The notes beneath the pieces were generated by a model. It was not told the origin of the DNA, made no database searches, and worked only from the letters and a program-made list of their open reading frames with translations. A stretch of DNA of 64,000 nucleotides, taken from the NCBI GenBank assembly GCA_016192455.1, contig JACPUC010000006.1, forward strand, positions 1 through 64,000, in the 5' to 3' direction. Every line of letters starts with the position of its first letter. The first letter of the stretch is position 1. The position numbers and the translations under genes were made by a program. Positions 1 to 64,000 of this stretch are shown here, one piece after another. The stretch is from Candidatus Tectimicrobiota bacterium. Lineage in GTDB: Bacteria > JACPUC01.

Positions 1-207
1 CAGGGTTGGTGGTGCGGAACTTGCGTGGCATAACACCCCCACCAGCAAACAGCGGAACAGGGCCGGCCCCCCGCCGGTTGCGAACACCTCACAGTCTACC
101 AAAAACTAGACGCCTGCGGGGGTTTCTCCGACAGGCTCCTAAGGGAGGAAGCCGGGAGTGGAACCTGGGGGAGGAACGTAGCGGCAGATCGCCTGTGTTC
201 CAGCCGC

Positions 208-561
208 TCAGTGCTTCAGCAAAAAGAGGTTCTGGTCATCATCGTAGGCGGCCTTGAGGATGATCTCCTGCTTGCTCTTGCCGGCGCCGATGGTGAAGCC
301 TCGGCTGCGCGCGTAGAGGTCGCCGGAGCCGCCGATCCAAAGCTTTGTCTCCGCCGCCCCCAGCGGCTTCACATCGAGCACCACGTTGATGAAGTCAGGA
401 CCCGCGAACTGGCCATGGCAGGTCCATGGCTCGCCCTTGAAGTAGCCCACGTCGGGTGAGGGGACGCGCTCATCCGTGGTGACGAAGATGTCCACCACGA
501 GCTGCGTGCGGGCGCTTGCGAGGTTCACGAAGACGGTCCCGCCAGCGAGATAGTTCGTCAT
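208..561 (-). CDS. Hypothetical protein (117 aa)
   Basis: ATG start with GAGGAG RBS; normal globular composition unlike the Arg/Pro-rich shadow ORFs; no motif recognised. Confidence 0.6.
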   Translation of the reverse strand: MTNYLAGGTVFVNLASARTQLVVDIFVTTDERVPSPDVGYFKGEPWTCHGQFAGPDFINVVLDVKPLGAAETKLWIGGSGDLYARSRGFTIGAGKSKQEIILKAAYDDDQNLFLLKH

Positions 562-797
562 TGCGGAAGCTCCTCACCTGCCAGCCATTTCCTGCCGCGT
601 TTTCAGCAGTCTCTCAGTCCAGGAACATCACCGCGAGCTTGTCCGCTGGGCTGGACGGATAGTACCCGCGGCCTTCCGAGGAGTCAACGGCGGAGTCGCC
701 TCGGGCGCCGCGTGCGGTCACCCGGCGCGACACCTGGGGGCGCGGGGTCTCCGCGCCATGGGCGCGGCGGGCCATATCATGCTGCGGCTTCTTCCCT

Positions 798-1262
798 CTA
801 CCGCTCCTCCCGCCGCAGGCCGCGGAGGTTCCAACCGGCCCGCGCCAGCATGTAGACGATGCAGGCCATCAGCAGGGCGCTGACCAGGAAGATGACGTTG
901 AAGCGGAAAGGACTGGGGCTGAAGGATGGGCGCATGCGGATGAAGTCGAAGCCGATGTTCATCCCCAGAAAGTTCGCCAGGAACCCAAGGCAGCGGAGCG
1001 TGTTCGTGAAGACGAGGAGGTGGACGATGTTGAGATTCGCGCGCACCCTGCAGTCGGTGGCGTCGGTGACGGCGATGCCGACGCGGAAAAAGATGGCAAG
1101 CGCGAAGAGGACGATGAAGAACGCGCCCGGCAGAAGCGCCCGCAGCTCCGCCGCTTTGCGCTCGGGGGTGCCGCCGCTGAGGGTGATGAGGCCGATGACG
1201 ATGAGGCCCAGCACCACGTAAGCGACGGCGGCTTGGCGATACTTCCTGGCGCGGCAGGGCAT
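798..1262 (-). CDS. Integral membrane protein, about 4 TM helices
   Basis: Start revised to MPCRARKYRQ (AGGAG RBS upstream); several long hydrophobic segments. Confidence 0.7.
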   Translation of the reverse strand: MPCRARKYRQAAVAYVVLGLIVIGLITLSGGTPERKAAELRALLPGAFFIVLFALAIFFRVGIAVTDATDCRVRANLNIVHLLVFTNTLRCLGFLANFLGMNIGFDFIRMRPSFSPSPFRFNVIFLVSALLMACIVYMLARAGWNLRGLRREER

Positions 1263-1483
1263 GGGCCGCTCCTGGTGGTCGAGCCGCGAGGAGACGGGTG
1301 GCGCAGGGTGGATCGTCGCCGTGATGAAGCCGCCGTCGCGCACCCACCTGCAGCAGCGCGCCGGCGTGCTCGCCGCGGCGCGCCTGAAACGGCGCAGGCG
1401 GATGATCCTGCCATCCGCCTGTGCTTCGACATTCTCCGCACCCCTCCTTAGGCCGGGTCCGGCTGAGGAGGGAGGGTCCTTTC

Positions 1484-2491
1484 CTACCTCCCGCTGTCGC
1501 CGCTCGCGCGGCTCACCATCCCCTCCGCCAGGGCCGCATGGGTGGGAGAAGGGTAGGCGCCGGCGCTGAGGAACACGTTGCACGGCGCCAGGCGGAGAAG
1601 GTTCTCGGCGCAGCTCCCCAGTGCCATTTCCGTTGGCTCCGCCCCCAGACCGTTGCGGCCGAGGATGAGAAGCCACGGCTGCTCCTGCCGGCAGTAGTGG
1701 AGGAGCTGCTCGAAGGGCTTGCCATGGAGCATGAGCGGGCGAAGGCGAGCGCTCGCGGAGGCCGAGCTTCCATTCAGCGCCGACTCGGCGACGGCCACGG
1801 CCTCCTCGAGGACCTGACGGCAGAGTGCCTCGTAGTCAGCCGCCTCGGGGTGGTCGGCGGTTGCTTCGCAGACGGCGACGATGTCCGTGCGCAGGGAGAG
1901 ACGGCGGCCCAGCTCCAGCGCCGTCAGCAGGCCGGCGTAGCCGCGGGCGCTGCCATCCACCGCCGCCACCACGCCGCCGCGAAGCTGCTCCGCCAAGGGG
2001 GCGAGGTTGCGCACCACCAGGGTATCGCTGCCGATGCGCCGCACGACGCGCTCGCAGACGCCGCCGATGACGCTCTCGCGCACCGCCCCCATGCCGAGCG
2101 CGCCGAGCACCACGAGGTCGTAGCGACTCTCCGTGATGTCGCGCGCCAGCACCTCGTAATGCTTGCCATCGAACATCTTGCGCTCGAAGGGGAGGCCCGC
2201 GGCTTCACAGCGTTTCTGCAAGACATCGAGGTAGGAGTCGCTGATGAGCTGCAGCCCCATGGTGATGAGGGAGTCGTGGATGCGCCGCTGCCGTTCCAGC
2301 TCGTTCTCCTCCAGGTACTCCTCCGGCAGGGTGAACTCCATCTGCTTGAATCGGTAGTCATGCAGACGGGCGGCATAGACGTGGCTGCCGACGACGCGGG
2401 CTCCCAGGCGCTCCGCCAGCGCCACCGCGATGTCGATCGCTCGATTGGAGTGCTCGGAGTTATCCGCCGGAACATAGATCGTTCGGTACAT
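1484..2491 (-). CDS. Universal stress protein, tandem USP domains
   Basis: MYRTIYVPADNSEHSNRA start, LVVLGALGMG..VIGGVCERVVR, second domain VAAVDGS...LILGRNG...LGSCAENLLRLAPCNV. Confidence 0.9.
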   Translation of the reverse strand: MYRTIYVPADNSEHSNRAIDIAVALAERLGARVVGSHVYAARLHDYRFKQMEFTLPEEYLEENELERQRRIHDSLITMGLQLISDSYLDVLQKRCEAAGLPFERKMFDGKHYEVLARDITESRYDLVVLGALGMGAVRESVIGGVCERVVRRIGSDTLVVRNLAPLAEQLRGGVVAAVDGSARGYAGLLTALELGRRLSLRTDIVAVCEATADHPEAADYEALCRQVLEEAVAVAESALNGSSASASARLRPLMLHGKPFEQLLHYCRQEQPWLLILGRNGLGAEPTEMALGSCAENLLRLAPCNVFLSAGAYPSPTHAALAEGMVSRASGDSGR

Positions 2492-2593
2492 CGCGCGTCC
2501 TTCTTACCGTTGTCTTGCCGTTGTCGCAGCCAGCGCGGAGGATGGAGCGGCGCGCCAGGCGTGACCTTCCTGCTCCATGACCGCCGCCGCTTC

Positions 2594-2845
2594 TCAGGGG
2601 ACGGCGCCGGGGGCGCGCCCTGCTTGCTCCTCACCTCTCCGCCGCCGGCGCCGCGGTCTCCAGGCGGCGTAGTAGAAGGCCAGGAAGACCAGCAGGTTAA
2701 AGTTGGCGATGAGGAGGAGCATGACGAAGTTGCGTTCGACGAAGACGTAGCGCAACCCGATGAGGTCGATGATCACCAGGAAGAGGCAGTTCAGCCAGAA
2801 GCCGCTGGCGATGAATCCGCGTGCGAAGCGCACCTTCCTGGCCAT
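2594..2845 (-). CDS. Small two-TM membrane protein
   Basis: Two hydrophobic helices followed by a basic tail; co-oriented with the USP gene. Confidence 0.55.
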   Translation of the reverse strand: MARKVRFARGFIASGFWLNCLFLVIIDLIGLRYVFVERNFVMLLLIANFNLLVFLAFYYAAWRPRRRRRRGEEQAGRAPGAVP

Positions 2846-3529
2846 GGGTGACGTCGAGCCGCTGCGAGTCTGCCTGAGACGTTGGACCTGCGGAAATGCA
2901 AGAGAAGGTTAGTCTACCCGCCACTGTGGAAAAGTCAAGGTACATGTCATGAACCTCCGTCCACGGCAAGGGTAAGAGGAGACGCGGCGGCCGGTTCTGG
3001 GCAGGCGGGTGGGCGGCGGTTGGCTCAACGACTCGCCTGACCGGGGTTCTCGAGCTCGCTGAGTGGGTTCCGGGGAGGCCGTCCGGCCGCGCCCGCCGCT
3101 CCGATTCACCTCAGCGCCCCACCCCGCCGGCCGGCAAGATCACCCGCCAGAAGGGCGCCTCCTCTTGGCAAGGGCTGCGGAGATGCGACGGTTGTGGAAG
3201 AATTTGCACAAGCCGTTCGCTTGCACTATTTATCTACTCCAACGAGCTCAATCCCCCCTGGTCGACAGGTCAGGGAAGCCTGAGCAGCGGCGCCTTGAAA
3301 GAGGGGTGTCCGCGCGGCAACGGTGAAAGCTCCTCTGCGCCGTCGCGGAGGCGCGCCCCGTGTGCTCCGGGAGGGTGGCACGGTAGTGATTGAGGGCAGG
3401 GGCGGCTAGGGCTATCATTATTACCCATCATGGCATAGCATAGGAAACAACCTCTTGCGGGGGGCGGGCTGCGTGTCGCCTTCGGGGAGGAGGTGATGCT
3501 CCGGGGTGGCCGTCCATGAAGGAAGCGCG

Positions 3530-3904
3530 ATGTTCGTCACGAGTGAATACCGTTTCAGCGCCGCGCACCAGATACCGCACCACCCGCTGTGCAAGAGGCT
3601 GCACGGGCATACCTACCGCCTCGTGGTCACGTTGCGCGGCAAGATCGACCCCCGCACCGGCATGGTGATCGATTTTGACGAGCTGCGGGAAGTTGTCGGG
3701 CGGCAAGTTCTATCGCTCCTCGATCACGCCTTCCTCAACGAGATCGTCGAGCTGCCCACCTCGGAACTCCTGGTGGTGTGGATTTGGAACCGCCTCGCCG
3801 AGGCGGTGCCCCAGCTTCACGAGGTGCGGCTCTACGAGCAGCCCGAAACCTGCGTGAGCTATCGCGGTGAAGCGGAGCCCTTCCTGCAACCCGAGGAGCC
3901 GTAG
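3530..3904 (+). CDS. queD: 6-carboxytetrahydropterin synthase / PTPS (QueD family)
   Basis: FSAAH..CKRLHGHTY (CxxxHGH), GMVIDF, LDHAFLN, PTSE, VRLYE. Confidence 0.9.
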   Translation: MFVTSEYRFSAAHQIPHHPLCKRLHGHTYRLVVTLRGKIDPRTGMVIDFDELREVVGRQVLSLLDHAFLNEIVELPTSELLVVWIWNRLAEAVPQLHEVRLYEQPETCVSYRGEAEPFLQPEEP

Positions 3905-4056
3905 GCGACAGCCGGCCTTGCCTTGGCCCCTGCGCTGGCCGGCGGACCGCAGGGCGCGCCTGGGTAGTCGCCACACTTTAGTCGAGAGGCCGAGAAGACT
4001 AGACCACCAATCCCCCGAGGGTACTTGGGTGGGTTGCTTGCATGGGATGCTGCACG

Positions 4057-4611
4057 ATGGATCGAGAGAAGATGATTGATGGCATCCGTCAGTTCCTCTC
4101 CGCCTTCGGCGATGTGCTGGCGGGCGAAGACCTGGAGCTGATTGCGAGCAACGTTGCCGAAACCTGGAGCACCGAGCTTCTGCGGGGGTACGAGACGCAG
4201 CCGGCTGAGATCCTCAACGCCTCGTGGACGGAGCATGATACCGACTTGGTGTTGATGCGCGATATCGACATCGTCTCACTTTGCAACCATCATCTCCTGC
4301 CGTTTGTGGGGAAAGCTCACATCGCCTACCTGCCCGGCAACCGTATCGTTGGCATCTCGAAGCTGGCGCGTCTGGCTGATTGCCTGGCGCGCCGCCTGCA
4401 AACACAGGAACGCCTCACGAATCAGATTGCCTCCGTGCTCATGGAGGTCCTCGAGCCCCGCGGCACGGCCTGTCTGCTGGAGGCGCAGCATCTCTGCGTG
4501 GCGGCGCGCGGCGTCGAGCAGCATGGCAGCCGTGTCATCACCATGGCGTTTCGCGGCGTCTTCGAGGATGACCGTGCCTACCGCGAGCGCTTCCTGGCCT
4601 TGGTGCGCTGA
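4057..4611 (+). CDS. folE: GTP cyclohydrolase I
   Basis: SLCNHHLLPFVGKAHIAYLP, GISKLAR, ARRLQTQERLT, HLCVAARGV. Confidence 0.93.
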   Translation: MDREKMIDGIRQFLSAFGDVLAGEDLELIASNVAETWSTELLRGYETQPAEILNASWTEHDTDLVLMRDIDIVSLCNHHLLPFVGKAHIAYLPGNRIVGISKLARLADCLARRLQTQERLTNQIASVLMEVLEPRGTACLLEAQHLCVAARGVEQHGSRVITMAFRGVFEDDRAYRERFLALVR

Positions 4612-4862
4612 TCGTCGGGGTTCCACCTTGCGGTGCAATGGCGAGGGGTGGAGAGCGGAAGCGCTCGGCAGGTTATGGTGCGGGCCTGGCGCTCCCCCTC
4701 TCCTCATCACCCGAAAGACGCAAGAATTCTCGCCGCAGGGCGCCCTCTTCTCGAGGTGTGCTGACGGGGTTCCCCGGCAGGCGCCCTGCGGCGGATCGCA
4801 ACCCCTCGTAGTGAATCGCACTTGCAAGGCATGGCGCTAGGCGCCGCCATGGCGAGTCGGGG

Positions 4863-5621
4863 ATGAGATCAGCAAGCACCCGCAATCAGGCTGCGCCCGC
4901 CGCCGCGCTGTCTGAAGCGCCGGCGCATGTTGCGGTCGTGACGGGCGCCGGTCGCGGCATCGGCGCCGCCATCGCCGCAGGGCTCGCCGCCGAGGGGATG
5001 CGGGTGGCCCTGCTGGCGCGAACCGCCTCGGAGCTCCAGGCGGTCGCCGAGCGCATTCAGGCACGGGGCGGCCAGGCCCTGGCGCTGCAGACCGATATCA
5101 CCGATGCGCGGCAGGTTGAGGCCGCTGTGGCCAGCGTGGCGGAGCGGCTCGGCGTCGTCGATGTGTTGGTGAACAACGCCGGCGTGGTGATCGTGCAACC
5201 ATTGGTAGAGATGCGACGCGCAACCTGGGAGCGCGTCATCGGCACCAACCTCACCGGAGCCTTCCTCTGCTGCCGGGCGGTGTTGCCGGGGATGCTGCGG
5301 AAAGAGTGGGGCAGGGTCATCAACATCGCCTCTATCTCGGGACGCGTGGGCACGCCGAAGCTGACCGCCTATTGCGCCTCGAAGTGGGGTCTCCTGGGGT
5401 TCACCAAGGCCCTCGCCGAAGAGGTGCGCCAGGCTTCGATCACGGTCAACGCCATCTGTCCCGGCTCCGTTGATACGGCGATGCTGCGGCAGTCGCGACC
5501 AGGCGAGCGTCCCGACATGGAGCCCGATGACATCGCCGACGCCGTCTGCTTCCTGGCCTCGGAGCGGGCAAAGCGCATCACCGGGGCGGTGATCGATATC
5601 TTCGGCGCGCAGTCGCTGTAA
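4863..5621 (+). CDS. SDR family oxidoreductase
   Basis: TGAGRGIG, NNAG, YCASK. Confidence 0.9.
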   Translation: MRSASTRNQAAPAAALSEAPAHVAVVTGAGRGIGAAIAAGLAAEGMRVALLARTASELQAVAERIQARGGQALALQTDITDARQVEAAVASVAERLGVVDVLVNNAGVVIVQPLVEMRRATWERVIGTNLTGAFLCCRAVLPGMLRKEWGRVINIASISGRVGTPKLTAYCASKWGLLGFTKALAEEVRQASITVNAICPGSVDTAMLRQSRPGERPDMEPDDIADAVCFLASERAKRITGAVIDIFGAQSL

Positions 5622-5906
5622 TGCTGCCTGTGGGGTGCGCAGGCGGCGAGGGCAGGTCGCCCTCCGTTCTGATCCAGTGGCTCCACCCTGACGAAAGAAG
5701 GCGCCCCATTCTCAGACGCGGTGAGAGGGTGTGTAGATCCTACGTAGTCTCCAGGACACGTTGTGTAGGTATTAGACTCGCAGCGGCGCGGCATCCAGCC
5801 TCAGGAGGGAAAGGCAGCCACCTGGTTGCCGGCATTCCGGAGAGAAGAAAAGATATAGAAAATCAGGCTTTTCACAAAAGATGTTGAAAAGTTGGATGAA
5901 AACTCT

Positions 5907-5936
5907 TTGCTTTCTCCTGGAGGCTCTCAGTATAAT
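5907..5936 (+). promoter_or_regulatory. Candidate sigma70 promoter
   Basis: TTGCTT-N18-TATAAT in an AT-rich patch about 490 nt upstream of the ATPase gene. Confidence 0.5.
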
Positions 5937-6426
5937 AGGTGGAGGGTATGACAAAACCGTCCGCTGCTCGTGGGTGTCGTGCCTTGCGGAGGGAATTGCA
6001 GCCTACGCCGGAACGGCAGAGAAAACCACGGCCATCATGCCGGCGTGCTAATCGTGGAGCTTCCGGGGGCAAAGACTTCGTTGCTCCTGCTGAATGCGAG
6101 GTTCGGGCAAGGCGAGACACTGCCTCCTTGATTTCTTGTTCGAGAAACTGGAACCATGATGGTCGAGATGGAGTTCATGACGAGAACGGCGCCGCCTCAT
6201 TCATCTCGGTTCTCAGGGCAAGAGGCTGACGCCCTGGCTGGACCCTTGACGAGTGCAGCGCGGGGTGAGGAAGTGCTGCGGCGCGTCTTCTCTTTTCGGC
6301 AGCGGCCGCGCCGGCAGCGTTCTCCGCGAGGCCGCGGAACGTTCGCCCCCTGCTGAAGCCGCCACCGTTCACGTTCCGCACAGCCTGCTCTTCCAGGCAG
6401 TGGTTGAGAAGGCGGGAATCTCAAGG

Positions 6427-7230
6427 ATGTACGAAGCCTACTGGGGGCTGAAAGTTTCGCCGTTTGATAACGCGCCCGATCCAGCATTCTTTTACAACTC
6501 CCCAAAGCATGAAGAGGCCCTCAATCGACTGCTCTACGTAGCGCGGCGGCAGAAGGGGGCCGCCATGCTGACGGGCGAGATCGGCTGCGGCAAGACCCTG
6601 ATCGTGCGTCTCCTTATGAAGGAGCTGCTGCAACAGCACTACGAAATCGGCCTCATCGTCAACCCTATGCTCGCCCCCGATGAGCTGCTGCGCGAGATCT
6701 TGCACCAGCTTGGCCTCTCCGCCGGGGAGGAAGGCAAGGGCGAGCTGATCCATCGCCTGAACTCGATGCTGGTCGAGACGGACGCCCGGGGCCACAGCAC
6801 CGTCCTCATCATCGATGATGCGCAGGACATCCAGGAGACGCGCACCTTCGAGGAACTGCGCCTGCTCCTGAACATGCAGCTCAACAATCGCTTTCTGCTC
6901 ACGCTCCTCCTCGTCGGTCAGCCTGAGCTGGAGGTGAAGGTGACGAAGCTGCAACAGTTTGAACAACGCATCGCGCTCAAGTACCACCTGGACCCGCTCG
7001 ACTTCGATGAGACCGTCCACTACATCACCACCCGACTGGAGCGAGCCGGAACGAAGCGGCAAGTTTTTACCTACGACGCGATCGAGAAGATCTACGCCAT
7101 GAGTGGCGGCATCCCCCGTCGCATCAACAATATCTGCGATCTCAGCCTCCTGGTCTCTTACGGAATGCAAGCCAAGGAAGTGGATGTGAATCTCGTGCTG
7201 GAAGTTATTAAAGACCTGAAGTGGCATTGA
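6427..7230 (+). CDS. ExeA/GspA-type AAA ATPase (class often linked to exopolysaccharide/PEP-CTERM loci)
   Basis: MYEAYWGL..PF...PDP.FFY, Walker A GEIGCGKT, Walker B IIDDAQ, LVGQPEL, SGGIPRRIN. Confidence 0.88.
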   Translation: MYEAYWGLKVSPFDNAPDPAFFYNSPKHEEALNRLLYVARRQKGAAMLTGEIGCGKTLIVRLLMKELLQQHYEIGLIVNPMLAPDELLREILHQLGLSAGEEGKGELIHRLNSMLVETDARGHSTVLIIDDAQDIQETRTFEELRLLLNMQLNNRFLLTLLLVGQPELEVKVTKLQQFEQRIALKYHLDPLDFDETVHYITTRLERAGTKRQVFTYDAIEKIYAMSGGIPRRINNICDLSLLVSYGMQAKEVDVNLVLEVIKDLKWH

Positions 7231-7753
7231 GAGCGCCCAGGGGGAAGACCCGCGGGAGTTCCTCGTTACCCGAGGTCGGGTGCGGGACGCAGATGTCGTC
7301 GGCATGGCTTGGTTCTTGCTTGGAGATAAGCGGAGGCTGCGTTATCCTCGTCGCGGTGGGCGGGGTGGCGGACGCCTGGAGCGCCGAGCTTCCGGCGCCC
7401 TTGCGGGGGGGGGAGAGCAGGGGTCGGGCCCAGCCATCCCTGACGAACCCCTAGTAGAGAGAAGGCTGCACACCCAATTCTGTCGCGTTGCGCCGCCGCG
7501 TGGGTCGTTTGGTAGGGCGGGGAGCGGGTGGAAGAAGGTTTCTGCCGGTTTTGTTGCGCGACCCTTGCAGGAGGGTTCATCTTTACAAGTAGAGAGGCAC
7601 GCCTCTTGGCCTCAGGAGCGTCGGGGTGTGCCGGGGAATCGTTCTCGCGGCTCGCGTCGCCGCTTCTTCAGCCCGGCGTTGATGAGCCGTTGCGTTGTGT
7701 GGAGTTCTTCCCTGTGCCAGGGGTGGGTTCACCACCCTGCACTCGAGATCAGA

Positions 7754-8944
7754 ATGGTCCGCTTCTCCGATCTCATCAAGCGCGAGATGATCGATGCCCC
7801 CCAGCGCAAGCACAAGCCTGCTGGGCAGGAGGAGGAGAAGGAGCGCCCGCGCGAGGGGGGTGACGAGGTTGAGACCAGTCCCGAGAGGGGAGGCAGGGGC
7901 GGTGAGATCGGCGAGCGCTTCATTTCGAGGACAGCCCCGGAGCGGCCACCGGCCCGAAGCGGCGAGGGAGGGGGGCGCGTGGCGGCGCCGATCACGGTGC
8001 AGGCAACAAGGGAGAGTGCGGCAAGGGCGCTCAGCGTCGACGACTTCGTGCACTCCCAGGCCAACTCCTTCTACCTCTCCATCGTGGAGTACATCGAGCA
8101 GCAGCTCCGCCGCGTCATCGAGGATGCGCCGATCGAGGTGGCGCCTGGGGAAAAGATCGTCCAGCAGCTCATCGAAGACCCCAGGCAGTGCGAGCTGGTC
8201 GGTTTTCGCGCCACCCTGGGAGACGTGTCGCTGGACTGGCTTGCCACGAACATGGCGAACGTCTGCGTCTACTCCCTGAAACTTGCTCATGGGATGCAGC
8301 GCCACTCACCGCAGGAGCTGCGGCTCCTCGGCATGGCTGCGCTGCTGCACGATATCGGCGTGGCCAAAATCCCAGAGGCGGTGGTGAACAAGAATGAGGC
8401 GTTCACGCCCAAAGAGTATGAGCTGATGAAGCACCACCCGCAGATCAGCGCGCAGCTCATCTCCGCCTTGGGGGATGACTACAAGGAGGTGGCTGCGGTC
8501 GTCCTCCAGGAGCATGAACGGTACGGCGGCCAGGGTTACCCGCGCGGCCTGCGCGGCGAGTCCATTCATCCCTTTGCGCTCATCATCGGCATGGTCGATG
8601 TCTTCGATGCGCTGGTGAGCCCGCGGCCGCACCGCAAGCGCTTCAGCCCGCCCTACGCCGTGAAGTTCATCATCGAGACGCAGCGCGACCACTTTGATCC
8701 GCGCCTCCTGAAGCGTTTCGTCATGGAGTTTTCCATGTTCCCGCTCAACAGCCTGGTGCGTCTCAACACCCGGGCGATCGGGCGGGTGGTGCGGATCAAC
8801 AGCACTTACGCCATGCGGCCCACCGTGGAGATCATCTGCGACTCGCATGGGCGGCGGCTGGGTGTCCCGCAGGTGGTTGACTTGGCCGAGACGCCGCTGC
8901 TCTACATCATCGACAACGTTGACCCCGACGATGTGCCCGACTAG
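7754..8944 (+). CDS. HD-GYP domain protein (c-di-GMP phosphodiesterase-like)
   Basis: LLHDIG, HP, QEHERYGGQGYPRGL, DVFDAL.SPRPHR, FDP; start revised to MVRFSDLIK. Confidence 0.88.
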   Translation: MVRFSDLIKREMIDAPQRKHKPAGQEEEKERPREGGDEVETSPERGGRGGEIGERFISRTAPERPPARSGEGGGRVAAPITVQATRESAARALSVDDFVHSQANSFYLSIVEYIEQQLRRVIEDAPIEVAPGEKIVQQLIEDPRQCELVGFRATLGDVSLDWLATNMANVCVYSLKLAHGMQRHSPQELRLLGMAALLHDIGVAKIPEAVVNKNEAFTPKEYELMKHHPQISAQLISALGDDYKEVAAVVLQEHERYGGQGYPRGLRGESIHPFALIIGMVDVFDALVSPRPHRKRFSPPYAVKFIIETQRDHFDPRLLKRFVMEFSMFPLNSLVRLNTRAIGRVVRINSTYAMRPTVEIICDSHGRRLGVPQVVDLAETPLLYIIDNVDPDDVPD

Positions 8945-9272
8945 TGTTGCGTCACACAAATTCCCTCCTTAATCGGACGCCTTCTTCGGGCCATGTGGTG
9001 GGGGAGTTTTTGCGCAAGACCTTGGCTTCCCCACACCCCCAATCCCCGCGAGCTGCGCGGCAGCTCGCGTAGTCGGGGTGCGCGAGGGGGCGAGGCTCCC
9101 TCGCAAATTCTGGCGATAGAATGTGTGAAACAGCACACGAGGCCCTCCGGCGTCTCGTCCTGCCTGGGCCCGCCGAGGCGCCTCCGCCCGCAGGCGGCGG
9201 TTTGCTCGGCCGCGCTCCCCTCGCCGCCCTCTCGTTCCTCCCCCCTCGGCCCCTCTCCGCGCCTCTCAAGGC

Positions 9273-10427
9273 TCAGCGTCTATGCAGGCGCCAGAGGGCG
9301 TCGATGGCAAAGCCGCTGAGCCGCAGCATGCGCAGTAGGTAGGCAAGCGCGAAGAGTGGGCGCGGCAGCCAGGGGTAGTTTGCCGCCAGCGCGGACGGGT
9401 GCGGGAAGCAGGCCTCAACCAGCAGCCGCAGGCGTTGCCGCCGGGAAGGCGACCCATAGGCCAACATCACGTCGCCGAGGCGCGGCAGGGGCTGGAGCCG
9501 CGCCACCCCGAGGAGGAAGCGCCGCTCCACTCCGTCGAACGGCGCCTGGCGGTCGAGCCACGACTGCGGGACCGCGGGTAACCTCTCCCCCAGACCCAGG
9601 CGCAGCGTCTGCAGCAGATAGCAGAAGGCGCGCTCGCCGCCGACGGCGCGCGCCTCGCCGAGCACCTCCTCCCAGGTGATCTCCGGCTCCGACCCACCCA
9701 GGTGACGTTCCAACACCAGCCTCAGGTCGGCAACCCAGATGAGCCGCTTGAAGCCATGCTTGAGAGTGTGCGCCGTGAGGGCCAGGATCGTATCCGTCGG
9801 GCAGAGAAACCGTACACTGGCGGGGTAGCCGGGCATCGCCCTGGCCCGTTGCCAGAGGCCCATCGTGCTGAAGCGCCAGAGTCTGCCGCGGGCCGCCAGG
9901 CGCTCGACGTTGACGACGTGGCGGTGCAGGTCGATGACGGCGGCCCCCCGCACCCAGGTGGCGGAATCCGGCGCCAGGCGCTGGAAGCCACAGCTCCTGA
10001 GGACGCGGCGGAAGCGCTGGTACGAGCCGGGGAGGACGAGAAGGTCGAGATCTTCCATGGGACGCAGGCCGGGATCGGGGTAGTACAGCGCCTGCAGGAG
10101 CGCCCCTTGAATCGGCAGGAAGGAGCACTTCGCCTCGGCCGCCGCCGCCGCGACGACACCCAGCACATGCATCAGGTGCAGCGTGGTGGCGGTGGCGCCG
10201 TAGTAGGCGGCGCGCAAGAGGCTGAACGGGCGATTCAGGGCGGCTGTGCGTCGCAGCACCTCGCGGCACTGCCGGTAGAGAAGTCCCTGCAAGCCGTGGT
10301 CGCCGGCGAGGTCGAGCACTTCGCGCCAGTCCTGCACCGCGGCGCAGAGACGACGAACCTCGGGCGGCGGCAGTGGCTGGACCCGCGCAGCGCGCCTGAG
10401 GAGTTGCAGGGAGGTACGGTGGGGCAT
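9273..10427 (-). CDS. Nucleotidyltransferase family protein (NTP_transf_5-like)
   Basis: IQGALL..YY...LRPMEDLDLLV, IDLH, HTLKHGFKRLIWVADL. Confidence 0.85.
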   Translation of the reverse strand: MPHRTSLQLLRRAARVQPLPPPEVRRLCAAVQDWREVLDLAGDHGLQGLLYRQCREVLRRTAALNRPFSLLRAAYYGATATTLHLMHVLGVVAAAAAEAKCSFLPIQGALLQALYYPDPGLRPMEDLDLLVLPGSYQRFRRVLRSCGFQRLAPDSATWVRGAAVIDLHRHVVNVERLAARGRLWRFSTMGLWQRARAMPGYPASVRFLCPTDTILALTAHTLKHGFKRLIWVADLRLVLERHLGGSEPEITWEEVLGEARAVGGERAFCYLLQTLRLGLGERLPAVPQSWLDRQAPFDGVERRFLLGVARLQPLPRLGDVMLAYGSPSRRQRLRLLVEACFPHPSALAANYPWLPRPLFALAYLLRMLRLSGFAIDALWRLHRR

Positions 10428-10704
10428 TGCCGGCGCCGAGGTTCAATCAGGAAGGGCGGAGGCTGCAAGTTCGGTTTCTGACAAGCTTACGGTGTCCGAG
10501 TATACAGGAGAGAGCCAGAGGCGCGGAAGAGCTGGGGCTGGAAGCGGAGCGAGGCTTTCCTCGTTCGAGGGGGGGAATCGACCGCCGAGAGGGCGCGGAG
10601 GTTGGCGGGTCTGCCGGGTTTTTCCAGGGGAGAGGAGGAACAGCGGCGGCGCCGGGACGGCCGCTCTCCTGCCGGGGTTCCGACCCCTGGCGCCGTTGTT
10701 TGTC

Positions 10705-11697
10705 CTAGCTGCCGGTCTCGGGGGTTGCCGCGAGGCGGTCGACGAGCTGCGCCACCAGGGCCGCGGTTGCGGGCGCCTCGCCGCTGCGCAGGGTGAAGCA
10801 GGCGCAGCGTTCGACAAGGCGGAGGAGGGCCTCGAAGCTCGGCACCCGGGGCGCGGGCAGGCGCACGAGCTGGTTCGCTAGATGGCGGAGCATGAGGCTG
10901 CGAGGCATCGGCTCGAGCGACGGCGCGGCGGGCTGGGCGGCGAGCTGGGGGAGGAGGATGGCCCGCAGCGGCGCGCCCGCTCCCAGCCTGGCGGGAGCTG
11001 CCCCGCTTTCCCCCTGCGCGCCTCTGTCTGCCTGGCTCACGACATCCAAGGGGTTGACGTACCAGAAGGGCCCCTTCTCTTCCTTGATGTGGTACCCGCC
11101 GGCCGACAGCCGGGGGAGGAAGGGACGCAGGGGGTCGAGGCTGCCCGCCTTGATGCTGAGAGCACGGTAGTAAGGAAGGATGCGCAGCGAGGGGACCTCA
11201 AGGAACACCACCTCATCGGCAAGGTAGCTGAAGCCGTGCGCCAGGAGGGTGCAGACGAGGGTGGTCTTGCCGGCGCCGGGGGGACCCACCACAAGAAGCC
11301 CGACGCCGCGTTTGACCACGGCCCCGGCGTGGAGCTGCAGGTAGTCGCTCAGGTGCTCGACGAGGCAGCAGGCCAGCGCCATCTCCAGCTCGGGCACCAG
11401 CTCGCGGCGGTTGCTTGTGGTGTAGAGGAGATCATCCTCTTCCAGAAGCACGTAGCGCAAGCGTCGCTGCGATCCGGCCTGCGGGGTGACGCGCCTCTGG
11501 GCAAAGAGCGACAGGGTGACATGAGCGGGTTCCGTCGGCGCGACGAGGAGATGCCGATGGAGATGCGCAAACTCGTCCACGATGGTGCGAACCGTGGAGC
11601 GCACGCACGCCGAGAAGGTGGCAAGGCGGAGGTGGCAGCTTGCTGTCCAGCACTTGGGCAGGTGGAGGAGCGACGTTGCCCGCTGATCGTGAGGCAT
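10705..11697 (-). CDS. HPr-kinase-related kinase (HprK-rel-A / lasso-peptide kinase-like)
   Basis: LQLHAGAV, Walker A GPPGAGKTT, YLADE, PYYRALSIK; start uncertain. Confidence 0.85.
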   Translation of the reverse strand: MPHDQRATSLLHLPKCWTASCHLRLATFSACVRSTVRTIVDEFAHLHRHLLVAPTEPAHVTLSLFAQRRVTPQAGSQRRLRYVLLEEDDLLYTTSNRRELVPELEMALACCLVEHLSDYLQLHAGAVVKRGVGLLVVGPPGAGKTTLVCTLLAHGFSYLADEVVFLEVPSLRILPYYRALSIKAGSLDPLRPFLPRLSAGGYHIKEEKGPFWYVNPLDVVSQADRGAQGESGAAPARLGAGAPLRAILLPQLAAQPAAPSLEPMPRSLMLRHLANQLVRLPAPRVPSFEALLRLVERCACFTLRSGEAPATAALVAQLVDRLAATPETGS

Positions 11698-12044
11698 ATC
11701 GAGCTCGGAGCAAGGTGGAGATCTTCCGGCTTCACCGCCGGCGGTCTGGTCGAACGGATTACCATCTGGCGGGGGAAAGGCGGTGAGAGAAGACGCACTC
11801 GGCAGCCGGGAACGGCCGCTGCGCAGGGGACATCGCGACGTGTCCCCGGATTGTCCCCGCCGGAGGTGCGTGGCTGGGCACGAGGCGCTGTGGCGTGGGT
11901 TTCACCCGCCTGGCGTAGATGGTGCTGAAGTAGGCAAGCAAGGTCCAAGTCATTGCAAACGCGGGCATCAGCACATGCTCAAGGGCGGCCCGCTGGCGGA
12001 TGGGCGAGCGACTTTCGACGCCGGCCCTGCAAGCGCGTCGTACC

Positions 12045-12338
12045 TCACGGCAGTGGCGCATCAAGCAGGTTGCGACTGCGAAACAATTCAAGCAGCGCCT
12101 GAATATCCTTCTCGGCCTGCTCGGGTCGCACGTCAAAACGGCCGCAGACGGCCTCCACCAGCTCCGCCATTCCATGCCGGCCATCGAGGAGGTCCCAGAT
12201 GGCTCTGGCTGTCGGGTTCAGCGCGTGAACCATCTCAGCTTGCGGGTCCAGGACAATGACCTCGTCATCGAGAGGTCGAACAATCAGGTCCTGGCGCCGA
12301 GAGGGGTGCTGCATCTGCTGCTGCTTCACGACGCGCAT
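12045..12338 (-). CDS. PqqD-family protein / RiPP recognition element (RRE)
   Basis: LDDEVIVLD..HALNPTARAIWDLLDG...LVEAVCGRFDV..EQAEKDIQALLELF..NLL. Confidence 0.9.
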   Translation of the reverse strand: MRVVKQQQMQHPSRRQDLIVRPLDDEVIVLDPQAEMVHALNPTARAIWDLLDGRHGMAELVEAVCGRFDVRPEQAEKDIQALLELFRSRNLLDAPLP

Positions 12339-12504
12339 CGACGAGCGGAGAATGGCGAAAAGCTCACGCCTCGCCGCCTAGGTTGTTCCACAACGAGCAC
12401 GTTCCTCGGCACGGCCAAGGAACGCACCCTCCCCACCCGCTCTTTCACGCAGACCAAGTGTGTCTTCCTGAAGGGACCCTGCTCGCCGCGGGCTGCGTCG
12501 AACC

Positions 12505-12816
12505 CTAGTCGTTGTCCTCGCCAAAACGCCCGCGACGCCGACGCCGGCCAGGCGGGGACGTCTTCTCCTGTTTCTTCCCCTTCCTGTCTTTGTCATCATC
12601 CTGATCCTGGGGGAGAAAGGGATTCCACCTCTGGGCTTCGACGTCTGAGAGGGCAACCGACTGGACCAGCGGGGCGACATAAGGAAGCAAGCCAATCCCC
12701 ACCAGCCCGGTCTTCAGGAACCGCCGCCGCGTGGCGCCAGACTCCGCCCCCTCGGGCTGTGACTCTCCACCCTCGCGGTCTTCGTCACTCTCGGAGCGCA
12801 TGCTGCTCGTGCTCAC
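12505..12816 (-). CDS. Putative precursor peptide with twin-arginine-like signal and YxxP motif
   Basis: GTG start with AGGAGG RBS; TRRRFLK, hydrophobic stretch, YVAPLV, VEA/Q, charged tail containing TSPP. Confidence 0.75.
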   Translation of the reverse strand: MSTSSMRSESDEDREGGESQPEGAESGATRRRFLKTGLVGIGLLPYVAPLVQSVALSDVEAQRWNPFLPQDQDDDKDRKGKKQEKTSPPGRRRRRGRFGEDND

Positions 12817-12852
12817 CGCTGATGCCTCCTACAACTAGTTCTCACGTAATAA

Positions 12853-12881
12853 ATTATAGCCGCCAGGTAAGGAGGCGTCAA
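12853..12881 (-). promoter_or_regulatory. Near-consensus sigma70 promoter for the peptide cassette
   Basis: Minus strand TTGACG (12881-12876), N17, TATAAT (12858-12853). Confidence 0.75.
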
Positions 12882-13292
12882 GTAACACTGGGAGGATCTC
12901 CGCGACTTGCACCGCTCTCTTCCACGCTTCTCGGCCTGGAGTAGTCCAACACTCCGGCCGCCGCTCCAGGCAAAACTTCATTTTCGCACGTGGTCAACGG
13001 TTCCTTTATCGCTCTCCGTCGCTGCCGCGGCCTTCGGTGTGCCGCGGCATTTTTTGAGTTGACTTTGATCGAGATTGAATTTATTTTGCTTTTCACGGAG
13101 ATATAGTAAAAACTCTGCGGCTCCACCTTAGGGTCCTCACCACAACGGTTCGGAGCTGCGGGGGAGACCACCAGCGTGTGGGGAATTCTTCATGCGGCTG
13201 CCCGCCCGCCAGCGGCTGTCAGGGGCGGCAGGCGCATCTCCAGTGCGAGCGGGGGACCAACACGGTCGAGCAACGCGAGTAAGGGAGAGGCC

Positions 13293-14834
13293 ATGATGAG
13301 AGTCGTCAGACTGCTCGGTGCGCTCCTCCTTGGGCTCTTCATCACCGCCTGCGCGCAGCGCACGCTGTACGTTTCCGATGGGCGGATCGTGCCTCCGGAG
13401 CGCGCGCTTCTAGCCCTGGCGCAACAGCAGGCAAAGTCGTCCGAAGCCGCTCGGGTGGAAGAACGCGGCATTCCCGCAGCACCACCCACCATCTCCCCCC
13501 CTCTGCAGCTCGAAGTTAGGCCCACGCCGCCATCTGGCGAATCCCCCGCGGAGGAGGCTGAGGCTGCGGGGCAAGAGCAGGCGCCGCAAGGTGAAGCCCC
13601 TGCGACGCCGGCTGAGGCCCAGCCCGAAGCTGCCGCGAAGCCGAGCAATGGCAAGGGCGCGCCTGCCGCGGCAGCGGTGGGGACGCCCGCGGCGCCGGCA
13701 AAGTCGAACGGGGCCGCACCGCCAGGACAGCGACCGGCAGTGGCGGCACCCGAGGGGATAACCGGGCGCGAAATCCCGATCCTCGCCCCGCCGGTTCCGA
13801 TCAGTGAGGAGCTGCTTCCTTTCAAAATGATCCAGGGGCAACCGGAGTACATCGTCGGCCCGGGCGATGTCCTGGCGGTGCGGCTGTTCACCCGCGGCAC
13901 CGAACGGGAACTCAGCCTCCTCGTTCCTCCATCCGGCACCATTTCGATTACATTCGTCGAGGACGTGCAGGCAGCCGGGCGCACCCCTTCCGAAATCGAT
14001 GCGGATATCACCAGAAGGCTGTCCCGCTTTTTCCGCGGCCCGCAAGTGGACGTCTTTGTCAAAGAGTACAGCAGCAAACGGATATTCTTTTTCGGCGAGG
14101 TGAACCGTGTGGCCGGCCAGCGCTCCGGGCCGGGCATCTACCCGCTGTCGGGACGCACCACGCTGTTAGAGCTTCTCCTGCAGGCCGGCAGCGAAACTCC
14201 CGACGCCGACCTGAAGCAGGTGGAGCTGACACGCGACGGGAAGGTCTATGGCTTGAACCTGGAAGACGCTCTTTTTCGCGGCGCCGCGGAGCATAATCCC
14301 GTCCTGCAACACAACGATCGCGTCCTCATCGCCAACAAGCGGCGCTTCATCAGCGCGGTGCGCGAGAAAATCCGGGTGAGCGCCTACGGCGAGGTTGTCA
14401 GGTCGGGCAGCTTCGACTTGCCAGCGGATCAGACCTTCCGCATCATGGATGCGCTGGCCTCGGCGCAAGGCTTCACCCAACGTGCAGACCTGAAAGCGAT
14501 TCGGCTCATCCGGCAGGAAAAAGGCAAGATCACCGTCCAGAAGGTCAACTTCTTTGATATCCTAAAAGGGGATGTGAACCAGAACGTGGCGCTTCAGGAC
14601 GGCGACCAGGTTTTCCTGGATCGATCCTTCTCGGCGAAGTTCAGCACTGTCCTCAACCGTGTCAACCCGATCCTATCGCTCATCCTCATCCCCGCGATCC
14701 TGCGCGACACCTATACCACCGGCGGCGGGCTGCGCTACGATACCGGGCCGGTGGAGACTGGCGTGGGCGTGTCGCCGGAGGTTACCACGATTGCCAGGGA
14801 GCAGTTGCTGCGGACCTTGCCCGTGGCGCCGTAG
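13293..14834 (+). CDS. wza: Polysaccharide export lipoprotein (Wza/OPX, SLBB domains) with Pro/Ala-rich N-terminal linker
   Basis: Lipobox FITAC; EYIVGPGDVL, G.IS..V..AGRT, FGEV..PGIY, second SLBB GEV..SG. Confidence 0.88.
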   Translation: MMRVVRLLGALLLGLFITACAQRTLYVSDGRIVPPERALLALAQQQAKSSEAARVEERGIPAAPPTISPPLQLEVRPTPPSGESPAEEAEAAGQEQAPQGEAPATPAEAQPEAAAKPSNGKGAPAAAAVGTPAAPAKSNGAAPPGQRPAVAAPEGITGREIPILAPPVPISEELLPFKMIQGQPEYIVGPGDVLAVRLFTRGTERELSLLVPPSGTISITFVEDVQAAGRTPSEIDADITRRLSRFFRGPQVDVFVKEYSSKRIFFFGEVNRVAGQRSGPGIYPLSGRTTLLELLLQAGSETPDADLKQVELTRDGKVYGLNLEDALFRGAAEHNPVLQHNDRVLIANKRRFISAVREKIRVSAYGEVVRSGSFDLPADQTFRIMDALASAQGFTQRADLKAIRLIRQEKGKITVQKVNFFDILKGDVNQNVALQDGDQVFLDRSFSAKFSTVLNRVNPILSLILIPAILRDTYTTGGGLRYDTGPVETGVGVSPEVTTIAREQLLRTLPVAP

Positions 14835-15277
14835 CGCTCGACGGTTGACGGTGCGCGAGGGCCGAGGCAGCGGCCGCGAGCCGGCGCGGCGAGGTCGTCG
14901 TGGACCAGCAGCGGCAACACGCTTGGCGCTCTTGCTGCGCGCCTTGCATGCCGATAGGGGCGGTAAGCGCCCTTCGCGCGGCGACATTGGCGCGCCGCGG
15001 GAGGGTGGAGGTGCGCCACGGGGTGATCGCCTCTTCGTCCGCATGCGAGGGGACCGCCTTGTGACTTGCTAGGAAGGGTGGGAATGCGTATACGTTTACA
15101 TAGGGGATGAAAAAGCAGACGGTGTTTGTTCGAGCGGTTGAGGCTGTCGAGGAGGGGTGGCGCCGTAGTGGTAGGAGGGCGGCGGCGAAGAGCCGCCCGC
15201 CGCGGAGTGGGTCGGGCGGCGCAAAAGTGAACTGCGGCGGTATTCTCCACCACCCATGGTTTTTCTAGTGTGCAGCA

Positions 15278-17869
15278 ATGGCAACCTACGAATTTAACAT
15301 TCGCGACTACTGGCATATCATCCGCAAGCGCAAGATGGTGGTCATCTTCACCATCGTCATGTTGGGCTTTTTCAGCTTCGCCTTCGGCTCCTTGCGCAAG
15401 CCCATTCCGATCTACCGCGCCACCTCAGCGGTGAAGATTGATCAGAATGTGGGTCTGGCCGGGAGGTATTTCGACAGCGGCACCGCGGCGGCGGGTGACA
15501 ACCTAGAGACGCAGGCGATGATCATCCAAAGCTTCCCGATCATGGAGCGGGTGGCCCGGCAGTTGAAGATCGTCTCAGGGGAAGGAGAGACCGAGGAGGT
15601 CCGGAACAGCAACGAGTACCTGAACCAGATTCTTGCCATCAAGGGGCAGGTGAACACCTCGCAAGAAGGGTTCACGAATATCATCAATGTCCACGCCACC
15701 TCCCGCGACCCGCGCTTTGCCCAGAAGCTCGCCAATGCCGTGGCCGAGGTCTACCGCGATTTCCACAACAGCAAGCGCAATCAGCGCAAGAACGATACCC
15801 GGGAGTTTATCGAAAAGCAGCTTCTCGTCTACCGGCAGCGCTTGGCCGAGGGTGAGGAGGAGGTCCGCCAGTACCGCGAGCGCCACAACATCGTCTCCAT
15901 CGATGCGCAGTCCGGGCAGCTCCTGACGCAGCGGCAGTCGGTGGAGGATCGCCAGAAACTGCTTGAAGCCTCCCTCAGGGACCTCGATTCCGTGGAACGG
16001 GAGCTGCGGAATACGAGAAATCTCCAGCAAGCGAATCTCGGCACCTTCTTCGCCGAAGGTGTGAGCGGCATGTTCGGGCGCCTCCACGCCCGTCTCACGG
16101 AACTCAACCTCCAGCGCGACACCCTCCTCTTGCAGTTCACGAAAGAGCACCCGCAGGTGCAGGACATGAACCTGCAGATCGAAGAAGTCCTCATGGCCAT
16201 GACGAATGAGTTGAAGGGCCACCGGGATTCGCTGCGCTTCCGGCTGAAAGAGGTAGAGGCTACGGCCAAGGGGCTCGAGGAGTACTCCCAGCGGCTGCCG
16301 CAGTTGGGACTGGAGCTGGCCCGCCTGCAGCGCCGGGTGGCCCTGAACGGCGAGCTTTACACGTTCCTGGAGCGGAAGTACCAGGAAGCCCTCATCAATG
16401 AGTCGGAGAAAGTCGAAGAGGTCAGCATCGTGCGGCCGGCCCTGCTGCCGACCGAGCCGATCAACCAGCCGAGCGTGGTGACCACCACCATGGTCGGGAT
16501 CGTCCTTGGCGGCATCCTGGGATTGGTGTTCGCCTTCATCCTGGAAACCTTGGATACCTCGATCGGGCGCATCGAAGATATCGAGAGCTACCTCGATGTG
16601 CCGGTGCTCGGCGTCATCCCCTACTTCGAGATTGAAACGCACGGCGAAGAGGAGACCGAGCCGGACGGCGGTCGCGGGGAGCAGGCCACGCGGCAGAGTC
16701 GCGCCCTGCTGAGCTCGTTCTACTCGCAGAACTCGAGCGCGGCGGAGGCGTACCGCTCGCTGCGCACGAACGTGCAGTTCCTGCTGCGCGAGCGGAACCT
16801 GAAGACCATCGTGGTCTCGAGCACGACGCCGCGCGAGGGGAAATCGACCATCGCCGTCAATACCGCCGTGGCGATGGCCCTGGTCGGCCTGCGCACGTTG
16901 CTCATCGACTGCGACCTGCGGCGTCCATCGATCGCCCGCTACTTCGGCATCGAGAACGATCTCGGCTTCACCGATATCATCGTCGGCAACAGCGACTGGC
17001 GCGAGACCGTGAAGACGGTTGCCGACATCATCATGGGGCAGATGGGCCTGGAGAGCGTCCTCAACACGCCGGGGATCGATAACCTCAACCTCATCGTCAG
17101 CGGCAAGGTTCCGTTGAATCCCACGGAGATGCTCAACTCCAAGCGCGCCGAGGAGCTCATCCGGGAGATCAGCGCGGACTATGACGTGGTGCTGATCGAC
17201 ACGCCGCCCATCCTGCCGGTGACTGATGCGGTGGTCCTCGGTTCGAAGGTCGACGGCGTCATCCTGGTGTACCTGGCGGGCGAGACGGGGCGCAAGTCGC
17301 TGATGCACGCCAAGGGGCAGATGGATGCGGTGCGGGCGGAGGTGCTGGGCATCGTGCTGAACGGCCTGAAGTCGGCTATGAGCCCCGATTACATGGATTA
17401 TGGCTACTATCACTACTATGGTCAGGCCGAGGAAGAGGGGAAGGTGGGGCTTGGCGAGGAGGGCTTTGGGCCCTTGCAGAAGGTGAAGCGCCTCTTTGGC
17501 CGTCTGACGGGATCCGGGAAGAAGGCGGGGAGCGCGGTTGCGAGCGAGCCCGAGCAGGAGTTCGAGGGTTTGGGAATGAAAACGCGCGGCTCGGCGGAGA
17601 ACGGGCGCTCGCTGACGAAGACCCTCTTCCTCTTCCTCGCCGTTGCCGCCCTGCTGGTCGGCTATATCCTGGCCCACGGCCAGCCACCCAGGCAGAGCGA
17701 AGACATCATCCCACAGCGCGCCGCGGTGCGCACCTCGCAGGTGAGCAGCCCCGCGGAGACGATGCCGGACGGCGTCGCACCCCCTCCCGCCGCGACTGTC
17801 GCGGCGCCGGTTTCCAAGGTTTCTGCCGTACCGAAGGCCAAAGCGCCAGCGCGCGCGGCGGGGCCGTAG
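15278..17869 (+). CDS. wzc: Polysaccharide co-polymerase / tyrosine autokinase
   Basis: N-terminal TM, coiled-coil domain, second TM, AEAYRSLRTN, STTPREGKST, IDCDLRRP, IDTPP, Tyr cluster YMDYGYYHYY. Confidence 0.93.
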   Translation: MATYEFNIRDYWHIIRKRKMVVIFTIVMLGFFSFAFGSLRKPIPIYRATSAVKIDQNVGLAGRYFDSGTAAAGDNLETQAMIIQSFPIMERVARQLKIVSGEGETEEVRNSNEYLNQILAIKGQVNTSQEGFTNIINVHATSRDPRFAQKLANAVAEVYRDFHNSKRNQRKNDTREFIEKQLLVYRQRLAEGEEEVRQYRERHNIVSIDAQSGQLLTQRQSVEDRQKLLEASLRDLDSVERELRNTRNLQQANLGTFFAEGVSGMFGRLHARLTELNLQRDTLLLQFTKEHPQVQDMNLQIEEVLMAMTNELKGHRDSLRFRLKEVEATAKGLEEYSQRLPQLGLELARLQRRVALNGELYTFLERKYQEALINESEKVEEVSIVRPALLPTEPINQPSVVTTTMVGIVLGGILGLVFAFILETLDTSIGRIEDIESYLDVPVLGVIPYFEIETHGEEETEPDGGRGEQATRQSRALLSSFYSQNSSAAEAYRSLRTNVQFLLRERNLKTIVVSSTTPREGKSTIAVNTAVAMALVGLRTLLIDCDLRRPSIARYFGIENDLGFTDIIVGNSDWRETVKTVADIIMGQMGLESVLNTPGIDNLNLIVSGKVPLNPTEMLNSKRAEELIREISADYDVVLIDTPPILPVTDAVVLGSKVDGVILVYLAGETGRKSLMHAKGQMDAVRAEVLGIVLNGLKSAMSPDYMDYGYYHYYGQAEEEGKVGLGEEGFGPLQKVKRLFGRLTGSGKKAGSAVASEPEQEFEGLGMKTRGSAENGRSLTKTLFLFLAVAALLVGYILAHGQPPRQSEDIIPQRAAVRTSQVSSPAETMPDGVAPPPAATVAAPVSKVSAVPKAKAPARAAGP

Positions 17870-18260
17870 CGCGGCAGGAGGCGACCCCGCGGCCGCCAAC
17901 GCGGCATCGGACCATCGGCGAGCCGGCGAGCAAGCGCCCCGGGCCCTGGTGAGGCGCGGGGGTGGCGGCGCCGCGGCGGCGCGACCGCTGCGAGGCGGCG
18001 TAGGGCAGCCTCCCTCTTGGCGTGCGTGGACCTCGCGACCCCCTCCTTTACCAACACCGCCCCCACAACGCTGGGGGCGACGGTCAGCGCGGCGTTGGCG
18101 GCGCACAACCGCGCCGAGCACCCTTCCTTGCCGATCTCCTCTCTCCCCGGCCCTCCGCGCCGGGAGACGCCTGCGGGAGCGCCGTCAGGGCGCGCCAGCC
18201 GCGGCGCTTGCGCTGGGCGCCGGGGCAGCCCGGCAGCGAAGAAGCATCGGGACCCTCACC

Positions 18261-19964
18261 ATGCGTGGACCAACCGCCGGGTCAGCAAGCCTTGTGATGC
18301 TCCTGTTCGTCGCCGTGATCCTGGTGGTCACGTTCTTCGCCGGCTTGGTCGTCATTCAAATTCCTGGCTTCGTGGCGTTGTCCGTCGGCCTCGGCCTCGC
18401 CATGTTCGTCCTTGCCTTCTTCAACCTCGATCTCGCTCTCTTCTTGCTCATCTTTGCCATGCTCCTGTCGCCGGAGTTCAGCGTTGGCGGTGGCGGCGGC
18501 ACCAGCATGGAAACCCAGCGCGGCGCGGTCATTCGCCTCGATGACCTCCTCCTCGTCCTGATCTCCTTCTCCTGGCTGGCTCGCATGGCGCTGCAAAAGG
18601 ACCTGGGCCTCATCCTGCGGACGCCCTTGAATCGGCCCATCATTGCCTACACCTTCGTCTTCGTCTTGTCCACCGGCCTGGGCATGATGGTGGGTCGGGT
18701 ACAAATCTTCTCCGGCTTCTTCTTCATCCTGAAGTACCTCGAGTACTTCGTGCTCTACTTCATGGTCTCCAATAGCCTGAGAACGAAATCGCAGGCCTAC
18801 CGCTACATCGCTGCCCTGCTCATCACGGCGGGGATCGTGTCGGTGATCGCGATCGTCCAGATTCCCGGAGGCCGGCGGGTTTCGGCGCCTTTTGAAGGGG
18901 AGCGCGGCGAACCGAATACCCTCGGTGGCTACCTGGTGCTGATGATCGCGCTCTCCCTGAGCATGGCGCTGACCATCCGCGACCGCGCCAAGACCTGGTT
19001 ACTCGTGGGTCTTAGCTTCATCATGGTCATCCCCGTCCTCTTCAGCCTGTCGCGCAGCTCCTGGCTGGCGATGTTCCCCATGACGGCGGTGCTCCTCTTC
19101 TTCTGCAAACGCCGCGGCTACCTCCTCCTGGGGGTGATCGTCATTGCCCTCCTGGCGCAGAGCGTCATTCCGCCTGAGGTGCGCAACCGCATCTTGTACA
19201 CCTTCCAGCAGCAGCGCACCTCCGTCGCGGTCGGCGGCGTGGCCCTCGATCCTTCGACCTCGGCGCGACTCTCCAGCTACTGGTCGGTCCTGACGGACGT
19301 CACCAAGCATCCCATTCTCGGCTACGGGGTGACAGGCTACCCATTTCTGGATACCCAGCTCATGAAAGTGCTTGCCGATACCGGGCTGGCCGGGGTGGGG
19401 ACCTTCCTGTGGCTCATCGCGGCCTTGTTCTACCACATCTGGTCCAGTCTCAAACGCGCCACGACTCCGCTGGAGGAGGGGATCGCGCTGGGGTTCCTGG
19501 CCGGACTTGCGGCCATGCTCACCCATTCCCTGGGTTCAAACACCTTTATCATCGTGCGCATCATGGAGCCGTTCTGGTTCCTGGCGGCAATCGTCACGCT
19601 TCTGCCGAGCCTCGAGGAGAAAGCCGCGGTGGAACCATCCGTGCCTGCTCCTCGCCGCTTGCAGCGTCGTCCCCTGCCGTTGCCAACGCGGCTGACGCCG
19701 CGGCCTGTGGGTCGAGCCGTGGCGCCGGAGCCTCCCGCCCCGAGCGAGCAGCCAGCGGAGCGCGCGCCTGAACCCCGGAGCAGGCGACCTGCCGGGCGCC
19801 AGCCCGCCCGCCCAAGTCCGCCGGCGCCGAAGCCCGGGCGGGGTGTGCGGATCAGCGGGGCCGTTGCAGCGCGAAGAGGCGGGAGCGCTTCAGCCCCAGG
19901 CGAGCCAAAAGATACTCGGCAAGGCAGTGGAGGAAGCGCAGGCCGTAGCCGACGCTCCGGATGA
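18261..19964 (+). CDS. O-antigen ligase / Wzy polymerase family membrane protein
   Basis: More than 10 TM segments, [31 protein letters not shown]; Pro-rich tail. Confidence 0.85.
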
Positions 19965-20595
19965 AGGAGATCGACGAGGCCTCCCGCATGTAACGCACCG
20001 GGATGGGCGCATCGCCAAGCCGAAAGCCGAAGGCCACCGTCTGAACCAGGAGCTGCGCGTCGAACTCAAACCCATCGCCGTTCCGCTGGAAGGGGATGGT
20101 CTCGAGCACCTCGCGCCGATACACCCGAAAGCCGGAGTGCACCTCGCCGAGGTTCTGTCCCAGCACCACGTTGCTGATGATGGTGAGGAGCCGATTGAAG
20201 AAGTACTTGTAGGGCGGCATGCCGGACGAGAGCGCCTCGCGGCGGGTGCGGATGCGCGAGCCGAGCATCAGGTCGCAGACGCCGTGCTCGATGAAGCCGA
20301 GGAAATAGGGGATGAGGCGGCTATCGTACTGGTAGTCGGGATGCAGCATGACGATGACGTCGGCTCCGGCTTTTAACGCCGCTTCATAGCAGGTCTTCTG
20401 GTTGCGACCGTAACCGTAGTTGCGGTCGTGGCAGTGCACCTCCAGGCCGAGGGAACGGGCAATCGCCACGGTGGCGTCGCGGCTGCCGTCGTCCACCAAG
20501 ATGATGCGGTCCACGCAGTCAGCCGGAATGTCGGCAACCGTGCGCGCCAGGGTTCGGGCCGCGTTATAGGCGGGGAGTACCACCACCACACGCAC
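19852..20595 (-). CDS. Glycosyltransferase family 2 (DPM1-like)
   Basis: [42 protein letters not shown] start with GGAG RBS. Confidence 0.9.
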
Positions 20596-21378
20596 CGTCG
20601 TGTTCTCCGGCGCAGTGCCGCATCTCGGCGCGGGGGCGGGAAGGCTGCCTGCCGCGGCCTTCACGAACCGGTTTCGAAAGCCAGCCGCGATCCGGCGCGC
20701 CGTGCCCCCAGAGCAGCCCCTGCCGCGGCGAGCGGGGCCGCCGCGCGCGGCCCCAGGAAGCCTGCGCTGCCGCAGGCGGAGCGCTCGCCCGGCGTGCTCA
20801 TCGGCTGCGGAGTGTACCATACCATACGATGACCGCGGAGGGTACCGTGGCCGCGGGCTCCGTCGAGCCCGTTGTCGGTGAACTTCGCCGACAGGCGGCT
20901 GGCGCGGCCGGCGGCGCGCCGCCGGCGACTCTCCCCGTGCGGCCAGGCGCTCGCTGCCGCGCGAGCTCGCATGAGCCCCTCCGAGCAGTCGCGGATGAGT
21001 CGGCTGGAGGTCTCGAACACCCGCCCTTGGGTCCATCGCGGGAGCGCAACTTCCAGGACGCCACGCTCGCATCGCCTGCCGTGTTCAGTGCCGGCGTGGT
21101 GAGCGAGCGGCAGCGACGCTCGATCTCAGGTCATCCAGGCGATGAGGCGGCAAGCCGGCCGCTCCAGTCCAGGGCCGGGCCGCCGATGCTCAGGCGCCTG
21201 CAGGGCACGCCGATCCTTCCCCCACGCCGAGGCGCCATGCTACACTGCGCCGCACCCCCTCCCTCCCGCACCAGCCGCGAGGAGCAGCGCGGGCCGCCGG
21301 CGGGGCGCCACGCCGCAAGGCTCGGCTGACGGCCGCCGGGGCAGCCGAGCCATCTCCTGACCTATCCGGTTGCCACGC

Positions 21379-22689
21379 ATGAGCAGTCGCTTGCTGCAAC
21401 GGCTTGTAGGTTCGAAGCTCCTGGGTTCACAAGGATCGTTGCGGCAGAAAACCGTCGCCGGCAGCCAGTGGCTCATGGCGCGCTCCGCGGTGCTGGGTTT
21501 CACCGATCTGCTGCGGGCGGTCGTCTTCGCGCGCATCCTCTTCCCGGATGATTACGGCCTCATGGCCCTGGCCATGATCCCCATCGGCCTTTTCGAATCC
21601 TTCTCAACCACCGGCATCGACATCCTCATCCAGCGGGACAGCGACGAGTTTCGCCGCAAGCTGGAGAGCTACTGGACCATCAAGCTCGTACGCGGCTTCC
21701 TTCTCACCCTGCTCACCTGGTTCGCGGCGGAGCCGCTCGCCAGCTTATACCAACGACCTGATCTCGTTCCCTTGGTGCGCTTCCTGGCGGTGCGGTTTCT
21801 CATCCTCGGCGGTTGCGGGTTTGGCAAGGAAGTCAGGCAGCGCAGCATGGATTTCGTCAGCGTGGCGGTGGTTGAGTCCGCCAGCTCGGTTGCCGTCCTC
21901 CTCGTCAGCCTCGGGGCGGTGTTCGTGTGGGGAAACTTCTGGGCCCTGGCCATCGTCAGCATGGCCACCGCGGTCAGTCTCCTGGTAAGCTCGTACATCC
22001 TCTACCCCTGGCGGCCGGGACTGCGCCTCGAACGCTCGATCCTCAAGGATGTGGCGGCCTTCAGCGGCAGCCTCGTCATCATGAACCTTTTGAACGCCTT
22101 CTTCTCCTACTTCGATACCGGCGTGGTTGGCAAGCTTCTGGGAGTGGAGGAGCTGGGCTACTACGCCAGAGCCTACTTCCTCGCCTTGATTCCTGTCACC
22201 TACTTCTCAAACGTCGTCGCCCCCATCTTCCTGCCGGTGTTTCGACAGGTCGCCGACGATGCGCCTCGTCTCCGCCGCGCCTTTGGCAAGTCCGCGCTGG
22301 TGATAGGGCTGCTCGTCCTCATCATGGGGGGAGTATTCTTCCTCTTCGCCCGGGAGATCGTGGTGATCGTCTATGGTCGGCGCTGGCTGCCGGTGCTGCC
22401 GGTGTTTCAGGTCCTCCTCATCTTCGGCCTCGGCAAGAGCATCGTGGCCATCTGCCCGTCCATCTTCTTCCTGCGCAACAAGCCGTGGATGATCACCCTC
22501 TCCGCCGCCGTGATGGTTGTGGTCTTCGGCGCCCTCTGCATTCCCCTGACCATGGCCTACCACCTCCTGGGAACGGCGTGGTCGGTGGTCATCGCCTCGC
22601 TCCTCTCCTACGCGCTCTCCTTCGCGCTCGTGGGGTATCTGCTGGCCAGGCCAGCCCAGAGCGGCGCGCAAGGCCGCGAGGCGGCCTGA
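21379..22689 (+). CDS. Wzx-type polysaccharide flippase
   Basis: ARILFPDDYGL, VGKLLG.EELGYY.AY, many TM helices. Confidence 0.88.
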   Translation: MSSRLLQRLVGSKLLGSQGSLRQKTVAGSQWLMARSAVLGFTDLLRAVVFARILFPDDYGLMALAMIPIGLFESFSTTGIDILIQRDSDEFRRKLESYWTIKLVRGFLLTLLTWFAAEPLASLYQRPDLVPLVRFLAVRFLILGGCGFGKEVRQRSMDFVSVAVVESASSVAVLLVSLGAVFVWGNFWALAIVSMATAVSLLVSSYILYPWRPGLRLERSILKDVAAFSGSLVIMNLLNAFFSYFDTGVVGKLLGVEELGYYARAYFLALIPVTYFSNVVAPIFLPVFRQVADDAPRLRRAFGKSALVIGLLVLIMGGVFFLFAREIVVIVYGRRWLPVLPVFQVLLIFGLGKSIVAICPSIFFLRNKPWMITLSAAVMVVVFGALCIPLTMAYHLLGTAWSVVIASLLSYALSFALVGYLLARPAQSGAQGREAA

Positions 22690-22782
22690 GGCCGGCTGCC
22701 GCGGCGCCGCCGGGAGCTCGCCGGAGGCGGGGGTTACCGCGCTGCTGGCGCCGAGCAGGCGCCGGCCTGCACGAGGCCCGCG

Positions 22783-24018
22783 ATGTCCAGGCTGCCAAGG
22801 ATTCTCGTACTTGCCCCCGATCTCCCCTTCCCGGTGCGCGCCGGAGGCCAGATGCGCATGGCATCGTTGCTTCCGGCCATGGCGCGGGTCGCCACCCTGC
22901 GCATCGCCTGCATCGCGCCGGCTGTCCCGCAGGAGACCGCGCAGTGGGTACGCCGTCTGGGGGCCACGATCGCCCACTTCCCGCGCCCGCCGGTCAGAGG
23001 GATGCGGCTCTGGGGCGAGCGGGCGCGCATGCTCGCGACCGGCTCGAACCTGGTCTGGCGCAAGGCCGAGCAACGCTTCTTCGCGGCGCAGCGCCACGAG
23101 GTTGCGCCGCACCTCGTCTGGCTGGAGACGCCCTACCTGCTGCGCTACGCCTTGTCCTGGCGAGCGACCCTGCCGCTGGTCGTCGATTACTGGGGCACCT
23201 CCGGCGGGGCTCGGCGGGACTACCAGCACGCGCGCGGTCTGCGGCGACTCTGGGAGTGGCTGCGTTGGCGGGCCGCCCTTGGCGGCGAGCGTCGCTACGC
23301 ACGCCTGCTCCCCTACCTCGTCACCGTCTCCAGCCTCGATGCCGCCCACTTCCGCGCCCTGACGCCGGAAAGCCGCATCTGGGCCATCCCGAACGGCCGG
23401 TTCGGTGGCGCAGGCGAGGCCGGAGCCGGCGCCTGGGAGCCGCCGCCGAACCCGCAGCAGCTCATCATGACCGGCGACCTCGGCTACCGGCCCAACGTTG
23501 ATGCGGCCCAGTACTTCGCACGGCAGATTCTGCCGCTCATCCAGGCGCGGCGGCCGGAGGCCCGGCTGCGGCTGGTGGGACGCGATCCGCTCCCCGCGGT
23601 GCTGGCGCTGGCGCGTCTCCCCGGCGTCGAGGTGCAGGGGTACGTGCCCGATCTCGCCGCGGCCATCCGGCAGGCGGCGGTGTACATCCTGCCGATGCGC
23701 CTCGGCTCCGGCATCCGCTCGAAGCTCTTCGATGTTTTCCCGCTCGGCAAGCCCATCGTCTCGACGACGGTCGGGGCGGAAGGCCTTGAGCTGGTGCACA
23801 ACCAGAACTGCCTCATCGCCGATACGGCGGAGGAGTTTGCGCGCGCCTGCCTCTACGTGCTGGAGCATGAGGCGGAGCAGCGGCGGCTCGGCGCCCAAGC
23901 GCAGCGCCTGGCCCTTGAGGTTTACTCGCAGGCGAACGTGGAGCGCCTCGTCGCGGCGGCTCTTGGCGAGATGCTGCAGGCTGGCGCCTGCTCCCCCGAG
24001 AGCAGGTGGGGCGTCTGA
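22783..24018 (+). CDS. Glycosyltransferase family 4
   Basis: GDLGYRPNVDA, GYVPDL, PMRLGSGIRSK, STTVGAEGL. Confidence 0.88.
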   Translation: MSRLPRILVLAPDLPFPVRAGGQMRMASLLPAMARVATLRIACIAPAVPQETAQWVRRLGATIAHFPRPPVRGMRLWGERARMLATGSNLVWRKAEQRFFAAQRHEVAPHLVWLETPYLLRYALSWRATLPLVVDYWGTSGGARRDYQHARGLRRLWEWLRWRAALGGERRYARLLPYLVTVSSLDAAHFRALTPESRIWAIPNGRFGGAGEAGAGAWEPPPNPQQLIMTGDLGYRPNVDAAQYFARQILPLIQARRPEARLRLVGRDPLPAVLALARLPGVEVQGYVPDLAAAIRQAAVYILPMRLGSGIRSKLFDVFPLGKPIVSTTVGAEGLELVHNQNCLIADTAEEFARACLYVLEHEAEQRRLGAQAQRLALEVYSQANVERLVAAALGEMLQAGACSPESRWGV

Positions 24019-24089
24019 ACACCTCGGCGCCGGCATTGCGATCTGCGATCTGGTAGCAAAGGCTCCTGCTTGGGGCGATCTCCTTCGTC

Positions 24090-24430
24090 GTGCGCGACCT
24101 GTTTGAGCAGCACCTTGAGAAACACGCGCTGCCCAAGAAGAAACCGAAGAGCGTCTACGAAGACCGGCGCCTGGCGAACCAGCACATCTTGCCGAGGCTG
24201 GGGAGCAGACGGGTGGCCGAGGTAACGCGGGCGGACGTGGCGCAGCTTCATCATTCCTCTCGGAGCGCCGGCGCTGGTGGTGCTGGCGAAGCTGCCGCGC
24301 CTGAAGGGGAGTGACGACGTCTTGCCGGAGGTCAGTGGCGTGCGGAAGTGGTGGGAGCGTTTGCGGGAGCGCGCCGGCCCGGAGGGGGTGCGGCTGCACG
24401 CCCTGCGGCATAGCTTCGCCAGCGGGCGGG
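24090..24430 (+). pseudogene. Tyrosine recombinase/integrase remnant
   Basis: N-terminal piece HILPRLGSRRVAEVTRADVAQLH joined in another frame to RLRERAGPEGVRLHALRHSFAS (box II HxLRH); most of the gene is deleted. Confidence 0.8.
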
Positions 24431-24467
24431 CCGTGTTGCGTGCCGATGAAGAGAAGGAGTGGGCGAG

Positions 24468-25226
24468 ATGGAACGATTTGCTGGGCGCACCGCCGTGGTG
24501 ACGGGGGCCGCATCGGGGATAGGCCGCGCTACCGCCTTGCTGTTGGCGCAGGAGGGGGCCATTGTTATAGCAGGCGACATCAACGCCGAGGGGGTGAACT
24601 CCACCTGCGCCACCATCGAGGCCTCCGGCGGCCAGGCGCTGCCCTGGGAAGTCGACGTGGCGCGGCGCGACCACGTGGAAGCGTTCACCCAGGCAGTGGT
24701 GGATCGGTTCGGCCGGATCGACGTGCTGATGAACATCGCCGGCATTGCACGCCGCGCCAACTTCATCGATTTTGACGAGGCGGTATGGGACCGCATCATG
24801 GACGTGAACCTGAAGGGGGTGCTGCACCTGTCGCGCACGGTGGCGCGGCACATGGTGGAGCGCGGCTACGGGCGCATCGTCAGCATCGCCTCCACCGCTG
24901 GCGAGGTCGTCTATCCCCACCTGGCGCCCGCCTATCACGTCTCGAAAGCTGGCATCATCCAGCTCACCCGTTACATGGCCCAGGAGCTGGCGCCGCACGG
25001 CGTCACCGTCAACGCCATCGGGCCGGGCATCATCGCCACGCCCAACACCGAGCCGTCGATCAGCGATCCGGAGTACGTGAAGACGGCCATGGCGCGCATC
25101 CCGATGAAGCGCTGGGGACAGCCGGAGGACGTGGCCTACGTGGCCCTCTTCCTGGCCTCGGATCACGCTGCCTACGTGACCGGACAGACGCTCTTCGTCG
25201 ATGGCGGCATGCTGACGCTCTTTTGA
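24468..25226 (+). CDS. SDR family oxidoreductase
   Basis: TGAASGIG, NIAG, YHVSK, VDGG; AAGGAG RBS. Confidence 0.9.
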   Translation: MERFAGRTAVVTGAASGIGRATALLLAQEGAIVIAGDINAEGVNSTCATIEASGGQALPWEVDVARRDHVEAFTQAVVDRFGRIDVLMNIAGIARRANFIDFDEAVWDRIMDVNLKGVLHLSRTVARHMVERGYGRIVSIASTAGEVVYPHLAPAYHVSKAGIIQLTRYMAQELAPHGVTVNAIGPGIIATPNTEPSISDPEYVKTAMARIPMKRWGQPEDVAYVALFLASDHAAYVTGQTLFVDGGMLTLF

Positions 25227-25284
25227 TCCGGCAGGCGGCGGCACCGTCGCGCTGCGCCCACCTTCCCCGCACGAGGAGACAGGC

Positions 25285-25788
25285 ATGACGCCAGCAACCG
25301 CGAAGGTTATCATTGAGGGCTTGAAGCAGGCCGGCATCAACTTCGTCACCACCCTGCCGGAGTTCAACCTGCAACCGCTGGTGCAGGCGATCCACGACGA
25401 TGCGGAGATCATTCACGTTCCCGTCTGCCGCGAGGAGGAGGGCCTCGGCATCTGCGCCGGCGCCTACCTTGGCGGCAAGCAGGCAGCCATGGTGCTCATG
25501 AACACCGGCTTCCTGCTGTCGGCGAACATCCTCACCACCCTCCACTACCACACGCAGATTCCCGTGCTCATGCTCATCGGCTACTCGGGTGGCATGGGCG
25601 AGCCCTACCCGGCCCATACCTCGCTCGCCAAGGTCACCGAGCCGGTGTTGCGCGCCCTTGACATTCCGTACGAGCTGGTGGGCCGCGTCGACGCCATGCC
25701 GAAAGCGATAAGGTACGCGCAGGTGCAGGCCCGGAGCTCGCGACAGCCGGCGGCCATCCTCATGTACCAGGATGTCCTCTTTACCTGA
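25285..25788 (+). CDS. TPP-dependent decarboxylase alpha subunit (sulfopyruvate decarboxylase ComD-like)
   Basis: GINFVTTLP, VCREEEGLGICAGAYLGG, IPVLMLIGY. Confidence 0.8.
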   Translation: MTPATAKVIIEGLKQAGINFVTTLPEFNLQPLVQAIHDDAEIIHVPVCREEEGLGICAGAYLGGKQAAMVLMNTGFLLSANILTTLHYHTQIPVLMLIGYSGGMGEPYPAHTSLAKVTEPVLRALDIPYELVGRVDAMPKAIRYAQVQARSSRQPAAILMYQDVLFT

Positions 25789-25836
25789 GTCCTGAATCGC
25801 ACCAGCGAAAAGCGCCGAACGGCGAAAGGAGCGGTG

Positions 25837-26436
25837 ATGAAACGGTATGATTGCGTGAAGGTCTTGGCGTCGGAGGTTTCGGAGGACACTCTGGCGGTGG
25901 TGACGATCGGCGGGCTGCGCCACGAGTGGCACCATGCCCGGCCGAGTCCGGCCAACTTCTTCATGAACAACATGGGCGGGGCGTCATCGGTTGGCCTTGG
26001 GCTGGCGCTGGCGCTGCCGCACCGCAAGGTGGTGGTGGTGGACGGCGACGGGGCGCTGCTGCTCAACCTCGGCATGCTGGCGACCATCGCCACGCAGGCG
26101 CCGCCCAACCTGGTCCACGTGGTCTTCGATAACCAGGTCTACGACTCCACCGCCCGCGTGCCCACCGCCACGGCCCACGGCGTCGATCTCGCCGGCATGG
26201 CGGCTAGCGCTGGTATCGCCAAGAGCTTCCGCGTCACCGACCTCGAAGGCTTCAAGGAACGCTGCCACCAGGCACTGCAGACCAACGCCACCACCTTCCT
26301 CTGCGCCAAGGTGGAGCCGGGCACCGCCGATGTCCCCGACCTCCCCGTCGATCACGTGGAGGTGAAGTTGCGTTTCGTGCGCTACCTCGAGAAGACGGAA
26401 AAGCTCTCCATCCACGGCCTGCCGCCATTGGAGTAG
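25837..26436 (+). CDS. TPP-dependent decarboxylase beta subunit (ComE-like)
   Basis: MGGASSVGLGLALA, DGDGALLLNLG, VFDNQVY (GDG...N TPP motif). Confidence 0.82.
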   Translation: MKRYDCVKVLASEVSEDTLAVVTIGGLRHEWHHARPSPANFFMNNMGGASSVGLGLALALPHRKVVVVDGDGALLLNLGMLATIATQAPPNLVHVVFDNQVYDSTARVPTATAHGVDLAGMAASAGIAKSFRVTDLEGFKERCHQALQTNATTFLCAKVEPGTADVPDLPVDHVEVKLRFVRYLEKTEKLSIHGLPPLE

Positions 26437-26454
26437 GCGAGCAGTGGCGGTTGC

Positions 26455-26570
26455 TTACTTTGCCGGAGCGAAGCCCGGGGATCGCTCGCTGGCGTAGCGG
26501 CCGTGGCAGGTGGTGCAGGTCGGCAGCATCTCTCCGAAGAGCCGCACCAGGAGGAACTGATCATGGTTGC
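26455..26570 (-). pseudogene. Possible c-type cytochrome C-terminal remnant
   Basis: LFGEMLPTCTTCHGRYASERSPGF with CxxCH; no credible start; adjoins the IS256 remnant. Confidence 0.3.
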
Positions 26571-26689
26571 GGGCCGGAGGAGAAAAGCGCGCTGACGTGG
26601 TGCTGGCCGCCGATGGTGGCCGCGACTGCCGGTGGGCGCTGACGGCGGCGGAGGTCGCGGCGCTGGGATTCGGCTTCGAGGCACCGGGC

Positions 26690-27566
26690 TGAGCCGAGAG
26701 CTTGCACGCCTCAGGCGCCACGCTCAGCCGCGAGGTGGCGACCTTCCAGCAGTGCGCCCTGGCGGACCCACTACCGCTATGTGCCGCTCGACGGCGTGGT
26801 GTCGAAGGTGCGCGGCGCCGTGGGTGTCCAGCGCAAGGTGGTCTTTCCTGCCTGTGCGTCGCAGGCAGACAAGTGCGCCCTAGGGATCAGCGCGGAGGGA
26901 CGGCGCGAGCTCCTCGCCCTGCGGGTTGCCGAGGCCGGGAGCGAGGCCGCCTGGATGGCGCTCCTCAACGACCTTTGCAGCCGCGGCCTGCGGGGACGGG
27001 CCTTGCGCCTCATCGTCACCGACGGCTGCCCCGGCCTGAAAGCCACCCTGGAGAGGGTTAACTCCTTCGCCGCTTCTCAGCGTGCTGGTTCAATGCCGTG
27101 CAGAACGTCCTCGCCAAGGTCCGCAGGCGCGATCAGGAGGCGGTCCTGAAGGGAGCCCGCGCCATCTCCGGGCCCCCGTGCGACGCGCCGCCCTGTCTGC
27201 CGACAGGCAGGCGTGGGCGCCATTTGGGCCTGCGCTTGGCGCGGCGCTTACCCCGAGTCCGCGCAGTGCCTGGAAAAGGACCTGGACGCCCTGCTGGCGC
27301 ACTGCTGCGAGCCGCCCGCCTTGCGGCCCACGCCCTGGACCACCAACCCCATCGAGCGCTGCTTCCGCGAGGTGCGCCGCCCTGTCTACCCGCCAGGCAG
27401 GCGCACTCGCCCCCTGTCTGCCGACAGGCAGGGATGGGGGGCTTCAACGACCAGGCCTCCCTGAAGCGCATCATCTACAGCGTCGTGCATCGCTTCAACG
27501 CCCAGTGGAAGAAACGGGAGCACCGCCCTTTACAAAGGCGTTTCTCCAAAAAACTCTTGACAGTCC
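26690..27566 (+). mobile_element. Degenerate IS256-family transposase with probable right inverted repeat
   Basis: YRYVPLDGV, GISAEGRRELL, LIVTDGCPGL, NVLAKV, TTNPIERCFREVRR, MGGFND; frameshifts; ends at CCAAAAAACTCTTGACAGTC. Confidence 0.85.
26847..27432. repeat. Four 20-27 bp palindromic mini-inserts (CCTGYCTG...CAGGCAGG type)
   Basis: 26847-26873, 27192-27211, 27381-27401, 27413-27432; a related copy at 43864-43884. Confidence 0.85.
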
Positions 27567-27584
27567 CGCAGGACGCCAACGTGC

Positions 27585-27614
27585 TTGCTATTCGTCAATG
27601 GTCTCAACTAGAAT
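27585..27614 (+). promoter_or_regulatory. Candidate sigma70 promoter
   Basis: TTGCTA-N18-TAGAAT upstream of the binding-protein gene. Confidence 0.4.
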
Positions 27615-27666
27615 GAGCTACTTTCCTAGAAAAGGACCGCGGGAATGACCAGAGGGAGGGAATGAA

Positions 27667-28686
27667 ATGCCTCGGCAACATACTCCGTACCTTAGCCTGT
27701 ATCGCGGACTTGCCTGGCTCACGCTGGTCCTGTTGCTGGCGATGGGGGATCGCCCGGCGGTGGCGCAGCCGTCCCAGGTGAACATGGGTATCCAGCCATT
27801 CATCTCGTACGTCCCCATTTTCGTAGCGCTCGACCAGGGGATGTTCGGGGAGCAGGGACTCGAGGTGAAAACCGAGACGTTCGCCTCGTCGCAGAAGATG
27901 ACCCCCGGGATTGCCTCGGGACAGCTCGATGTGGTTGGGGGAGCCCTGAGCGCCGCCTTCTATAACAGCATCGCCACGGGCCTGAAGATGAAGATCGTGG
28001 CCGACAAGGGACGCTGGTCAAAAGGTCACAGCATCACCCAGTTCCTCGTGCGCCGCGATCTCTACGAGAACGGGACGATCAAGTCAGTCGCCGACCTGAT
28101 TGGACGCAAGATTGTCAACAACTCCCCGTTGACCGGCCCCGTTTACTTACTCGCCATAGCACTCAAGCGTGCCGGCGGAGCGTACGATCATTCGAAAATC
28201 AGCTACATGGAGGTTCCCAAGATTTACCAGGGGTTGAAGAGCAAGGCGATCGAGGTGGGAACGTGCGTCGAACCATGGTGCTCACGGGCCGTGAGCGACG
28301 GCACGGCGGTCTCCCTGATAAAAGGAGAGGATTATCCTGAAACGCTGGACTTCCAGGTCGCCTACGTCATCTTTACCGACAAGTTCATCAGCGAGAAGCG
28401 CGAGACGGCGCAACGCTTCATGAACGCCTACGTGCGCGCGGTGCAGTTCTACCACGAGAAGGGCGAGCAAAGCGACCTCATCGCGCAGATCGTCAGCAAG
28501 CACACAAAGATTCCTCCTGCCATCGTCAAGGCCGCGGCGCCTACCGGCATCGCCCCGGATGCCATGCCGAATATCAAGAGCGTGGCCGATTTCCAGGATT
28601 GGCTCTACGAGCAAGGGTTCGTGAAGCAGAAGCTCGAGATCAATGGCCTCTGGGATCCGAGCTTCGTCAAGAACGCGACGAAGTAA
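27667..28686 (+). CDS. ABC transporter substrate-binding protein, NitT/TauT (SsuA/TauA-like)
   Basis: Signal peptide; QPFISYVPIFVALDQG.F..GL, SGQLDV, KIVADKG, VEPW. Confidence 0.85.
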   Translation: MPRQHTPYLSLYRGLAWLTLVLLLAMGDRPAVAQPSQVNMGIQPFISYVPIFVALDQGMFGEQGLEVKTETFASSQKMTPGIASGQLDVVGGALSAAFYNSIATGLKMKIVADKGRWSKGHSITQFLVRRDLYENGTIKSVADLIGRKIVNNSPLTGPVYLLAIALKRAGGAYDHSKISYMEVPKIYQGLKSKAIEVGTCVEPWCSRAVSDGTAVSLIKGEDYPETLDFQVAYVIFTDKFISEKRETAQRFMNAYVRAVQFYHEKGEQSDLIAQIVSKHTKIPPAIVKAAAPTGIAPDAMPNIKSVADFQDWLYEQGFVKQKLEINGLWDPSFVKNATK

Positions 28687-28821
28687 TCGCCCCGAGCGTG
28701 ATACCCCTTCGCTCGCTCGCCAGGCACTTCGTGTCTTGGTGTCAGCTCTGCTCCGCCCGCGGAGGTCAGTGCATCCCCGCCACGTGGCTCCTGTGCCGTT
28801 CAATGGAAGGAATGCGCAACG

Positions 28822-30270
28822 ATGGGCTACCACGACATCCGAGAGTTCATCAGCGTGCTCGAGGCCCATGGCAAGCTGCGGCATGTGAAGAAAGAGGTCG
28901 ATCCGAGCTGGGAGATCGCCGGCATGGCGCGCTGGGTGTACCAGGGCTTCCCCGAAGAGCGGCGCTTCGCGCTCGTGTTCGACAACGTGAAAGACTCGTC
29001 GATCCCTGTCGCCACCGCCCTCATCGGCGCCTCTCGCGAGGTGTATGCGCTGGCGCTGGGAACCACGCCGGAGAAGATCCATGAGGTGTGGCTGCAGGCG
29101 TTGCGACACACCATCCCCCCGCGCCTCGTGAGATCTGGCCCCTGCCAGGAGGTCGTCATTGGCCGAGAAAAGGTGGACCTCTCCGCCCTGCCGGTGCCGA
29201 CCTGGACGCCCGGCAAGGACATGCGACCCTGTATCACGGCCGTCGTCATCACCAAGAATCACGATACCGGCGTGCAGAATATGGGGACCTACCGCTGTCA
29301 GGTGCAGTCCAAGGACACCGTTACCTTGAACACGATGCCAGGCCGGCAAGCCTATCAGAACTACGAATCGTACGCTCGGCACGGCAAGCCGGCGCCGCTG
29401 GCCGTGGCCATCGCCTGCGAACCTGTCGTTCACCTGGCGACGTCCGCGGCGCTGCCGAAGGGGATCGACGAGCTCCACCTGGCTGGGGCGCTGAAAGGAG
29501 CCGCCGTCGCCACGGTGCGCGCCATGACGGTCGATCTCCAGGTTCCCGCCAACGCCGAAATCATAGTCGAGGGCGAGTTACAGCCGTCGAAGACCATGCA
29601 AGAAGACTCCTTCGGGGAGTTTGCCGGCTACATGGGGCCGGGTGGGCAGAAGCCGTTCTTCCAGGTGGCGAGCATGACGCATCGCTCGAACCCCATTTAT
29701 TATGGCTACATCAGCCAGTTCCCGCCGAGCGAGAGCACAATGATTCAGGGGAACGCCAACGAGTGCATGGTGCATAAGCTTCTGGTCGATGACTTTGGCG
29801 AGACGACCGTTGTCGATGTGGCGATCAACCAGACACATGGCGGCAACCTCGGCCATGCGGTGGTGCAGATGACGCCGATCTACCCGCAGCACGCGATGCA
29901 CGTAGGACGACTCGTGGCTGAACTCACCCGCTTCAAGATGATCACCATCGTCGATTGTGACATCGACATCCGTGACCGGCAGCATCTGGACTGGGCATGG
30001 AACTCGCGGGTCAATCCGGCCAGGGATACGCTGGTGATCGAGAAGGTGTTCGTGCCAAACGACCCCGCGGCGGACCGCGGCATCACCTCGAAGCTCATCA
30101 TCGACGCCACGCACAAGGGCACCTTCCCCGATCTCTCCCTGCCCGCGAAGGAGGTGATGCTGCGCGCCTATGAGAGCTGGCAGGAGGCCGATCTGCCGGC
30201 CTTCAATCTCCCCAGCCGCGTTGAACGCCTCCTCGACTTTCATGCGCAACGTATGCAGGGTCAAACGTGA
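28822..30270 (+). CDS. UbiD-family (prFMN-dependent) decarboxylase
   Basis: DIREFISVLEAHGKL..V..EVD, DL..LPVP, NMGTYR, VPANAEIIVEG, EDSFGEFAGY, VDCDIDI, SKLIIDAT. Confidence 0.92.
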   Translation: MGYHDIREFISVLEAHGKLRHVKKEVDPSWEIAGMARWVYQGFPEERRFALVFDNVKDSSIPVATALIGASREVYALALGTTPEKIHEVWLQALRHTIPPRLVRSGPCQEVVIGREKVDLSALPVPTWTPGKDMRPCITAVVITKNHDTGVQNMGTYRCQVQSKDTVTLNTMPGRQAYQNYESYARHGKPAPLAVAIACEPVVHLATSAALPKGIDELHLAGALKGAAVATVRAMTVDLQVPANAEIIVEGELQPSKTMQEDSFGEFAGYMGPGGQKPFFQVASMTHRSNPIYYGYISQFPPSESTMIQGNANECMVHKLLVDDFGETTVVDVAINQTHGGNLGHAVVQMTPIYPQHAMHVGRLVAELTRFKMITIVDCDIDIRDRQHLDWAWNSRVNPARDTLVIEKVFVPNDPAADRGITSKLIIDATHKGTFPDLSLPAKEVMLRAYESWQEADLPAFNLPSRVERLLDFHAQRMQGQT

Positions 30271-30404
30271 ACCAGCCGTTCGATTCACGGAGGACCGCCC
30301 GGCCCCCCCCTCCGGCGCGCCGGGGAGTCCGGCATCGCTGCCGGTCTTATGCTGAGCCTCTACGCTCGGAGCCAGGTGGCGAGAGCAGCAAGGGGAGGAT
30401 TGCC

Positions 30405-30998
30405 ATGGCCTACATCAGGGTCATTGATGAGCACGAGGCCAGCGGAGAGCTTGACCTCGTCTATCAGAAGTATCGGGACCAGTACGGCGTGGTGCCGGAA
30501 ATCCGCAAGGTCCTCTCCCTCAAGCCGGGCTTTGTCACGCTCTACGATGCCTGGGTGCACAGCATCACCTTCGGCGGCTCGCGCTTGGGCCGCTACCGGG
30601 AAGAGTTGATCGCCGTGCTCGGCTCCTCGCTCAATAAGAGCAGCCACTGAACGGTCGCCCACGGAGAGTTTCTCCGTCAGACCCTGGGAGGCGACCAGGA
30701 GCAGGTTCTACGCATCCACGCGGATTACCGTGCCGCGGGGCTGGCGCCGGCCGATGTGGCGATGCTTGATTTCGCGCAGAAGGTCCTGGTGGCATCTCAT
30801 ACGATCGAGGAGGAGGACGTCCGAGCGCTGCGCCAGCATGGCTTCACCGACGAGGAGATCCTTGATATCACCTTGATCGCCGCTCAGCGTGCCTTCATCA
30901 GCCGCGTGGCGAATGCGCTTGGCGTGCCCATCGAACCGCGGAATCAGCATCTGGACGAGGAGTTCCTCAAGGCACTGAAGGTTGGCAAGCCGTGGTAG
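30405..30998 (+). CDS. AhpD/CMD-like peroxidase-related protein, probable selenoprotein (UGA at 30648-30650 read as Sec)
   Basis: GGAGG RBS; two in-frame ORF halves separated only by TGA at the redox motif (EELIAVLGSSLNKSSHU TVAH); C-terminal half LRQHGFTDEEILDI..AA..F.SRVANALG; hairpin immediately downstream. Confidence 0.85.
30653..30683 (+). promoter_or_regulatory. Bacterial SECIS-like stem-loop
   Basis: ACGGAGA-GTT-TCTCCGT perfect 7-bp hairpin (30661-30677) starting 10 nt after the UGA, G first in loop, lower stem GGTC/GACC. Confidence 0.75.
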
Positions 30999-31470
30999 GC
31001 GCCGAACATGCCGGTGGACCGGTTTCGCAGCGTCGTGCGAAGAGCGGCAGCCGGGAAGCGAGCCCCATGGCCTCTGGGGGTCTGCCGTCTGCGCGGAGGG
31101 GTGACGGGGTCAGAGCATAGGGCAGCGGCGCGACACGGGTTGGTCGCACCCGGCGGCTGGGATGGGGTCCGTCTGGCGCTTCAAGCGGTGTGCCGGCCCA
31201 TTCCGAGCAAGATGCCTTGACGCAGGAAGGTCCTTGGGGATAGGGTTCCGGATATGAAGACGGCTGCCTCGGTCAACGAGCGGTATCCGGAGGCGCACCG
31301 TTGTGGGGCGGGGGTCTTGCCTGGGGTGGCCTCGGGCTGACGAGCGAGGAGACCACCTCGGCGATGCAGCCGCTCGTTGGAGCGAGGAGAGATGTTACGT
31401 GGGACGGCGTGCACGAGCGGCAGGTGATCGTGTCGTGCCGAAGGGGTGGCGGAGAAGGGGGGATGGCACC

Positions 31471-32499
31471 ATGAAAAGAAGGCCGGCAGGAGGGTTCGAG
31501 GGCTGGTGTCGCACGGCAGGAGTCGCCGCCGCCGTTGCGGTTCTTCTACTCCTTGGGAGCGCGAGGGGGAATGCCCAGCCTCTCGAGAAGGTGAAGATGG
31601 CGTACCAGCCGTTCATCTCCTATGCGCCGCTGTTCATCGCCATGGAGAACGGCTACTTCAAGGAACACGGGATCGACCTCGAGATCACCTTCCTGGACGG
31701 ACCGAGGGCGATGCTGCCAGCCTCGCGCGGCGATCTCGACGTGATCGGCGGCTCGATTGGCGTCGGGTTCTTCAACAGCGTGGCGCAAGGATTGGACTTC
31801 AAGGTCGTGGCCGACAAAGGGCAGATCCGTTATGGCTACGGCTACGTGCCGATCGTCATCCGCAAAGCTTTGTGGGAGAACGGCACGGTGCGACTCTACC
31901 GAGACCTGGCGAAGATACGCATTTCCAGCAACAGCCCGGGCAGCTTCGGCATGTACCAGTATGCTATGGCCTTGGAAGAGGCCGGCGTTCCGTACGAACA
32001 TGAGAAGCTGAAGTACCTGGATCCCCCCAAGTGCGTCAATGCGCTGACGACCGGAGCCATCGACGCCTGCTGGATGCCCGAGCCCTGGGCCACGCGAGCC
32101 GAGCGCCTCGGCGTGGGCAGGATTTTCGTCACCACGGATCAGCTCAACGCCATGAAAGGCTACCAGGTGGCGGTCGTCATTTACTCAGGCAAGTTCATTC
32201 GGGAACGCCGCAACCTTGCCCAGGAATGGATGAAAGCGTATATCCGCGGCGTCAGGTTTTACCACGAGAAGGGGCCGGTCAGCGATGCCGTCGTCTCGAT
32301 CCTCAACAAGTACACGAAAGTAGAACCCGATGTCATTCGCGCTGCCATCCCGGTCTACTTTGTGCCCGACGGTTCCGTGAACCTCGACAGTGTGAAGCGC
32401 TTTCAAGAGTGGTGCTTCCAACGCGGTTTTGTGAAGGAGAAAGTGGATTTAGATAAGGTGGTGGATCTCAGCTTCATTCGCGCCGCCATGCAACAGTAG
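31471..32499 (+). CDS. ABC transporter substrate-binding protein, NitT/TauT family (paralog of 27667-28686)
   Basis: QPFISYAPLFIAMENGYF, RGDLDV, KVVADKG, PEPW. Confidence 0.85.
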   Translation: MKRRPAGGFEGWCRTAGVAAAVAVLLLLGSARGNAQPLEKVKMAYQPFISYAPLFIAMENGYFKEHGIDLEITFLDGPRAMLPASRGDLDVIGGSIGVGFFNSVAQGLDFKVVADKGQIRYGYGYVPIVIRKALWENGTVRLYRDLAKIRISSNSPGSFGMYQYAMALEEAGVPYEHEKLKYLDPPKCVNALTTGAIDACWMPEPWATRAERLGVGRIFVTTDQLNAMKGYQVAVVIYSGKFIRERRNLAQEWMKAYIRGVRFYHEKGPVSDAVVSILNKYTKVEPDVIRAAIPVYFVPDGSVNLDSVKRFQEWCFQRGFVKEKVDLDKVVDLSFIRAAMQQ

Positions 32500-32516
32500 G
32501 AAGGGAGGAACCAGCC

Positions 32517-34262
32517 GTGGCTCTCCGTGATCTAGCCGAAGTCTACGAGACGGACATCCTCGTCGTCGGGGGTGGTCTGGCGGGATCGTTCGCTGCCATC
32601 AAGGCCCGCCAGAACGGCGTCCAGAGGGTGGCGCTCGTCGACAAGTCGGTCCCCGGCAAGAGCGGCTGCAGCACCTTCGCCGCTGGGGTCATCGCGGCGC
32701 ATTTTCCGCATCAGGACAGCCTGCAGCAATGGATGGAAGAGCTGTGCGAGCTGGGCGGCTATCTGAACGATCAAGCCTGGCTCGAGATCGTCTTGACCGA
32801 AGTGTTTGGGTACGTGGAGGAGATGGCGGGCTGGGGGGTGAACTTCCTGCGTAAGGCCGATGGCGACTACGAGCGCATCGTCGGCCGCGGCGGCGGTCCC
32901 GGCCGAGGTCTGCGCAATATCATGTTCCACGGCCCGCAGCTCATGGAGCCTGTCGTCAAGCAGCTCCGTCTCCTCGGGGTGACGCGCTACGATCGCACCA
33001 TGGTGACCGACCTCCTCGTCAAGGACGGCCGCGTGCTCGGCGTCGGCGGCTTCAACGTCCTCGATGGCGGCTACCGCATCATCAAGAGCCGGGCGACCAT
33101 CCTCAGCGCCGGCGGCACGTACTCGAAAGGCTCCTTCGTCTCCCATAAGAACCTCAGCGGCGATGCCCACGCCATGTGCGTGCGGGCCGGCGTGGAGCTG
33201 ATGAACTTCGACTTCACCAGCCGCAACCAGTCCTGCACCGAGTTCGATACCGAGGGGATGAACATGTTCGTGGCGCTCGGGGGCAGATTCATCAATGCCC
33301 GCGGCGAGGAGTTCATGCCCGAGTACGACCCGGTCCTCGGCAACCGTACCACCAAGCCGGTGATGGCGGCGGCCACGGCGCTCGAGGTGAAGGCAGGACG
33401 AGGCCCGATCTACATGGACATGACCCACTTCACGCCCGACAAAGTGCAGAAGCTGCGCCAGGTGCTGCCGCTCGCGTCCCTGATCCTGCAGCGCGCCGGC
33501 GTCATGGTGGGCGACCGCATCAACCGCAAGCTGGCGTGGGGACCAGCGGGGGTCGGCACCGTCGCCTTCGGCGGCGGCGCGCGCATCACCACGCGCTGCG
33601 AGACCTCCATGCCCGGACTGTACGCGGCGGGCGATTCCGCGGCGCGGCATGGCGCGGGCCACAATGAGATGGGGGCGGGGGCCCTCACGTGGGCTATCGT
33701 CAGCGGCGCGCGGGCCGGCCGCTGCGCCGCCGAGGATTACTCCCAGTTCGACCTCGAAGATGCCGACGTGGCCTTCGTGGAGGAGCGGCGCGAGGCGGTC
33801 CTCAAGCCACTGCGGCGCAAGACCGGCGTGGAGCCCGAGCAGACGATCCTCGCCATCCAGGAGGCCGTGCATCCCTGGAACGTGCTCGAGCTGCGCCACG
33901 AGAAGCGCCTGCAACGCGCCCTCGACAGGATCCTGGAGATCAAGGAGCTGCATCTTCCGCGGCTGTGCGCCTACGATCCGCACTACCTCATCCTGGCCCA
34001 CGAGGCCGAAAGCCTTGCCATCACCATGGAGCTCATCCTGCGGGCCGGCCTGGAGCGCAAGGAGAGCCGCTGCAATCTGCGCGAGGACTACCCGGAGATC
34101 GATAACATCAACTGGCTGAAGTGGATCATCCTGCGGCCCGAAGGGAAAAGCTTCGCCTTCCGCACCATGGAGATCCCCGAGGGACCGGTCAAGTTCAAAC
34201 GCGTGAAACGCCTGCACCCGCTGTTTACCGCGGCCGGCTTGACCGAAGTAGGAGCGAGGTAA
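32517..34262 (+). CDS. FAD-dependent oxidoreductase, AprA/AsfA/fumarate-reductase flavoprotein superfamily
   Basis: ETDILVVGGGLAG, KSGCS, SGDAHAM.RAG, GLYAAGD, ERKESR..REDYPEIDN.NW. Confidence 0.85.
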   Translation: MALRDLAEVYETDILVVGGGLAGSFAAIKARQNGVQRVALVDKSVPGKSGCSTFAAGVIAAHFPHQDSLQQWMEELCELGGYLNDQAWLEIVLTEVFGYVEEMAGWGVNFLRKADGDYERIVGRGGGPGRGLRNIMFHGPQLMEPVVKQLRLLGVTRYDRTMVTDLLVKDGRVLGVGGFNVLDGGYRIIKSRATILSAGGTYSKGSFVSHKNLSGDAHAMCVRAGVELMNFDFTSRNQSCTEFDTEGMNMFVALGGRFINARGEEFMPEYDPVLGNRTTKPVMAAATALEVKAGRGPIYMDMTHFTPDKVQKLRQVLPLASLILQRAGVMVGDRINRKLAWGPAGVGTVAFGGGARITTRCETSMPGLYAAGDSAARHGAGHNEMGAGALTWAIVSGARAGRCAAEDYSQFDLEDADVAFVEERREAVLKPLRRKTGVEPEQTILAIQEAVHPWNVLELRHEKRLQRALDRILEIKELHLPRLCAYDPHYLILAHEAESLAITMELILRAGLERKESRCNLREDYPEIDNINWLKWIILRPEGKSFAFRTMEIPEGPVKFKRVKRLHPLFTAAGLTEVGAR

Positions 34263-34264
34263 CC

Positions 34265-34483
34265 ATGGGTATCCGCTTGATCCAGGAAGAGCTGTGCACG
34301 GGCTGCGGGGTGTGCGTCATCTCCTGCCCGATGGATGTCATCAAGTTGGATGAGGAACGCCGCAAGGCCATCGTCCAGTACATCCGCGATTGCCAATGCT
34401 GCTACATGTGCGAGCGCGACTGCCCCGAAGACATCATCTACGTCACGCCGGATCGCGAACGGCGTATCCCTCTTGCCTGGTAG
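34265..34483 (+). CDS. 2x[4Fe-4S] ferredoxin (AprB/AsfB-like)
   Basis: CTGCGVCVISCPMD and CQCCYMCERDCP; starts 3 nt after the flavoprotein stop. Confidence 0.9.
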   Translation: MGIRLIQEELCTGCGVCVISCPMDVIKLDEERRKAIVQYIRDCQCCYMCERDCPEDIIYVTPDRERRIPLAW

Positions 34484-34497
34484 GAGGCGACCAGCCA

Positions 34498-35730
34498 ATG
34501 GCCGAGCGAGCTGCACGCTACGTCATCATCGGGAATGGCATCGCCGGGTCGGTGGCGGCCCGCCGCTTGCGGGAGTTTGACCGCGCGTGCCGCGTCAGCC
34601 TGCTGACGGATGAGCCGTATCCGCTCTACAACCGCGTCCGGCTGCCGCACTACCTGAAGGGGATGATCAGCCGGGAAGAGGTGTTCATGCGCTCGGCGGA
34701 AGAGGAGAAGGCTCGCGGCATCGACTTCCTCGCCGAGACCACGGTCAGTGCCGTGCACGCGCAGGAGAAATTCGTAGAGTGCGCGGACGGTCGACGGTTG
34801 CCGTTCGACCGCTTGCTCATTGCCACCGGCGGCAGGCCGAGGCGGCTGTCGGTCCCCGGCGCCCAGGGGCCGGGAGTCTTCACCTACCAGTACCTCGACG
34901 ATGTGAACGCCATGCGCGAGCTGCTGCCGAACGCCAGGCGCGCCATGGTTGTCGGTGGGTCGCTCATCGGCTACGAACTGGTGGCGGCGTTTCGCGAATG
35001 GAACCTGGAGACCACCTGGCTCATTCGTGGTCCGCACTTCATGCACCGGCAAATCGACGCCGAAGCGGGAGCCCTCGTCTCCCGGATCGCTCAACGCCAC
35101 GGCGTCAAGGTCATCTACGGCGAAGAGGTGGCGGAGATGCAGCGCGCGAACGGCTCGGTCTCCGAGGCGCGCACCACCGGCGGGCGCACCATCTCCTGCG
35201 ATCTTGTCGGCGTTGCCGTCGGCTTGAAGAAGAACATCGACTTCCTCCAAGGGTCGACGATTGCGCTCAATGAAGGGGTGCTGACGGACGAGCACCTCGT
35301 CACCTCGCACCCGGACGTCTACGCCGCTGGCGATGTGGCGGAGTTCAACGATCTCGTGGTTGGCCAGCGCAGTCTCCTCGGCACCTGGCACAACGCCTCG
35401 CTGCAGGGCGAGCTTGTGGCGAAGAACATGCTCGGCGCACAACTCGTGTTCAAGGCCGTGCCGATCTACTCCAACCCCCTGTTCGACTCGCGGATCAAGG
35501 TTATCGGCATCACCTCGCAGAGCGATCGCTCGCTGGAAAGCCTGGTGAAGAACGAACCGGACCAGGGGCGGTACCTGCGCCTCTTCTTCCGCGGCGCTCA
35601 GCTTGTGGGCGCGGTCATCATCGGCAAGATCGACTATCATCTCCGCGTCGCCCTCATGAAGTACATGCTGACCGGCGAGCACGTTCCCAACAAGCAGCAC
35701 CTGATCGCAACCCAATCGCATACCGTGTAG
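34498..35730 (+). CDS. FAD/NAD(P)-dependent oxidoreductase (ferredoxin/rubredoxin reductase-like)
   Basis: IIGNGIAG, Y.R..L, LLIATGG, VVGGSLIG.E, DVYAAGDVA. Confidence 0.88.
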   Translation: MAERAARYVIIGNGIAGSVAARRLREFDRACRVSLLTDEPYPLYNRVRLPHYLKGMISREEVFMRSAEEEKARGIDFLAETTVSAVHAQEKFVECADGRRLPFDRLLIATGGRPRRLSVPGAQGPGVFTYQYLDDVNAMRELLPNARRAMVVGGSLIGYELVAAFREWNLETTWLIRGPHFMHRQIDAEAGALVSRIAQRHGVKVIYGEEVAEMQRANGSVSEARTTGGRTISCDLVGVAVGLKKNIDFLQGSTIALNEGVLTDEHLVTSHPDVYAAGDVAEFNDLVVGQRSLLGTWHNASLQGELVAKNMLGAQLVFKAVPIYSNPLFDSRIKVIGITSQSDRSLESLVKNEPDQGRYLRLFFRGAQLVGAVIIGKIDYHLRVALMKYMLTGEHVPNKQHLIATQSHTV

Positions 35731-35796
35731 CGCCGCGCGCCGCCGAAGCCCGCGCAGGCGTCGCGACATGCTGCCAAACCATGGAGACGACACGGG

Positions 35797-36969
35797 ATGC
35801 ACAGAGAGGCGCGGAAAGAAACCGGGTTAACGTTCTACCGCAGGGATCGCGCCTATCCAGGCTATACACTCTATGCACCGCTGGTAGGCCAGGGCGACGT
35901 CTACCTCATTGACATGCTTGGCAACATCGTCAAGCGCTGGAAGCTGTCCGAACCACCTGGCAACTATGGGTTCCTGCTCCGAAACGGCAACCTCCTCTAT
36001 TCCGGCCGCACGCCGACTGGACAGGTTCTCCTTGGCGGCAAAGGGGGTGTTCTCTACGAAGTCAATTGGCAGGGTGACATTGTCTGGGACTACCGCAATG
36101 ATCTCATGCACCACGATTTCGACCGCCTGCCCAATGGCAATACCATGGTGCTCGTTTGGGAATCCGTGCCGGCAGAGCTGTACGAAAGCATCAAAGGAGG
36201 CGTCCCGGGCACCGAGCAGAATGGTGGTATCTGGGGTGATGCAATCCTTGAGGTTACGCCCGCGGGACGCGTGGTCTGGGAGTGGCACGGATATGAGCAC
36301 CTGGATGGCGCCGAAGACAGCATCTGTCCACTCTGTCCGCGAAACCAATGGACCCATGCCAATGCCATCGAGTATGTGGAGTTGCCCGGCGGTAAACCAG
36401 CGATCTTGATCAGTTTCCGTTTCCAGAACACCCTTGCCCTGATCGACCGGAGTACCGGCGACTGGATCTGGAAGTGGGGACGCGATGATCTCGGCCACCA
36501 GCACGATCCGACGATGCTCGACAGTGGCAATATCTTGGTGTTCGATAATGGTCTGCACTACCTGGTCAACAAGAAACATATGCAGCGGCAGATCCTGGCG
36601 CGAGGTACGCCGCGCTCGCGCCTTGTGGAGGTGAATCCTACAACGAACGACATCTGTTGGGAGTATATGGGTAACCCACGTTATTCATTCTTAAGTGCCT
36701 TCCTTAGTGGAGCTCAACGCCTACCGAACGGCAACACGTTGGCCTGCGAGGGCATCACGGGTCGATTCTTTGAAGTGTCCCAGGATGGTGAGGTGGTGTG
36801 GGAATACATCGTCCCATTCTACGGCGATTTTCGTGACTTCAAAAACGTGAATATGTGCTTTCGGTGCTATCGTTACGGTGCGGACTTTCCTGGCTTCTTG
36901 GGAAAAGATCTGGATGCAGAGAGCTACAAGTGGTTAAATCACATCGTTCGAACTACTGCTGTTAGCTAA
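35797..36969 (+). CDS. Arylsulfotransferase (ASST)-family beta-propeller protein
   Basis: AYPGYTL, MHHDF.RLPNGN, WTHAN, GHQHDP, VFDNG, SGAQRLPNGNTL.CEG. Confidence 0.85.
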   Translation: MHREARKETGLTFYRRDRAYPGYTLYAPLVGQGDVYLIDMLGNIVKRWKLSEPPGNYGFLLRNGNLLYSGRTPTGQVLLGGKGGVLYEVNWQGDIVWDYRNDLMHHDFDRLPNGNTMVLVWESVPAELYESIKGGVPGTEQNGGIWGDAILEVTPAGRVVWEWHGYEHLDGAEDSICPLCPRNQWTHANAIEYVELPGGKPAILISFRFQNTLALIDRSTGDWIWKWGRDDLGHQHDPTMLDSGNILVFDNGLHYLVNKKHMQRQILARGTPRSRLVEVNPTTNDICWEYMGNPRYSFLSAFLSGAQRLPNGNTLACEGITGRFFEVSQDGEVVWEYIVPFYGDFRDFKNVNMCFRCYRYGADFPGFLGKDLDAESYKWLNHIVRTTAVS

Positions 36970-37129
36970 AAAGTGTCCAAGGGCCCAACTTTTGCCGCCA
37001 ATCCAGTGTCCGAGCAATTACCACCTCTTCATGCAAGGCCGAGAGGTAACGCGCATTGGTGGCAACGTGCTTGCCGGGGTGGTCGAAGCCAAAACGGTGG
37101 GCCTCCGTCCGTAACCCGGCTTTTCCAGC

Positions 37130-37496
37130 CGGGGGTGCTGCGGCGCCACGCCCTCAGCCGGCGGAGCGCCCAGCTCATCGGCGTGCAGCCCAGGCAGCGC
37201 GAGGGGAGAGAGGTATTCCAGGCCGCTCTGCGCGACAGCTTCCACCTGCCGCAGCGCCTTGAGCATTCTCTCGGAGAGCGCAACTGGAAGATGCCCAAGC
37301 GCGGGGCTGCCTCGACTCCCGCAACAGCTCGATCCTGGCGCACCGGCTGCGGCCGTGCGCGGCGGCGGAGTACGAGCATCTGCGCGGCGAGGTCTGGAAG
37401 CTGGCGCGCGTCGTCATCCCCGACGCGCCTGAGCGCGCGCGGTCCTTGCAGTTTCCCTGGCTGGCGGGAGGATGCGGAGGCAGTGAAGGGGTATGA
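37130..37496 (+). pseudogene. C-terminal fragment resembling the TIGR02710-type CRISPR-associated CARF-HEPN protein
   Basis: ALRDSFHL..LEHSLGER, a 1-nt frameshift, then LDSRNSSILAH (37311 onward) ... LQFPWL; no N-terminus. Confidence 0.55.
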
Positions 37497-37749
37497 TGTT
37501 GCAAACCCGACGGTTCATGCCCGAAGGTGGAAACGATGGGAGCATGCCGTTAACGTTGGCGGCTACGTGACAAGCCAGGAGAACAGACGGTTGCGCTCGA
37601 GCGGCTGACTTACTTGGCTACTGACCGTCTTGTTCGAATATCGAGAGTTGAACCTCTTTTGGTGAAGTTGCTGGCTCATAGCAAAGGGGCTTTTTGGTCA
37701 CGTCTCTGGCTGGTACGAATTAGCAATCTCCTAGAAGTGATTCAGCGTT

Positions 37750-38424
37750 CTACTCCTCCTCCTCAAACCCATGATCTTTGAACTTCAGCGTGCGGCAGTT
37801 TTCGGTGACGGTGCGGACGATGTGGTCTGGTGCGCCATTGGGCAGCTTTGCCTGGATTTCGAGGGTAACCTCGACCTCGGCGCCAACGAGGCCGGCAAGG
37901 TGCTGGATCACCTCCTCGGCAATCTTCCCGGCGTCGCGCTTGCTTTCCCGCCGCGCCTGTTCCTCGAAGCGAATGCGCAGCAGCTCCTGCTTCTGCCGCT
38001 CGATCTCAGCCGCCTCCGGCGCGGCAATGGCGCTGAGCAGCCGCTGCATGCTGTCGAAGGCGCGGTAGGCGTCGTCGGTGTTGAAGCTCTGTTGGTGCGC
38101 CCACTGGTTGCGCACCTCGCGCAGCTCGCTCACCAGGCTGCGTTCGGCGTGGCCCAGGGTTTTCTTGAAGACAAGGTTCCACTCGTTCCAGAGTACGGCG
38201 AGGAGGATCTGCGTGTCTGAAGGGAGCGCGGGCGTCTCGCCCGCACGGGAACCGGCGGCCCCTCTCCCCTTCGCCTGCGGATGATCCGATGGGAAGCTCG
38301 CCAGCGCCGACTCACGCCACTGCTCCCCATGGGCCGCCTGCATCTCCCGCTCGATGAAGGGAATGAGGCCGCGGTTCAACAGCTCCAGGGCCTTGCCGAT
38401 GCGCTCGTGGTTGCTTGCCGCCAC
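37750..38424 (-). CDS. Swt1-like HEPN domain fused to the DUF499 C-terminal tail (DUF499 ATPase with the AAA+ core deleted in frame)
   Basis: NHERIGKALELL, LREVRNQWAH (Rx4H), FEEQARRESK directly joined to RDAGKIAEEVIQHL...VRTVTENCRTLKF..GFEEE; GGAGG RBS. Confidence 0.8.
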   Translation of the reverse strand: MAASNHERIGKALELLNRGLIPFIEREMQAAHGEQWRESALASFPSDHPQAKGRGAAGSRAGETPALPSDTQILLAVLWNEWNLVFKKTLGHAERSLVSELREVRNQWAHQQSFNTDDAYRAFDSMQRLLSAIAAPEAAEIERQKQELLRIRFEEQARRESKRDAGKIAEEVIQHLAGLVGAEVEVTLEIQAKLPNGAPDHIVRTVTENCRTLKFKDHGFEEEE

Positions 38425-38701
38425 GGCTTAATCCTCCGGATTGAGAAGGTATGGCTCGTCGTGCGGGCGGGACGCCCGCGCTCCACCCTCTCCTTGTGAC
38501 GCACGCCGGAGCGCGGGCATCTTGCCCGCAGGGGAGACCATGGAGACCACCATGCGCCGTGATTCCCCCTCGGTCGTGGCGCGGGCGGGCGCGGTGCGCT
38601 TTCCCTTGCGGGCGGGACGCCCGCGCTCCCAGCTTTTGTGTGACGCACGCCGGAGCGCGGGCATCTTGCCCGCTTCATTCGCGTCTACGTCGCGGCTCGG
38701 C

Positions 38702-42853
<4,152 letters not shown>

Positions 42854-43369
42854 AAGGATTTGCTCCTCTGGTCTTTTGGATCGGCGGAGAGATATCAAGC
42901 ATCATGTATGGTTGAGGGCATAGAATAACTAATTCGTAGGTGAAATGAAATGAAGCGGGATTGTTCAGGGGGGTGTCAATCTTGTTGCGGAAGGGGGCCA
43001 GCACAGGGAGCGGCTGTTCTTCAGGATCCGGGAAGCGGATGCGCCAGCGGCCTAAGCCTGCGACGCGGAGGAGCTTGGGAAGAATGATCGGTTGGGATTA
43101 GGGAAGGTTGCCGTAGAACCCAGCCTTGGTCCGATTGAACTCGGCGAATTTTGTTTCCTGGATGCTTTCTGGGTAGCTTGCCTGGAACCTTATCTTGTGG
43201 AAATGTTTGAGCTCCAGGCGTGTGATGAAAGCTTTGAAACTGCGACCTCTGAGGGAGATGGCGGAGCAGGAGCGATAGGGATAGAGGGTTGGAATCTCTG
43301 GGCCTTGCGTGGCGGATACCGTGGGGGCAAACCAACTTTGTGTGGCCGCGAAATTCGTGAGGTAAAAGC

Positions 43370-43960
43370 ATGGGTAGAAAAGGCCGATCGCCAAAGACAA
43401 CGACCCTGAAACTGGTCGACCGGCAACCCCGGCCATCGGCCCCTCTCAAAGGATGAGCCGCGGACCGAGGTGACGGCCCCGAGCTACCCACACTGCCTCT
43501 CTCCCGCAGCCAAGGCCGAGTGGCGGTGCATCATGCCGGAGCTGGCAAAGCTGTGGCTGGGGACGAAGCTCGACCGTGCTGCTCTCGCCGCCTACTGCCA
43601 GAGCTACGCCACCTGGCGGCGCAGACCTTCGTCAACAAGAAGGGTATGACCTACGAGCTGCGCGACCGGAACGGCAACCTGCGCTTGGTCCGGCTACGGC
43701 CAGAGGTGGAGATTGCTCGCCAGGCGATGCTCGCCATGAATCGGATCGTCCTGGAGTTCGGTATGACACCGGCCAGCCGCAGCCGCGTCAAGAGTGCAGC
43801 CGTGGACCCACAGGCGGCGAAGACGGCCCGGCAGCGCACGTTCCTGTTCGGCGTCAAGGACGGCCTGCCTGCCGGTAGGCACGGCAAGCGCCGCGCCCCT
43901 CCTCCTAAGCGCCTGGCCTGCCTCCGCGAGGCTGGCGCCCCTGGAGTGACCCGCGGCTAG
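43370..43960 (+). pseudogene. Phage terminase small subunit (P27 family), frameshifted
   Basis: Across frames: MGRKGRSPK..LKLV.GNPGHRPL, AKAEW, DRAALAAYCQSY, EFGMTPASRSRV; GAGGT RBS. Confidence 0.8.
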
Positions 43961-43977
43961 AAGCCTCCTTCCCGAAG

Positions 43978-44009
43978 ACAAAAGCCCCTCCCAGGTACAG
44001 GAGGGGCTT
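43978..44009 (-). terminator. Probable intrinsic terminator downstream of the tRNA
   Basis: AAGCCCCTCC / GGAGGGGCTT 10-bp inverted repeat with an 8-nt loop; short T-run on the minus strand. Confidence 0.5.
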
Positions 44010-44122
44010 GTCGTGGGGCGCGGAGAGGCCGCGAAGTTCTTCCCCCTTCCCGCCAAGGTGGTTCCTCTGCGGTTCCTTGCCGAACCTTTGAGAATCCTAC
44101 TTGCTGGAGGTTATTGAAATTC

Positions 44123-44197
44123 TGGAGCGGGAAACGGGATTTGAACCCGCGACCCTCGCCTTGGCAAGGCGATGCTCTACCACTGAGCTATTCCCGC
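44123..44197 (-). tRNA. tRNA-Gly(GCC)
   Basis: GCGGGAATAGCTCAGTGGTAGAGCATCGCCTTGCCAAGGCGAGGGTCGCGGGTTCAAATCCCGTTTCCCGCTCCA; cloverleaf, GCC anticodon, encoded CCA. Confidence 0.97.
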
Positions 44198-44490
44198 TCC
44201 GTACTTGCGCGGCGTCGATGTTCGTGGAAGACCAGGAAGAACTGCATGATCCAAGGGGACGCCCAGAGGGGACGCGAGGAGATCAACCGGCTTCCGATCG
44301 ATGGGGACATTCGTTCCAAACGCAAGCATTCCCTATAGCATTCCAGTCGCTGGCTGTCAAGGGCGGCGGACGCGGGGGATGGGGCTTGCAGCCGCAGGCC
44401 GCTGGGTCTGGCGGAAGGCCGAGCACGGCGTCGGCGCGGAAGGGGTGGCAGCCGCCCTGCGCAGCGCCTGCGGGGGCAGCCGCGATGGTC

Positions 44491-46812
44491 CTACGGGCTG
44501 AAGGTGAAGGGCGCCTCGGCGAGGCTCACGATCTCCACCTGGGGGGAGAGGACGTCGGCGCCTACGGCCACGATCCCAGCAACGAGACGGTAGCCGCCCG
44601 CCGGCTCCTCGCCGGAGAAGGTGTGCGCGAAGAGCAGCTCGGAGCCTATCTGGAGGCCGCGGTCGGCCTGGAAGGGGAGCAGGTCGAGGAGAACACCGCC
44701 CGCTGGCCGCAGGGCGCGCAGCTCGCCATTGGGAAGCTGGACGACGAGGTAGAGATCGAACCGGCCGGCGTCGCCCGCCAGGGTGTGGAGGGTGAGGAGG
44801 AGATCATCGCCGCTGCGGAAGCTGCTCCGGTTCAGGGTGGCGCGGAGTTGCGGCGCGCCCGTTGCCGGCTCAGCGCCTGGCGGGGGGGCGGGCAGGAGCT
44901 GGGGATTGACGACGAGGCCGCCGCCGCCCACCACGAGGACGCTCCTTCGGAAGGCGAGGAAGCCGTCAGCGACGACGAGAATCTCGTGCTCGCCCGCAGG
45001 CGCCTCGGCAAGCAGGAAGTTGCCGTCCGGATTGCTGCGGACGCGCAGCGTCCCCAGGGCGACACTCGCCTGGGTGACCGGCTCCCCCGTGACCAGGTTG
45101 GTGATCCGGCCGGCGAGGGAACCGAGCACGGGAACGAGAGAGACGCTGACCTCAACGGGCAGCAGGGTGTTGATCGGCTCCTGCTTGGCTGCGAAGCCGG
45201 GTGCGCTGACCTCGAGGCTGCCGGCGCCGCGTGGCCCTTCGAGGAAGAAGAAGTTGCCCTCCTGGTCGGTCGTCGCGCGCAAGCCGCCTAGACGAACGAG
45301 GACATTCGGCAGCGGCAGGCCGCTGGCGGCCGAGACCACCCGACCCTGGACGAGCGGCGGCGCCTCGCTGATGGCGAGGTCGTAGTTGTAGCCGCCGCCG
45401 AAACGTCCTCCCTGCGCCGCTGACGGCAGCCACTGGCGAACTTGTGCGAAGTAGTCGCCGCTGCGCGCCGCCCGAAAGGTGATGCGTGAGGCAAGCTGGC
45501 CGCGCGCCGTATCGAGGTCATCGGCACGCGCATCGTTGTGCTGCACGGCCAGCCGCTGCTCGTCGAAGAGCTCCATGATGGTATCGGCGAAGGGGCCGAG
45601 GCGGGAGGTCTCGATGGTGTAGGCGGTGCCGGCGCGCCCGCTGAACCGTACCGTATCCACGTCGCCCTCGGTGGAGAAGTTATGGGTGCGGGCGACACCG
45701 TTGGTGGGGACCTCGCGGGCCTGCTCGAAGGTGTTGTCGGGCTCGAAGGCATCGGGATCGGTGCCCGCGGTGACGCTGAAATTGATGCCGGTTACCAGGC
45801 GCCCTGTTTGAACGCCGATGACCAGTCCTTCCGCCGGAACGGGGGTGCTGGGATAGGTCACCGCCAGGAGGTTCTGATCCGCGCCGGCGAAGTAGCCCGT
45901 CAACGTGGCGCGGTCGACGGCGTTCAGGCGCAGGCGGTAGGAGCCGGGTTGCAGCCCGGCGATCTCGTAGTCTCCCGACGGGAAGGTGATGCCGGCCACC
46001 TCGCCAGGGCCGCCCTCCTGCGGGCGCACGGGAACGGCCGTGATGTAGGCGCCGAAGACCGGCAGGCCATTTTTGCTGACGCGCCCCAAAATGCGGCCGG
46101 TGCTGGCGCCGAAGCCGGCCGCGGGGTAGATGGTGGAGACTCCCGCCCGGTCGTCAGCCTCCAGGCTGCGGCTCTGCAGATCGCCGGCGAAGGTGGAGGG
46201 GTGCATGGTGGCGCCGGCGACGAAGGTGTGGTCGAGCTGCAGCAGGTGGCCGATCTCGTGCGTGACGATGTGCTGCACATCGGCGCGCCCCGCCTCGCCG
46301 CGCGTGCTCCACTGAAAATCGGCGCCGTTCAGCTCGATCTCGGTTCCCATCACCTCGCCGTCGGAACGAAAGGTGGAGGTGGTGAGGGCGAAGACGCCGG
46401 GGCCGAGGGCCGAGTTCTCTCCCTGCTCGCGCCAGACGACGAGGTTGGTCTGGCCGCCGAAGGTACGGGTACGGGGTGTCAGGCCGTCATCGAGGAACGC
46501 CACCGTCGCCGAGGCCACCCCTTGCCAGGTGGCGAAGGCTTGACGGATGGCCTCGAATTCGGAGCCGTCGTCAATATCCTCGGAGCCGCGCTCGTTGATG
46601 ACAAAGGTAATGCGGCCGTCGCGCACCGCGCCGCTGGTGGGCGTGCTCGGCGGCAGACTCCAGTGCAGCGCCTGGCCGTTGGGGCTGTGGCTCTGGATGT
46701 AGGCGTGGGCCGTCCGCCGCGGGAGGCCGCTCGGCAGGCTCAAGAGGCTGAGCTCGAGAAGCAGCACGACAACCAGGAGACGAGGGCCATGGGGCGTGGG
46801 TGCTGGGCTCAT
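44491..46812 (-). CDS. Secreted matrixin-like (M10) zinc metalloprotease with carboxypeptidase-regulatory-like beta domains
   Basis: Signal peptide; THEIGHLLQLDH, ATMHP Met-turn, DAFEPDN (PPC-like), repeated G.V....G.P....V motifs. Confidence 0.8.
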   Translation of the reverse strand: MSPAPTPHGPRLLVVVLLLELSLLSLPSGLPRRTAHAYIQSHSPNGQALHWSLPPSTPTSGAVRDGRITFVINERGSEDIDDGSEFEAIRQAFATWQGVASATVAFLDDGLTPRTRTFGGQTNLVVWREQGENSALGPGVFALTTSTFRSDGEVMGTEIELNGADFQWSTRGEAGRADVQHIVTHEIGHLLQLDHTFVAGATMHPSTFAGDLQSRSLEADDRAGVSTIYPAAGFGASTGRILGRVSKNGLPVFGAYITAVPVRPQEGGPGEVAGITFPSGDYEIAGLQPGSYRLRLNAVDRATLTGYFAGADQNLLAVTYPSTPVPAEGLVIGVQTGRLVTGINFSVTAGTDPDAFEPDNTFEQAREVPTNGVARTHNFSTEGDVDTVRFSGRAGTAYTIETSRLGPFADTIMELFDEQRLAVQHNDARADDLDTARGQLASRITFRAARSGDYFAQVRQWLPSAAQGGRFGGGYNYDLAISEAPPLVQGRVVSAASGLPLPNVLVRLGGLRATTDQEGNFFFLEGPRGAGSLEVSAPGFAAKQEPINTLLPVEVSVSLVPVLGSLAGRITNLVTGEPVTQASVALGTLRVRSNPDGNFLLAEAPAGEHEILVVADGFLAFRRSVLVVGGGGLVVNPQLLPAPPPGAEPATGAPQLRATLNRSSFRSGDDLLLTLHTLAGDAGRFDLYLVVQLPNGELRALRPAGGVLLDLLPFQADRGLQIGSELLFAHTFSGEEPAGGYRLVAGIVAVGADVLSPQVEIVSLAEAPFTFSP

Positions 46813-47164
46813 GGGTGGTGGGATGGACTCTCTGCTGAGGCGAGGCGGGCTGCGCCGAGAGGGCTCGGCTCCCGGCGATCCTCCGCCGGTTCACTCCATG
46901 GCGGGCGGCTCGGCTGGTTCCCCGCTGGCGGCCATGGCATGCGTGGCTGCCTTGCGCGGCGGCCGCGGGATGGGGCCGGCCTGACCTCCCCAGGATGGCG
47001 ACGAGGCGGGCCTCGCCTGCATCCGCCCGCCCCTCATCACGGTACCATTCGCAGGAGACCCCGACCTTCGCGTGCACTCCTACGACAGCACGGCGGCAGA
47101 TGCACGCCTCCCCCGGCGGGGCATCCCCCGTCTCCGTCTTAGGCAAGGCCTTCCCGCGTGCCCC

Positions 47165-48265
47165 CTATTCCTTGTCGCTTTGCTCTTTCTCCTTGCGCTC
47201 CTTGGCGCGGCGCAGCGCATCGAGGAAAGGATTTGAAGGCTGGCTGCCGGACTGGCCGTTTCCTCCCCCTTGCGCCGATCCTTTCTTCAGGGCTTCCAAA
47301 AACTTCTTCGCCGCCTCTTCGGGATTCGGCGCGGCGCCCTGCTGAGCGGCCGGTTGCACGCGCTCGGTGAAGATCTTCACCTCGTATTTCTTTTCGAGGG
47401 CGGCTTCCTGCTCCTTGAGGAGATCACGCTCCTTCGAGCGTTGCAGGCGGGTTCGGATACTCTCCTTCACCTCATCAAAGTTCTTGTCCACGGCGGGCCG
47501 CCGCTTCTCCAGTTTGATGATATGGTAGCCGAACTGCGTCTTGACGATGTCGCTCACTTCACCCGGCTTGAGTTTGAAGACCGTCTCCTCGAATTCCGGC
47601 ACCATCTTGCCGCGGCCGAACCACCCCAAGTCGCCCCCCTTGGGTGCCGAGGGGCCGGTGGAGTACTTGCGCGCCAGGTTCACGAAGTCTCCCCCGCGGC
47701 GGACCTCCTGGAGCAGCCGATCGGCCTCCTCGCGGCTTTTCAGGAGGATGTGCCGCGCGCTCACCTGCTCGGGGCTGTGGAACTCGCTGCGGTGCGCGTC
47801 GTAGTACTTCCGCGCCTCGGCCTCATCGACGCTTGCCTGCGCCTGCGTCATCTTGCTGCGATACTCGCGCGCCAGAATCTTCTCGCGAGTGCCGTCGATC
47901 TGCGCCTTCACCTTCGCATCCTTGTGCAGGCCCTGGGCTTCCGCCTCCAGGGCAAAGAGTCGCCACTGCACGAGGCTCTTCAGGATGTTGAGGCGCGCCC
48001 CCTGCGAGGCGTAGCGCTGGCGAATGGCGCTGGGGAACTGGTTGAGGTACGCCTCCAGGTCGTCCTCGGTAATGGGTTGGCCGCCAACCGTCGCCAGGAC
48101 CGTATTGGCGGGCTCTGCTTTCGCGGGCTCCGGCTGCGCAGGCGCCGCCTGCTTCGCGGGGACACGGCCGGCCGGCTTCTTCCCCTGAGCGGACGAGCTG
48201 GGAGGAACGACCAAGCCAAGGAGCATGATGCCTGCCGCGAGACCAACCACAACGCCGTTGCGCAT
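47165..48265 (-). CDS. PpiC/parvulin-type peptidyl-prolyl isomerase (PrsA/SurA-like)
   Basis: ARHILL, F..LARKYS..SAPKGGDLGWF..MVPEFE, SDIVKTQFGYHII. Confidence 0.92.
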   Translation of the reverse strand: MRNGVVVGLAAGIMLLGLVVPPSSSAQGKKPAGRVPAKQAAPAQPEPAKAEPANTVLATVGGQPITEDDLEAYLNQFPSAIRQRYASQGARLNILKSLVQWRLFALEAEAQGLHKDAKVKAQIDGTREKILAREYRSKMTQAQASVDEAEARKYYDAHRSEFHSPEQVSARHILLKSREEADRLLQEVRRGGDFVNLARKYSTGPSAPKGGDLGWFGRGKMVPEFEETVFKLKPGEVSDIVKTQFGYHIIKLEKRRPAVDKNFDEVKESIRTRLQRSKERDLLKEQEAALEKKYEVKIFTERVQPAAQQGAAPNPEEAAKKFLEALKKGSAQGGGNGQSGSQPSNPFLDALRRAKERKEKEQSDKE

Positions 48266-48733
48266 GCCGAATCCTCCTCTACCAAGCGCGATTTTGAAAA
48301 CCCTGCTGACCGGTGGCTCAGCCGCCGCCTACCTCGCTGTGGGGCAGCAGCCCCGCACCACGTTTCAGGAATGTTGCCACGCGCGACCGCTTTTGCAGCT
48401 TTTTCAGAGCGGTGGTCCGTGCCGGCGCCACGCTGCGCCGGGCAAGGGTGCGCCGCCTTCTCTCCGTCACACCTCGGCGCTACACCATTTGGAGCGTCCC
48501 GCTGCCAATGGGTTCCAAGAATCAGGGGGAGCGCCACCGCAAGACCCAGGGAGAGTTTCCGGCACAGCATCCCCTGCAAGGAGACGCCGCCTCCTCTGCC
48601 GCCGGCATCCTTGCCGAGGTCGTCAGCCGGCGCACCGAGCGGACCCGCCGCGAGCGGCTGGTTTCCCGCGCGGCGGAGGCAGGCCGGCGCCGCTGGCCTA
48701 GGTTGAGACGCCTCGACGTCGCCTGCGGCGAGG

Positions 48734-49816
48734 TCACCCCGGGACGCGAACCCTGCCGTTCGTCTGGGCGGTTTTGCCGCGCTCCACCTGCGCCACCTCG
48801 GCAAGCCGCTCCCTAGCCCAGGCGATGTGCTCGGCCACGAGCGGCTCGTGAGTCGGCATCGCATCGAGGAGGCCCATGAGCTGCGGATTGCCTGAGTTCC
48901 CGATCGCCACCGCCACGGTGCGCAGGAAGCCGCTGTACTTGGCACGCTTGATGGGACTGCGCCGGGTGGCGGCACGGAAGTCGTCCGCGCTCCAGAGCGC
49001 GAGATCGGCGAGCCGCGGCGGATCGAAGACCGCCCGCGGCGCAAAGGCGGGCTCCGTGGAGGAGGGGAGGTGCTGGTTCCAGGGACAGACCTGCTGGCAG
49101 ATGTCGCATCCGAAGAGGTGCTCTCCGATCGGCGCGCGCAGCTCCTCGGGAATGCCGTCGCGCAGCTCGATCGTCAGGTAGGAGATGCAGCGTCGGGCGT
49201 CGAGCTGGTAGGGCGCGGCGAAGGCGTCGGTTGGGCAAGCCTCGAGGCAGCGCTGGCAGGTGCCACAGTGATCGGTGTCCGGGGTATCCGGTTCGAGCGC
49301 CAGGCTGAGGAGAATCTCGCCGATGAAGAAGAGCGAGCCGAGCTCGCGGTTGATGAGGCAGGTGTTCTTGCCCACCCAGCCCAGGCCGGCGTCGCGACCG
49401 TAGGCACGCTCGAGGACGGCGCCGGTATCGACGTAGATGCGGCTTTCGAGCGGCTGGGGGCTGTGCGCTTGGATGCGGCGCAGCAACTCCCCCAGGCGCT
49501 GTTCGAGGACGTTGTGGTAATCGTCGCCGCGGGCATACTCGGCGACGCGCCCGCGCGGCACCGGGGCCCCGCGGCGCTCGCCTGCCTCGGCGAGGTGGTA
49601 GTTCATGCCGCAGACGACGACTGAGCGCGCGCTCGGCAGCAGCGCCCGGACATCGGCGCGGCGTTCAGGCTGGCGCTGCAGGTAGGCCATCTTCCCGGCA
49701 TAGCCGAGCGCCACCCAGGCCGCGTAGCGCGGGAAGTCCTGCTGCGGCCCCGCCGCGGCAACCCCCACGAGGTCGAAGCCGAGCTGCCGCGCCTGTTCTT
49801 TGATGAAGGTCTTCAT
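48734..49816 (-). CDS. queG: Epoxyqueuosine reductase
   Basis: YARGDDYH, YVDTGAVLER, GWVGKNT, CGTCQRCLEACPT, CISYLTIE, FGCDICQQVCPWN. Confidence 0.95.
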   Translation of the reverse strand: MKTFIKEQARQLGFDLVGVAAAGPQQDFPRYAAWVALGYAGKMAYLQRQPERRADVRALLPSARSVVVCGMNYHLAEAGERRGAPVPRGRVAEYARGDDYHNVLEQRLGELLRRIQAHSPQPLESRIYVDTGAVLERAYGRDAGLGWVGKNTCLINRELGSLFFIGEILLSLALEPDTPDTDHCGTCQRCLEACPTDAFAAPYQLDARRCISYLTIELRDGIPEELRAPIGEHLFGCDICQQVCPWNQHLPSSTEPAFAPRAVFDPPRLADLALWSADDFRAATRRSPIKRAKYSGFLRTVAVAIGNSGNPQLMGLLDAMPTHEPLVAEHIAWARERLAEVAQVERGKTAQTNGRVRVPG

Positions 49817-49900
49817 CGAGGCAAGACCATCGAGGAGAAAACCGCGGCGTACGAATGAACCCACGGCGGCTGAGCCTTCGCCCCCATCTCTCCGAGCAGG

Positions 49901-50659
49901 TCAGTGCATGCCCTCGCCGCCATCGACCGAGATGACCTGCCCGGTGATGAAGTTGGCGTCGTCGGAGGCCAGGTGCGCCAGGGTGCCGACGAGGTCCTCG
50001 GGGTACTGGGTGCGGCGCAGCGCCCGGGAACGGATCGTGTTTTCGTTCACCTTCTCCGGGTTGTGCTCCGTTCCTGTGCTCATCGTGTAACCGGGGGCGA
50101 TGGCGTTCACCGTAATGTTATGGCGCCCGAGCTCGCGCGCCATGGCGCGCGTCATGGCGACGATTGCTCCCTTCGAGGTCACGTAGTGGAGGAAGTTCGG
50201 CACCCCGGTGTAAACCGTGCTCGAGGCAATGTTGATGATCTTGCCGCCGCCCCCTTCGATCATCGCGGGGAGCACCGCCTTGACGCAGAGCCACGGCCCC
50301 TTGACGTTGATGGCCATGACCCGGTCCCATTCCTGCTCGTCGAGGTCCTGCAACTTGCCGAAGCGGATGGTGGCGAACATGGCGGCGTTGTTCACCAGCA
50401 CGTCGATGCCCCCGAACGCCTGCCGCGCGGCGCCTGCCATGGCCTCGACGGAGGCTGCCCGGCTCACGTCGCAGGCGACGCCGATGGCTTCCCCGCCCGC
50501 CTTGGTGATGGCGTCCACCGCGGCCTGCGTGGGGATGACGTCCGCCACGACCAGCCGCGCCCCCTCCGCCGCGCAGCGTTCGGCATAGGCCCTGCCGATG
50601 CCGCGCGCACTCCCGGTGATGATGATGACCTTACCGCGTAAACGATCCGCCACGGTCAT
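49901..50659 (-). CDS. SDR family oxidoreductase
   Basis: TGSARGIG, NNAA, YVTSK, VDGG. Confidence 0.9.
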   Translation of the reverse strand: MTVADRLRGKVIIITGSARGIGRAYAERCAAEGARLVVADVIPTQAAVDAITKAGGEAIGVACDVSRAASVEAMAGAARQAFGGIDVLVNNAAMFATIRFGKLQDLDEQEWDRVMAINVKGPWLCVKAVLPAMIEGGGGKIINIASSTVYTGVPNFLHYVTSKGAIVAMTRAMARELGRHNITVNAIAPGYTMSTGTEHNPEKVNENTIRSRALRRTQYPEDLVGTLAHLASDDANFITGQVISVDGGEGMH

Positions 50660-50784
50660 GCCGCTCCTCCCAGCCTTCGCCAGCTCCTGGTGCGCCTCAT
50701 TCCTTGCCGTCAGGACGGCCCTTCGCGATGGGACCGAATCGGTGCTCAGATCATGAAGTGAAGGGAGCAGCAGCTCACCGCGGG

Positions 50785-51186
50785 CTACTCCTCGGGGACC
50801 TGGCCGAACTCGTTATGCGGCGGCGCCGCGCTCCCTTCTGGGCGGCACACCCCGCAGGGGCAGAGCTTGCGCAGCAATTTGAACGAGTAAATGCCGCTCG
50901 TGTGTTGATCATTCCACTCGATGTTGACCGCGTATCGTCCCACCAGCTTGATGTTGGTGGGCACGTACTGCTGTGGCGCGCTGCGGGTTACCACGCGCAG
51001 CAGCGGGCTCGACTGCTTGGTAGCCTTGGCGCGCTCTTCACAGCAGGAGGCGCAGGGACACTCGCGGCGCAGGAGGCGATGGGGATAGACGCTCTCATGG
51101 CCGTCATGCCAGATGATCTTCAGGTGCTCCGCGTCGAGTTTCTTGATCTCACGCGGTATGGGGGGAGGGGCAAACTTCTCGGTCAT
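50785..51186 (-). CDS. DUF971 / GBBH-like N-terminal domain protein
   Basis: IIWHDGHES.Y..LRRECPCASC, VGRYAV.I.WND.HTSGIYSF..LR.LCPC. Confidence 0.85.
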   Translation of the reverse strand: MTEKFAPPPIPREIKKLDAEHLKIIWHDGHESVYPHRLLRRECPCASCCEERAKATKQSSPLLRVVTRSAPQQYVPTNIKLVGRYAVNIEWNDQHTSGIYSFKLLRKLCPCGVCRPEGSAAPPHNEFGQVPEE

Positions 51187-51536
51187 GGGAGGTTTACCTG
51201 GGGGCTGAAGGGAGTTTCCGCGACGGGCCGCGCGCATCAGCTTGCCAAACACCCGGCCCGGGGCGCTTCCTACAATGTAGTCGCGCACCCTTGACGGGTC
51301 AAGAATGCGCCTCCGTTGTCGAGCCTCGTGTTGCAGAAGCGGCCGCAGCCCTCCCGCCTGGTGGCAAGGTGCGCTGGCGCTGCCCCTGCCACTCCCTGGG
51401 GTAAGGGCCGCGATTCACCGCCGCTCAGGGTCGGCGCCGCCGGTGCTGAGACAGCGGCTCCGTGAAGTCGCGCCGAAATAATTCGGGCTGGAAAAATTGA
51501 CTTTGCCACGGCATTGACTATATTGTACGCAATACT

Positions 51537-51567
51537 CTCTAACCTATTGAAGTGATTTAGGTTAGAG
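51537..51567. promoter_or_regulatory. AT-rich inverted repeat, candidate operator
   Basis: CTCTAACCTA-N11-TAGGTTAGAG just downstream of TTGACT-N16-TATATT (51497-51524). Confidence 0.45.
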
Positions 51568-51791
51568 TATGTCCTCGGATGCGTCCCGGAGGTCAGCGAG
51601 GAGAAAGAACTTACCGAGCGGCGCGTTCACGTGGTGGGGGATTCCCGCTGTTCTCGGCAGAGAAGAAGCGGCAGTAGGTGGGAGCGCGAGGCAGCGCGTG
51701 GTGAAGCTGAACGATTGGTGCGGAGTGTGCGAGTGCCAAGGTTCGTGAGACCGCCGCGGATGAGTGAGCGGTCCTGATAGGTGGAGCAGCA

Positions 51792-52574
51792 ATGTCTGGG
51801 GTACAGAAGACGATTGCGGTTGCAAGTGGCAAGGGAGGCGTGGGGAAATCAACCACTGCGGTGAACATCGCCCTGGCGCTGGCGCACCTCGGCTCGCGGG
51901 TCGGCCTGCTGGATGCCGATATCTACGGGCCCAGCATTCCGATCATGCTGGGGGTGAACAGCCATCCGAAGGTGACGAGTGATAAGCATATCCTCCCCGT
52001 GGAGCATTACGGCCTGAAGATTATCTCCATGGGCTTCCTGACGGACGAGAACAGCCCGGTCATCTGGCGTGGTCCCATGGTGCACGGCATCGTGAAGCAG
52101 TTTCTCACCCAGGTTGATTGGGGTGACCTCGACTACCTCATCGTGGACCTGCCGCCCGGCACCGGCGATGCCCAGCTCACCCTGACGCAGTCCGCAGCCC
52201 TGGCGGGGGCGGTGATTGTGACGACGCCGCAGAACGTGGCGCTCCTCGACGCCCGCAAGGGGCTGCGGATGTTCCAGCAGGTGAACGTCCCGGTGCTCGG
52301 CATCGTGGAGAACATGAGCTTCTTCATCTGCCCCAACTGTCAGCATGAATCGACTATTTTCAGGAAGGGGGGCGGCGAACGGATTGCCGCGGAGCTTGGG
52401 GTGGCATTCCTGGGCGGCATCCCCATCGACCCGGCGATCTGCGAGGCGGGCGATGCCGGCAAACCAGTCGTCTACCAGGACCCGCGGAGCCGCCTCTCGC
52501 AGGCGTACCTCGCCGTCACCCAGCAGATGCTGGCGAACCTGGGCAGCCAGGTGGAGACGACGATCTCGCTGTAG
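51792..52574 (+). CDS. mrp: Mrp/NBP35/ApbC Fe-S cluster carrier ATPase (no N-terminal DUF59)
   Basis: SGKGGVGKST, DADIYGPS, WRGPM, DLPPGTGD, ENMS..CPNC. Confidence 0.93.
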   Translation: MSGVQKTIAVASGKGGVGKSTTAVNIALALAHLGSRVGLLDADIYGPSIPIMLGVNSHPKVTSDKHILPVEHYGLKIISMGFLTDENSPVIWRGPMVHGIVKQFLTQVDWGDLDYLIVDLPPGTGDAQLTLTQSAALAGAVIVTTPQNVALLDARKGLRMFQQVNVPVLGIVENMSFFICPNCQHESTIFRKGGGERIAAELGVAFLGGIPIDPAICEAGDAGKPVVYQDPRSRLSQAYLAVTQQMLANLGSQVETTISL

Positions 52575-53101
52575 AAGGTCTCTGGGGGGGTTGTTGACGA
52601 GGGGCGGAGAAACGCCGGCTGGCGGCTGGGGGGAGAGGGAGCTGCCGCGGGCGGAGAGCGGCAGAGCCGATCGACGTTCCCAGCCACCTTCCTCGCGCGT
52701 CAGTTCCAGTGCCTTGGCGCGTCACCTCACGAACGCTGAGCGAATCGCGGCGTGGAAGATTGCTCCCGACCAAGAGGAGTCTTGCGGCGCGGGGCCGCTT
52801 GCCTCGGTTTTCACGCCAGGGAGGCACGCCAGGTGCGCGAGCTCGTGCGCGGCTCGCGGCAAGGGGGGCGTCGGGGAGCGCGTGATCTCCCACGCCACCG
52901 CGCCTCGCCGACTCCACTTCCGCTGGCTCGAATTCCCCTGTGAACTGTTGCGACCTGATTCAAGCCACCTCCCGGCGCGCGCCGCTCCAAGAGACTCCTG
53001 CCCGCCGCCCCGGCGATGTGCGTAGTGTCTCCCTCCTCGCGCCCCGCTACCACCCTCCTCTCCCTGCTGCCCCCATCCCCCAGCCGTCCCGCGCCACGGC
53101 A

Positions 53102-54268
53102 TCAGCGGGCGCGGCGCCGTGAAATCCAGCGATTCCCTTCCAGCTCCAGGACGGTGAAGACGAGCGTCAGGAGGATCGCTTGCACAATCAGGAGGATGGC
53201 ATCGAGGATGCGGGCGTTCCGCAGCACCACCGCGGCGATGCCGAAGCAGGTCGCCCAGGAGTAGATGAGGAGGACCGCGCGCTTGTCATCTTGGAGCAGC
53301 GCGCGCAGCCGATGGTGCAGATGATCGCGCCCCACGTAGCTGATCCACTGCTGGAAACTGCGGACGTTGCCGCTGGCGATGCGCGTCACCGTGATGTGGA
53401 TCATATCGAAGATGAGGACCGAGAAGATGAGCAGCGGCGCCGCGAAGGAGACCACGGCGCTGGTCTCCGACCATTCCCCTGCCACCGCCAGGGCGCTCAG
53501 GGTGAAGCCGAGGAAAGTGCTGCCGGAATCGCCGAGGAACATCTCGGCTGGCTTCGAGCGCCTGAAGTTGTAAGGCAGGAACCCCAGGCACGCCCCCATG
53601 AGGGCGATCGACATCCACCCAAAGAAGGCCTGCCGCGTCTGGAACGCCACCATGCCGAGGAAGAACGCGATGATCGCCGACAGCCCCGTGGCCAGGCCGT
53701 CCATGCCATCGAGGAAGTTCAAGGCGTTGGTGATGCCGACGATCCAGAGGAAGGTGAGGGTGTAGTTGACGACATTGCCGACCGGGGTCTGCGGCAGGAG
53801 GCGGAGGTAGACGCCGCTGATGATCAGCCCGCCGACGGCAACCACCTGCACGCCGAGCTTCAAGCTGGCGGGAAGCTCATACTTATCGTCGATCGCCCCC
53901 ACGAGGGTCATCAACACACCGCCGAACAGGATGCTGTTGACGGCAGGACTGAGAATCTGGTTGCTCACGAGGGCAAGGAAAAAGGCCGCAAAAATGCCCA
54001 ACCCGCCCAAGAGGGGGGTGGGATTCTTGTGCACCTTGCGCAGATCAGGGAGGTCGAGGATGCCCGTCCGCTGCGCCAGCCAGCGCGTCGCAGGTCCAAG
54101 CAGGTAGGAGAGGCTGGTGGCGAGGAGGAAGATGAAGAGCCACCGCTTGCCGGCACTGGTCAACAGGCTCCGCACCGGCGGGATGTTGATGAGCGCGAAA
54201 CAGAGGAGCGCCAAGAGGTAGGCGATCCTCCGTCTCCAGCGGACGACTGCGACGCCCCGCTTCTCCAT
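53102..54268 (-). CDS. Undecaprenyl-phosphate GlcNAc-1-phosphate transferase (WecA/TagO, MraY family)
   Basis: RKVH..PTPLLGG, GAIDD, NALNFLDGMDGL, FLGDSGS, DHLHH. Confidence 0.9.
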   Translation of the reverse strand: MEKRGVAVVRWRRRIAYLLALLCFALINIPPVRSLLTSAGKRWLFIFLLATSLSYLLGPATRWLAQRTGILDLPDLRKVHKNPTPLLGGLGIFAAFFLALVSNQILSPAVNSILFGGVLMTLVGAIDDKYELPASLKLGVQVVAVGGLIISGVYLRLLPQTPVGNVVNYTLTFLWIVGITNALNFLDGMDGLATGLSAIIAFFLGMVAFQTRQAFFGWMSIALMGACLGFLPYNFRRSKPAEMFLGDSGSTFLGFTLSALAVAGEWSETSAVVSFAAPLLIFSVLIFDMIHITVTRIASGNVRSFQQWISYVGRDHLHHRLRALLQDDKRAVLLIYSWATCFGIAAVVLRNARILDAILLIVQAILLTLVFTVLELEGNRWISRRRAR

Positions 54269-54367
54269 GGATCGACCCTCTCTCGTCGTGGTGTCGCGCG
54301 GCTTCGAGTCTGTGAGCGCCGCATGGTGAAATTCCCGAAACAAGGCGCCTGCTACTTGTCTTGGCGG

Positions 54368-55968
54368 TTACCTCCCTGCCGCCCCCGCCCGAGCGGCAGG
54401 GTTGGACGGCGCGGCGGTGCCCGGGGACGAACCGGGGGACGACGCAGCGGGGGGCGGCGCCGTCTCGCTTGGCGCCCCGGGGCGCACGAAGATCGGGTTC
54501 GACACCACGTAGTTCGGGCGCGGCCCCTGCACGTAAATCCGATAGAATGCCGGCTCCTTGTGATCCGCTTGCGCATCCCGACGCAGGACTCGCAGCGGCG
54601 TGGTTCCTTGCAGCAAGTCCATGCGCCTGCCGGAGCGGATGATCTCCACCGTCACCGCCACGCGCTGCTGATTGGTCGCCGCCACGATCACCTCCACCTG
54701 CGGCGCCTCGATGCTGGGGACGCTGGGGGGGCCCTGGAGAACGAGCGTCTCACCCGCCTGCGCAGATTTTCCCGTCGTCACATCCGTGAGGGTGAAGGTG
54801 TGCAGGACGAGCTGGTAGTCATCGCCGCGGCGCAACGCATACATGCGGCCGCGACGCAGGGCATCCAGCGCCGCCGCGGCGCTGAGCTCCGGCACGAGGA
54901 GGACGCTCTGCACGTGGGAGAGCCTGGTGCCCGGCTGGTCGAGGTGAAAGTCGATGCCGCCCACGCCCCACAGCGGCTTGGAGCGTTCGCCCCGCAGGTA
55001 CTGCAGGAGCGCCATGTCCCACTGCATCCCCGCTTCGGTGATGTGGATCGTATCCTGGTAGGCCGTCTCCACCCCGTCGGCTCCAAACGTTTTCAAGATA
55101 TCATTGGGGTAGCGCTTCGTCTCCATCTTGATGATGCCCAGGTCCTGGACGTCGCGATTCGATTCGGGGTGGGCCCAGAAGGCCAGGATGTCCTGCTCGT
55201 TGGCGTAGTTCAACACCTCCTGGTACGGCGCCACTCCCTGATCGCCGTCGAACTGGGTGAAGGCGGAACTTCGGAAGGGATGGGTGTCAAGGATCGCCAG
55301 GATGCCGAGGATCGCCAGGCCGAGACCCGCCCAGCGCTGCCATCCCCCCAGAACGAGCAGGATCATGCCGATGAGCGCAGCGAAAAAAAAACTAGGCTGG
55401 GCAGCAGGAGGCGGGGAAGGTAGCGCCGCGACAGCTTCCCATGCAGCACCGGCAGCCCATTGATCTGCTCGGCAGAGCGAAAACCGATGAGGAGGAGATG
55501 CTTGTGCCAGTTGTTCGCCGTCAGGCTGTTCAGCGGATTGCCGCTCCAGTAGTAGAACGGCACCGACTCGATCCCCGGCAGCAGCACGAGATCGGGGTTC
55601 TGGGCGCTGAGCTGCTGGATCGTCTCCAGGTAGCGGGCGGCGCCGTACTGGAAGACTCCGCCTTGACTCTGCTTGCGGCGCAGCAGGTTGCGGAAGGGAG
55701 GCAGGCCATAGGCCAGGCTGACCGCCTCGTGGTCGGCGAAGACCACAACCTTGATGCCCGCCTGGCGCGCCAGGTCCACGATCTCCTCCGGCGAATGGGC
55801 GCCGGTGCTCACCGTCGTCTGCACGTGCAGCGCGGCGGGAGCCTGGAGGTACTGGGCCGCCGCGGCTCCGCCCCAGAGGGCAAGCACGCACCCCAGCAGC
55901 ACGAGCCTTAGGAGGCCGTCCGTTGTCCGGCGAGCGATCGGAGGGGTTCGTTCTTGGTGCGCGGACAT
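54368..55968 (-). CDS. PHP-like metallophosphoesterase membrane/exported protein, split by a frameshift at a T9 tract (55383-55391)
   Basis: N-terminal half LHVQTTVSTG..ADH..GIE..HKHLL; C-terminal half FWAHPES..GGIDFH..LRRGRMY; one extra T joins the frames (PSLVFFFAALIG). Confidence 0.7.
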
Positions 55969-56065
55969 GGGCGGAAGCCTCGTGGCGCTCATCCGGCAGG
56001 CGCGGTTGTTCTCTTGTAGCAAATCGCCCCCCTTGCCGCAAGCCGAAAGGTGAGTTCCGCGGCAG

Positions 56066-56716
56066 CTACGCGAGGCGCACGCCGCCACGGCTGTCGTGCC
56101 GGTCGATGGCCAGCCACGCCCGCATGACGTGGAAGGCTTCGGCGAGCAGCGCCCGTCCCTGGATGCCGCGGAAATGCGCCGCGCCCCGCGCCGTGTCGAG
56201 GATTGTCAGGCCCTCCACGTTCGTCTTCGACAGTTGCGAGGCATGCGCCTTGAGCGCCGCTTCCTTGATCGCGTAGACGTTCGAAATGTCCGAGAAGACC
56301 TGCGGGGTGAAGCCAAGCGTCGACGGCACCTCGTAGAAGAGCACGGTGCGGATGTGCCGCGCCGCGGAGAGGGTCGAGAGCGCCAGGTTGCGATGATCCT
56401 GGTGCGTGTCCTCGGTGTAGTTGACGAAGATCATGCTCGGCGCCACTTCGTTGATCACCGCCTCGATGGAGTCGATGACCTCCTTCGAGTTGGGGACCCG
56501 GGTATCCTCGTAGTCACCGAGGAAGAGCTTGGACACCTGCAGGATCTGCTGCGAGGCAAGTTGCTCCTGGCCGCGCCCCTCGCGATCGCCGCCGCTTCCC
56601 CCCTTGGTCATCACCAGCATGAATGTTTCGTGGCCGTTGCGGGCCAGGTTCACGAGCGTGCCGGCGCAGCCGAACTCGATGTCATCCGGATGCGCTCCGA
56701 TGGCCAGAACCCTCAT
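56066..56716 (-). CDS. PIG-L/LmbE-family deacetylase
   Basis: AIGAHPDDIEFGC.G, DTHQDH, AHASQ, AEAF; GAGGAG RBS. Confidence 0.92.
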   Translation of the reverse strand: MRVLAIGAHPDDIEFGCAGTLVNLARNGHETFMLVMTKGGSGGDREGRGQEQLASQQILQVSKLFLGDYEDTRVPNSKEVIDSIEAVINEVAPSMIFVNYTEDTHQDHRNLALSTLSAARHIRTVLFYEVPSTLGFTPQVFSDISNVYAIKEAALKAHASQLSKTNVEGLTILDTARGAAHFRGIQGRALLAEAFHVMRAWLAIDRHDSRGGVRLA

Positions 56717-56741
56717 GGTTTCACTCCTCATGCCGCTCGGT

Positions 56742-57902
56742 TCAGGTGCGGCGCCGCAACAGCTCCTGGTAGAGGTCGTCGATGAGCGCCACCATGCCGA
56801 CCGCGCTGAAATGCTCGGCATGGCGCTGCGCCGCTGCGGCGAAACGCTGGCGCCGCGGCGCATTGGTCAGGAGCGCCTCGCACGCCCTGGCCAGCGCGGC
56901 CGCGTCGGCGGGCGGCACGAGGAGGCCGGTCCCCCCCTCGACGACGATGTCGGGAATGCCCCCCACCCGCGTCGCCACCACCGGCACGCGCGCCGCCTGG
57001 GCCTCCAGGAGCGCCCTCCCCATCCCCTCGTTGAGGGAGGCCAGCACGAACAGGTCGAGCGCGCCCAGGAGACGCGGCACATCAGCACGCCAGCCGAGGA
57101 AGCGCACGCTCTCGCCCAACCCCAGGCGGGCGGACTGCGCGGCAAGCGGCGCCTGTAGCTCGCCGTCGCCCATGAGCAGGAGCGTTGCCGTGGGGACGCG
57201 CCGCCGAAGCTGCGCGAACGCATCAATGAGATAGCAGTGCCCCTTGATGGAGGTCAAGCGCGCCGCGCAGCCGACGGCGAGGCTCTCCCCCGTCAGGCCG
57301 AGCTCGGCGCGCACCGCCGCCCGCTGCGCCGCCGCCTGCCGGTATGGTTCGAGATCGATGCCGCTGTAGATGGCGCGAAAGAGCGCCGGCGGCCCGACCC
57401 CAAGGGTCACATGCTCGGCGGCGCCGCGCTCGGTCAGGGTGATGATGCGATCGGTGACGCGCGCCGTGCGGCGTTCGGCCAGCAACATGGCGCGCGTCAT
57501 CCAGGGGCCGAAGTAGCCGTAGAAGACGTGCCCGTGCGGGGTGTGCACGAGGTGCGGCACGCCGGCCCACCGCGCCGCCCAGCGCCCCAGGATGCCGGCC
57601 TTCGAGGAGTGGGTGTGGACGAGATCGTAGCGCTTGCGGCGCAGGTAGCGCCAGAGGTTGAGAAGGGCGCGCGCGTCGGCGGCGGGGGCGATGTCGCGGT
57701 GCAGGGCGGGGACGACGAGGAGCGGCACGCCGGCGCGCCGCAGCCGCGCCCGCGCCGCACCCAGGCCCTCTTCGGTGCGCCCCACCGCCAGGTGTACTTC
57801 GTAGCGCTCCTTGTCGAGGCCGCAGACGGTCAGCAGCGTATTCTCGCTGGAGCCGCCGGCATCGAGCCGCGTGATGATATGAAGGACTCGCCAGCGGCCC
57901 AC
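56742..57902 (-). CDS. Glycosyltransferase family 4
   Basis: HIITRLDAGG, HTHSSKAG, KGH, EGMGRALLEAQA. Confidence 0.92.
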   Translation of the reverse strand: MGRWRVLHIITRLDAGGSSENTLLTVCGLDKERYEVHLAVGRTEEGLGAARARLRRAGVPLLVVPALHRDIAPAADARALLNLWRYLRRKRYDLVHTHSSKAGILGRWAARWAGVPHLVHTPHGHVFYGYFGPWMTRAMLLAERRTARVTDRIITLTERGAAEHVTLGVGPPALFRAIYSGIDLEPYRQAAAQRAAVRAELGLTGESLAVGCAARLTSIKGHCYLIDAFAQLRRRVPTATLLLMGDGELQAPLAAQSARLGLGESVRFLGWRADVPRLLGALDLFVLASLNEGMGRALLEAQAARVPVVATRVGGIPDIVVEGGTGLLVPPADAAALARACEALLTNAPRRQRFAAAAQRHAEHFSAVGMVALIDDLYQELLRRRT

Positions 57903-57905
57903 GCC

Positions 57906-59054
57906 TCACGTCTCCCCTGCCGGACTCGGCGCGCAAGGCGCCCGGCAACCTTCGAGCACCGCCAGGATGCGCCGCGCAATGACCTCTTGGTTGAAGGCCT
58001 GCGACCGTTTCAGGCCGAGGGCGGCGAGGCGCTCGCGTTCGGCGGTATCGTTGAGGAGGCGTTGCATGGCGGCATGGAGGGCCTGCGGGTCGTCGGGATC
58101 GACGTAGAGGGCGCAGTCGCCGGCCACCTCGGGCAGCGAGGTGCGGTTCGAGCAGATTACCGGCGCGCCGCAGGCCATGGCCTCCAGCACGGGCAGGCCG
58201 AAGCCCTCGTAGCGCGAGGGAAAGACGAAGAGGTGCGCCATGCCGTACAGCCCCGCAAGGTCCTCATCCGGGACGGCTTCCGCAAACGTCACCTGGTCCC
58301 CCACCCGCAACTGCCGCACCTGCGTCTCAACCGCCGCGCGACCGCTCCGCCGGCCCGCCACCAGGACGAGCCGGTGCGCCCGCCGCTGCTCGTCGCTGAG
58401 CCGCGCATAGGCGCGCAGGAGACCCTCCACGTTCTTATGCGGACGAAAGTTGCCGACGTAGAGGAGGTACGGGCCGTCGAGGCCGTAGCGCCGCGCCGTG
58501 GCGCGCGCCTGCTCGCGCTGCCGTGGCGGGCGGAAGTGCGCCGCCAGCCCCAGCGGCACCGTCTCCACCTTGCCCTCCGCGGCCGGGAAGAAGCGCAGGA
58601 TGTCCCGCCGCGAGTGCTCGGAATCGGTGATGATGCGCCTGGCCGCGCGCACCGCCAGGGCGCCGTAGCGGCGCAAGAGCCAGCGCCGCCAGAGGGGCTG
58701 CTCGCGTCGGTACTCCGGCAGGATGAAGAACATGAGGTCGTGGATGGTGATGACCAGCGGGCAGGGGCTGCAGAGGGGTCCCTTCAGGTAAGGGGAGAGG
58801 AAGACCTCCACCCGATCGCGCCGCAGCCGCCGCGCCAGCGTCACCTGATCCCACCACAGCGCCAGCCGCTCCGGCAGGCAACGCCACTGGACATTGGGCG
58901 CCCGGAGATGCGGCACGGTCTTCTGGTTGCCGTAGAGGAGAAAGGTGATGTCGGGACGCTCGCGGACGTTCACCGCCAGGAAGTTGCGCAGGTAGCGCTG
59001 AATCCCCGTCGTCGTGCCGCCTGCGAACTCGCGGGCGTCAATTCCCAGGCGCAT
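57906..59054 (-). CDS. Glycosyltransferase family 4
   Basis: [36 protein letters not shown]. Confidence 0.92.
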
Positions 59055-59094
59055 GGCGGTGGCATCCCTCTCTGAACCGCCGCTCCGCCCGGGC

Positions 59095-60219
59095 TCAGGC
59101 CGGGGAGCGGCCTGCGGTCCGGGCGCCGAGCAGGCGCGCGTAGAGCTGCTCGACCCGCTCGGCATGCTGCTGGATGCTGAAGTGGCTGGCGACGCGGCGC
59201 GCTCCGGCCTCCGCGATGCCGCGCCGCAGCTCCTCATTGCCGAGGAGACGGCTGATGGCATCGGCCAGCGCTTCCGCATCGCCCGCCGGAACGAGGAGCC
59301 CGCTGCGGCCGTCCTCGATGATCTCCGGCACGCCGCCCGCCGCCGTCGCCACCACCGGCGTCTCCGCCGCCATGGCCTCGATGAGGACGCGCCCGAAATG
59401 CTCCTCCAGGGAGGAGAGGACGAAGACGTCGAGGGCCGCCATGACGTTGGGGATGTCCTCGCGGTGGCCGGCGAAGTGCAGCCGTGCGCCCAGCTCCAGG
59501 CGGCGGGCCTCCTCTTCGAGCTCGCCGCGCAGCGGGCCATCCCCCACGACGATGAAGCGCACCTCCTTATGTTGCATGGCCAGGAGCGCCGCGGCCCGAA
59601 GGAAGTAACGCTGGCCCTTGAACGGCACCAGGCGGCTGACGTTGCCGACGAGCCGCACGCCGCTCGCGCCTCCCCACGCCGTCCGCAGCGGCGACGGGCG
59701 GGGCGCGGCCTGAAAGGCGGCCACGTCGACGCCGTTATGGATGACCGTGACCTTCGCGGCGGCCCAGTGCGCGAACCTGAACCGCTGCGCCGTGGCCAAG
59801 GAGTTCGCCACGATGGCGCTGGCGAGCGCCGCCAGGGGGGCGTCGAGCCAGCGGTCGCGCTCGATGATGCGGACGTGCCAGATGCACGGCACCCCGGCCC
59901 AGCGGGCCGCCGCCCCACCGTACACCATGCAGCGCGAGCCGTTCGCGTGCACGAGGTCGAACCCCTGCCGCAGCAGGCGCACGAAGGCGGGGATGGCGCG
60001 CAGCGCCGCCACGGGCGGCACCTGCCGCAGGCTCGGCATGGGAGCGAGACAGACCGGCACGCCGAGCGCCCGCAGGCGCGGCACGAGGCTCCCCTCGGAG
60101 GGGCAGACCACGGTCGGATCGTAGCGCTCCCGGTCGAGCGCCCCCAACAGGCCGAGGAGGCTGATCTCGCCACCGCCCACGATGTTCCCGCTATTGGCGA
60201 GTATCAGGACGCGCGGCAT
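59095..60219 (-). CDS. Glycosyltransferase family 4
   Basis: GGGE, NGVD, KGQ, EHFGRVLIEAMAA. Confidence 0.92.
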   Translation of the reverse strand: MPRVLILANSGNIVGGGEISLLGLLGALDRERYDPTVVCPSEGSLVPRLRALGVPVCLAPMPSLRQVPPVAALRAIPAFVRLLRQGFDLVHANGSRCMVYGGAAARWAGVPCIWHVRIIERDRWLDAPLAALASAIVANSLATAQRFRFAHWAAAKVTVIHNGVDVAAFQAAPRPSPLRTAWGGASGVRLVGNVSRLVPFKGQRYFLRAAALLAMQHKEVRFIVVGDGPLRGELEEEARRLELGARLHFAGHREDIPNVMAALDVFVLSSLEEHFGRVLIEAMAAETPVVATAAGGVPEIIEDGRSGLLVPAGDAEALADAISRLLGNEELRRGIAEAGARRVASHFSIQQHAERVEQLYARLLGARTAGRSPA

Positions 60220-60292
60220 GCCTGCTCCGCACCTCCTTCCCTCCGTATCAACCTCTCTCCTCGCCGCCGCCCCATCATGCCCGCAGCCCGCC

Positions 60293-61297
60293 TCAGCGGC
60301 GCCAGCGGCGCGCCGCAAGCCCCTGCAAGCGCCCGACGTCAAGGCTGAAATCGAGCACGAGCTTCACGAGCGGCACCGTGAGCCAGACGGCCAGGCTGCG
60401 TGCCCGCCCCAGGCTGCGGTAGTAGCGGTAGCCGTAGAAGTAGCGGCTCAGCATCGCCGCGTAGTAGATCGCCGCAAGCAGCGCCAGGACCGGCAGACTC
60501 GTCACGCCGGTCACGAGCAGCAGGAGAAGGAGCAGCGCCAGCCGGAGGGTCATGGAGCTGGCCGCCATGCCCGCGAAGTGGCGAGGCGGCGCGTCCGTGT
60601 ACTTCGCGAGTTCCGCCTGGCTGTTCCCCCGGCGGATGAACCAGCGCGCCAACCCCCGCCAACTGCCCCGCGGCTTGTGGTAGACGACCGCCGCCGGCGT
60701 GTAGCGGCAGCGATGGCGGGCTGCCACGCGCGAGGCGAGGAGCTGGTCTTCGCCGCCATACGTCGTATCCATGGCGAAGCCTCCCGCCTCCTCCAGGGCG
60801 GCGCGCCGGTACGCGCAGTTGCAGGTTGAGAGGGCCCGCGTATCGTGCGCCCGGCCGTTCGCCCGCACCACGTACTTCAGACCGCCGCCGGGGAAGCCGA
60901 GGATGTTCTCGCAGTAACCGAGGGTGTTCGTGGGCTCGACGAGGACGGCGCCGGCCACCCCCGCCACATCAGGCTCGAAGGCGCGCACGAGCTCCGCGGC
61001 CCAAGTCGGCTCCACCACGCAGTCGTCGTCCGTGAACAGGAGGAGGTCGTGCCGCGCTTGGGATACCGCGACGCGGCGCGTGTGGCCGTAGCCCCGATGC
61101 TCCAGCGGGATGGTGACGTAGCGCACCCCTTCGGGAGGGCGCGGATCGTCCGTCTCCTCAACGACTACGATCTCCAGCTTCTGCCGCGGGTAGTCGAGCT
61201 GCCGCAGGGAAGCGAGGGCGCGGTCGAGTTCGGCGCGCCGGTCCTTCGTGCTCACCAGGATCGAGATCGCCGGCGCTGCATCGTGGCTGTCTCCCAT
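60293..61297 (-). CDS. Glycosyltransferase family 2 with C-terminal TM segments
   Basis: ISILVSTKDR, LLFTDDDC, GGF..GGED. Confidence 0.88.
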   Translation of the reverse strand: MGDSHDAAPAISILVSTKDRRAELDRALASLRQLDYPRQKLEIVVVEETDDPRPPEGVRYVTIPLEHRGYGHTRRVAVSQARHDLLLFTDDDCVVEPTWAAELVRAFEPDVAGVAGAVLVEPTNTLGYCENILGFPGGGLKYVVRANGRAHDTRALSTCNCAYRRAALEEAGGFAMDTTYGGEDQLLASRVAARHRCRYTPAAVVYHKPRGSWRGLARWFIRRGNSQAELAKYTDAPPRHFAGMAASSMTLRLALLLLLLLVTGVTSLPVLALLAAIYYAAMLSRYFYGYRYYRSLGRARSLAVWLTVPLVKLVLDFSLDVGRLQGLAARRWRR

Positions 61298-61380
61298 GGA
61301 CCACCTGCGGGTGAACGCCGCCCTCCCCGCCTTCCTTGCCGGCCGCGGCACGGCCGCCGCGCAGCCGCGGCGGCACCAAC

Positions 61381-62442
61381 CTAGAGACAGACCGACCGGT
61401 AGCGTACTGATCCATACCAGCGCCCAAGCGTCAGCGCGGCGGACTTCAGGAGGAGGAGGCCGGTGCATTGAAGGCCGGCGGCGCGACCGCCTCGCAGGCC
61501 GATCTGGCGCATGCGCCGCCTGATATCGCGCTCGACGTAGGCAAGGTACGCGGCCGCCAGGAGAAGCGCAAGGGGCTGCCACCAGGCCAGCAGGAGGAGC
61601 GCCGCGAGCTTCTTCTCCGCCGAGGCCAGGTCGATCCAGGCGCTCAGCCGCCCCCAGCGCCACTCGCAGAACTTGCCGGGCAGCACGAGCGCCAGGCGCG
61701 GCTCGTAGTAGCGCCGCAGCCCCAGGGCGTGGGCCTTCCCGAAGCCGAAGCTCTGCCGCAGCATGCCGCGCAGGGTGCCGCGGTGAACGTGGAGGACGAG
61801 CGCCTCCTCCGTGTAGCGGATGGCGTACCCGGCGCGGTAGATGCGACCACAGAGATCGTAGTCCTCGCCGTAGATCGGGATGCGGCGGTCGAATCCCCCC
61901 AGTTCCAGGAAGAGGGCGCGGCGCACCGCGAAGTTCGCCGTCGGGAAGCCGCCCGCCCTCGGCGTGATGCTCCGGAACACTGCCCCCCGCGCCGCGCCGC
62001 GCAAGGTGAACAGGCAGAGGAAGAGCTGCAGGACGTTGCGCGGCGTCTTGCCCGCGATGTTGCCCGCCACCGCGCCGATGGTCGGGTCCTCCCCGAAGGC
62101 CGCGGCGAGTCGTTCGATCCAATCCGGCGCCGGCTCGCAGTCGGCGTCCGTCATGCAGACGAGGTCGCCGGCCGCGGCCTCGACCCCGCGGTTGCGGGCC
62201 GCCGCGGCGCCGCGAAACGGCTCCTGCAAGAGCTTCACGCCGGCGACCGCCTGCTCGTCGATGAAGCGCTCGATGCAGGCCACCGTCTCATCCGTCGAGT
62301 TGTTGTCGACGATGAGGACCTCGACGGGAGGCTGCGTCTGGCGCCGCAGCGCCTCCAGGCAGCCGCGGATCGTCGCGGCGCCGTTGTAAACCGGCACGAC
62401 GACGGAGACGCGCCGCGGCGAGGCCGGGCTTGCTACCCGCAT
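61381..62442 (-). CDS. Glycosyltransferase family 2
   Basis: VSVVVPVYN, VDNNSTD, ARNRG, TDADC, GGFD..GEDYDL. Confidence 0.9.
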   Translation of the reverse strand: MRVASPASPRRVSVVVPVYNGAATIRGCLEALRRQTQPPVEVLIVDNNSTDETVACIERFIDEQAVAGVKLLQEPFRGAAAARNRGVEAAAGDLVCMTDADCEPAPDWIERLAAAFGEDPTIGAVAGNIAGKTPRNVLQLFLCLFTLRGAARGAVFRSITPRAGGFPTANFAVRRALFLELGGFDRRIPIYGEDYDLCGRIYRAGYAIRYTEEALVLHVHRGTLRGMLRQSFGFGKAHALGLRRYYEPRLALVLPGKFCEWRWGRLSAWIDLASAEKKLAALLLLAWWQPLALLLAAAYLAYVERDIRRRMRQIGLRGGRAAGLQCTGLLLLKSAALTLGRWYGSVRYRSVCL

Positions 62443-62750
62443 GTCGGTGCTCCAGGACGGAGGACGCCCGCGGCGAGGCCGGCATGCGCCTCCCCACCAC
62501 ATAGTGTATGCTGGGGAGCCTACGGGAGCAAAGCGGCGCAGGGGAACCACCCGCGCCGCCTCGGCCTCCGCGCGCCGTCGCCGCAATCGTCCACCTTCGC
62601 GGCGCGCCGTCGCCGGTGCGGGAGCTGAACCCAGGCGCCCGGACGCGGCGGGGGCGTCAGGGCGGCGGCATCTCCTTCCAGGCCGGGAGGGCTCGGAAGG
62701 GTGTCGGCGCGTCGGTCCCCTCTCGACACTCCTGCCGGCGGATCGTCCCC

Positions 62751-63875
62751 ATGGCCACGATCACCATCGACGCCTTACCCCTGCTTGCCGAAGGCGGCAT
62801 CAGCAACTACGTCCGCCCGTTCACGCACGCCCTCCTGGAGCAGAACGAGAGCCACGCCATCCGCTTGCTCTTCCGCCTCGGCCGGCGGCGACAGCGCCGC
62901 GAGCGCTACGCGGCCTACCGCCGCCGGCGCCCCGCGACCTCCGAACGCGATCTCCTCGTGTCGCTGCCGGACCGCCTCGTGCGGCTCCTTTGGTGCTCCC
63001 CCTGGAGCCTGCCGCCGCCATGCGGAGCCGGTCGGTCCGAGTACTTCCTCGCCACCACGGAATTGCTGCCCCGCTGGCGGCGGGTGCGGAAGGTGCAGAT
63101 CGTGTACGACCTCAACCCGCTGCGCCTGCCGCAGTTCTTCCGCCTTGACCATGCCGCCTTCCGGCGCGCCCGCGAGCGCCAGGCGGCGGCCTGCGAGCTG
63201 ATCATCGCCATTTCCCGCTCAACGCAGCAGGACGTCATCGAGCTCCTGCGGGTGCCGGAGGAGAAGACCCTCCTCCTCTACCCGGGCCCGCCGCAGCTTG
63301 CCGGGCCGGCACCGGAAGCCGAGCTCGCGGTACAGCCGGAGCGGCCCTATATCCTCTACATCGGCGCCCTGGCCCTGAACAAGAATGTGGACGGCCTGCT
63401 GCGCATCTTTGCGCGCTGCGTGCACGAGCATGGGCTCGACTACCATCTCTACCTCACCGGCAAGGATTTCCTCGGCGAGGAGTTCCGCGATCGGCTGCTG
63501 GGGGAGCTGCGCCTGGGCGGGCGCGTCCACTTCCTGTCGTGGATTCCCGAGGCGCACCTGGTGCGCTACTTGCTCGAGGCCCGCATGCTCTGGCTCTTCT
63601 CCTGGTACGAGGGCTTTGGGCTGCCGGTCCTCGAGGCGGCCTGTCGCGGCACTCCCGTGCTCTGCAGCAACCGCGGCTCGCTGCCGGAGATTCTCGCGGC
63701 GCCGGAGCAGCTCATCGATCCCGACCAGGAAGAGGAGGCCGCGGCGTATGCGGCGCGCGTCTGCCGCGACGACGCCCTCCTCGCCGCCTGGGCGCGGCGC
63801 GCCAGGGAGCGCGCCCGCTGCTTCTCCTGGGAGCGCTCGGCCGCCGCGCTGCTGGCCTGGTTCAACGCGCACTAA
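62751..63875 (+). CDS. Glycosyltransferase family 4
   Basis: [27 protein letters not shown]. Confidence 0.88.
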   Translation: MATITIDALPLLAEGGISNYVRPFTHALLEQNESHAIRLLFRLGRRRQRRERYAAYRRRRPATSERDLLVSLPDRLVRLLWCSPWSLPPPCGAGRSEYFLATTELLPRWRRVRKVQIVYDLNPLRLPQFFRLDHAAFRRARERQAAACELIIAISRSTQQDVIELLRVPEEKTLLLYPGPPQLAGPAPEAELAVQPERPYILYIGALALNKNVDGLLRIFARCVHEHGLDYHLYLTGKDFLGEEFRDRLLGELRLGGRVHFLSWIPEAHLVRYLLEARMLWLFSWYEGFGLPVLEAACRGTPVLCSNRGSLPEILAAPEQLIDPDQEEEAAAYAARVCRDDALLAAWARRARERARCFSWERSAAALLAWFNAH

Positions 63876-64000
63876 GGCGACGCCGGAGGCGATGCGGGCC
63901 GCGTTCCGCCAGGTCTCCTCTTGCGTGGGTCCGGCGTGACGGCAAGCGTGGAATGTGCGGTCCCGGCCCGTGACGAGGGAAGGTTGCGGAGCCTGCTTGA

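Follow-up and report, generated by a model that had tools for sequence, protein, structure and literature searches.

A putative linear, cyclase-less RiPP-type cassette with a twin-arginine leader peptide in an exopolysaccharide locus of a Candidatus Tectimicrobiota bacterium

Introduction

The closest characterised system to the gene cassette described here is that of the Linear Polyphosphorylated Peptides (LPP) of Bacillota, encoded by lppA-K-B-S-D-N (Popov et al., Nat Commun 2026; PMC13381572). According to that study, LPP clusters lie in capsule loci, and experiments established that they polyphosphorylate a linear core at Ser3; the family stays linear, the LppK products are stable and polyphosphorylated, LppN was inactive, and the authors call the system restricted to Bacillota. 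The nucleotidyltransferase step is thus unproven even in this model system.

Lasso peptides provide a second point of reference. An HprK-like kinase together with a nucleotidyltransferase (NTase) forms the tailoring set of paeninodin and pseudomycoidin, as set out in two reports (PMC8498205, PMC6993621). The kinases work on the linear precursor, and the residue that they modify is its C-terminal serine (PMC8498205); PsmN, the PF14907-type enzyme of pseudomycoidin, places 162-Da hexoses on phosphoserine in a manner that requires its DxD motif (PMC6993621). The RREs of lasso and LPP pathways both bind a [Y/W]xxPx[L/V] motif in the leader (PMC13381572).

A further set of genes carries the name HPr-rel-A system (TIGR04352 plus TIGR04353) and occurs, for example, in Sphingomonas parapaucimobilis (NZ_CP155749.1) and on plasmid pVa1 of Vibrio alfacsensis; we found no paper on it by that name in the literature searched. 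Lastly, Tat export signals have the consensus S/T-R-R-x-F-L-K, with an uncharged stretch and then a small-x-small site behind it, and are bound by chaperones of the TorD/DmsD/NapD type.

An initial annotation of the 64-kb stretch of Candidatus Tectimicrobiota DNA analysed here (the window) had proposed a cyclase-less, RiPP-like cassette acting on a linear peptide. The core of that idea is supported, yet it is no longer unprecedented, since LPP offers a cyclase-less capsule-locus pathway established by experiment.

Results

Four co-oriented genes lie on the minus strand behind a sigma-70-type promoter, TTGACG-17 nt-TATAAT (12853..12881, minus strand), which matches the consensus at 11 of 12 positions by promoter scan and sequence reading. 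The 4.4-kb region holds two promoter-type sites, whereas shuffled sequence would be expected to give 0.3. The promoter is followed, in order, by a small precursor-like ORF of 103 aa with a GTG start (12505..12816), a discrete 97-aa RRE of the PqqD family (12045..12338; PF05402, E 1.3e-17), a 330-aa HPr-kinase-like P-loop kinase whose best family is TIGR04352 HprK_rel_A (10705..11697), and a 384-aa NTase (9273..10427; PF14907 NTP_transf_5, E 2.3e-34). A Shine-Dalgarno sequence, AGGAGG (12825..12830, minus strand), was read directly 8 nt upstream of the GTG. The gaps between the four genes (166, 347 and 277 nt) are large for an operon, so their co-transcription is only presumed. Divergent from the cassette, on the plus strand, are a Wza-like gene with Poly_export and SLBB domains (13176..14834) and a Wzc-like gene (15278..17869) that together form a polysaccharide export context; 3' of the latter come a Wzy_C protein and then GT2, flippase and GT1 genes, and the neighbours of the cassette include an HD-GYP protein as well as the Wzc tyrosine autokinase. 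The Wza/Wzc and SurA-like genes of the window are typical of diderm bacteria. The initial annotation had described the four genes, their promoter and their divergence from wza and wzc in these terms, and coordinates, families and promoter were all borne out.

The 103-aa peptide consists of an acidic N-terminal extension (residues 1-29), the sequence TRRRFLK (residues 29-35), an uncharged run of 22 residues (36-57; mean hydropathy 1.47) and a charged tail containing SPPGRRRRRGR. The RRxFLK motif, which the initial annotation had seen but left unnamed, we take to be the twin-arginine (Tat) consensus (RRRFLK, residues 30-35; codons 12712..12729, minus strand). TRRRFLK matches the Tat consensus exactly, and it is accompanied by a moderately hydrophobic, Gly/Pro-containing stretch and by small-x-small sites at SVA55 and VEA61. 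The uncharged run holds YVAPLV (residues 46-51; codons 12664..12681, minus strand), a predicted RRE-binding motif of the [Y/W]xxPx[L/V] type that lies 16 residues on from TRRRFLK. Pfam TAT_signal is the sole Pfam match of the peptide, at 12.6 bits where the gathering score is 22.7; its two relatives are likewise sub-threshold (13.1 and 14.1 bits). Judged from sequence, the twin-arginine leader suggests that the peptide is exported and cleaved through the Tat route, which would explain why a dedicated peptidase and pump are missing.

The family of the window peptide is small, with only three clusters in 5.8 billion proteins. One relative, P0008, has 102 aa, is 81% identical to the window peptide and starts at the position equivalent to the long (GTG) start of the window ORF; the other, P0009, has 105 aa and is 66% identical over the central 40%. 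Across the three sequences the centre is nearly invariant and the ends vary, the C-termini being ...GEDND in the window peptide, ...EESN in P0008 and SS in P0009. The existence of two length-matched relatives with a near-invariant centre argues that the small ORF is more than a chance reading frame. Just past the hydrophobic stretch, S57 is invariant in all three homologs.

The RRE scores 32.8 bits against TIGR04353, under the cutoff of 35, and scores higher against TIGR04248 ScmD (48.3) and lasso PqqD (36.5), in each case below the cutoff of the family concerned. Its closest solved relatives are TbiB1 (5e-7), TfuB1 (1.3e-3) and LppB (9x8z, 0.01), and in an ungapped alignment its N41 and D78 correspond to LppB N33 and D70, of which the former fixes the proline kink of the leader and the latter hydrogen-bonds its tyrosine, as described in the LPP study (PMC13381572). 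On these sequence criteria the window RRE is of the lasso-B1/LppB type. When the RRE was co-folded with residues 22-72 of the peptide, the median score was 0.67 (runs 0.37, 0.69 and 0.67) against a best score of 0.01 among three controls. Of 157 solved complexes, 116 attain the mark that this co-fold passed, as do 2 of 215 mismatched pairs. At least 52% of contacts were common to the runs, with partner pLDDT of at least 46. In the model, peptide residues 43-57 and 59 face RRE residues 35-44, 47, 66-70 and 78-89, so that the YVAPLV stretch sits in the RRE cleft, and the RRE probably binds the leader there. The pass may also mirror likeness to the solved RRE-leader complexes 5v1v, 6jx3 and 9x8z rather than binding specific to this pair. 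The signal-binding chaperones of the TorD/DmsD/NapD type offer a parallel, in that a cytoplasmic protein, here the RRE, is predicted to engage the hydrophobic part of a signal ahead of export, although the folds are unrelated.

Similar cyclase-less cassettes with an adjacent twin-arginine-leader ORF were recovered at 12 proteobacterial plasmid loci, two of them named 'HPr-rel-A system' by NCBI. In Sphingomonas (L006), genes annotated as 'HPr-rel-A system PqqD', 'HprK-related kinase A' and NTase are preceded by one whose 161-aa product carries a twin-arginine leader; in Vibrio (L004) the same arrangement stands behind a 274-aa SRRRFIR protein, and the kinase reaches 318.4 bits against TIGR04352. 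Both share with the window the order leader-bearing protein-PqqD-kinase-PF14907 NTase, the lack of a cyclase, and an acidic extension ahead of the twin-arginine leader. However, their upstream proteins (161-274 aa) are unrelated in sequence to the 103-aa peptide, and both window proteins miss the curated cutoffs of the system, the kinase with 97.4 bits against 200 and the PqqD as given above.

Other cassettes, uncharacterised and delineated here, come from the alphaproteobacteria Ensifer, Sinorhizobium, Rhizobium, Leisingera, Novosphingobium, Mesorhizobium, Methylobacterium and Parasedimentitalea, and combine a fusion protein of PqqD and kinase with an NTase and a small peptide bearing RRxFLK. 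As in the window, the peptides have RRxFLK, a hydrophobic stretch with PxV and a small-x-small site followed by serine (…AIAKSGG…), and their leaders are conserved while their tails, Gly/Ser- or Lys/Arg-rich, are hypervariable; two of the cassettes (L010, L015) adjoin polysaccharide export genes. They differ in that RRE and kinase are a single fused protein, and the kinases are at most about 39% identical to that of the window, over the P-loop region only. An adjacent, co-oriented leader-bearing ORF was present in 7/7 non-lasso kinase+NTase cassettes first examined, under a rule framed after the first five had been seen. When a profile of the leaders from four of the alphaproteobacterial loci was tried on six further kinase-anchored loci, it found a peptide ORF about 0.1-0.45 kb from the kinase/NTase in all six (E<=7.7e-11; the next-best among 1934 ORFs had E 0.24). 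Between this profile and the window peptide no match was detected in either direction (E>1), and the two peptide families are therefore tied by shared architecture rather than by demonstrated homology.

This recurrence bears on the strongest alternative, in which the small ORF encodes a mere neighbour, an ordinary protein secreted by Tat or anchored in the membrane, while the three enzymes and binding proteins of the cassette (RRE, kinase, NTase) serve a different substrate: a peptide encoded elsewhere, a protein, or a sugar or lipid intermediate of polysaccharide synthesis. Such a reading would accommodate the missing cross-family homology among leader peptides, the sole, sub-threshold TAT_signal match, the orphan copies of alphaproteobacterial-type peptides on S. 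meliloti pSymB, far from any kinase or NTase, and the occurrence of PF14907 enzymes in non-peptide settings, for example phosphonate clusters (PMC8942020). We nevertheless regard it as rather unlikely, because in the co-fold YxxPxV falls exactly at the RRE cleft and because the leader-bearing ORF was adjacent in both the post-hoc set and the independent one. Moreover, we know of no RRE that serves a non-peptide substrate.

The kinase carries a Walker A motif, GPPGAGKTT (residues 138-146), and H123, G143, K144 and D161 are invariant. It matches Hpr_kinase_C weakly (21.5 bits), and the top solved matches of its family profile are HPr(Ser) kinases (3tqf, 2.7e-6). Relatives are numerous (6513 representatives at E<=1e-3), and both the kinase and the RRE are at most 38% identical to every relative but one 89% homolog. 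Of 20 long kinase relatives scanned, eight were fused to PqqD, three to PF14907 and one to a sortase, the other eight having none of these fusions. The NTase (model pLDDT 75.7) has an intact DxD, with D126 and D128 invariant, and so keeps the motif of PsmN.

With HPr(Ser) kinases/phosphorylases as the nearest solved relatives of its family, the kinase could instead work as a regulatory switch in the manner of HprK/P on HPr, polysaccharide export being tuned through reversible phosphorylation of a small protein destined for the envelope; the HD-GYP protein and Wzc autokinase nearby and the divergent transcription from wza fit this picture. It is harder to reconcile with the fusion of RRE and PF14907 NTase to kinases in relatives, with hypervariable tails on conserved leaders, a RiPP pattern unlike that of a conserved regulator, and with the stability of LppK products (PMC13381572), and we judge it distinctly unlikely.

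Discussion

The window cassette looks like a Gram-negative cousin of the LPP peptide family. Both are cyclase-less RiPP clusters within a capsular or exopolysaccharide locus, with no macrolactam synthetase for the peptide (for the window, within these 64 kb), and both have a core of discrete RRE, HprK-like kinase and NTP transferase, the last uncharacterised in LPP (PF05402, TIGR04352-like and PF14907 in the window). Precursors of both families have a conserved leader, whose motif opens YxxPxV, a variable tail and a serine near the leader end. There are also differences. LppB is among the solved relatives of the window RRE, but only at E 0.01. YVAPLV fits the first six positions of the LPP leader consensus YxxPxVLxHQxIxFETxxS, whereas the ensuing QSVALSDVEAQRW departs from it, the remainder LxHQxIxFETxxS being missing, and the window leader has in addition an acidic extension of 29 residues together with a twin-arginine motif. 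LPP clusters are described as confined to Bacillota, whereas the window has diderm-type Wza/Wzc and SurA-like genes. They are also defined through the SipW-like signal peptidase I LppS and the MsbA-like pump LppD, both absent from the 120 (6+40+74) window ORFs scanned with Pfam, among which no signal-peptidase-like protease (Peptidase_S24/S26) or ABC exporter (ABC_membrane, ABC_tran) was found.

The same scan of 120 ORFs found no lasso cyclase (Asn_synthase) or B2 peptidase (Transglut_core3), and tblastn of the cyclase and B2 of a true lasso cluster (L001) against the window gave best E-values of only 0.8 and 0.06, in agreement with the initial annotation. The two positive controls, true lasso clusters with these enzymes, showed both cyclase and B2 (L001) or cyclase (L003). 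As these negatives hold for 64 kb of the genome, the cassette might be the tailoring half of a split lasso pathway, with cyclase and B2 elsewhere threading the peptide. Indeed, lasso B1 proteins are the closest solved relatives of the RRE (TbiB1, 5e-7), the trio of B1-type RRE, HprK-like kinase and PF14907 NTase is common to paeninodin/pseudomycoidin and the window (PMC8498205, PMC6993621), the [Y/W]xxPxL leader motif has its counterpart in YVAPLV, and true lasso clusters with such enzymes were retrieved. We consider this very unlikely. Unlike lasso clusters, the window is without macrolactam synthetase, B2 or ABC exporter; its peptide, at 103 aa with 29 residues ahead of the motif, is far longer than lasso precursors and departs from them in having no threonine at the penultimate leader position and no terminal serine (PMC8498205); the architecture recurs cyclase-less in 12 other loci, and LPP shows that such peptides can stay linear (PMC13381572). 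Least credible of all is a toxin-antitoxin or anti-phage module around a MenT/AbiEii-like NTase: in a Foldseek search with the NTase model MenT1 toxins rank first (E 1.5e-3; TM to target 0.56-0.59), but these E-values are weak, ANT(2'')-Ia is an equally good match, PADLOC families gave nothing above P-loop noise against the four proteins, and the idea misfits the RRE and the genomic context.

We therefore favour, with moderate confidence, a phosphorylated-peptide pathway of the RiPP type that is linear rather than lasso-forming and whose peptide would be Tat-exported after decoration. The 103-aa product would be the substrate, its YVAPLV bound by the stand-alone RRE as an added beta-strand in the fashion of lasso B1 and LppB, as modelled. 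The RRE would hand the peptide to the HprK-like kinase for serine phosphorylation, possibly several times, with invariant S57, S53 and S87 as candidate sites. By analogy with PsmN, the NTase may then elaborate the phosphate with a hexose or nucleotide. From the near-perfect twin-arginine signal and the lack of a leader peptidase or pump in the operon we infer export by the general Tat translocase and trimming by signal peptidase I; no tat genes occur in the 64-kb window. A phospho-peptide, short and highly charged, would thereby be released into the envelope, the site of assembly of the adjacent Wza/Wzc polysaccharide. The core of the initial annotation, the cyclase-less RiPP-like reading, thus stands on the RRE type, the YxxPxV motif, the co-fold, the fusions and the LPP precedent; for its further proposal, that the peptide may prime or anchor the surface glycan, gene location is the sole basis.

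Some features of the peptide fit this reading less well: its n-region (charge -6) is unusually long and acidic, and in some relatives the tail is strongly basic, which suits export poorly. In an atlas of proteins, all look-alikes of the peptide with an assigned family belong to the Tat-signal proteins (0.82-0.85), and we treat this as a lead only.

A four-gene cassette beside a polysaccharide locus

ORF listing combined with third-position G+C content singled out four co-oriented minus-strand genes in the window, which has a G+C content of ~65%. The first in order of reading (12505–12816, minus) is a small ORF specifying a 103-aa peptide with no family match at E ≤ 0.1. After it, in the same orientation, come genes for a 97-aa PqqD-type RiPP recognition element (RRE; 12045–12338; PF05402, 1.3e-17), a 330-aa HprK-like kinase (10705–11697), for which the best family, TIGR04352 'HprK-related kinase A', scored 97.4 bits, below its cutoff of 200, and a 384-aa nucleotidyltransferase (NTase; 9273–10427; PF14907 NTP_transf_5, 2.3e-34). 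A consensus scan placed a promoter, TTGACG-17-TATAAT (11 of 12 matches), at 12881..12853, with two promoter-like sites observed in 4.4 kb and 0.3 expected, and the small ORF has a GTG start with AGGAGG 8 nt ahead of it. The genes are separated by gaps of 166, 347 and 277 nt, in none of which did we find a convincing minus-strand terminator; the four genes may be co-transcribed as a putative operon. Diverging from the promoter are genes for Wza-like and Wzc-like export proteins, a Wzy_C protein, a GT2 enzyme, a MOP flippase and a GT1 enzyme. The ORF listing, the Pfam and NCBIfam assignments and the promoter scan thus confirm the initial annotation in its description of a four-gene cassette next to a polysaccharide locus.

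The same annotation had stated that no lasso cyclase or transglutaminase-like peptidase is present in the window, and this holds. Pfam scans of 6+40+74 ORFs, which included all ORFs of at least 80 aa in otherwise unassigned stretches, detected no Asn_synthase, Transglut_core3, S24/S26 peptidase or ABC exporter, and a tblastn search of the window with the cyclase and B2 peptidase of a real lasso cluster found nothing. No PADLOC defence-system model matched the four proteins beyond P-loop noise, nor did any Rfam family match the cassette, the sole RNA gene of the window being a tRNA-Gly outside it.

Two of the gaps on the minus strand are unusually long: 347 nt separate the RRE gene from the kinase gene (11698–12044), and 277 nt separate the latter from the NTase gene (10428–10704). 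Within the first of these gaps, third-position G+C rises (0.72–0.80) in the frame of an ORF at 11759–12184 that has no family match, and which could be an extra small gene or a mere spacer.

The small ORF encodes a twin-arginine-like leader

A sequence search of 5.8 billion clustered proteins recovered two relatives of the window peptide, P0008 (102 aa, 81% identity) and P0009 (105 aa, with 66% identity across the centre), and a profile built from all three found no additional members. In the three-peptide alignment the ends vary, while RRRFLK.GL.GIGLLPYV.P.VQS.A.S and, near the C-terminus, SP.GRR are invariant. The small ORF is a genuine gene with a structured leader. The peptide opens with 29 residues, most of them acidic (net charge -6), and continues with TRRRFLK, a stretch of 22 uncharged residues, moderate in hydropathy and containing YVAPLV, and a charged tail; small-x-small sites occur at SVA55 and VEA61. 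The TRRRFLK stretch matches what we take to be the consensus of twin-arginine (Tat) signals. The sole Pfam match of the peptide is TAT_signal, at a sub-threshold 12.6–14.1 bits (gathering score 22.7), and those look-alikes in a protein atlas that have a family are all Tat-signal proteins (0.82–0.85), which we treat as a lead only.

The RRE is predicted to hold the leader in its canonical cleft

Among solved structures, the nearest to the window RRE are the lasso leader-binding proteins TbiB1 (5e-7) and TfuB1 (1.3e-3), followed by LppB (9x8z, 0.01), the RRE of the Linear Polyphosphorylated Peptide (LPP) family; PqqD proper is a weaker match than any of these. In an ungapped alignment, N33 and D70 of LppB are retained as N41 and D78; according to the LPP report, these residues fix a kink at the leader Pro and hydrogen-bond the leader Tyr (PMC13381572). 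We co-folded the RRE with peptide residues 22–72 alongside three controls. The pair reached a median of 0.67 (runs 0.37, 0.69 and 0.67) and the top control 0.01, on a scale whose mark 116 of 157 solved complexes attained, as did 2 of 215 mismatched pairs; because the model is like RRE–leader complexes already solved, this pass signifies likeness to them, not proof that the pair binds. The runs had at least 52% of contacts in common, with a partner pLDDT of at least 46. The confident part of the predicted interface joins peptide residues 43–57 and 59 (LLPYVAPLVQSVALS.V) to RRE residues 35–44, 47, 66–70 and 78–89, the RRE side corresponding to the canonical cleft.

Kinase and nucleotidyltransferase retain predicted catalytic features

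An exhaustive search with the kinase returned 6513 representatives at E ≤ 1e-3, of which 567 passed E ≤ 1e-10, the best match other than itself having an E of 6.5e-29 and identities ranging from 31 to 38%; one homolog of 89% identity came from a separate search. Residues H123, G143, K144 and D161 are invariant in a 38-sequence alignment, the best solved matches of the family profile are HPr(Ser) kinases, and NCBI's HprK-related kinase A is the nearest family. No match to the window kinase was found among plasmids at E ≤ 1e-3. Twelve of 20 long kinase relatives carry an additional domain, namely an N-terminal PqqD (8), a C-terminal PF14907 (3) or a sortase (1), with none of these in the other 8; such fusions link the RRE, kinase and NTase activities to one another. 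The sortase case, P0084, joins an HprK-like kinase domain and a sortase domain in one protein of 508 aa, a further hint that such kinases act on proteins bound for the cell surface.

The NTase retains D126-x-D128 and has no sequence relative among solved structures. Its model (pLDDT 75.7, built on a thin 7-row alignment) weakly resembles MenT1 and ANT(2'')-Ia (E about 1e-3); a resemblance to ANT(2'')-Ia is likewise reported in PMC6993621 for PsmN, the PF14907-type enzyme of the pseudomycoidin lasso pathway. Against plasmids, the NTase gave five weak matches. Among them is a Thalassobaculum plasmid (L005, 9929–20351) that encodes a PF14907 NTase, an ABC transporter, PqqD, a lasso B2 protein, a sulfotransferase and an Asn-synthase-related gene amid a polysaccharide export gene and six glycosyltransferases, a proteobacterial lasso-like set within a glycan locus.

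Cassettes of the same architecture recur in Pseudomonadota

We scanned genome contigs with a P-loop pattern derived from a 7-sequence kinase alignment, the 38-sequence one lacking a sufficiently conserved stretch. Among the matches listed there was no close relative of the window, and at least three loci were true lasso clusters (L001 and L003) or of radical-SAM type (L002). The last, from an Anaerolineales MAG (4840–16422), mixes the same parts differently: alongside two PF14907 NTases and a PqqD it encodes a short HprK-like protein and a Wzc-like AAA_31 ATPase, as well as a radical SAM enzyme and a C25 (gingipain-type) peptidase.

Cyclase-less cassettes were found among annotated plasmids. 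In Sphingomonas parapaucimobilis (L006), a 161-aa protein, in which 35 acidic, Ala- and Pro-rich residues precede TSRRMLMLGAVGASTVIAVRPALAQ, is followed by an 'HPr-rel-A system PqqD family peptide chaperone', an 'HprK-related kinase A' and a nucleotidyltransferase. Vibrio alfacsensis plasmid pVa1 (L004) has the same gene order behind a 274-aa protein with SRRRFIRSAAISSPILL...SAWAG. There, an 84-aa ORF (11577–11831, plus) absent from the plasmid table lies between leader protein and kinase, at the place expected for PqqD; it has no Pfam or NCBIfam match. In Leisingera, Ensifer, Mesorhizobium and Methylobacterium, a PqqD–kinase fusion and an NTase adjoin small ORFs that start ...RR(E/Q/S)(F/I/A)L(K/Q)..G(R)FA..T.P.V..LL.T.L.S.A.A.SGG. 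The Mesorhizobium ORF (L007, 8637–8999, plus) lies opposite an annotated Val-rich 'hypothetical protein' CDS (8693–8959, minus) that is probably a miscall. A Methylosinus locus (L009) has the PqqD–kinase fusion and neither an annotated NTase nor a leader ORF.

A loose twin-arginine pattern gave 226 matches and was discarded. A strict rule (a start codon, RR within 40 residues, an uncharged hydrophobic run with hxxPx[LVIFA] and at least 15 residues thereafter) gave 30 matches in 264 kb, one of them adjoining each of the seven non-lasso kinase and NTase cassettes, a count that is descriptive since the rule was written once five examples were known. For an independent test we used a profile of four alphaproteobacterial leaders; applied to eight newly fetched loci with 1934 ORFs in all, it gave eight matches at E ≤ 7.7e-11, with the next best at 0.24. 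In all six loci fetched by their kinase (L014–L019), including Rhizobium tropici CIAT 899 and a Sinorhizobium meliloti replicon, the peptide ORF lies ~0.1–0.45 kb from the kinase/NTase pair.

In plasmid-collection searches with the alphaproteobacterial cassette, the peptide was found in 87 records and the kinase in 31. Against the pathway proposed below, S. meliloti 1021 pSymB and RCAM1115 carry peptide copies with no kinase or NTase within 8–9 kb (L012, 7974–8279; L013, 8974–9276; both pSymB replicons), which are either precursors acting in trans or a peptide with an independent life. Genes for a UDP-galactopyranose mutase and large glycosyltransferases lie 2 kb downstream of the L013 copy.

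Also against that pathway, the leader profiles of the window and alphaproteobacterial families miss each other and the L006 and L004 proteins (E > 1), and we abandoned the idea that the three sets of leader peptides are homologous; window proteins score only 39–64 bits against these loci. The recurring feature is accordingly the architecture, rather than a single family of peptides with demonstrable homology.

The cassette is a variant of a recently described kind

A review and the pseudomycoidin paper report that the C-terminal Ser of linear lasso precursors is the residue phosphorylated by HprK-like kinases and that PsmN is required for adding one or two 162-Da hexoses onto the phosphate (PMC8498205, PMC6993621), in agreement with the background on lasso tailoring from which the cassette was initially interpreted. 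As described by Popov et al. in 2026 (PMC13381572), the LPP kinase places up to four phosphates on core Ser3, the leader is removed by a signal-peptidase homolog in an RRE-dependent manner, no activity was seen for the NTase, and the family is, per its authors, restricted to Bacillota. The first demonstration of linear phosphorylated RiPPs dates from 2026 and comes from Bacillota only. The window resembles LPP loci in its core, in where that core is placed and in the leader motif's first half, but it is without the peptidase and pump and its leader is twin-arginine. The window cassette is thus a variant of a kind described since May 2026, not a new kind. Its distinctive features are a Tat-like leader that doubles as the predicted RRE site, the absence of a private peptidase or pump, and a spread in Pseudomonadota under the 'HPr-rel-A' label. 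Our literature searches found no paper on HprK-related kinase or TIGR04352/TIGR04353, none joining RRE-Finder with kinase and NTase, and nothing related for twin-arginine together with RiPP recognition element.

A putative pathway for the window peptide

We propose that the RRE would bind YVAPLV of the peptide, that the kinase would then phosphorylate a serine of the bound precursor, and that the NTase would extend the phosphate. S57 is the preferred serine because it is invariant, lies two residues past the first small-x-small site and is placed like Ser3 of LPPs; eight of the nine leader sequences first compared have Ser or Thr at the equivalent position, read by eye. Export would then fall to the general Tat system and trimming, predicted after A55 or A61, to signal peptidase I, since the operon supplies neither function and the leader is a suitable one. 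We regard this pathway as a whole as rather probable, and its Tat portion, considered separately, as just short of an even chance. A role for the cassette in the neighbouring glycan is suggested by location only, here as in Leisingera, Parasedimentitalea and LPP loci. If the proposal is right, the NCBI 'HPr-rel-A system' gains a candidate substrate, a RiPP recognition element would be tied to the handling of a Tat signal, and organisms such as rhizobia would offer genetically tractable, non-pathogenic hosts in which to study the NTase product and the effect of the peptide on exopolysaccharide and biofilm. The window and the proteobacterial loci together suggest that diderm bacteria share the RRE–kinase–NTase logic; if so, theirs would be a version with another exit strategy, a twin-arginine leader instead of a private peptidase and pump.

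A more far-reaching combination, which we consider unlikely in its entirety, would have the Tat signal itself serve as the dock of the RRE. The RRE would then act as a Tat proofreading chaperone, hiding the hydrophobic part of the signal until kinase and NTase were done; the tasks that other RiPPs give to a dedicated pump and a leader peptidase would be taken over by the housekeeping Tat translocase and by signal peptidase I; and the product would be a phospho-(glyco)peptide decorating or organising the exported polysaccharide. Were this true, it would constitute a Tat-dependent RiPP pathway, widespread in Pseudomonadota (including the Sinorhizobium loci and NCBI's 'HPr-rel-A system'), and would suggest where the odd leader peptidase of Bacillota LPPs, which is of signal-peptidase type, came from.

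Surroundings of the cassette

Upstream on the plus strand lie genes for an HD-GYP protein and for an AAA ATPase similar to the XrtA/PEP-CTERM-associated one (247 bits, below its cutoff of 324.5); every PEP-CTERM system model scored under its cutoff and no PEP-CTERM-type tail was found in the window. Further along the divergent side are an SDR gene and, at the end of the polysaccharide locus (25285–26436, plus), adjacent genes for alpha and beta sulfopyruvate/phosphonopyruvate decarboxylase-like subunits (128.7 and 150.3 bits, under their cutoffs), which may point to sulfonate or phosphonate decoration of the glycan. A Mutator-family transposase (PF00872; 26781–27464, plus), in two fragments in different ORFs, represents a broken insertion sequence bordering the locus. 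Some paeninodin-type clusters come with sulfotransferases; an arylsulfotransferase-like protein (PF05935/PF14269) is encoded at 35797–36969 (plus), 23 kb from the cassette. The stretch 37750–44197 is possibly what is left of a mobile element at a tRNA gene, comprising genes for an HEPN_Swt1 protein, a 1398-aa ORF (38702–42898) whose sole match is a weak one to an IS200-like Y1 transposase, a phage small-terminase-like ORF (43520–43960) and tRNA-Gly(GCC) (44123–44197). Finally, a second sugar-related cluster at 53102–63875 encodes a WecA-like GT4 phosphotransferase, a PIG-L deacetylase, several GT4 enzymes (stp2-like, under cutoff) and GT2 enzymes.

Follow-up and report, generated by a model that had tools for sequence, protein, structure and literature searches.

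The window, by which we mean the whole 64,000-nucleotide stretch of DNA analyzed here, encodes a 103-residue peptide in whose leader a twin-arginine (Tat) consensus is followed by a YxxP segment of the RRE-recognition type, and a dual-purpose leader that joins an export-type signal to an RRE docking site is well supported by our computations, owing to the conservation of the motifs, the synteny with PqqD genes, the existence of ORFs that fuse PqqD to the leader, and a model of the precursor-PqqD complex. With somewhat more confidence than doubt, we read the peptide as the substrate of the PqqD/HprK-like kinase/PF14907 cassette encoded next to it, its leader of ~61 residues combining the Tat motif with a YxxP core that would be read by PqqD.

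Results

Precursor Gene and Expression Signals

The gene lies on the minus strand, and its parts and the signals around it are the following.

12505..12816, minus strand: 103-aa precursor gene, GTG start, with an alternative ATG five codons in
12712..12732, minus strand: TRRRFLK, twin-arginine consensus, residues 29-35 (ORF translation and alignment)
12658..12690, minus strand: LLPYVAPLVQS, residues 43-53, RRE-type recognition segment and signal hydrophobic core (alignment and complex model)
12634..12642, minus strand: VEA, residues 59-61, candidate signal-peptidase-I site ahead of Q62 (translation and relatives)
12508..12633, minus strand: charged tail Q62-D103, 42 aa, putative mature peptide (translation)
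12550..12561, minus strand: TSPP with candidate acceptor S87; T86 and S87 are the sole Ser/Thr of the tail
12825..12830, minus strand: ribosome-binding site AGGAGG, 8 nt ahead of the GTG
12853..12881, minus strand: sigma-70-type promoter TTGACG-17-TATAAT, 11/12 matches
12395..12429, minus strand: 16-bp RNA hairpin in the precursor-PqqD intergenic region, without a U-tract (-27.3 kcal/mol, z = -3.0)

Read from the GTG, the 103-residue translation is MSTSSMRSESDEDREGGESQPEGAESGATRRRFLKTGLVGIGLLPYVAPLVQSVALSDVEAQRWNPFLPQDQDDDKDRKGKKQEKTSPPGRRRRRGRFGEDND. It confirms the elements that an earlier note on this DNA had pointed out, namely the ORF itself, TRRRFLK, YVAPLV, a VEA/Q site, and a 42-residue tail with TSPP as its only Ser/Thr residues, and the strong ribosome-binding site and promoter claimed there are likewise present as listed. 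YVAPLV occupies residues 46-51 within a charge-free stretch of 20 residues (G37-L56), and the tail (seven Asp, two Glu, five Lys, eight Arg, one Ser, and one Thr) ends in ...GEDND. Promoter-like sites number 2 between positions 9000 and 13300, against a mean of 0.1 in shuffled sequence. The ORF at 12505..12816 is a real gene, and no Pfam or NCBIfam model covers its product, which has zero NCBIfam matches at E ≤ 0.1. Rfam likewise gave zero matches at E ≤ 0.1 within 9000-13300, hairpin included, and in the 166-nt gap 3' of the gene a search for an additional precursor or lost gene brought up only the hairpin and no convincing ORF.

Operon and Surroundings

The precursor gene is located directly upstream of a PqqD gene, and the operon, which borders an exopolysaccharide locus, runs from precursor to PqqD, kinase, and nucleotidyltransferase.

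12045..12338, minus strand: PqqD-family RRE, 97 aa (PF05402, 1.3e-17)
10705..11697, minus strand: HprK-like kinase, 330 aa, P-loop GPPGAGKTT (TIGR04352, 97.4 bits, 7.9e-28)
9273..10427, minus strand: PF14907 (NTP_transf_5) nucleotidyltransferase, 384 aa (2.3e-34)
7280..8944, plus strand: HD_5 (HD-GYP-like) protein, convergent with the operon (family/domain models)
13176..22689, plus strand: divergent exopolysaccharide locus, context only, with Wza-like, Wzc-like, Wzy_C, and flippase genes, and a GT2 gene on the minus strand

The kinase is 29% identical (E 8e-17) to that of L015, one of the loci found through the leader (see below). The window PqqD scores 32.8 bits against TIGR04353 (cut-off 35), and its best NCBIfam match is ScmD (TIGR04248) at 48.3 bits (cut-off 100). 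The 347 nt between the PqqD and kinase genes (11698-12044), searched in the same way, hold no convincing ORF either. The ORF scan covering 6253-22689 turned up no gene for a peptidase or for a pump or ABC transporter, and neither an Asn-synthase-like cyclase nor a B2 protease. HD_5 proteins are recurrent neighbors of the family, lying beside precursors in L019, L020, and L022.

A Rare Family Shares the Leader

Word-based homologue searches were shallow (3 matches for the peptide, 2 for PqqD), and the family emerged solely through a profile search of 1.84 billion representatives, with 21 matches at E ≤ 1e-3. In an alignment of 20 sequences, from which the long, low-complexity P0008 and P0018 were dropped, R30, R31, L43, L44, Y46, and P49 are invariant, and F33 and P88 are conserved in at least 90%. 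The family consensus is [KR]RxF[LI]K...LLPYVAPx[IV]x[ST]...AxA, and its core pattern is matched by 45 of 47 distinct sequences; the twin-basic pair, for which that pattern itself required [KR][KR], is RR in 42 of these 45 and KR in the other 3. The homologue alignment envisaged in the earlier note bears out both of its motifs, with the Tyr and Pro of YxxP invariant in the 20 sequences and [ST]P found in 37 of the 45 tails (8 lack it). The leader family is rare and unannotated (45 distinct sequences examined).

Two further features recur behind the tyrosine. A Ser or Thr stands at Tyr+7 (S53 here) in all 45 sequences, as the sole hydroxyl residue invariant across the family, and it is Thr in about two thirds of them. 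Within Tyr+8 to Tyr+23, 35 of the 45 relatives have a strict AxA, whose last residue is in most cases Tyr+15, the counterpart of A61 in the VEA of the window protein. What follows the leader varies from R/G-rich peptides to IPT/TIG multidomain proteins, with lengths of up to 349 aa, and two paralogues on one contig (C12) have completely different tails, both keeping the Ser/Thr at Tyr+7. The long members contain IPT/TIG or CoaZ repeats, which are typical of surface proteins, and no other signal. In two ORFs, P0005 and P0007, PqqD is fused to the leader.

In a protein-language-model comparison, the top look-alikes of the precursor (0.91-0.92) are small proteins without names; among named clusters the closest (0.82-0.85), which are leads only, are Tat-signal proteins under the names Rieske N-terminus, methylamine dehydrogenase light chain, and Fe-hydrogenase small subunit.

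Predicted Docking of the Leader onto PqqD

Modeled on our own shallow alignments, the complex of the precursor with the window PqqD reaches an ipSAE of 0.67, against 0.33 for the best of 3 controls, and the ipSAE mark used is attained by 116 of 157 solved complexes and by 2 of 215 mismatched pairs. At least 73% of contacts are reproduced between model runs, with a partner pLDDT of at least 54. The predicted interface pairs leader residues 43-57 and 59 with PqqD residues 35-44 (β3) and helix residues 66-89; S53 lies at its center and the RR motif, outside it, is left free. Resemblance to RRE-leader complexes of known structure (TbiB1 5v1u/5v1v, TfuB1 6jx3, and 9x8z) may contribute to the complex score.

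The Twin-Arginine Motif and Export

The earlier note had proposed that one leader both recruits the modifying enzymes and directs Tat export. The presence of both motifs in one leader stands, supported by the invariant RR, LL, Tyr, and Pro, by PqqD adjacency in 6 of 10 informative loci, by the two fusions, and by the complex model; export through Tat is the part that we infer. TRRRFLK agrees exactly with the consensus S/T-R-R-x-F-L-K and sits at the n/h border, behind an acidic N-region of 28 residues, and G37-L56 supplies an uninterrupted h-region where about 12-20 uncharged, moderately hydrophobic residues are typical of the signal type. A TatC protein (PF00902, 236 bits) is encoded in the source genome and in all 5 other genomes examined with family loci, but as it is also common in control genomes (11 of 14), its presence is weak support. 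The source genome further has two genes for LepB-type signal peptidase I; archaeal-type SpI was sought across the whole genome and nothing exceeded the cut-off, the 28.2-bit match to TIGR02228 (cut-off 51.85) falling on a LepB-type gene on contig C27.

The same motif could have another use, with the leader being of RiPP type only, RRxFLK being read by the kinase or another enzyme, and the product staying inside or leaving by another route. At E ≤ 0.1 the window protein goes unmatched by TIGR01409 (TAT_signal_seq), a model that picks up only 3 of 20 family members (best E 3.4e-5); Lys and Glu break up the h-region in most relatives, leaving about 12 uncharged residues; and published LPP leaders are not presented as signal peptides, neither "signal peptide" nor "twin-arginine" occurring in the paper on them (PMC13381572). 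In both fusion ORFs, moreover, a folded PqqD domain comes first and puts the RR motif some 100-117 residues in from the N-terminus, which is no position for a classical Tat signal; either these ORFs are gene-call or assembly artifacts or the RR motif is no export signal there. Against a leader without export function stand the exact consensus match, the retention of RR in 42 of 45 sequences with KR in the rest, an AxA-type site at a constant distance from the tyrosine, long members with surface-type repeats and no other signal, an RR motif lying outside the predicted PqqD interface, and an operon that has neither pump nor peptidase among the ORFs scanned. We regard a leader of RiPP type only as unlikely, though it is the strongest of the competing explanations.

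Export followed by cleavage behind VEA would also accommodate the earlier suggestion that signal peptidase replaces a dedicated protease. That suggestion fits an operon devoid of peptidase and pump and the fixed distance between tyrosine and AxA in relatives, and the LPP pathway, as far as its description extends in the accessible text, relies on a signal-peptidase-I homologue (PMC13381572); cleavage of the window precursor itself is a prediction.

The Candidate Acceptor Residue

Phosphorylation would most plausibly fall on Ser87, residue 26 of the core and 25 residues into the tail. The earlier note had named TSPP as the candidate acceptor, and the choice is favored by its holding the sole Ser/Thr residues of the tail and by the [ST]P found in 37 of 45 tails, whereas 8 tails have no [ST]P, the LPP acceptor is as early as core residue 3, and the only hydroxyl common to all 45 sequences is that of S53 in the leader. 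This residue could instead be the target of the kinase, gating release from PqqD or entry into Tat, with the tail not being modified. Its conservation in 45 of 45 sequences includes the C12 paralogues with their unlike tails, it is central in the predicted interface, and the HprK-like kinase is the most constant partner of the family after PqqD. RRE binding explains the conservation equally well, however, and the kinase modifies the core rather than the leader in both systems studied, as far as the available text describes them (PMC13381572, PMC6993621): LppK polyphosphorylates a core Ser but takes neither Thr nor Tyr (PMC13381572), which sits poorly with Thr occupying the position in about two thirds of the family, and PsmK phosphorylates Ser, with PsmN being required for the addition of a hexose to the phosphate (PMC6993621). 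Modification of the leader in place of the tail thus appears improbable to us, more so than a leader without export function.

Recurrence of Motif and Gene Neighborhood

The association of the leader with PqqD and the kinase recurs both within the source genome, that of an uncultured environmental bacterium from groundwater (4.46 Mb, 66.8% G+C, with many spurious long ORFs), and outside it. A loose pattern, RRxhh-x(8-18)-hhxYxxP, searched in six frames over the whole genome, has 6 matches; the genome has 3 HprK-like kinase genes, and a small ORF matching the pattern lies next to each of them, so that two further RR...YxxP peptides adjoin its two other kinases. Of 4 six-frame matches to the strict pattern [ST]RRxF[LI]K, 3 stand near an N-terminus with a hydrophobic stretch behind them. 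Searching with the leader yielded 12 distinct loci, 10 of them informative. PqqD is adjacent in 6 of the 10 (L015, L018, L019, G006, G247, and G102), and an HprK-like kinase lies within about 2 kb, again in 6 (L015, L018, L019, G006, G247, and G215:C89), in genomes ranging from 28 to 67% G+C; the DNA examined at L016, L017/L021, and L023 contains no PqqD or kinase. Some family loci add PRMT-like methyltransferases or radical SAM enzymes.

These neighborhoods bear on the view that the peptide is an ordinary small protein of an exopolysaccharide locus, secreted through Tat or Sec or anchored by its signal, with PqqD next to it for no reason. The adjoining Wza/Wzc-type genes and the three family loci that have neither PqqD nor kinase in the examined DNA are compatible with such a protein, but LLPYVAP is conserved far beyond what a hydrophobic core requires, PqqD and kinase adjacency recurs across genomes of very different G+C content, PqqD-leader fusion ORFs exist, and half of the genome's pattern matches adjoin its three kinases. 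Taken together, these points leave the ordinary-protein explanation with little probability.

Still less can be said for a lasso-peptide precursor. A YxxP leader motif, a PqqD/B1-like RRE, the HprK-like kinases and nucleotidyltransferases described for paeninodin-type lasso clusters (in the accessible part of PMC6993621), and a weak relative, G102, situated between an Asn-synthase-like gene and PqqD all recall such peptides. The scanned ORFs between 6253 and 22689 include neither the cyclase nor the B2 protease, and the family has members of up to 349 aa with folded domains; we therefore rejected a lasso assignment. The comparison with the lasso YxxPxL motif made in the earlier note gives way to one with the LPP leader (YxxPxV...), which fits better. 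Finally, a chance ORF, for which a genome of 66.8% G+C full of spurious long ORFs would be the natural ground, is dismissed as scarcely credible in view of homologues at 81% and 46% identity, a family present in several phyla, and a near-consensus promoter and ribosome-binding site.

Discussion

A Proposed Model for Tailoring before Export

For the reading that we prefer, in which the peptide is the substrate of the adjoining cassette, the following sequence of events can be proposed. PqqD would bind the signal core in the cytoplasm, retaining the precursor in the manner of a Tat proofreading chaperone, and would offer the tail to the ATP/NTP-dependent enzymes. Phosphorylation by the kinase would follow on a serine, for which S87 in TSPP is the likeliest candidate, and by analogy with the LPP and pseudomycoidin systems the phosphate could then be extended by the nucleotidyltransferase. 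After release, the Tat system would export the modified product, and housekeeping signal peptidase I would cut behind VEA61, setting free a polycationic peptide of 42 residues near the exopolysaccharide machinery.

As LLPYVAP is at the same time the hydrophobic core of the signal, RRE binding and entry into the translocase would be mutually exclusive. We accordingly entertain, as a tentative idea that falls somewhat short of an even chance, that the PqqD-type RRE also acts as proofreading chaperone of the Tat signal, licensing export only after the kinase, nucleotidyltransferase, or methyltransferase has acted. The Tat proofreading chaperones TorD, DmsD, and NapD bind Tat signal peptides until their substrate is mature. 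PqqD would resemble them in binding a Tat signal and delaying export until maturation in the cytoplasm is done, while differing in fold, to which theirs are unrelated, and in the nature of the maturation, in which the passenger would be tailored covalently instead of having a cofactor inserted. If true, ATP-dependent cytoplasmic tailoring would be coupled to secretion by an enzyme-docking motif inside a Tat signal, with no dedicated protease or transporter, and in diderms the cell's own Tat system and signal peptidase would stand in for the dedicated peptidase and pump of Gram-positive RiPP clusters. Since one leader is found on R/G-rich peptides of 40 residues and on multidomain IPT/TIG proteins alike, RiPP logic would then reach whole proteins.

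Comparison with Known Systems

The pairing of a PqqD with an HprK-like kinase is also that of the NCBIfam HPr-rel-A system (TIGR04352 HprK-related kinase A, and TIGR04353 PqqD_rel_X), whose models rank among the best curated matches of the two window proteins. Canonical membership was rejected from the scores of the kinase (97.4 against 200 bits) and of PqqD (32.8 against 35), and none of 401 sampled genomes has a TIGR04352 kinase above cut-off. A full-text literature search returned no paper on HPr-rel-A/TIGR04352, SynChlorMet, choice-of-anchor Z, or "HprK-related kinase". The proposed pathway would give a substrate to such orphan PqqD and HprK-like kinase cassettes, some of them extended by a nucleotidyltransferase, a PRMT-like methyltransferase, or a radical SAM enzyme, for which curated libraries have names drawn from homology only.

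The paeninodin and pseudomycoidin clusters, as portrayed in the available text (PMC6993621), have the same three types of accessory protein as the window, a B1 RRE, the kinases PadeK and PsmK, and PsmN, whose likeness to the PF14907 protein is one of protein type only. They differ in having a cyclase, a B2 protease, and an ABC exporter, none of which the window operon contains, and in using a C-terminal Ser as the acceptor where the window peptide ends in ...GEDND. A recent RRE paper, which names YxxP as the lasso recognition sequence, describes, in its accessible part, DUF2282 precursors with DUF2063 RREs, in which a Sec-dependent signal precedes a distinct, variable leader and no specific motif for the RRE was found (PMC12710340). 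These systems share with the window precursor the dependence on an RRE, a secretion signal that comes first, and the use of the cell's own machinery for export and leader removal; the window differs in a Tat-type signal with the RRE motif inside it and in its enzymes. Kinases and Tat go unmentioned in the accessible portions of both RRE-Finder (PMC7470986) and this 2025 paper (PMC12710340). Among the literature matches listed, judged by titles and the beginnings of abstracts, none concerns a natural Tat-type RiPP leader; "twin-arginine" appears in none of the matches listed for twin-arginine, RiPP, leader peptide, and PqqD, and "arginine methyltransferase" in none of those listed for PqqD, HPr kinase, RRE, and arginine methyltransferase.

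The closest known system is the LPP pathway of Bacillota (LppA/K/B/S/D/N; Popov et al., Nat Commun 2026, PMC13381572), to which the following comparison refers as far as the available text of that paper goes. LPPs, said there to be confined to Bacillota and to have a role that is still unknown, possess a conserved leader and a variable C-terminus of 35-200 aa, and the window family likewise joins a conserved N-terminal leader to a highly variable C-terminus. Both systems have a YxxPxV leader, a discrete PqqD-type RRE, an HprK-like kinase, and an uncharacterized NTP transferase, although the likeness of LppN to the window nucleotidyltransferase is one of type, PF14907 membership not being stated in the accessible text; both lack a cyclase, and both are situated in a polysaccharide locus. 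Leader removal by a signal-peptidase-I-type activity (PMC13381572) is what we propose for the window precursor as well. LPP clusters encode a SipW-like SpI peptidase of their own, LppS, and an MsbA-like pump, LppD, whereas the window operon has neither, and a Tat consensus opens the window leader in their place. Behind the shared YxxPxV the leaders part (QSVALSDVEA in the window, LxHQxIxFETxxS in LPPs), the acceptor is core Ser3 in LPPs where the only core Ser of the window peptide is residue 26, and the PRMT-like methyltransferases and radical SAM enzymes of some window-family loci are a further difference. The window design, which we did not find in print, is akin to a class of peptides whose first description dates from 2026; it would extend the phospho-peptide chemistry of the Bacillota LPPs to other, mostly uncultured phyla, and a function in the cell envelope or the biofilm matrix is suggested by the polysaccharide-locus position that recurs here and in the LPP clusters.

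The precursor and its operon

The precursor, read from a GTG start as MSTSSMRSESDEDREGGESQPEGAESGA-TRRRFLK-TGLVGIGLLPYVAPLVQSVALSDVEA-QRWNPFLPQDQDDDKDRKGKKQEKTSPPGRRRRRGRFGEDND, carries each element that the earlier note had claimed for it: the twin-arginine heptad TRRRFLK (residues 29-35), YVAPLV (residues 46-51) within a 20-residue uncharged stretch, a signal-peptidase-like VEA/Q site (residues 59-62), and a charged tail of 42 residues (D7 E2 K5 R8) in which T86 and S87 are the sole Ser/Thr residues. The expression signals described there as strong are equally present, with AGGAGG 8 nt 5' of the GTG and a TTGACG-17-TATAAT promoter at 12881..12853 that matches 11 of 12 consensus positions, in a scan returning 2 such sites over 4.3 kb against 0.1 expected. 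Across all six frames of the host genome (4.46 Mb, 66.8% G+C), a loose pattern of RR, two hydrophobic residues, 8-18 residues and hhxYxxP occurs at 6 places, 3 of which are small ORFs adjoining the genome's three HprK-like kinase genes; the RR...YxxP combination in the precursor is not a chance output of G+C-rich DNA. The precursor shares its strand with three downstream genes, encoding a PqqD-family protein, an HprK-like kinase and a PF14907 nucleotidyltransferase:

12505..12816, minus strand: precursor ORF, GTG start, 103 aa
12395-12429, minus strand: perfect 16-bp hairpin without U-tract in the precursor/PqqD gap (z = -3.0)
12045-12338, minus strand: PqqD-family protein (PF05402 at 1.3e-17)
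10705-11697, minus strand: HprK-like kinase (TIGR04352, 97.4 bits against a cut-off of 200; P-loop GPPGAGKTT)
9273-10427, minus strand: nucleotidyltransferase (PF14907 at 2.3e-34)
7280-8944, plus strand: HD_5 (HD-GYP-like) gene, convergent with the operon
from 13176, divergent: exopolysaccharide locus with Wza-like, Wzc-like, Wzy_C, GT2 and flippase genes

The hairpin may terminate transcription partially or stabilise an RNA end; either effect would raise the precursor:enzyme ratio. Neither a convincing ORF nor an Rfam match turned up in the 347-nt gap between PqqD and kinase (11698-12044, minus strand), whose predicted fold is very stable (raw value -133.9 kcal/mol). The ORFs scanned from 6253 to 22689 include neither a peptidase nor an ABC transporter, and neither a lasso cyclase nor a B2 protease. 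Elsewhere in the window, an IS200-like Y1 transposase match (PF01797, 9e-8; about 40510-40741, minus strand) falls within a 1398-aa ORF (38702-42898) that has no other matches and is probably spurious.

A conserved leader with freely varying tails

A word-based search returned only two relatives, of 81% and 46% identity, and a profile built from them gave 21 matches at E<=1e-3 among 1.84 billion representative proteins. The earlier note had proposed checking the motifs for conservation in homologs: in an alignment of 20 sequences, from which the long low-complexity matches P0008 and P0018 were left out, both the tyrosine and proline of YxxP and the twin arginines are invariant. The full invariant set is R30, R31, L43, L44, Y46 and P49, with F33, G37, P45, V47, A61 and P88 at least 90% conserved and a consensus of [ST]RRxFLKxGLKGaaLLPYVAPlIE[ST]IxLSdAxAQ, a leader covered by no Pfam or NCBIfam model. 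A second profile search (8000 candidates scored) gave 24 matches at E<=1e-3, whose source names are only 'IPT/TIG domain-containing protein' and 'hypothetical protein'. Pooling the alignment, these matches and ORFs read at individual loci yielded 47 distinct sequences, 45 of which fit the core pattern (the misfits come from loci L061 and L035). RR is found in 42 of the 45 and KR in 3, counts that are partly circular because the pattern demanded [KR][KR] and YxxP; a Ser or Thr seven residues after the tyrosine (Tyr+7), which the pattern did not demand, is present in all 45. An AxA motif falls at Tyr+8..23 in 35/45, mostly ending at Tyr+15, the position of VEA in the window.

Beyond the leader the tails vary freely. 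Some are short, with a high content of Arg/Gly, Lys, Asp or Gly and frequently an [ST]PPPG or SPIGNxPPPP motif, and others carry as many as four repeats of IPT/TIG type (the NCBIfam model CoaZ_rpt_PGGG matches 6/20 members); [ST]P occurs within the tail in 37/45. Two precursor genes in tandem at L030 (G247:C34, 1626-2283, minus strand) have KR replacing RR and long (GVARGR)n tails with a terminal ITPPPGRGRGRG. The weak member at L061 (G102:C6, 1077-3155, minus strand), QRRFFK...LAYVIPVITT, is flanked by an Asn-synthase-like gene (PF00733, 6e-52) on one side and PqqD on the other, an arrangement that may be an evolutionary bridge toward lasso systems.

Neighbours of the leader across genomes

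The leader was searched for in public genomes, in metagenomes and in 401 sampled genomes, which yielded 12 distinct loci beyond the window's genome (G000); 10 are informative, as L020 and L022 stop at or just past the precursor. PqqD directly adjoins the precursor in 6/10 (L015, L018, L019 and those in G006, G247 and G102) and an HprK-like kinase lies within about 2 kb in 6/10 (L015, L018, L019, G006, G247 and G215:C89); in three (L016, L017 = L021, L023) both went unseen within the available sequence. An HprK_rel_A-like gene at E<=1e-10 is present in 28/401 sampled genomes, with none above the curated cut-off, and the leader in 5/401, four of which are among those 28. The leader family travels with PqqD and the HprK-like kinase, in genomes of 28% to 67% G+C. 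Two metagenomic ORFs, P0005 (171 aa) and P0007 (301 aa), are putative fusions with a PqqD domain N-terminal to an RR...LLPYVAP leader; P0005 has an additional truncated RRAFLQSGLK segment at its N-terminus.

Other genes recur at these loci. PRMT-like methyltransferases lie near the leader in L018, G006, G247 (5' end only), G215:C4 and G000 contig C12 (PF22528 in L018, G006 and G215:C4, PF05185 in G247); radical SAM enzymes are found at L018 and G215:C89, PF14907 proteins at G006 and G215:C4, and HD_5 genes by the precursor in L019, L020, L022 and the window:

L018 3918-4883; L029 2342-3295; L035 2087-3055; L014 7241-8596: PRMT-type methyltransferases (PF22528 PRMT_C)
L030 1-402: PRMT-type methyltransferase, 5'-only ORF (PF05185 PRMT5)
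L019 2-1033; L020 67-1293; L022 30-713 and 1218-2408; window 7280-8944 (plus strand): HD_5 genes

The RG-rich tails of L018 and L030 would fit arginine methylation by the PRMT-type enzymes. The C12 and L035 tails lack Arg, so that there the leader twin arginines are the only arginines shared with other precursors. The HD_5 neighbours may tie these loci to regulation, perhaps involving c-di-GMP and the biofilm matrix. A conserved multi-pass membrane protein without Pfam match lies 3' of the kinase in L015 (8240-9751) and L019 (2729-3271), and a PMT_2/TPR glycosyltransferase is encoded close to the precursor in L018 (9461-11680); periplasmic O-glycosylation is a further possibility for the Pro-rich SP linker.

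Contig C12 of G000 holds a second such locus, whose peptides (…RRDLLK…LLVYHPPSIRT… and …RRDLFK…LLAYHRPSIRS…) each adjoin an HprK-like kinase, together with the PRMT-like enzyme and a PF14907 protein:

L014 (G000:C12:84000-99922) 5246-10935, minus strand: locus
L014 5246-5563, 6977-7207, minus strand: small ORFs, each with an RRDL[LF]K...LLxYHxPSIR[ST] leader and a tail rich in Met/Gly
L014 5656-6579, 8469-9416, minus strand: HprK-like kinases
L014 9622-10935, minus strand: PF14907 protein

This locus contains no PqqD gene. A lone second PqqD (PF05402, 63 bits), encoded at L025 (G000:C18, 1450-1719, plus strand) away from any kinase or precursor gene, could serve the C12 peptides. All 400 compared genomes share only the domain rank with G000, which therefore seems isolated at high taxonomic rank in that collection; the host of the precursor operon is a deep-branching groundwater lineage. 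The DNA runs containing the precursor stretch are groundwater metagenomes.

Predicted docking of the leader on PqqD

We modelled the window PqqD (5-row alignment) with precursor residues 22-70 (20-row alignment). Its ipSAE was 0.67, whereas the highest of three controls scored 0.33; the mark passed is one that 116/157 solved complexes and 2/215 mismatched pairs also reached. This pass may stem from resemblance to known structures, because RREs bound to YxxP leaders have been solved (nearest chains by sequence: TbiB1, 5v1u/5v1v; TfuB1, 6jx3; 9x8z), and our own alignments are shallow. Contact agreement between runs was at least 73% and partner pLDDT at least 54. The predicted interface sets precursor residues 43-57 and 59 against the beta3 strand (residues 35-44) and helix residues 66-89 of PqqD. 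The RR motif stays outside this arrangement, which corresponds to canonical RRE recognition, and the model supports binding of the leader by PqqD.

A possible Tat signal in the same leader

Judged from sequence features, Tat export of the precursor appears somewhat favoured. TRRRFLK matches the consensus exactly, RR/KR is conserved although outside the predicted RRE interface, the AxA-type site keeps a constant distance from the tyrosine, long family members bear surface-type domains and no other signal, and the operon is without the pump and peptidase found in comparable clusters. The strict heptad occurs 4 times in six frames of G000, in 3 cases near an N-terminus and ahead of a hydrophobic stretch, and the genome encodes two LepB-type signal peptidases; TatC, present there and in 5/5 other genomes with family loci, adds weak support, since 11/14 control genomes also have it. 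Against export count an acidic n-region of 28 residues, K and E within the 'h-region' of most relatives, and a motif placed about 100-117 residues into the protein in P0005 and P0007. Nor does any curated model identify a Tat signal in the precursor, TIGR01409 (TAT_signal_seq) matching 3/20 members and not the window protein. The earlier note's proposal of one leader for both RRE docking and Tat export is still the best-supported reading, in line with motifs, conservation, synteny and the binding model.

Candidate sites of modification

Should the kinase target the mature part, as the kinases of the two studied systems do, the only candidates are T86 and S87, within the TSPP that the earlier note had put forward as phospho-acceptor. 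In the linear polyphosphorylated peptides (LPP) of Bacillota, the HprK-like LppK places several phosphates onto core Ser3, and Thr and Tyr are not accepted (PMC13381572); S87 is favoured over T86 because LppK refuses Thr. S87 is the leading candidate, at less than even odds. Its SP dipeptide is conserved, with P88 at least 90% conserved in the 20-sequence alignment and [ST]P in 37/45 tails, and in IPT/TIG members [ST]P lies 2-6 residues past the predicted cut, near the LPP position; against this, [ST]P is missing from 8/45 tails and the site sits 25 residues into the window tail. The sole universally conserved hydroxyl of the family is that at Tyr+7, making S53 the rival candidate; it lies in the leader, in the middle of the interface predicted with the RRE, and its modification appears unlikely.

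Comparison with known systems

As described in Popov et al. 2026 (PMC13381572), LPP precursors are 35-200 aa long with a conserved N-terminal YxxPxVLxHQxIxFETxxS and variable C-termini, and their clusters, located in capsule loci and stated there to be restricted to Bacillota, encode LppB, a discrete RRE; LppN, an uncharacterised NTP transferase; LppS, a SipW-like signal peptidase I whose cutting requires the RRE; and LppD, an MsbA-like pump. Set against that account, the window operon shares the RRE, kinase, nucleotidyltransferase, YxxPxV core, variable tail and polysaccharide setting, but is without LppS and LppD, and its leader differs beyond YxxPxV, with a Tat consensus preceding the core; it is therefore not LPP as defined. 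Nothing in G000 scores above the cut-off of TIGR02228. Most likely the operon works like LPP, and the cell's Tat system and LepB would substitute for the LPP pump and dedicated peptidase. The same kinase/nucleotidyltransferase pair yields a phospho-hexose on serine in pseudomycoidin (PMC6993621). In a 2025 RRE survey (PMC12710340), YxxP is named as a characterised recognition sequence, and DUF2282 precursors, for which no specific RRE-recognised motif is predicted, begin with Sec signals and so offer a precedent for signal-bearing RRE substrates. Full-text searches of open-access articles turned up no RRE substrate described with a Tat-type leader. The best-supported interpretation is that the precursor belongs to an LPP-like, RRE-guided tailoring system with a Tat-type signal as its leader.

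Follow-up and report, generated by a model that had tools for sequence, protein, structure and literature searches.

A gene that is cut in two by an in-frame TGA in the window (the whole 64-kb stretch of DNA that was analysed) is probably a true selenoprotein gene: we put at about 80% the probability that UGA82, the codon in question, is decoded as selenocysteine (Sec) by SelB- and SECIS-directed insertion, the insertion of Sec itself being what we infer. The product is very likely an AhpD-like thiol/selenol oxidoreductase of the TIGR01926 family, 197 residues long and encoded by a single functional gene. Standard gene callers break the gene up into two pieces that have no meaning of their own, a fate shared by its relatives in public protein sets; the annotation of the organism and of its clade therefore misses both the selenoprotein and the inference of selenium use that would follow from it. 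The features on which the argument is built are collected in Table 1.

Table 1. Coordinates of the putative selenoprotein gene, its elements and the neighbouring genes in the window
Feature	Position	Strand	Remarks
SDR	24459-25226	+	same-strand run
Sulfopyruvate-decarboxylase-like alpha, beta	25285-25788, 25834-26436	+	below cutoffs
SsuA-family binding protein	27667-28686	+	same-strand run
UbiD-family decarboxylase	28822..30270	+	TIGR00148 277.6 bits, cutoff 244.85; TGA stop 30268-30270
Shine-Dalgarno-like AAGGGGAGGA	30390-30399	+	5 nt between its end and ATG 30405
AhpD-like (TIGR01926 peroxidase-related) putative selenoprotein gene	30405..30998	+	197 codons + TAG, UGA82 read as Sec
ATG start codon	30405	+	of the putative selenoprotein gene
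Glu67 codon	30603..30605	+	equivalent to proton-relay Glu118 of M. tuberculosis AhpD
Codons Ser79-Ser80-His81 (AGC AGC CAC)	30639..30647	+	Ser79 in place of the first, resolving Cys
In-frame UGA, proposed Sec82	30648-30650	+	codon 82, second (nucleophilic) Cys position of CxxCxxxH
Predicted lower stem GGUCGCC/GGCGACC around the hairpin	30653-30659 with 30690-30696 (30653..30696)	+	predicted fold
His86 codon	30660..30662	+	equivalent to His137 of M. tuberculosis AhpD
Putative bacterial SECIS upper hairpin	30661..30677	+	7-bp stem, loop GUU, UGA-to-loop 17 nt
Terminal TAG stop	30996-30998	+	read from the sequence
Second SsuA-family binding protein	31303-32499	+	same-strand run
Fumarate-reductase-type flavoprotein	32517-34262	+	same-strand run
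Pyridine-nucleotide-disulfide oxidoreductase	34390-35730	+	same-strand run
Arylsulfotransferase-like protein	35797-36969	+	same-strand run

The split gene and its family

Under genetic code table 11, the locus is represented by two ORFs (30267..30650 and 30756..30998) that share a common frame, as the first-pass annotation had it, and reading through the TGA joins them into one run of 197 codons. The TGA at codon 82 is the single internal stop of this frame, with none in the 115 codons 3' of it; the peptide around it reads NKSSH-U-TVAHGEFLRQ, and the 197-aa product with U82 does not contain any Cys. We favour the ATG in Table 1 as the start of the gene because the homologues P0002 and P0003 begin at the aligned position, with MAYIR/MAFIR. 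A longer version that starts with GTG at 30267 was considered and rejected: the extension would be rich in Pro and Arg and would overlap the stop of the UbiD gene, and the homologues start at MAYIR.

The coding signal does not stop at the TGA. The GC content of the three codon positions is 0.59/0.37/0.86 before the TGA and 0.75/0.37/0.77 after it, so that the periodicity of both halves is of the coding type, a pattern shared with the neighbouring genes but absent from the flanking intergenic DNA. Immediately beyond the TGA, TVAHGEFLRQTLGGD (residues 83-97) is closely matched by AVTHGEFLRQALGAD in the Cys-containing homologue P0002.

The assignment to the AhpD-like family, with the coding frame continuing past the TGA as claimed at first pass, is borne out by the profile of the TIGR01926 'peroxidase-related enzyme' family (NCBIfam), which matches residues 3-178 along profile positions 2-177 of 178 and scores 108.5 bits, the cutoff being 81.8. 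The Pfam CMD domain (PF02627) is matched with 26.7 bits against a gathering threshold of 23, the best stretch being residues 139-174; no single stretch passes the E-value threshold alone, so this match indicates membership at the superfamily level only. Of the profiles that are built specifically for selenoproteins, the NF041238 AhpD_rel_CFYUT (seleno)protein equivalog gives 48.6 bits, short of its cutoff of 175, and the selenoprotein equivalog NF053654 is matched weakly.

The sequence relatives with solved structures all have the AhpD core (2pfx, 2prr, 3c1l, 6k40 and 2oyo; E-values between 7e-23 and 2.5e-11). The full-length product was modelled with AlphaFold2, U82 being entered as C and an alignment of 85 sequences being used; the model has a pLDDT of 97.2 and a pTM of 0.92 and places residue 82 at the N-terminus of the helix formed by residues 80-93. 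The best matches of this model among solved structures, according to Foldseek, are 2prr, 3c1l and 6k40 (TM 0.82-0.85), with all five solved relatives falling between 0.80 and 0.85; the list also includes the AhpD-fold debrominase Bmp8 (6ohi; TM 0.75, E = 5.7e-5).

The in-frame TGA and its possible readings

Where does the TGA fall with respect to the active site of this family? At first pass it had been placed at the second Cys of the AhpD CxxC motif, and a comparison with homologues at this column had been proposed. This comparison, made on an alignment of the query with 152 proteins (two from a word-indexed search and 150 from an exhaustive search; 151 rows without the query's own N-terminal fragment), upholds the placement: column 82 holds Cys in 116 of the 147 homologues that have a residue there, Gly in 12 and Trp in one, and the TGA lines up with the second Cys in 2pfx, 2prr and 3c1l, whose structures are solved. 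Since codon 82 aligns with it, the TGA replaces the most conserved, nucleophilic Cys of the family. The first motif position, column 79, is less uniform (Cys in 82, Ser in 35 and Asn in 24 of 147 homologues), and the other residues of the active site are strongly conserved: Glu is found in column 67, 12 residues ahead of the first motif position as in M. tuberculosis AhpD (MtbAhpD), in 125 of 146 homologues, and His is found in column 86 in 137 of 148. The product keeps the proton-relay residues Glu67, His81 and His86.

The absence of a resolving thiol had been pointed out in the first-pass annotation as unusual. The observation itself stands, given that Ser79 occupies the first motif position and the protein has no Cys, but the notion that this is unusual does not, because the SxxC motif occurs in 30 of the 151 homologues, six of which contain just a single Cys. 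By the same token, SxxU is, on the evidence of this alignment, the putative Sec counterpart of a frequent single-thiol form.

The second element expected of a bacterial selenoprotein gene is a SECIS, and here the perfect hairpin that had been noticed 10 nt past the TGA, in the geometry right for a bacterial SECIS, is confirmed: ACGGAGA (30661-30667) and TCTCCGT (30671-30677) pair around the loop GTT (30668-30670), and the structure begins 10 nt past the last base of the TGA. The bSECIS model includes a loop of 3-9 nt, a stem of 4-16 bp and a G as the first or second loop nucleotide, along with a spacing of 16-37 nt and a minimum free energy (MFE) of -7.5 kcal/mol or lower (PMC13188914). The GUU loop, the 7-bp stem, the 17-nt spacing and the energy of the isolated hairpin, -8.4 kcal/mol, all fall within these limits; this energy corresponds to z = -3.26, and one of 200 shuffled sequences is as stable. 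The longer fold in which the predicted lower stem encloses the hairpin is less distinctive, the MFE structure of the 53 nt from 30648 to 30700 having an energy of -22.2 kcal/mol with z = -1.85 only.

Nevertheless, a hairpin that passes this model can turn up by chance, and this is one of the points in favour of the principal rival explanation. Under this alternative, the locus is a pseudogene in which TGC became a nonsense TGA, the other motif Cys was lost to Ser and the hairpin is a by-product of the conserved HGEFLR peptide. Indeed, 171 of the 1554 TGAs on both strands of the window (11%) pass the bSECIS consensus model with ungapped stems, and stems of 7 bp or more with perfect Watson-Crick pairing in the SECIS geometry occur at 2.4% of them; both changes in the active site, TGC to TGA and TGC to AGC, are single-base substitutions such as active-site decay would also give; and the window does not encode any part of the Sec machinery that was sought, with no selA, selB or selD among the 73 ORFs scanned and no tRNA-Sec in the 64 kb (ARAGORN and Rfam detect tRNA-Gly only). 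A search of the window for a second selenoprotein was negative as well: of 47 frames that read through a TGA, four have Pfam matches, and none of these spans the TGA.

Despite these considerations, we find the pseudogene explanation unlikely. To begin with, the stem is built on rare codons, GGA, TTT and CGT, which account for 0.10, 0.17 and 0.08 of their respective synonymous sets; when synonymous codons are drawn anew for the downstream positions according to the codon usage of the window, 1.2% of 20000 trials give a stem of 7 bp or more (P = 0.012) and 3.6% of 3000 trials give a 53-nt fold that is equal or better. The loci of the Cys-containing homologues offer a related comparison: among the matches listed, none of five such loci (33-38% identity) has a stem of more than 4 bp in the SECIS geometry, and two of the five have 53-nt folds that are about as stable. 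Thus, the hairpin goes beyond chance only moderately, and a SECIS match alone is weak evidence.

Other arguments against decay come from the sequence downstream of the TGA and from the relatives of the gene. The 115 downstream codons do not contain any additional stops or frameshifts, and both the coding-type GC periodicity and the residues conserved in the family are kept after the TGA. The exhaustive search of 1.84 billion representatives yielded 2267 matches at E <= 1e-3, with no full-length homologue above 48% identity among them, in agreement with the word-indexed search; the closest full-length homologues in the databases are 44-48% identical. Every relative that is closer than these (>48-50% identity) is present in the databases as a fragment only. 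Specifically, P0004, which is 94% identical, is a C-terminal piece that covers aligned residues 94-197, and P0154, P0155 and P0156 (65-68% identical) are C-terminal pieces as well, the starts of all four falling at aligned residues 93-101. Conversely, P0157 (81 aa, 49% identical) is an N-terminal piece whose ...ECSY end abuts aligned codon 82; to judge from this end, P0157 would be a CxxU form. Across five sequences, 57 columns of the C-terminal halves are invariant. The N-terminal partners of P0004 and of P0154-P0156 did not surface in a protein search with residues 1-81, which retrieved only P0006 and P0157.

Relatives at 94% and at 65-68% identity thus also look split while their C-terminal halves are conserved, and another one ends at the same codon, a pattern that speaks against a pseudogene. 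The stop itself is apparently conserved in the relatives, as far as can be told from the boundaries of protein fragments, three of which lie on contigs with lengths of about 1-1.7 kb. An assembly error is made less likely by the fact that the 81-aa N-terminal piece of the window itself is on record for seven contigs.

Conservation of the downstream frame would be explained equally well if UGA82 were read through without SelB, with a near-cognate or suppressor tRNA placing Trp, Cys or Gly at this position and no selenium involved, and the Sec machinery of this organism is a presumed one. We regard this possibility as less probable than the pseudogene. The TGA triplet serves as the stop of 14 of the 32 Pfam-supported genes in the window, including the UbiD gene directly upstream, which counts against general read-through, and, by the same evidence, a genome-wide reassignment of TGA is excluded. 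Because TGA is an ordinary stop here, site-specific recoding is indicated, not a variant genetic code. Furthermore, the position at issue is that of a conserved catalytic Cys, the hallmark of Cys/Sec pairs, at which Trp and Gly are infrequent among the homologues, and the SECIS-type hairpin lies at the proper distance from it.

The least probable alternative is a true split gene, in which a C-terminal peptide with an initiation of its own joins an N-terminal one of 81 residues to form one fold: gene callers do report the two ends as separate pieces, here as well as in the relatives, but the first ATG, GTG or TTG past the TGA is codon 118 (GTG at 30756), with no Shine-Dalgarno-like purine run upstream, and the idea is further disfavoured because a start at this codon leaves codons 83-117 untranslated, although they encode the conserved xxxHGEFLRQ helix with the catalytic His86, whereas the starts of the relatives' fragments vary (aligned residues 93, 94, 101 and 101) and the break would remove exactly the catalytic residue.

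Returning to the selenoprotein reading, the sequence of events would be as follows: UGA82 would be recoded as Sec instead of terminating the chain, with the downstream hairpin bound by the SelB·GTP·Sec-tRNASec complex while the ribosome decodes UGA82, so that Sec would be inserted and termination avoided.

Genomic context and putative mechanism

The gene belongs to a same-strand run of genes (Table 1), and the gene directly upstream does encode a UbiD-family decarboxylase, as was observed at first pass, with a TIGR00148 score well above the cutoff. The further suggestion made there, that the AhpD-like protein has a role in the UbiD pathway, is not supported. The two genes are separated by a gap of 134 nt; a scan of 28500-31500 did not detect a promoter or a terminator between them, and the fold of the intergenic sequence is not better than those of shuffled sequences. 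Among the matches listed, UbiD is not found at any of the five loci of distant homologues, L001-L005 (33-38% identity), and a tblastn comparison of 11 neighbouring proteins with these loci yields a single match, that of the SDR in L001. The UbiD pathway idea is thus unsupported, because the five distant loci lack UbiD as well as the other neighbours, save for the SDR. None of the 73 window ORFs that were scanned has a Pfam match of the AhpC/Prx type.

What could the enzyme do? In the AlphaFold2 model, Sec82 would sit at the N-terminus of the helix, where M. tuberculosis AhpD has its nucleophilic Cys133. The selenolate of Sec82 would be activated by the Glu67/His81/His86 relay and would attack an oxidised partner, which might be a peroxide or else the sulfenic acid or disulfide of a protein or of a small molecule. 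Given Ser79 and the lack of any other Cys, a one-selenol catalyst is to be expected, and the resulting selenenic acid or selenenyl-sulfide would be resolved by an external thiol, not through an intramolecular disulfide.

A more specific version of the scheme, to which we attach a low probability, is that the protein is a one-selenol small-molecule reductase that serves the surrounding catabolic cluster, as opposed to an adaptor in peroxide defence, with an external reductant resolving the selenenyl intermediate. The cluster in this version comprises the UbiD-family decarboxylase, the two SsuA-type binding proteins, the sulfopyruvate-decarboxylase-like pair, the fumarate-reductase-type and pyridine-nucleotide-disulfide flavoproteins and the arylsulfotransferase-like protein. 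Mechanistic parallels for such an intermediate are provided by the AhpD-fold debrominase Bmp8 and by the Sec-dependent deiodinases. Given the match of the modelled structure to Bmp8, a small-molecule role of this fold has a precedent.

If the selenoprotein reading is correct, the SxxU form implies that Sec has been recruited in the AhpD-like family's single-nucleophile branch as well. Because the protein has no other Cys, it would allow a lone selenol and a lone thiol to be compared cleanly, in a natural example of the AhpD fold.

Comparison with known systems

The closest known system is the family of AhpD-like selenoproteins. [quoted passage not shown] In the table of prokaryotic selenoproteins of a 2026 review, the entry is 'AhpD-like protein', with TIGR01926 and the CxxU motif (PMC13188914). 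The earlier claim that CxxU selenoproteins of the AhpD-like type are known is therefore well founded, the family in the literature being tied to the same TIGR01926 profile that recognizes the present protein. The two share this common profile (TIGR01926/COG2128, 'AhpD-like 1'), the position of Sec at the second motif position, and, immediately 3' of the UGA, a hairpin of the bacterial SECIS type whose small apical loop contains a G. They differ in the first motif position: the family is CxxU, whereas the present gene is SxxU (Ser79, codon AGC) and its product has no Cys. In the review's table, SxxU appears for the mercuric transport protein only, as 'C/SxxU' (PMC13188914). Among the matches listed in a search of full texts, no paper deals with AhpD-like proteins. 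As an aside, SelO is the one selenoprotein subject among the listed full-text matches for SxxU, the rest dealing with non-selenoproteins.

The single-thiol members of the family with SxxC or NxxC motifs (for example, P0018, P0050, P0062, P0105 and P0148) are also counterparts: they have Ser or Asn in the first position and the nucleophile in the second, keep the Glu and the His, and differ from the present gene in that they carry Cys where it has UGA. We know of no member of this group that has been experimentally characterized.

M. tuberculosis AhpD, with structures 1knc and 1gu9, shares the active site in part. Its motif is Cys130-Ser-His-Cys133, so that the core x-S-H-x is identical (SSHU as against CSHC), and Glu118, His132, Cys133 and His137 correspond to E67, H81, U82 and H86 of the present protein. 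The MtbAhpD relay is described as consisting of Glu118, Cys130, His132, Cys133 and His137 (PMC3141380), and the second Cys, Cys133, as the residue that attacks AhpC (PMC6626918). This five-residue relay (Glu, Cys, His/Tyr, Cys, His) is incomplete here, the equivalent of Cys130 being Ser79, and the topology of the two proteins differs (Foldseek TM 0.38, E = 0.18 to 1gu9). The same fold and the same length are found, instead, in the 'uncharacterized peroxidase-related' proteins 2prr, 2pfx, 3c1l and 2oyo and in the D. radiodurans AhpD 6k40; of these, 2pfx, 2prr and 3c1l have the CxxC motif, and none of the five is a selenoprotein.

Finally, there is a likeness to the peroxiredoxin selenoproteins, which carry the TxxU motif (PMC1088965, PMC2398784) and thus, as in SxxU, have a hydroxyl residue three positions ahead of a lone Sec. 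This likeness is in the motif only, the fold being thioredoxin-like in the peroxiredoxins as against the all-helical AhpD/CMD fold. Taken together with these systems, the gene fits a selenoprotein family known since 2005, of which it represents a minor motif variant, SxxU, and it leaves the general picture of that family as it is.

Homologues that end or begin at the aligned candidate Sec codon

Two database homologues of the candidate AhpD-like selenoprotein, both encoded outside the window, end or begin in protein alignments right beside the position of the in-frame UGA codon. The first, P0157 (81 aa, 49% identical), has a C-terminal end, ...ECSY, that falls immediately ahead of the aligned Sec codon, and for this reason is probably a CxxU relative. 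Conversely, the first residue of P0106 (117 aa) is the one immediately past that codon so that, judging from the position of this start, P0106 may represent a third TGA-bearing lineage.

Gene neighbourhood

The candidate Sec gene belongs to a run of genes on the same strand. Judged by its composition (see the table), this run may be a cluster for the catabolism of organosulfonates or aromatic acids. Two ORFs in this cluster, of 188 and 211 aa, have no match in Pfam or NCBIfam and possibly are not genes. Two large clusters of polysaccharide export and glycosyltransferase genes are also present in the window.

Features of the window
Feature	Position	Strand	Content
Polysaccharide clusters	13176-24018; 53102-63875		Poly_export/SLBB; GNVR tyrosine-kinase-like protein; Wzy_C; Polysacc_synt_3 flippase; numerous GT2 and GT4 glycosyltransferase genes
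Same-strand run	24459-36969	+	SDR; two SsuA-family binding proteins; UbiD; candidate Sec gene; two flavoproteins; arylsulfotransferase-like protein
Sulfopyruvate-decarboxylase-like alpha/beta pair	within 24459-36969	+	scores under NCBIfam cutoffs
ORF, 188 aa	27082-27648	+
ORF, 211 aa	36973-37608	+
Swt1-like HEPN domain gene	37750-38424	-	PF18731, 132 bits
REP-like repeats	38200-42350	both	22-24 nt unit
Y1 transposase match	frame 38702..42898	-	PF01797, 32.7 bits

REP-like repeats

The HEPN domain gene adjoins a cluster of approximately 15 copies of a palindromic REP-like unit, TGCGGGCGGGACGCCCGCGCTCC, which occur in both orientations and flank a weak match to an IS200-type Y1 transposase. Together, the repeats and the transposase match look like a REP/RAYT-type repeat cluster.
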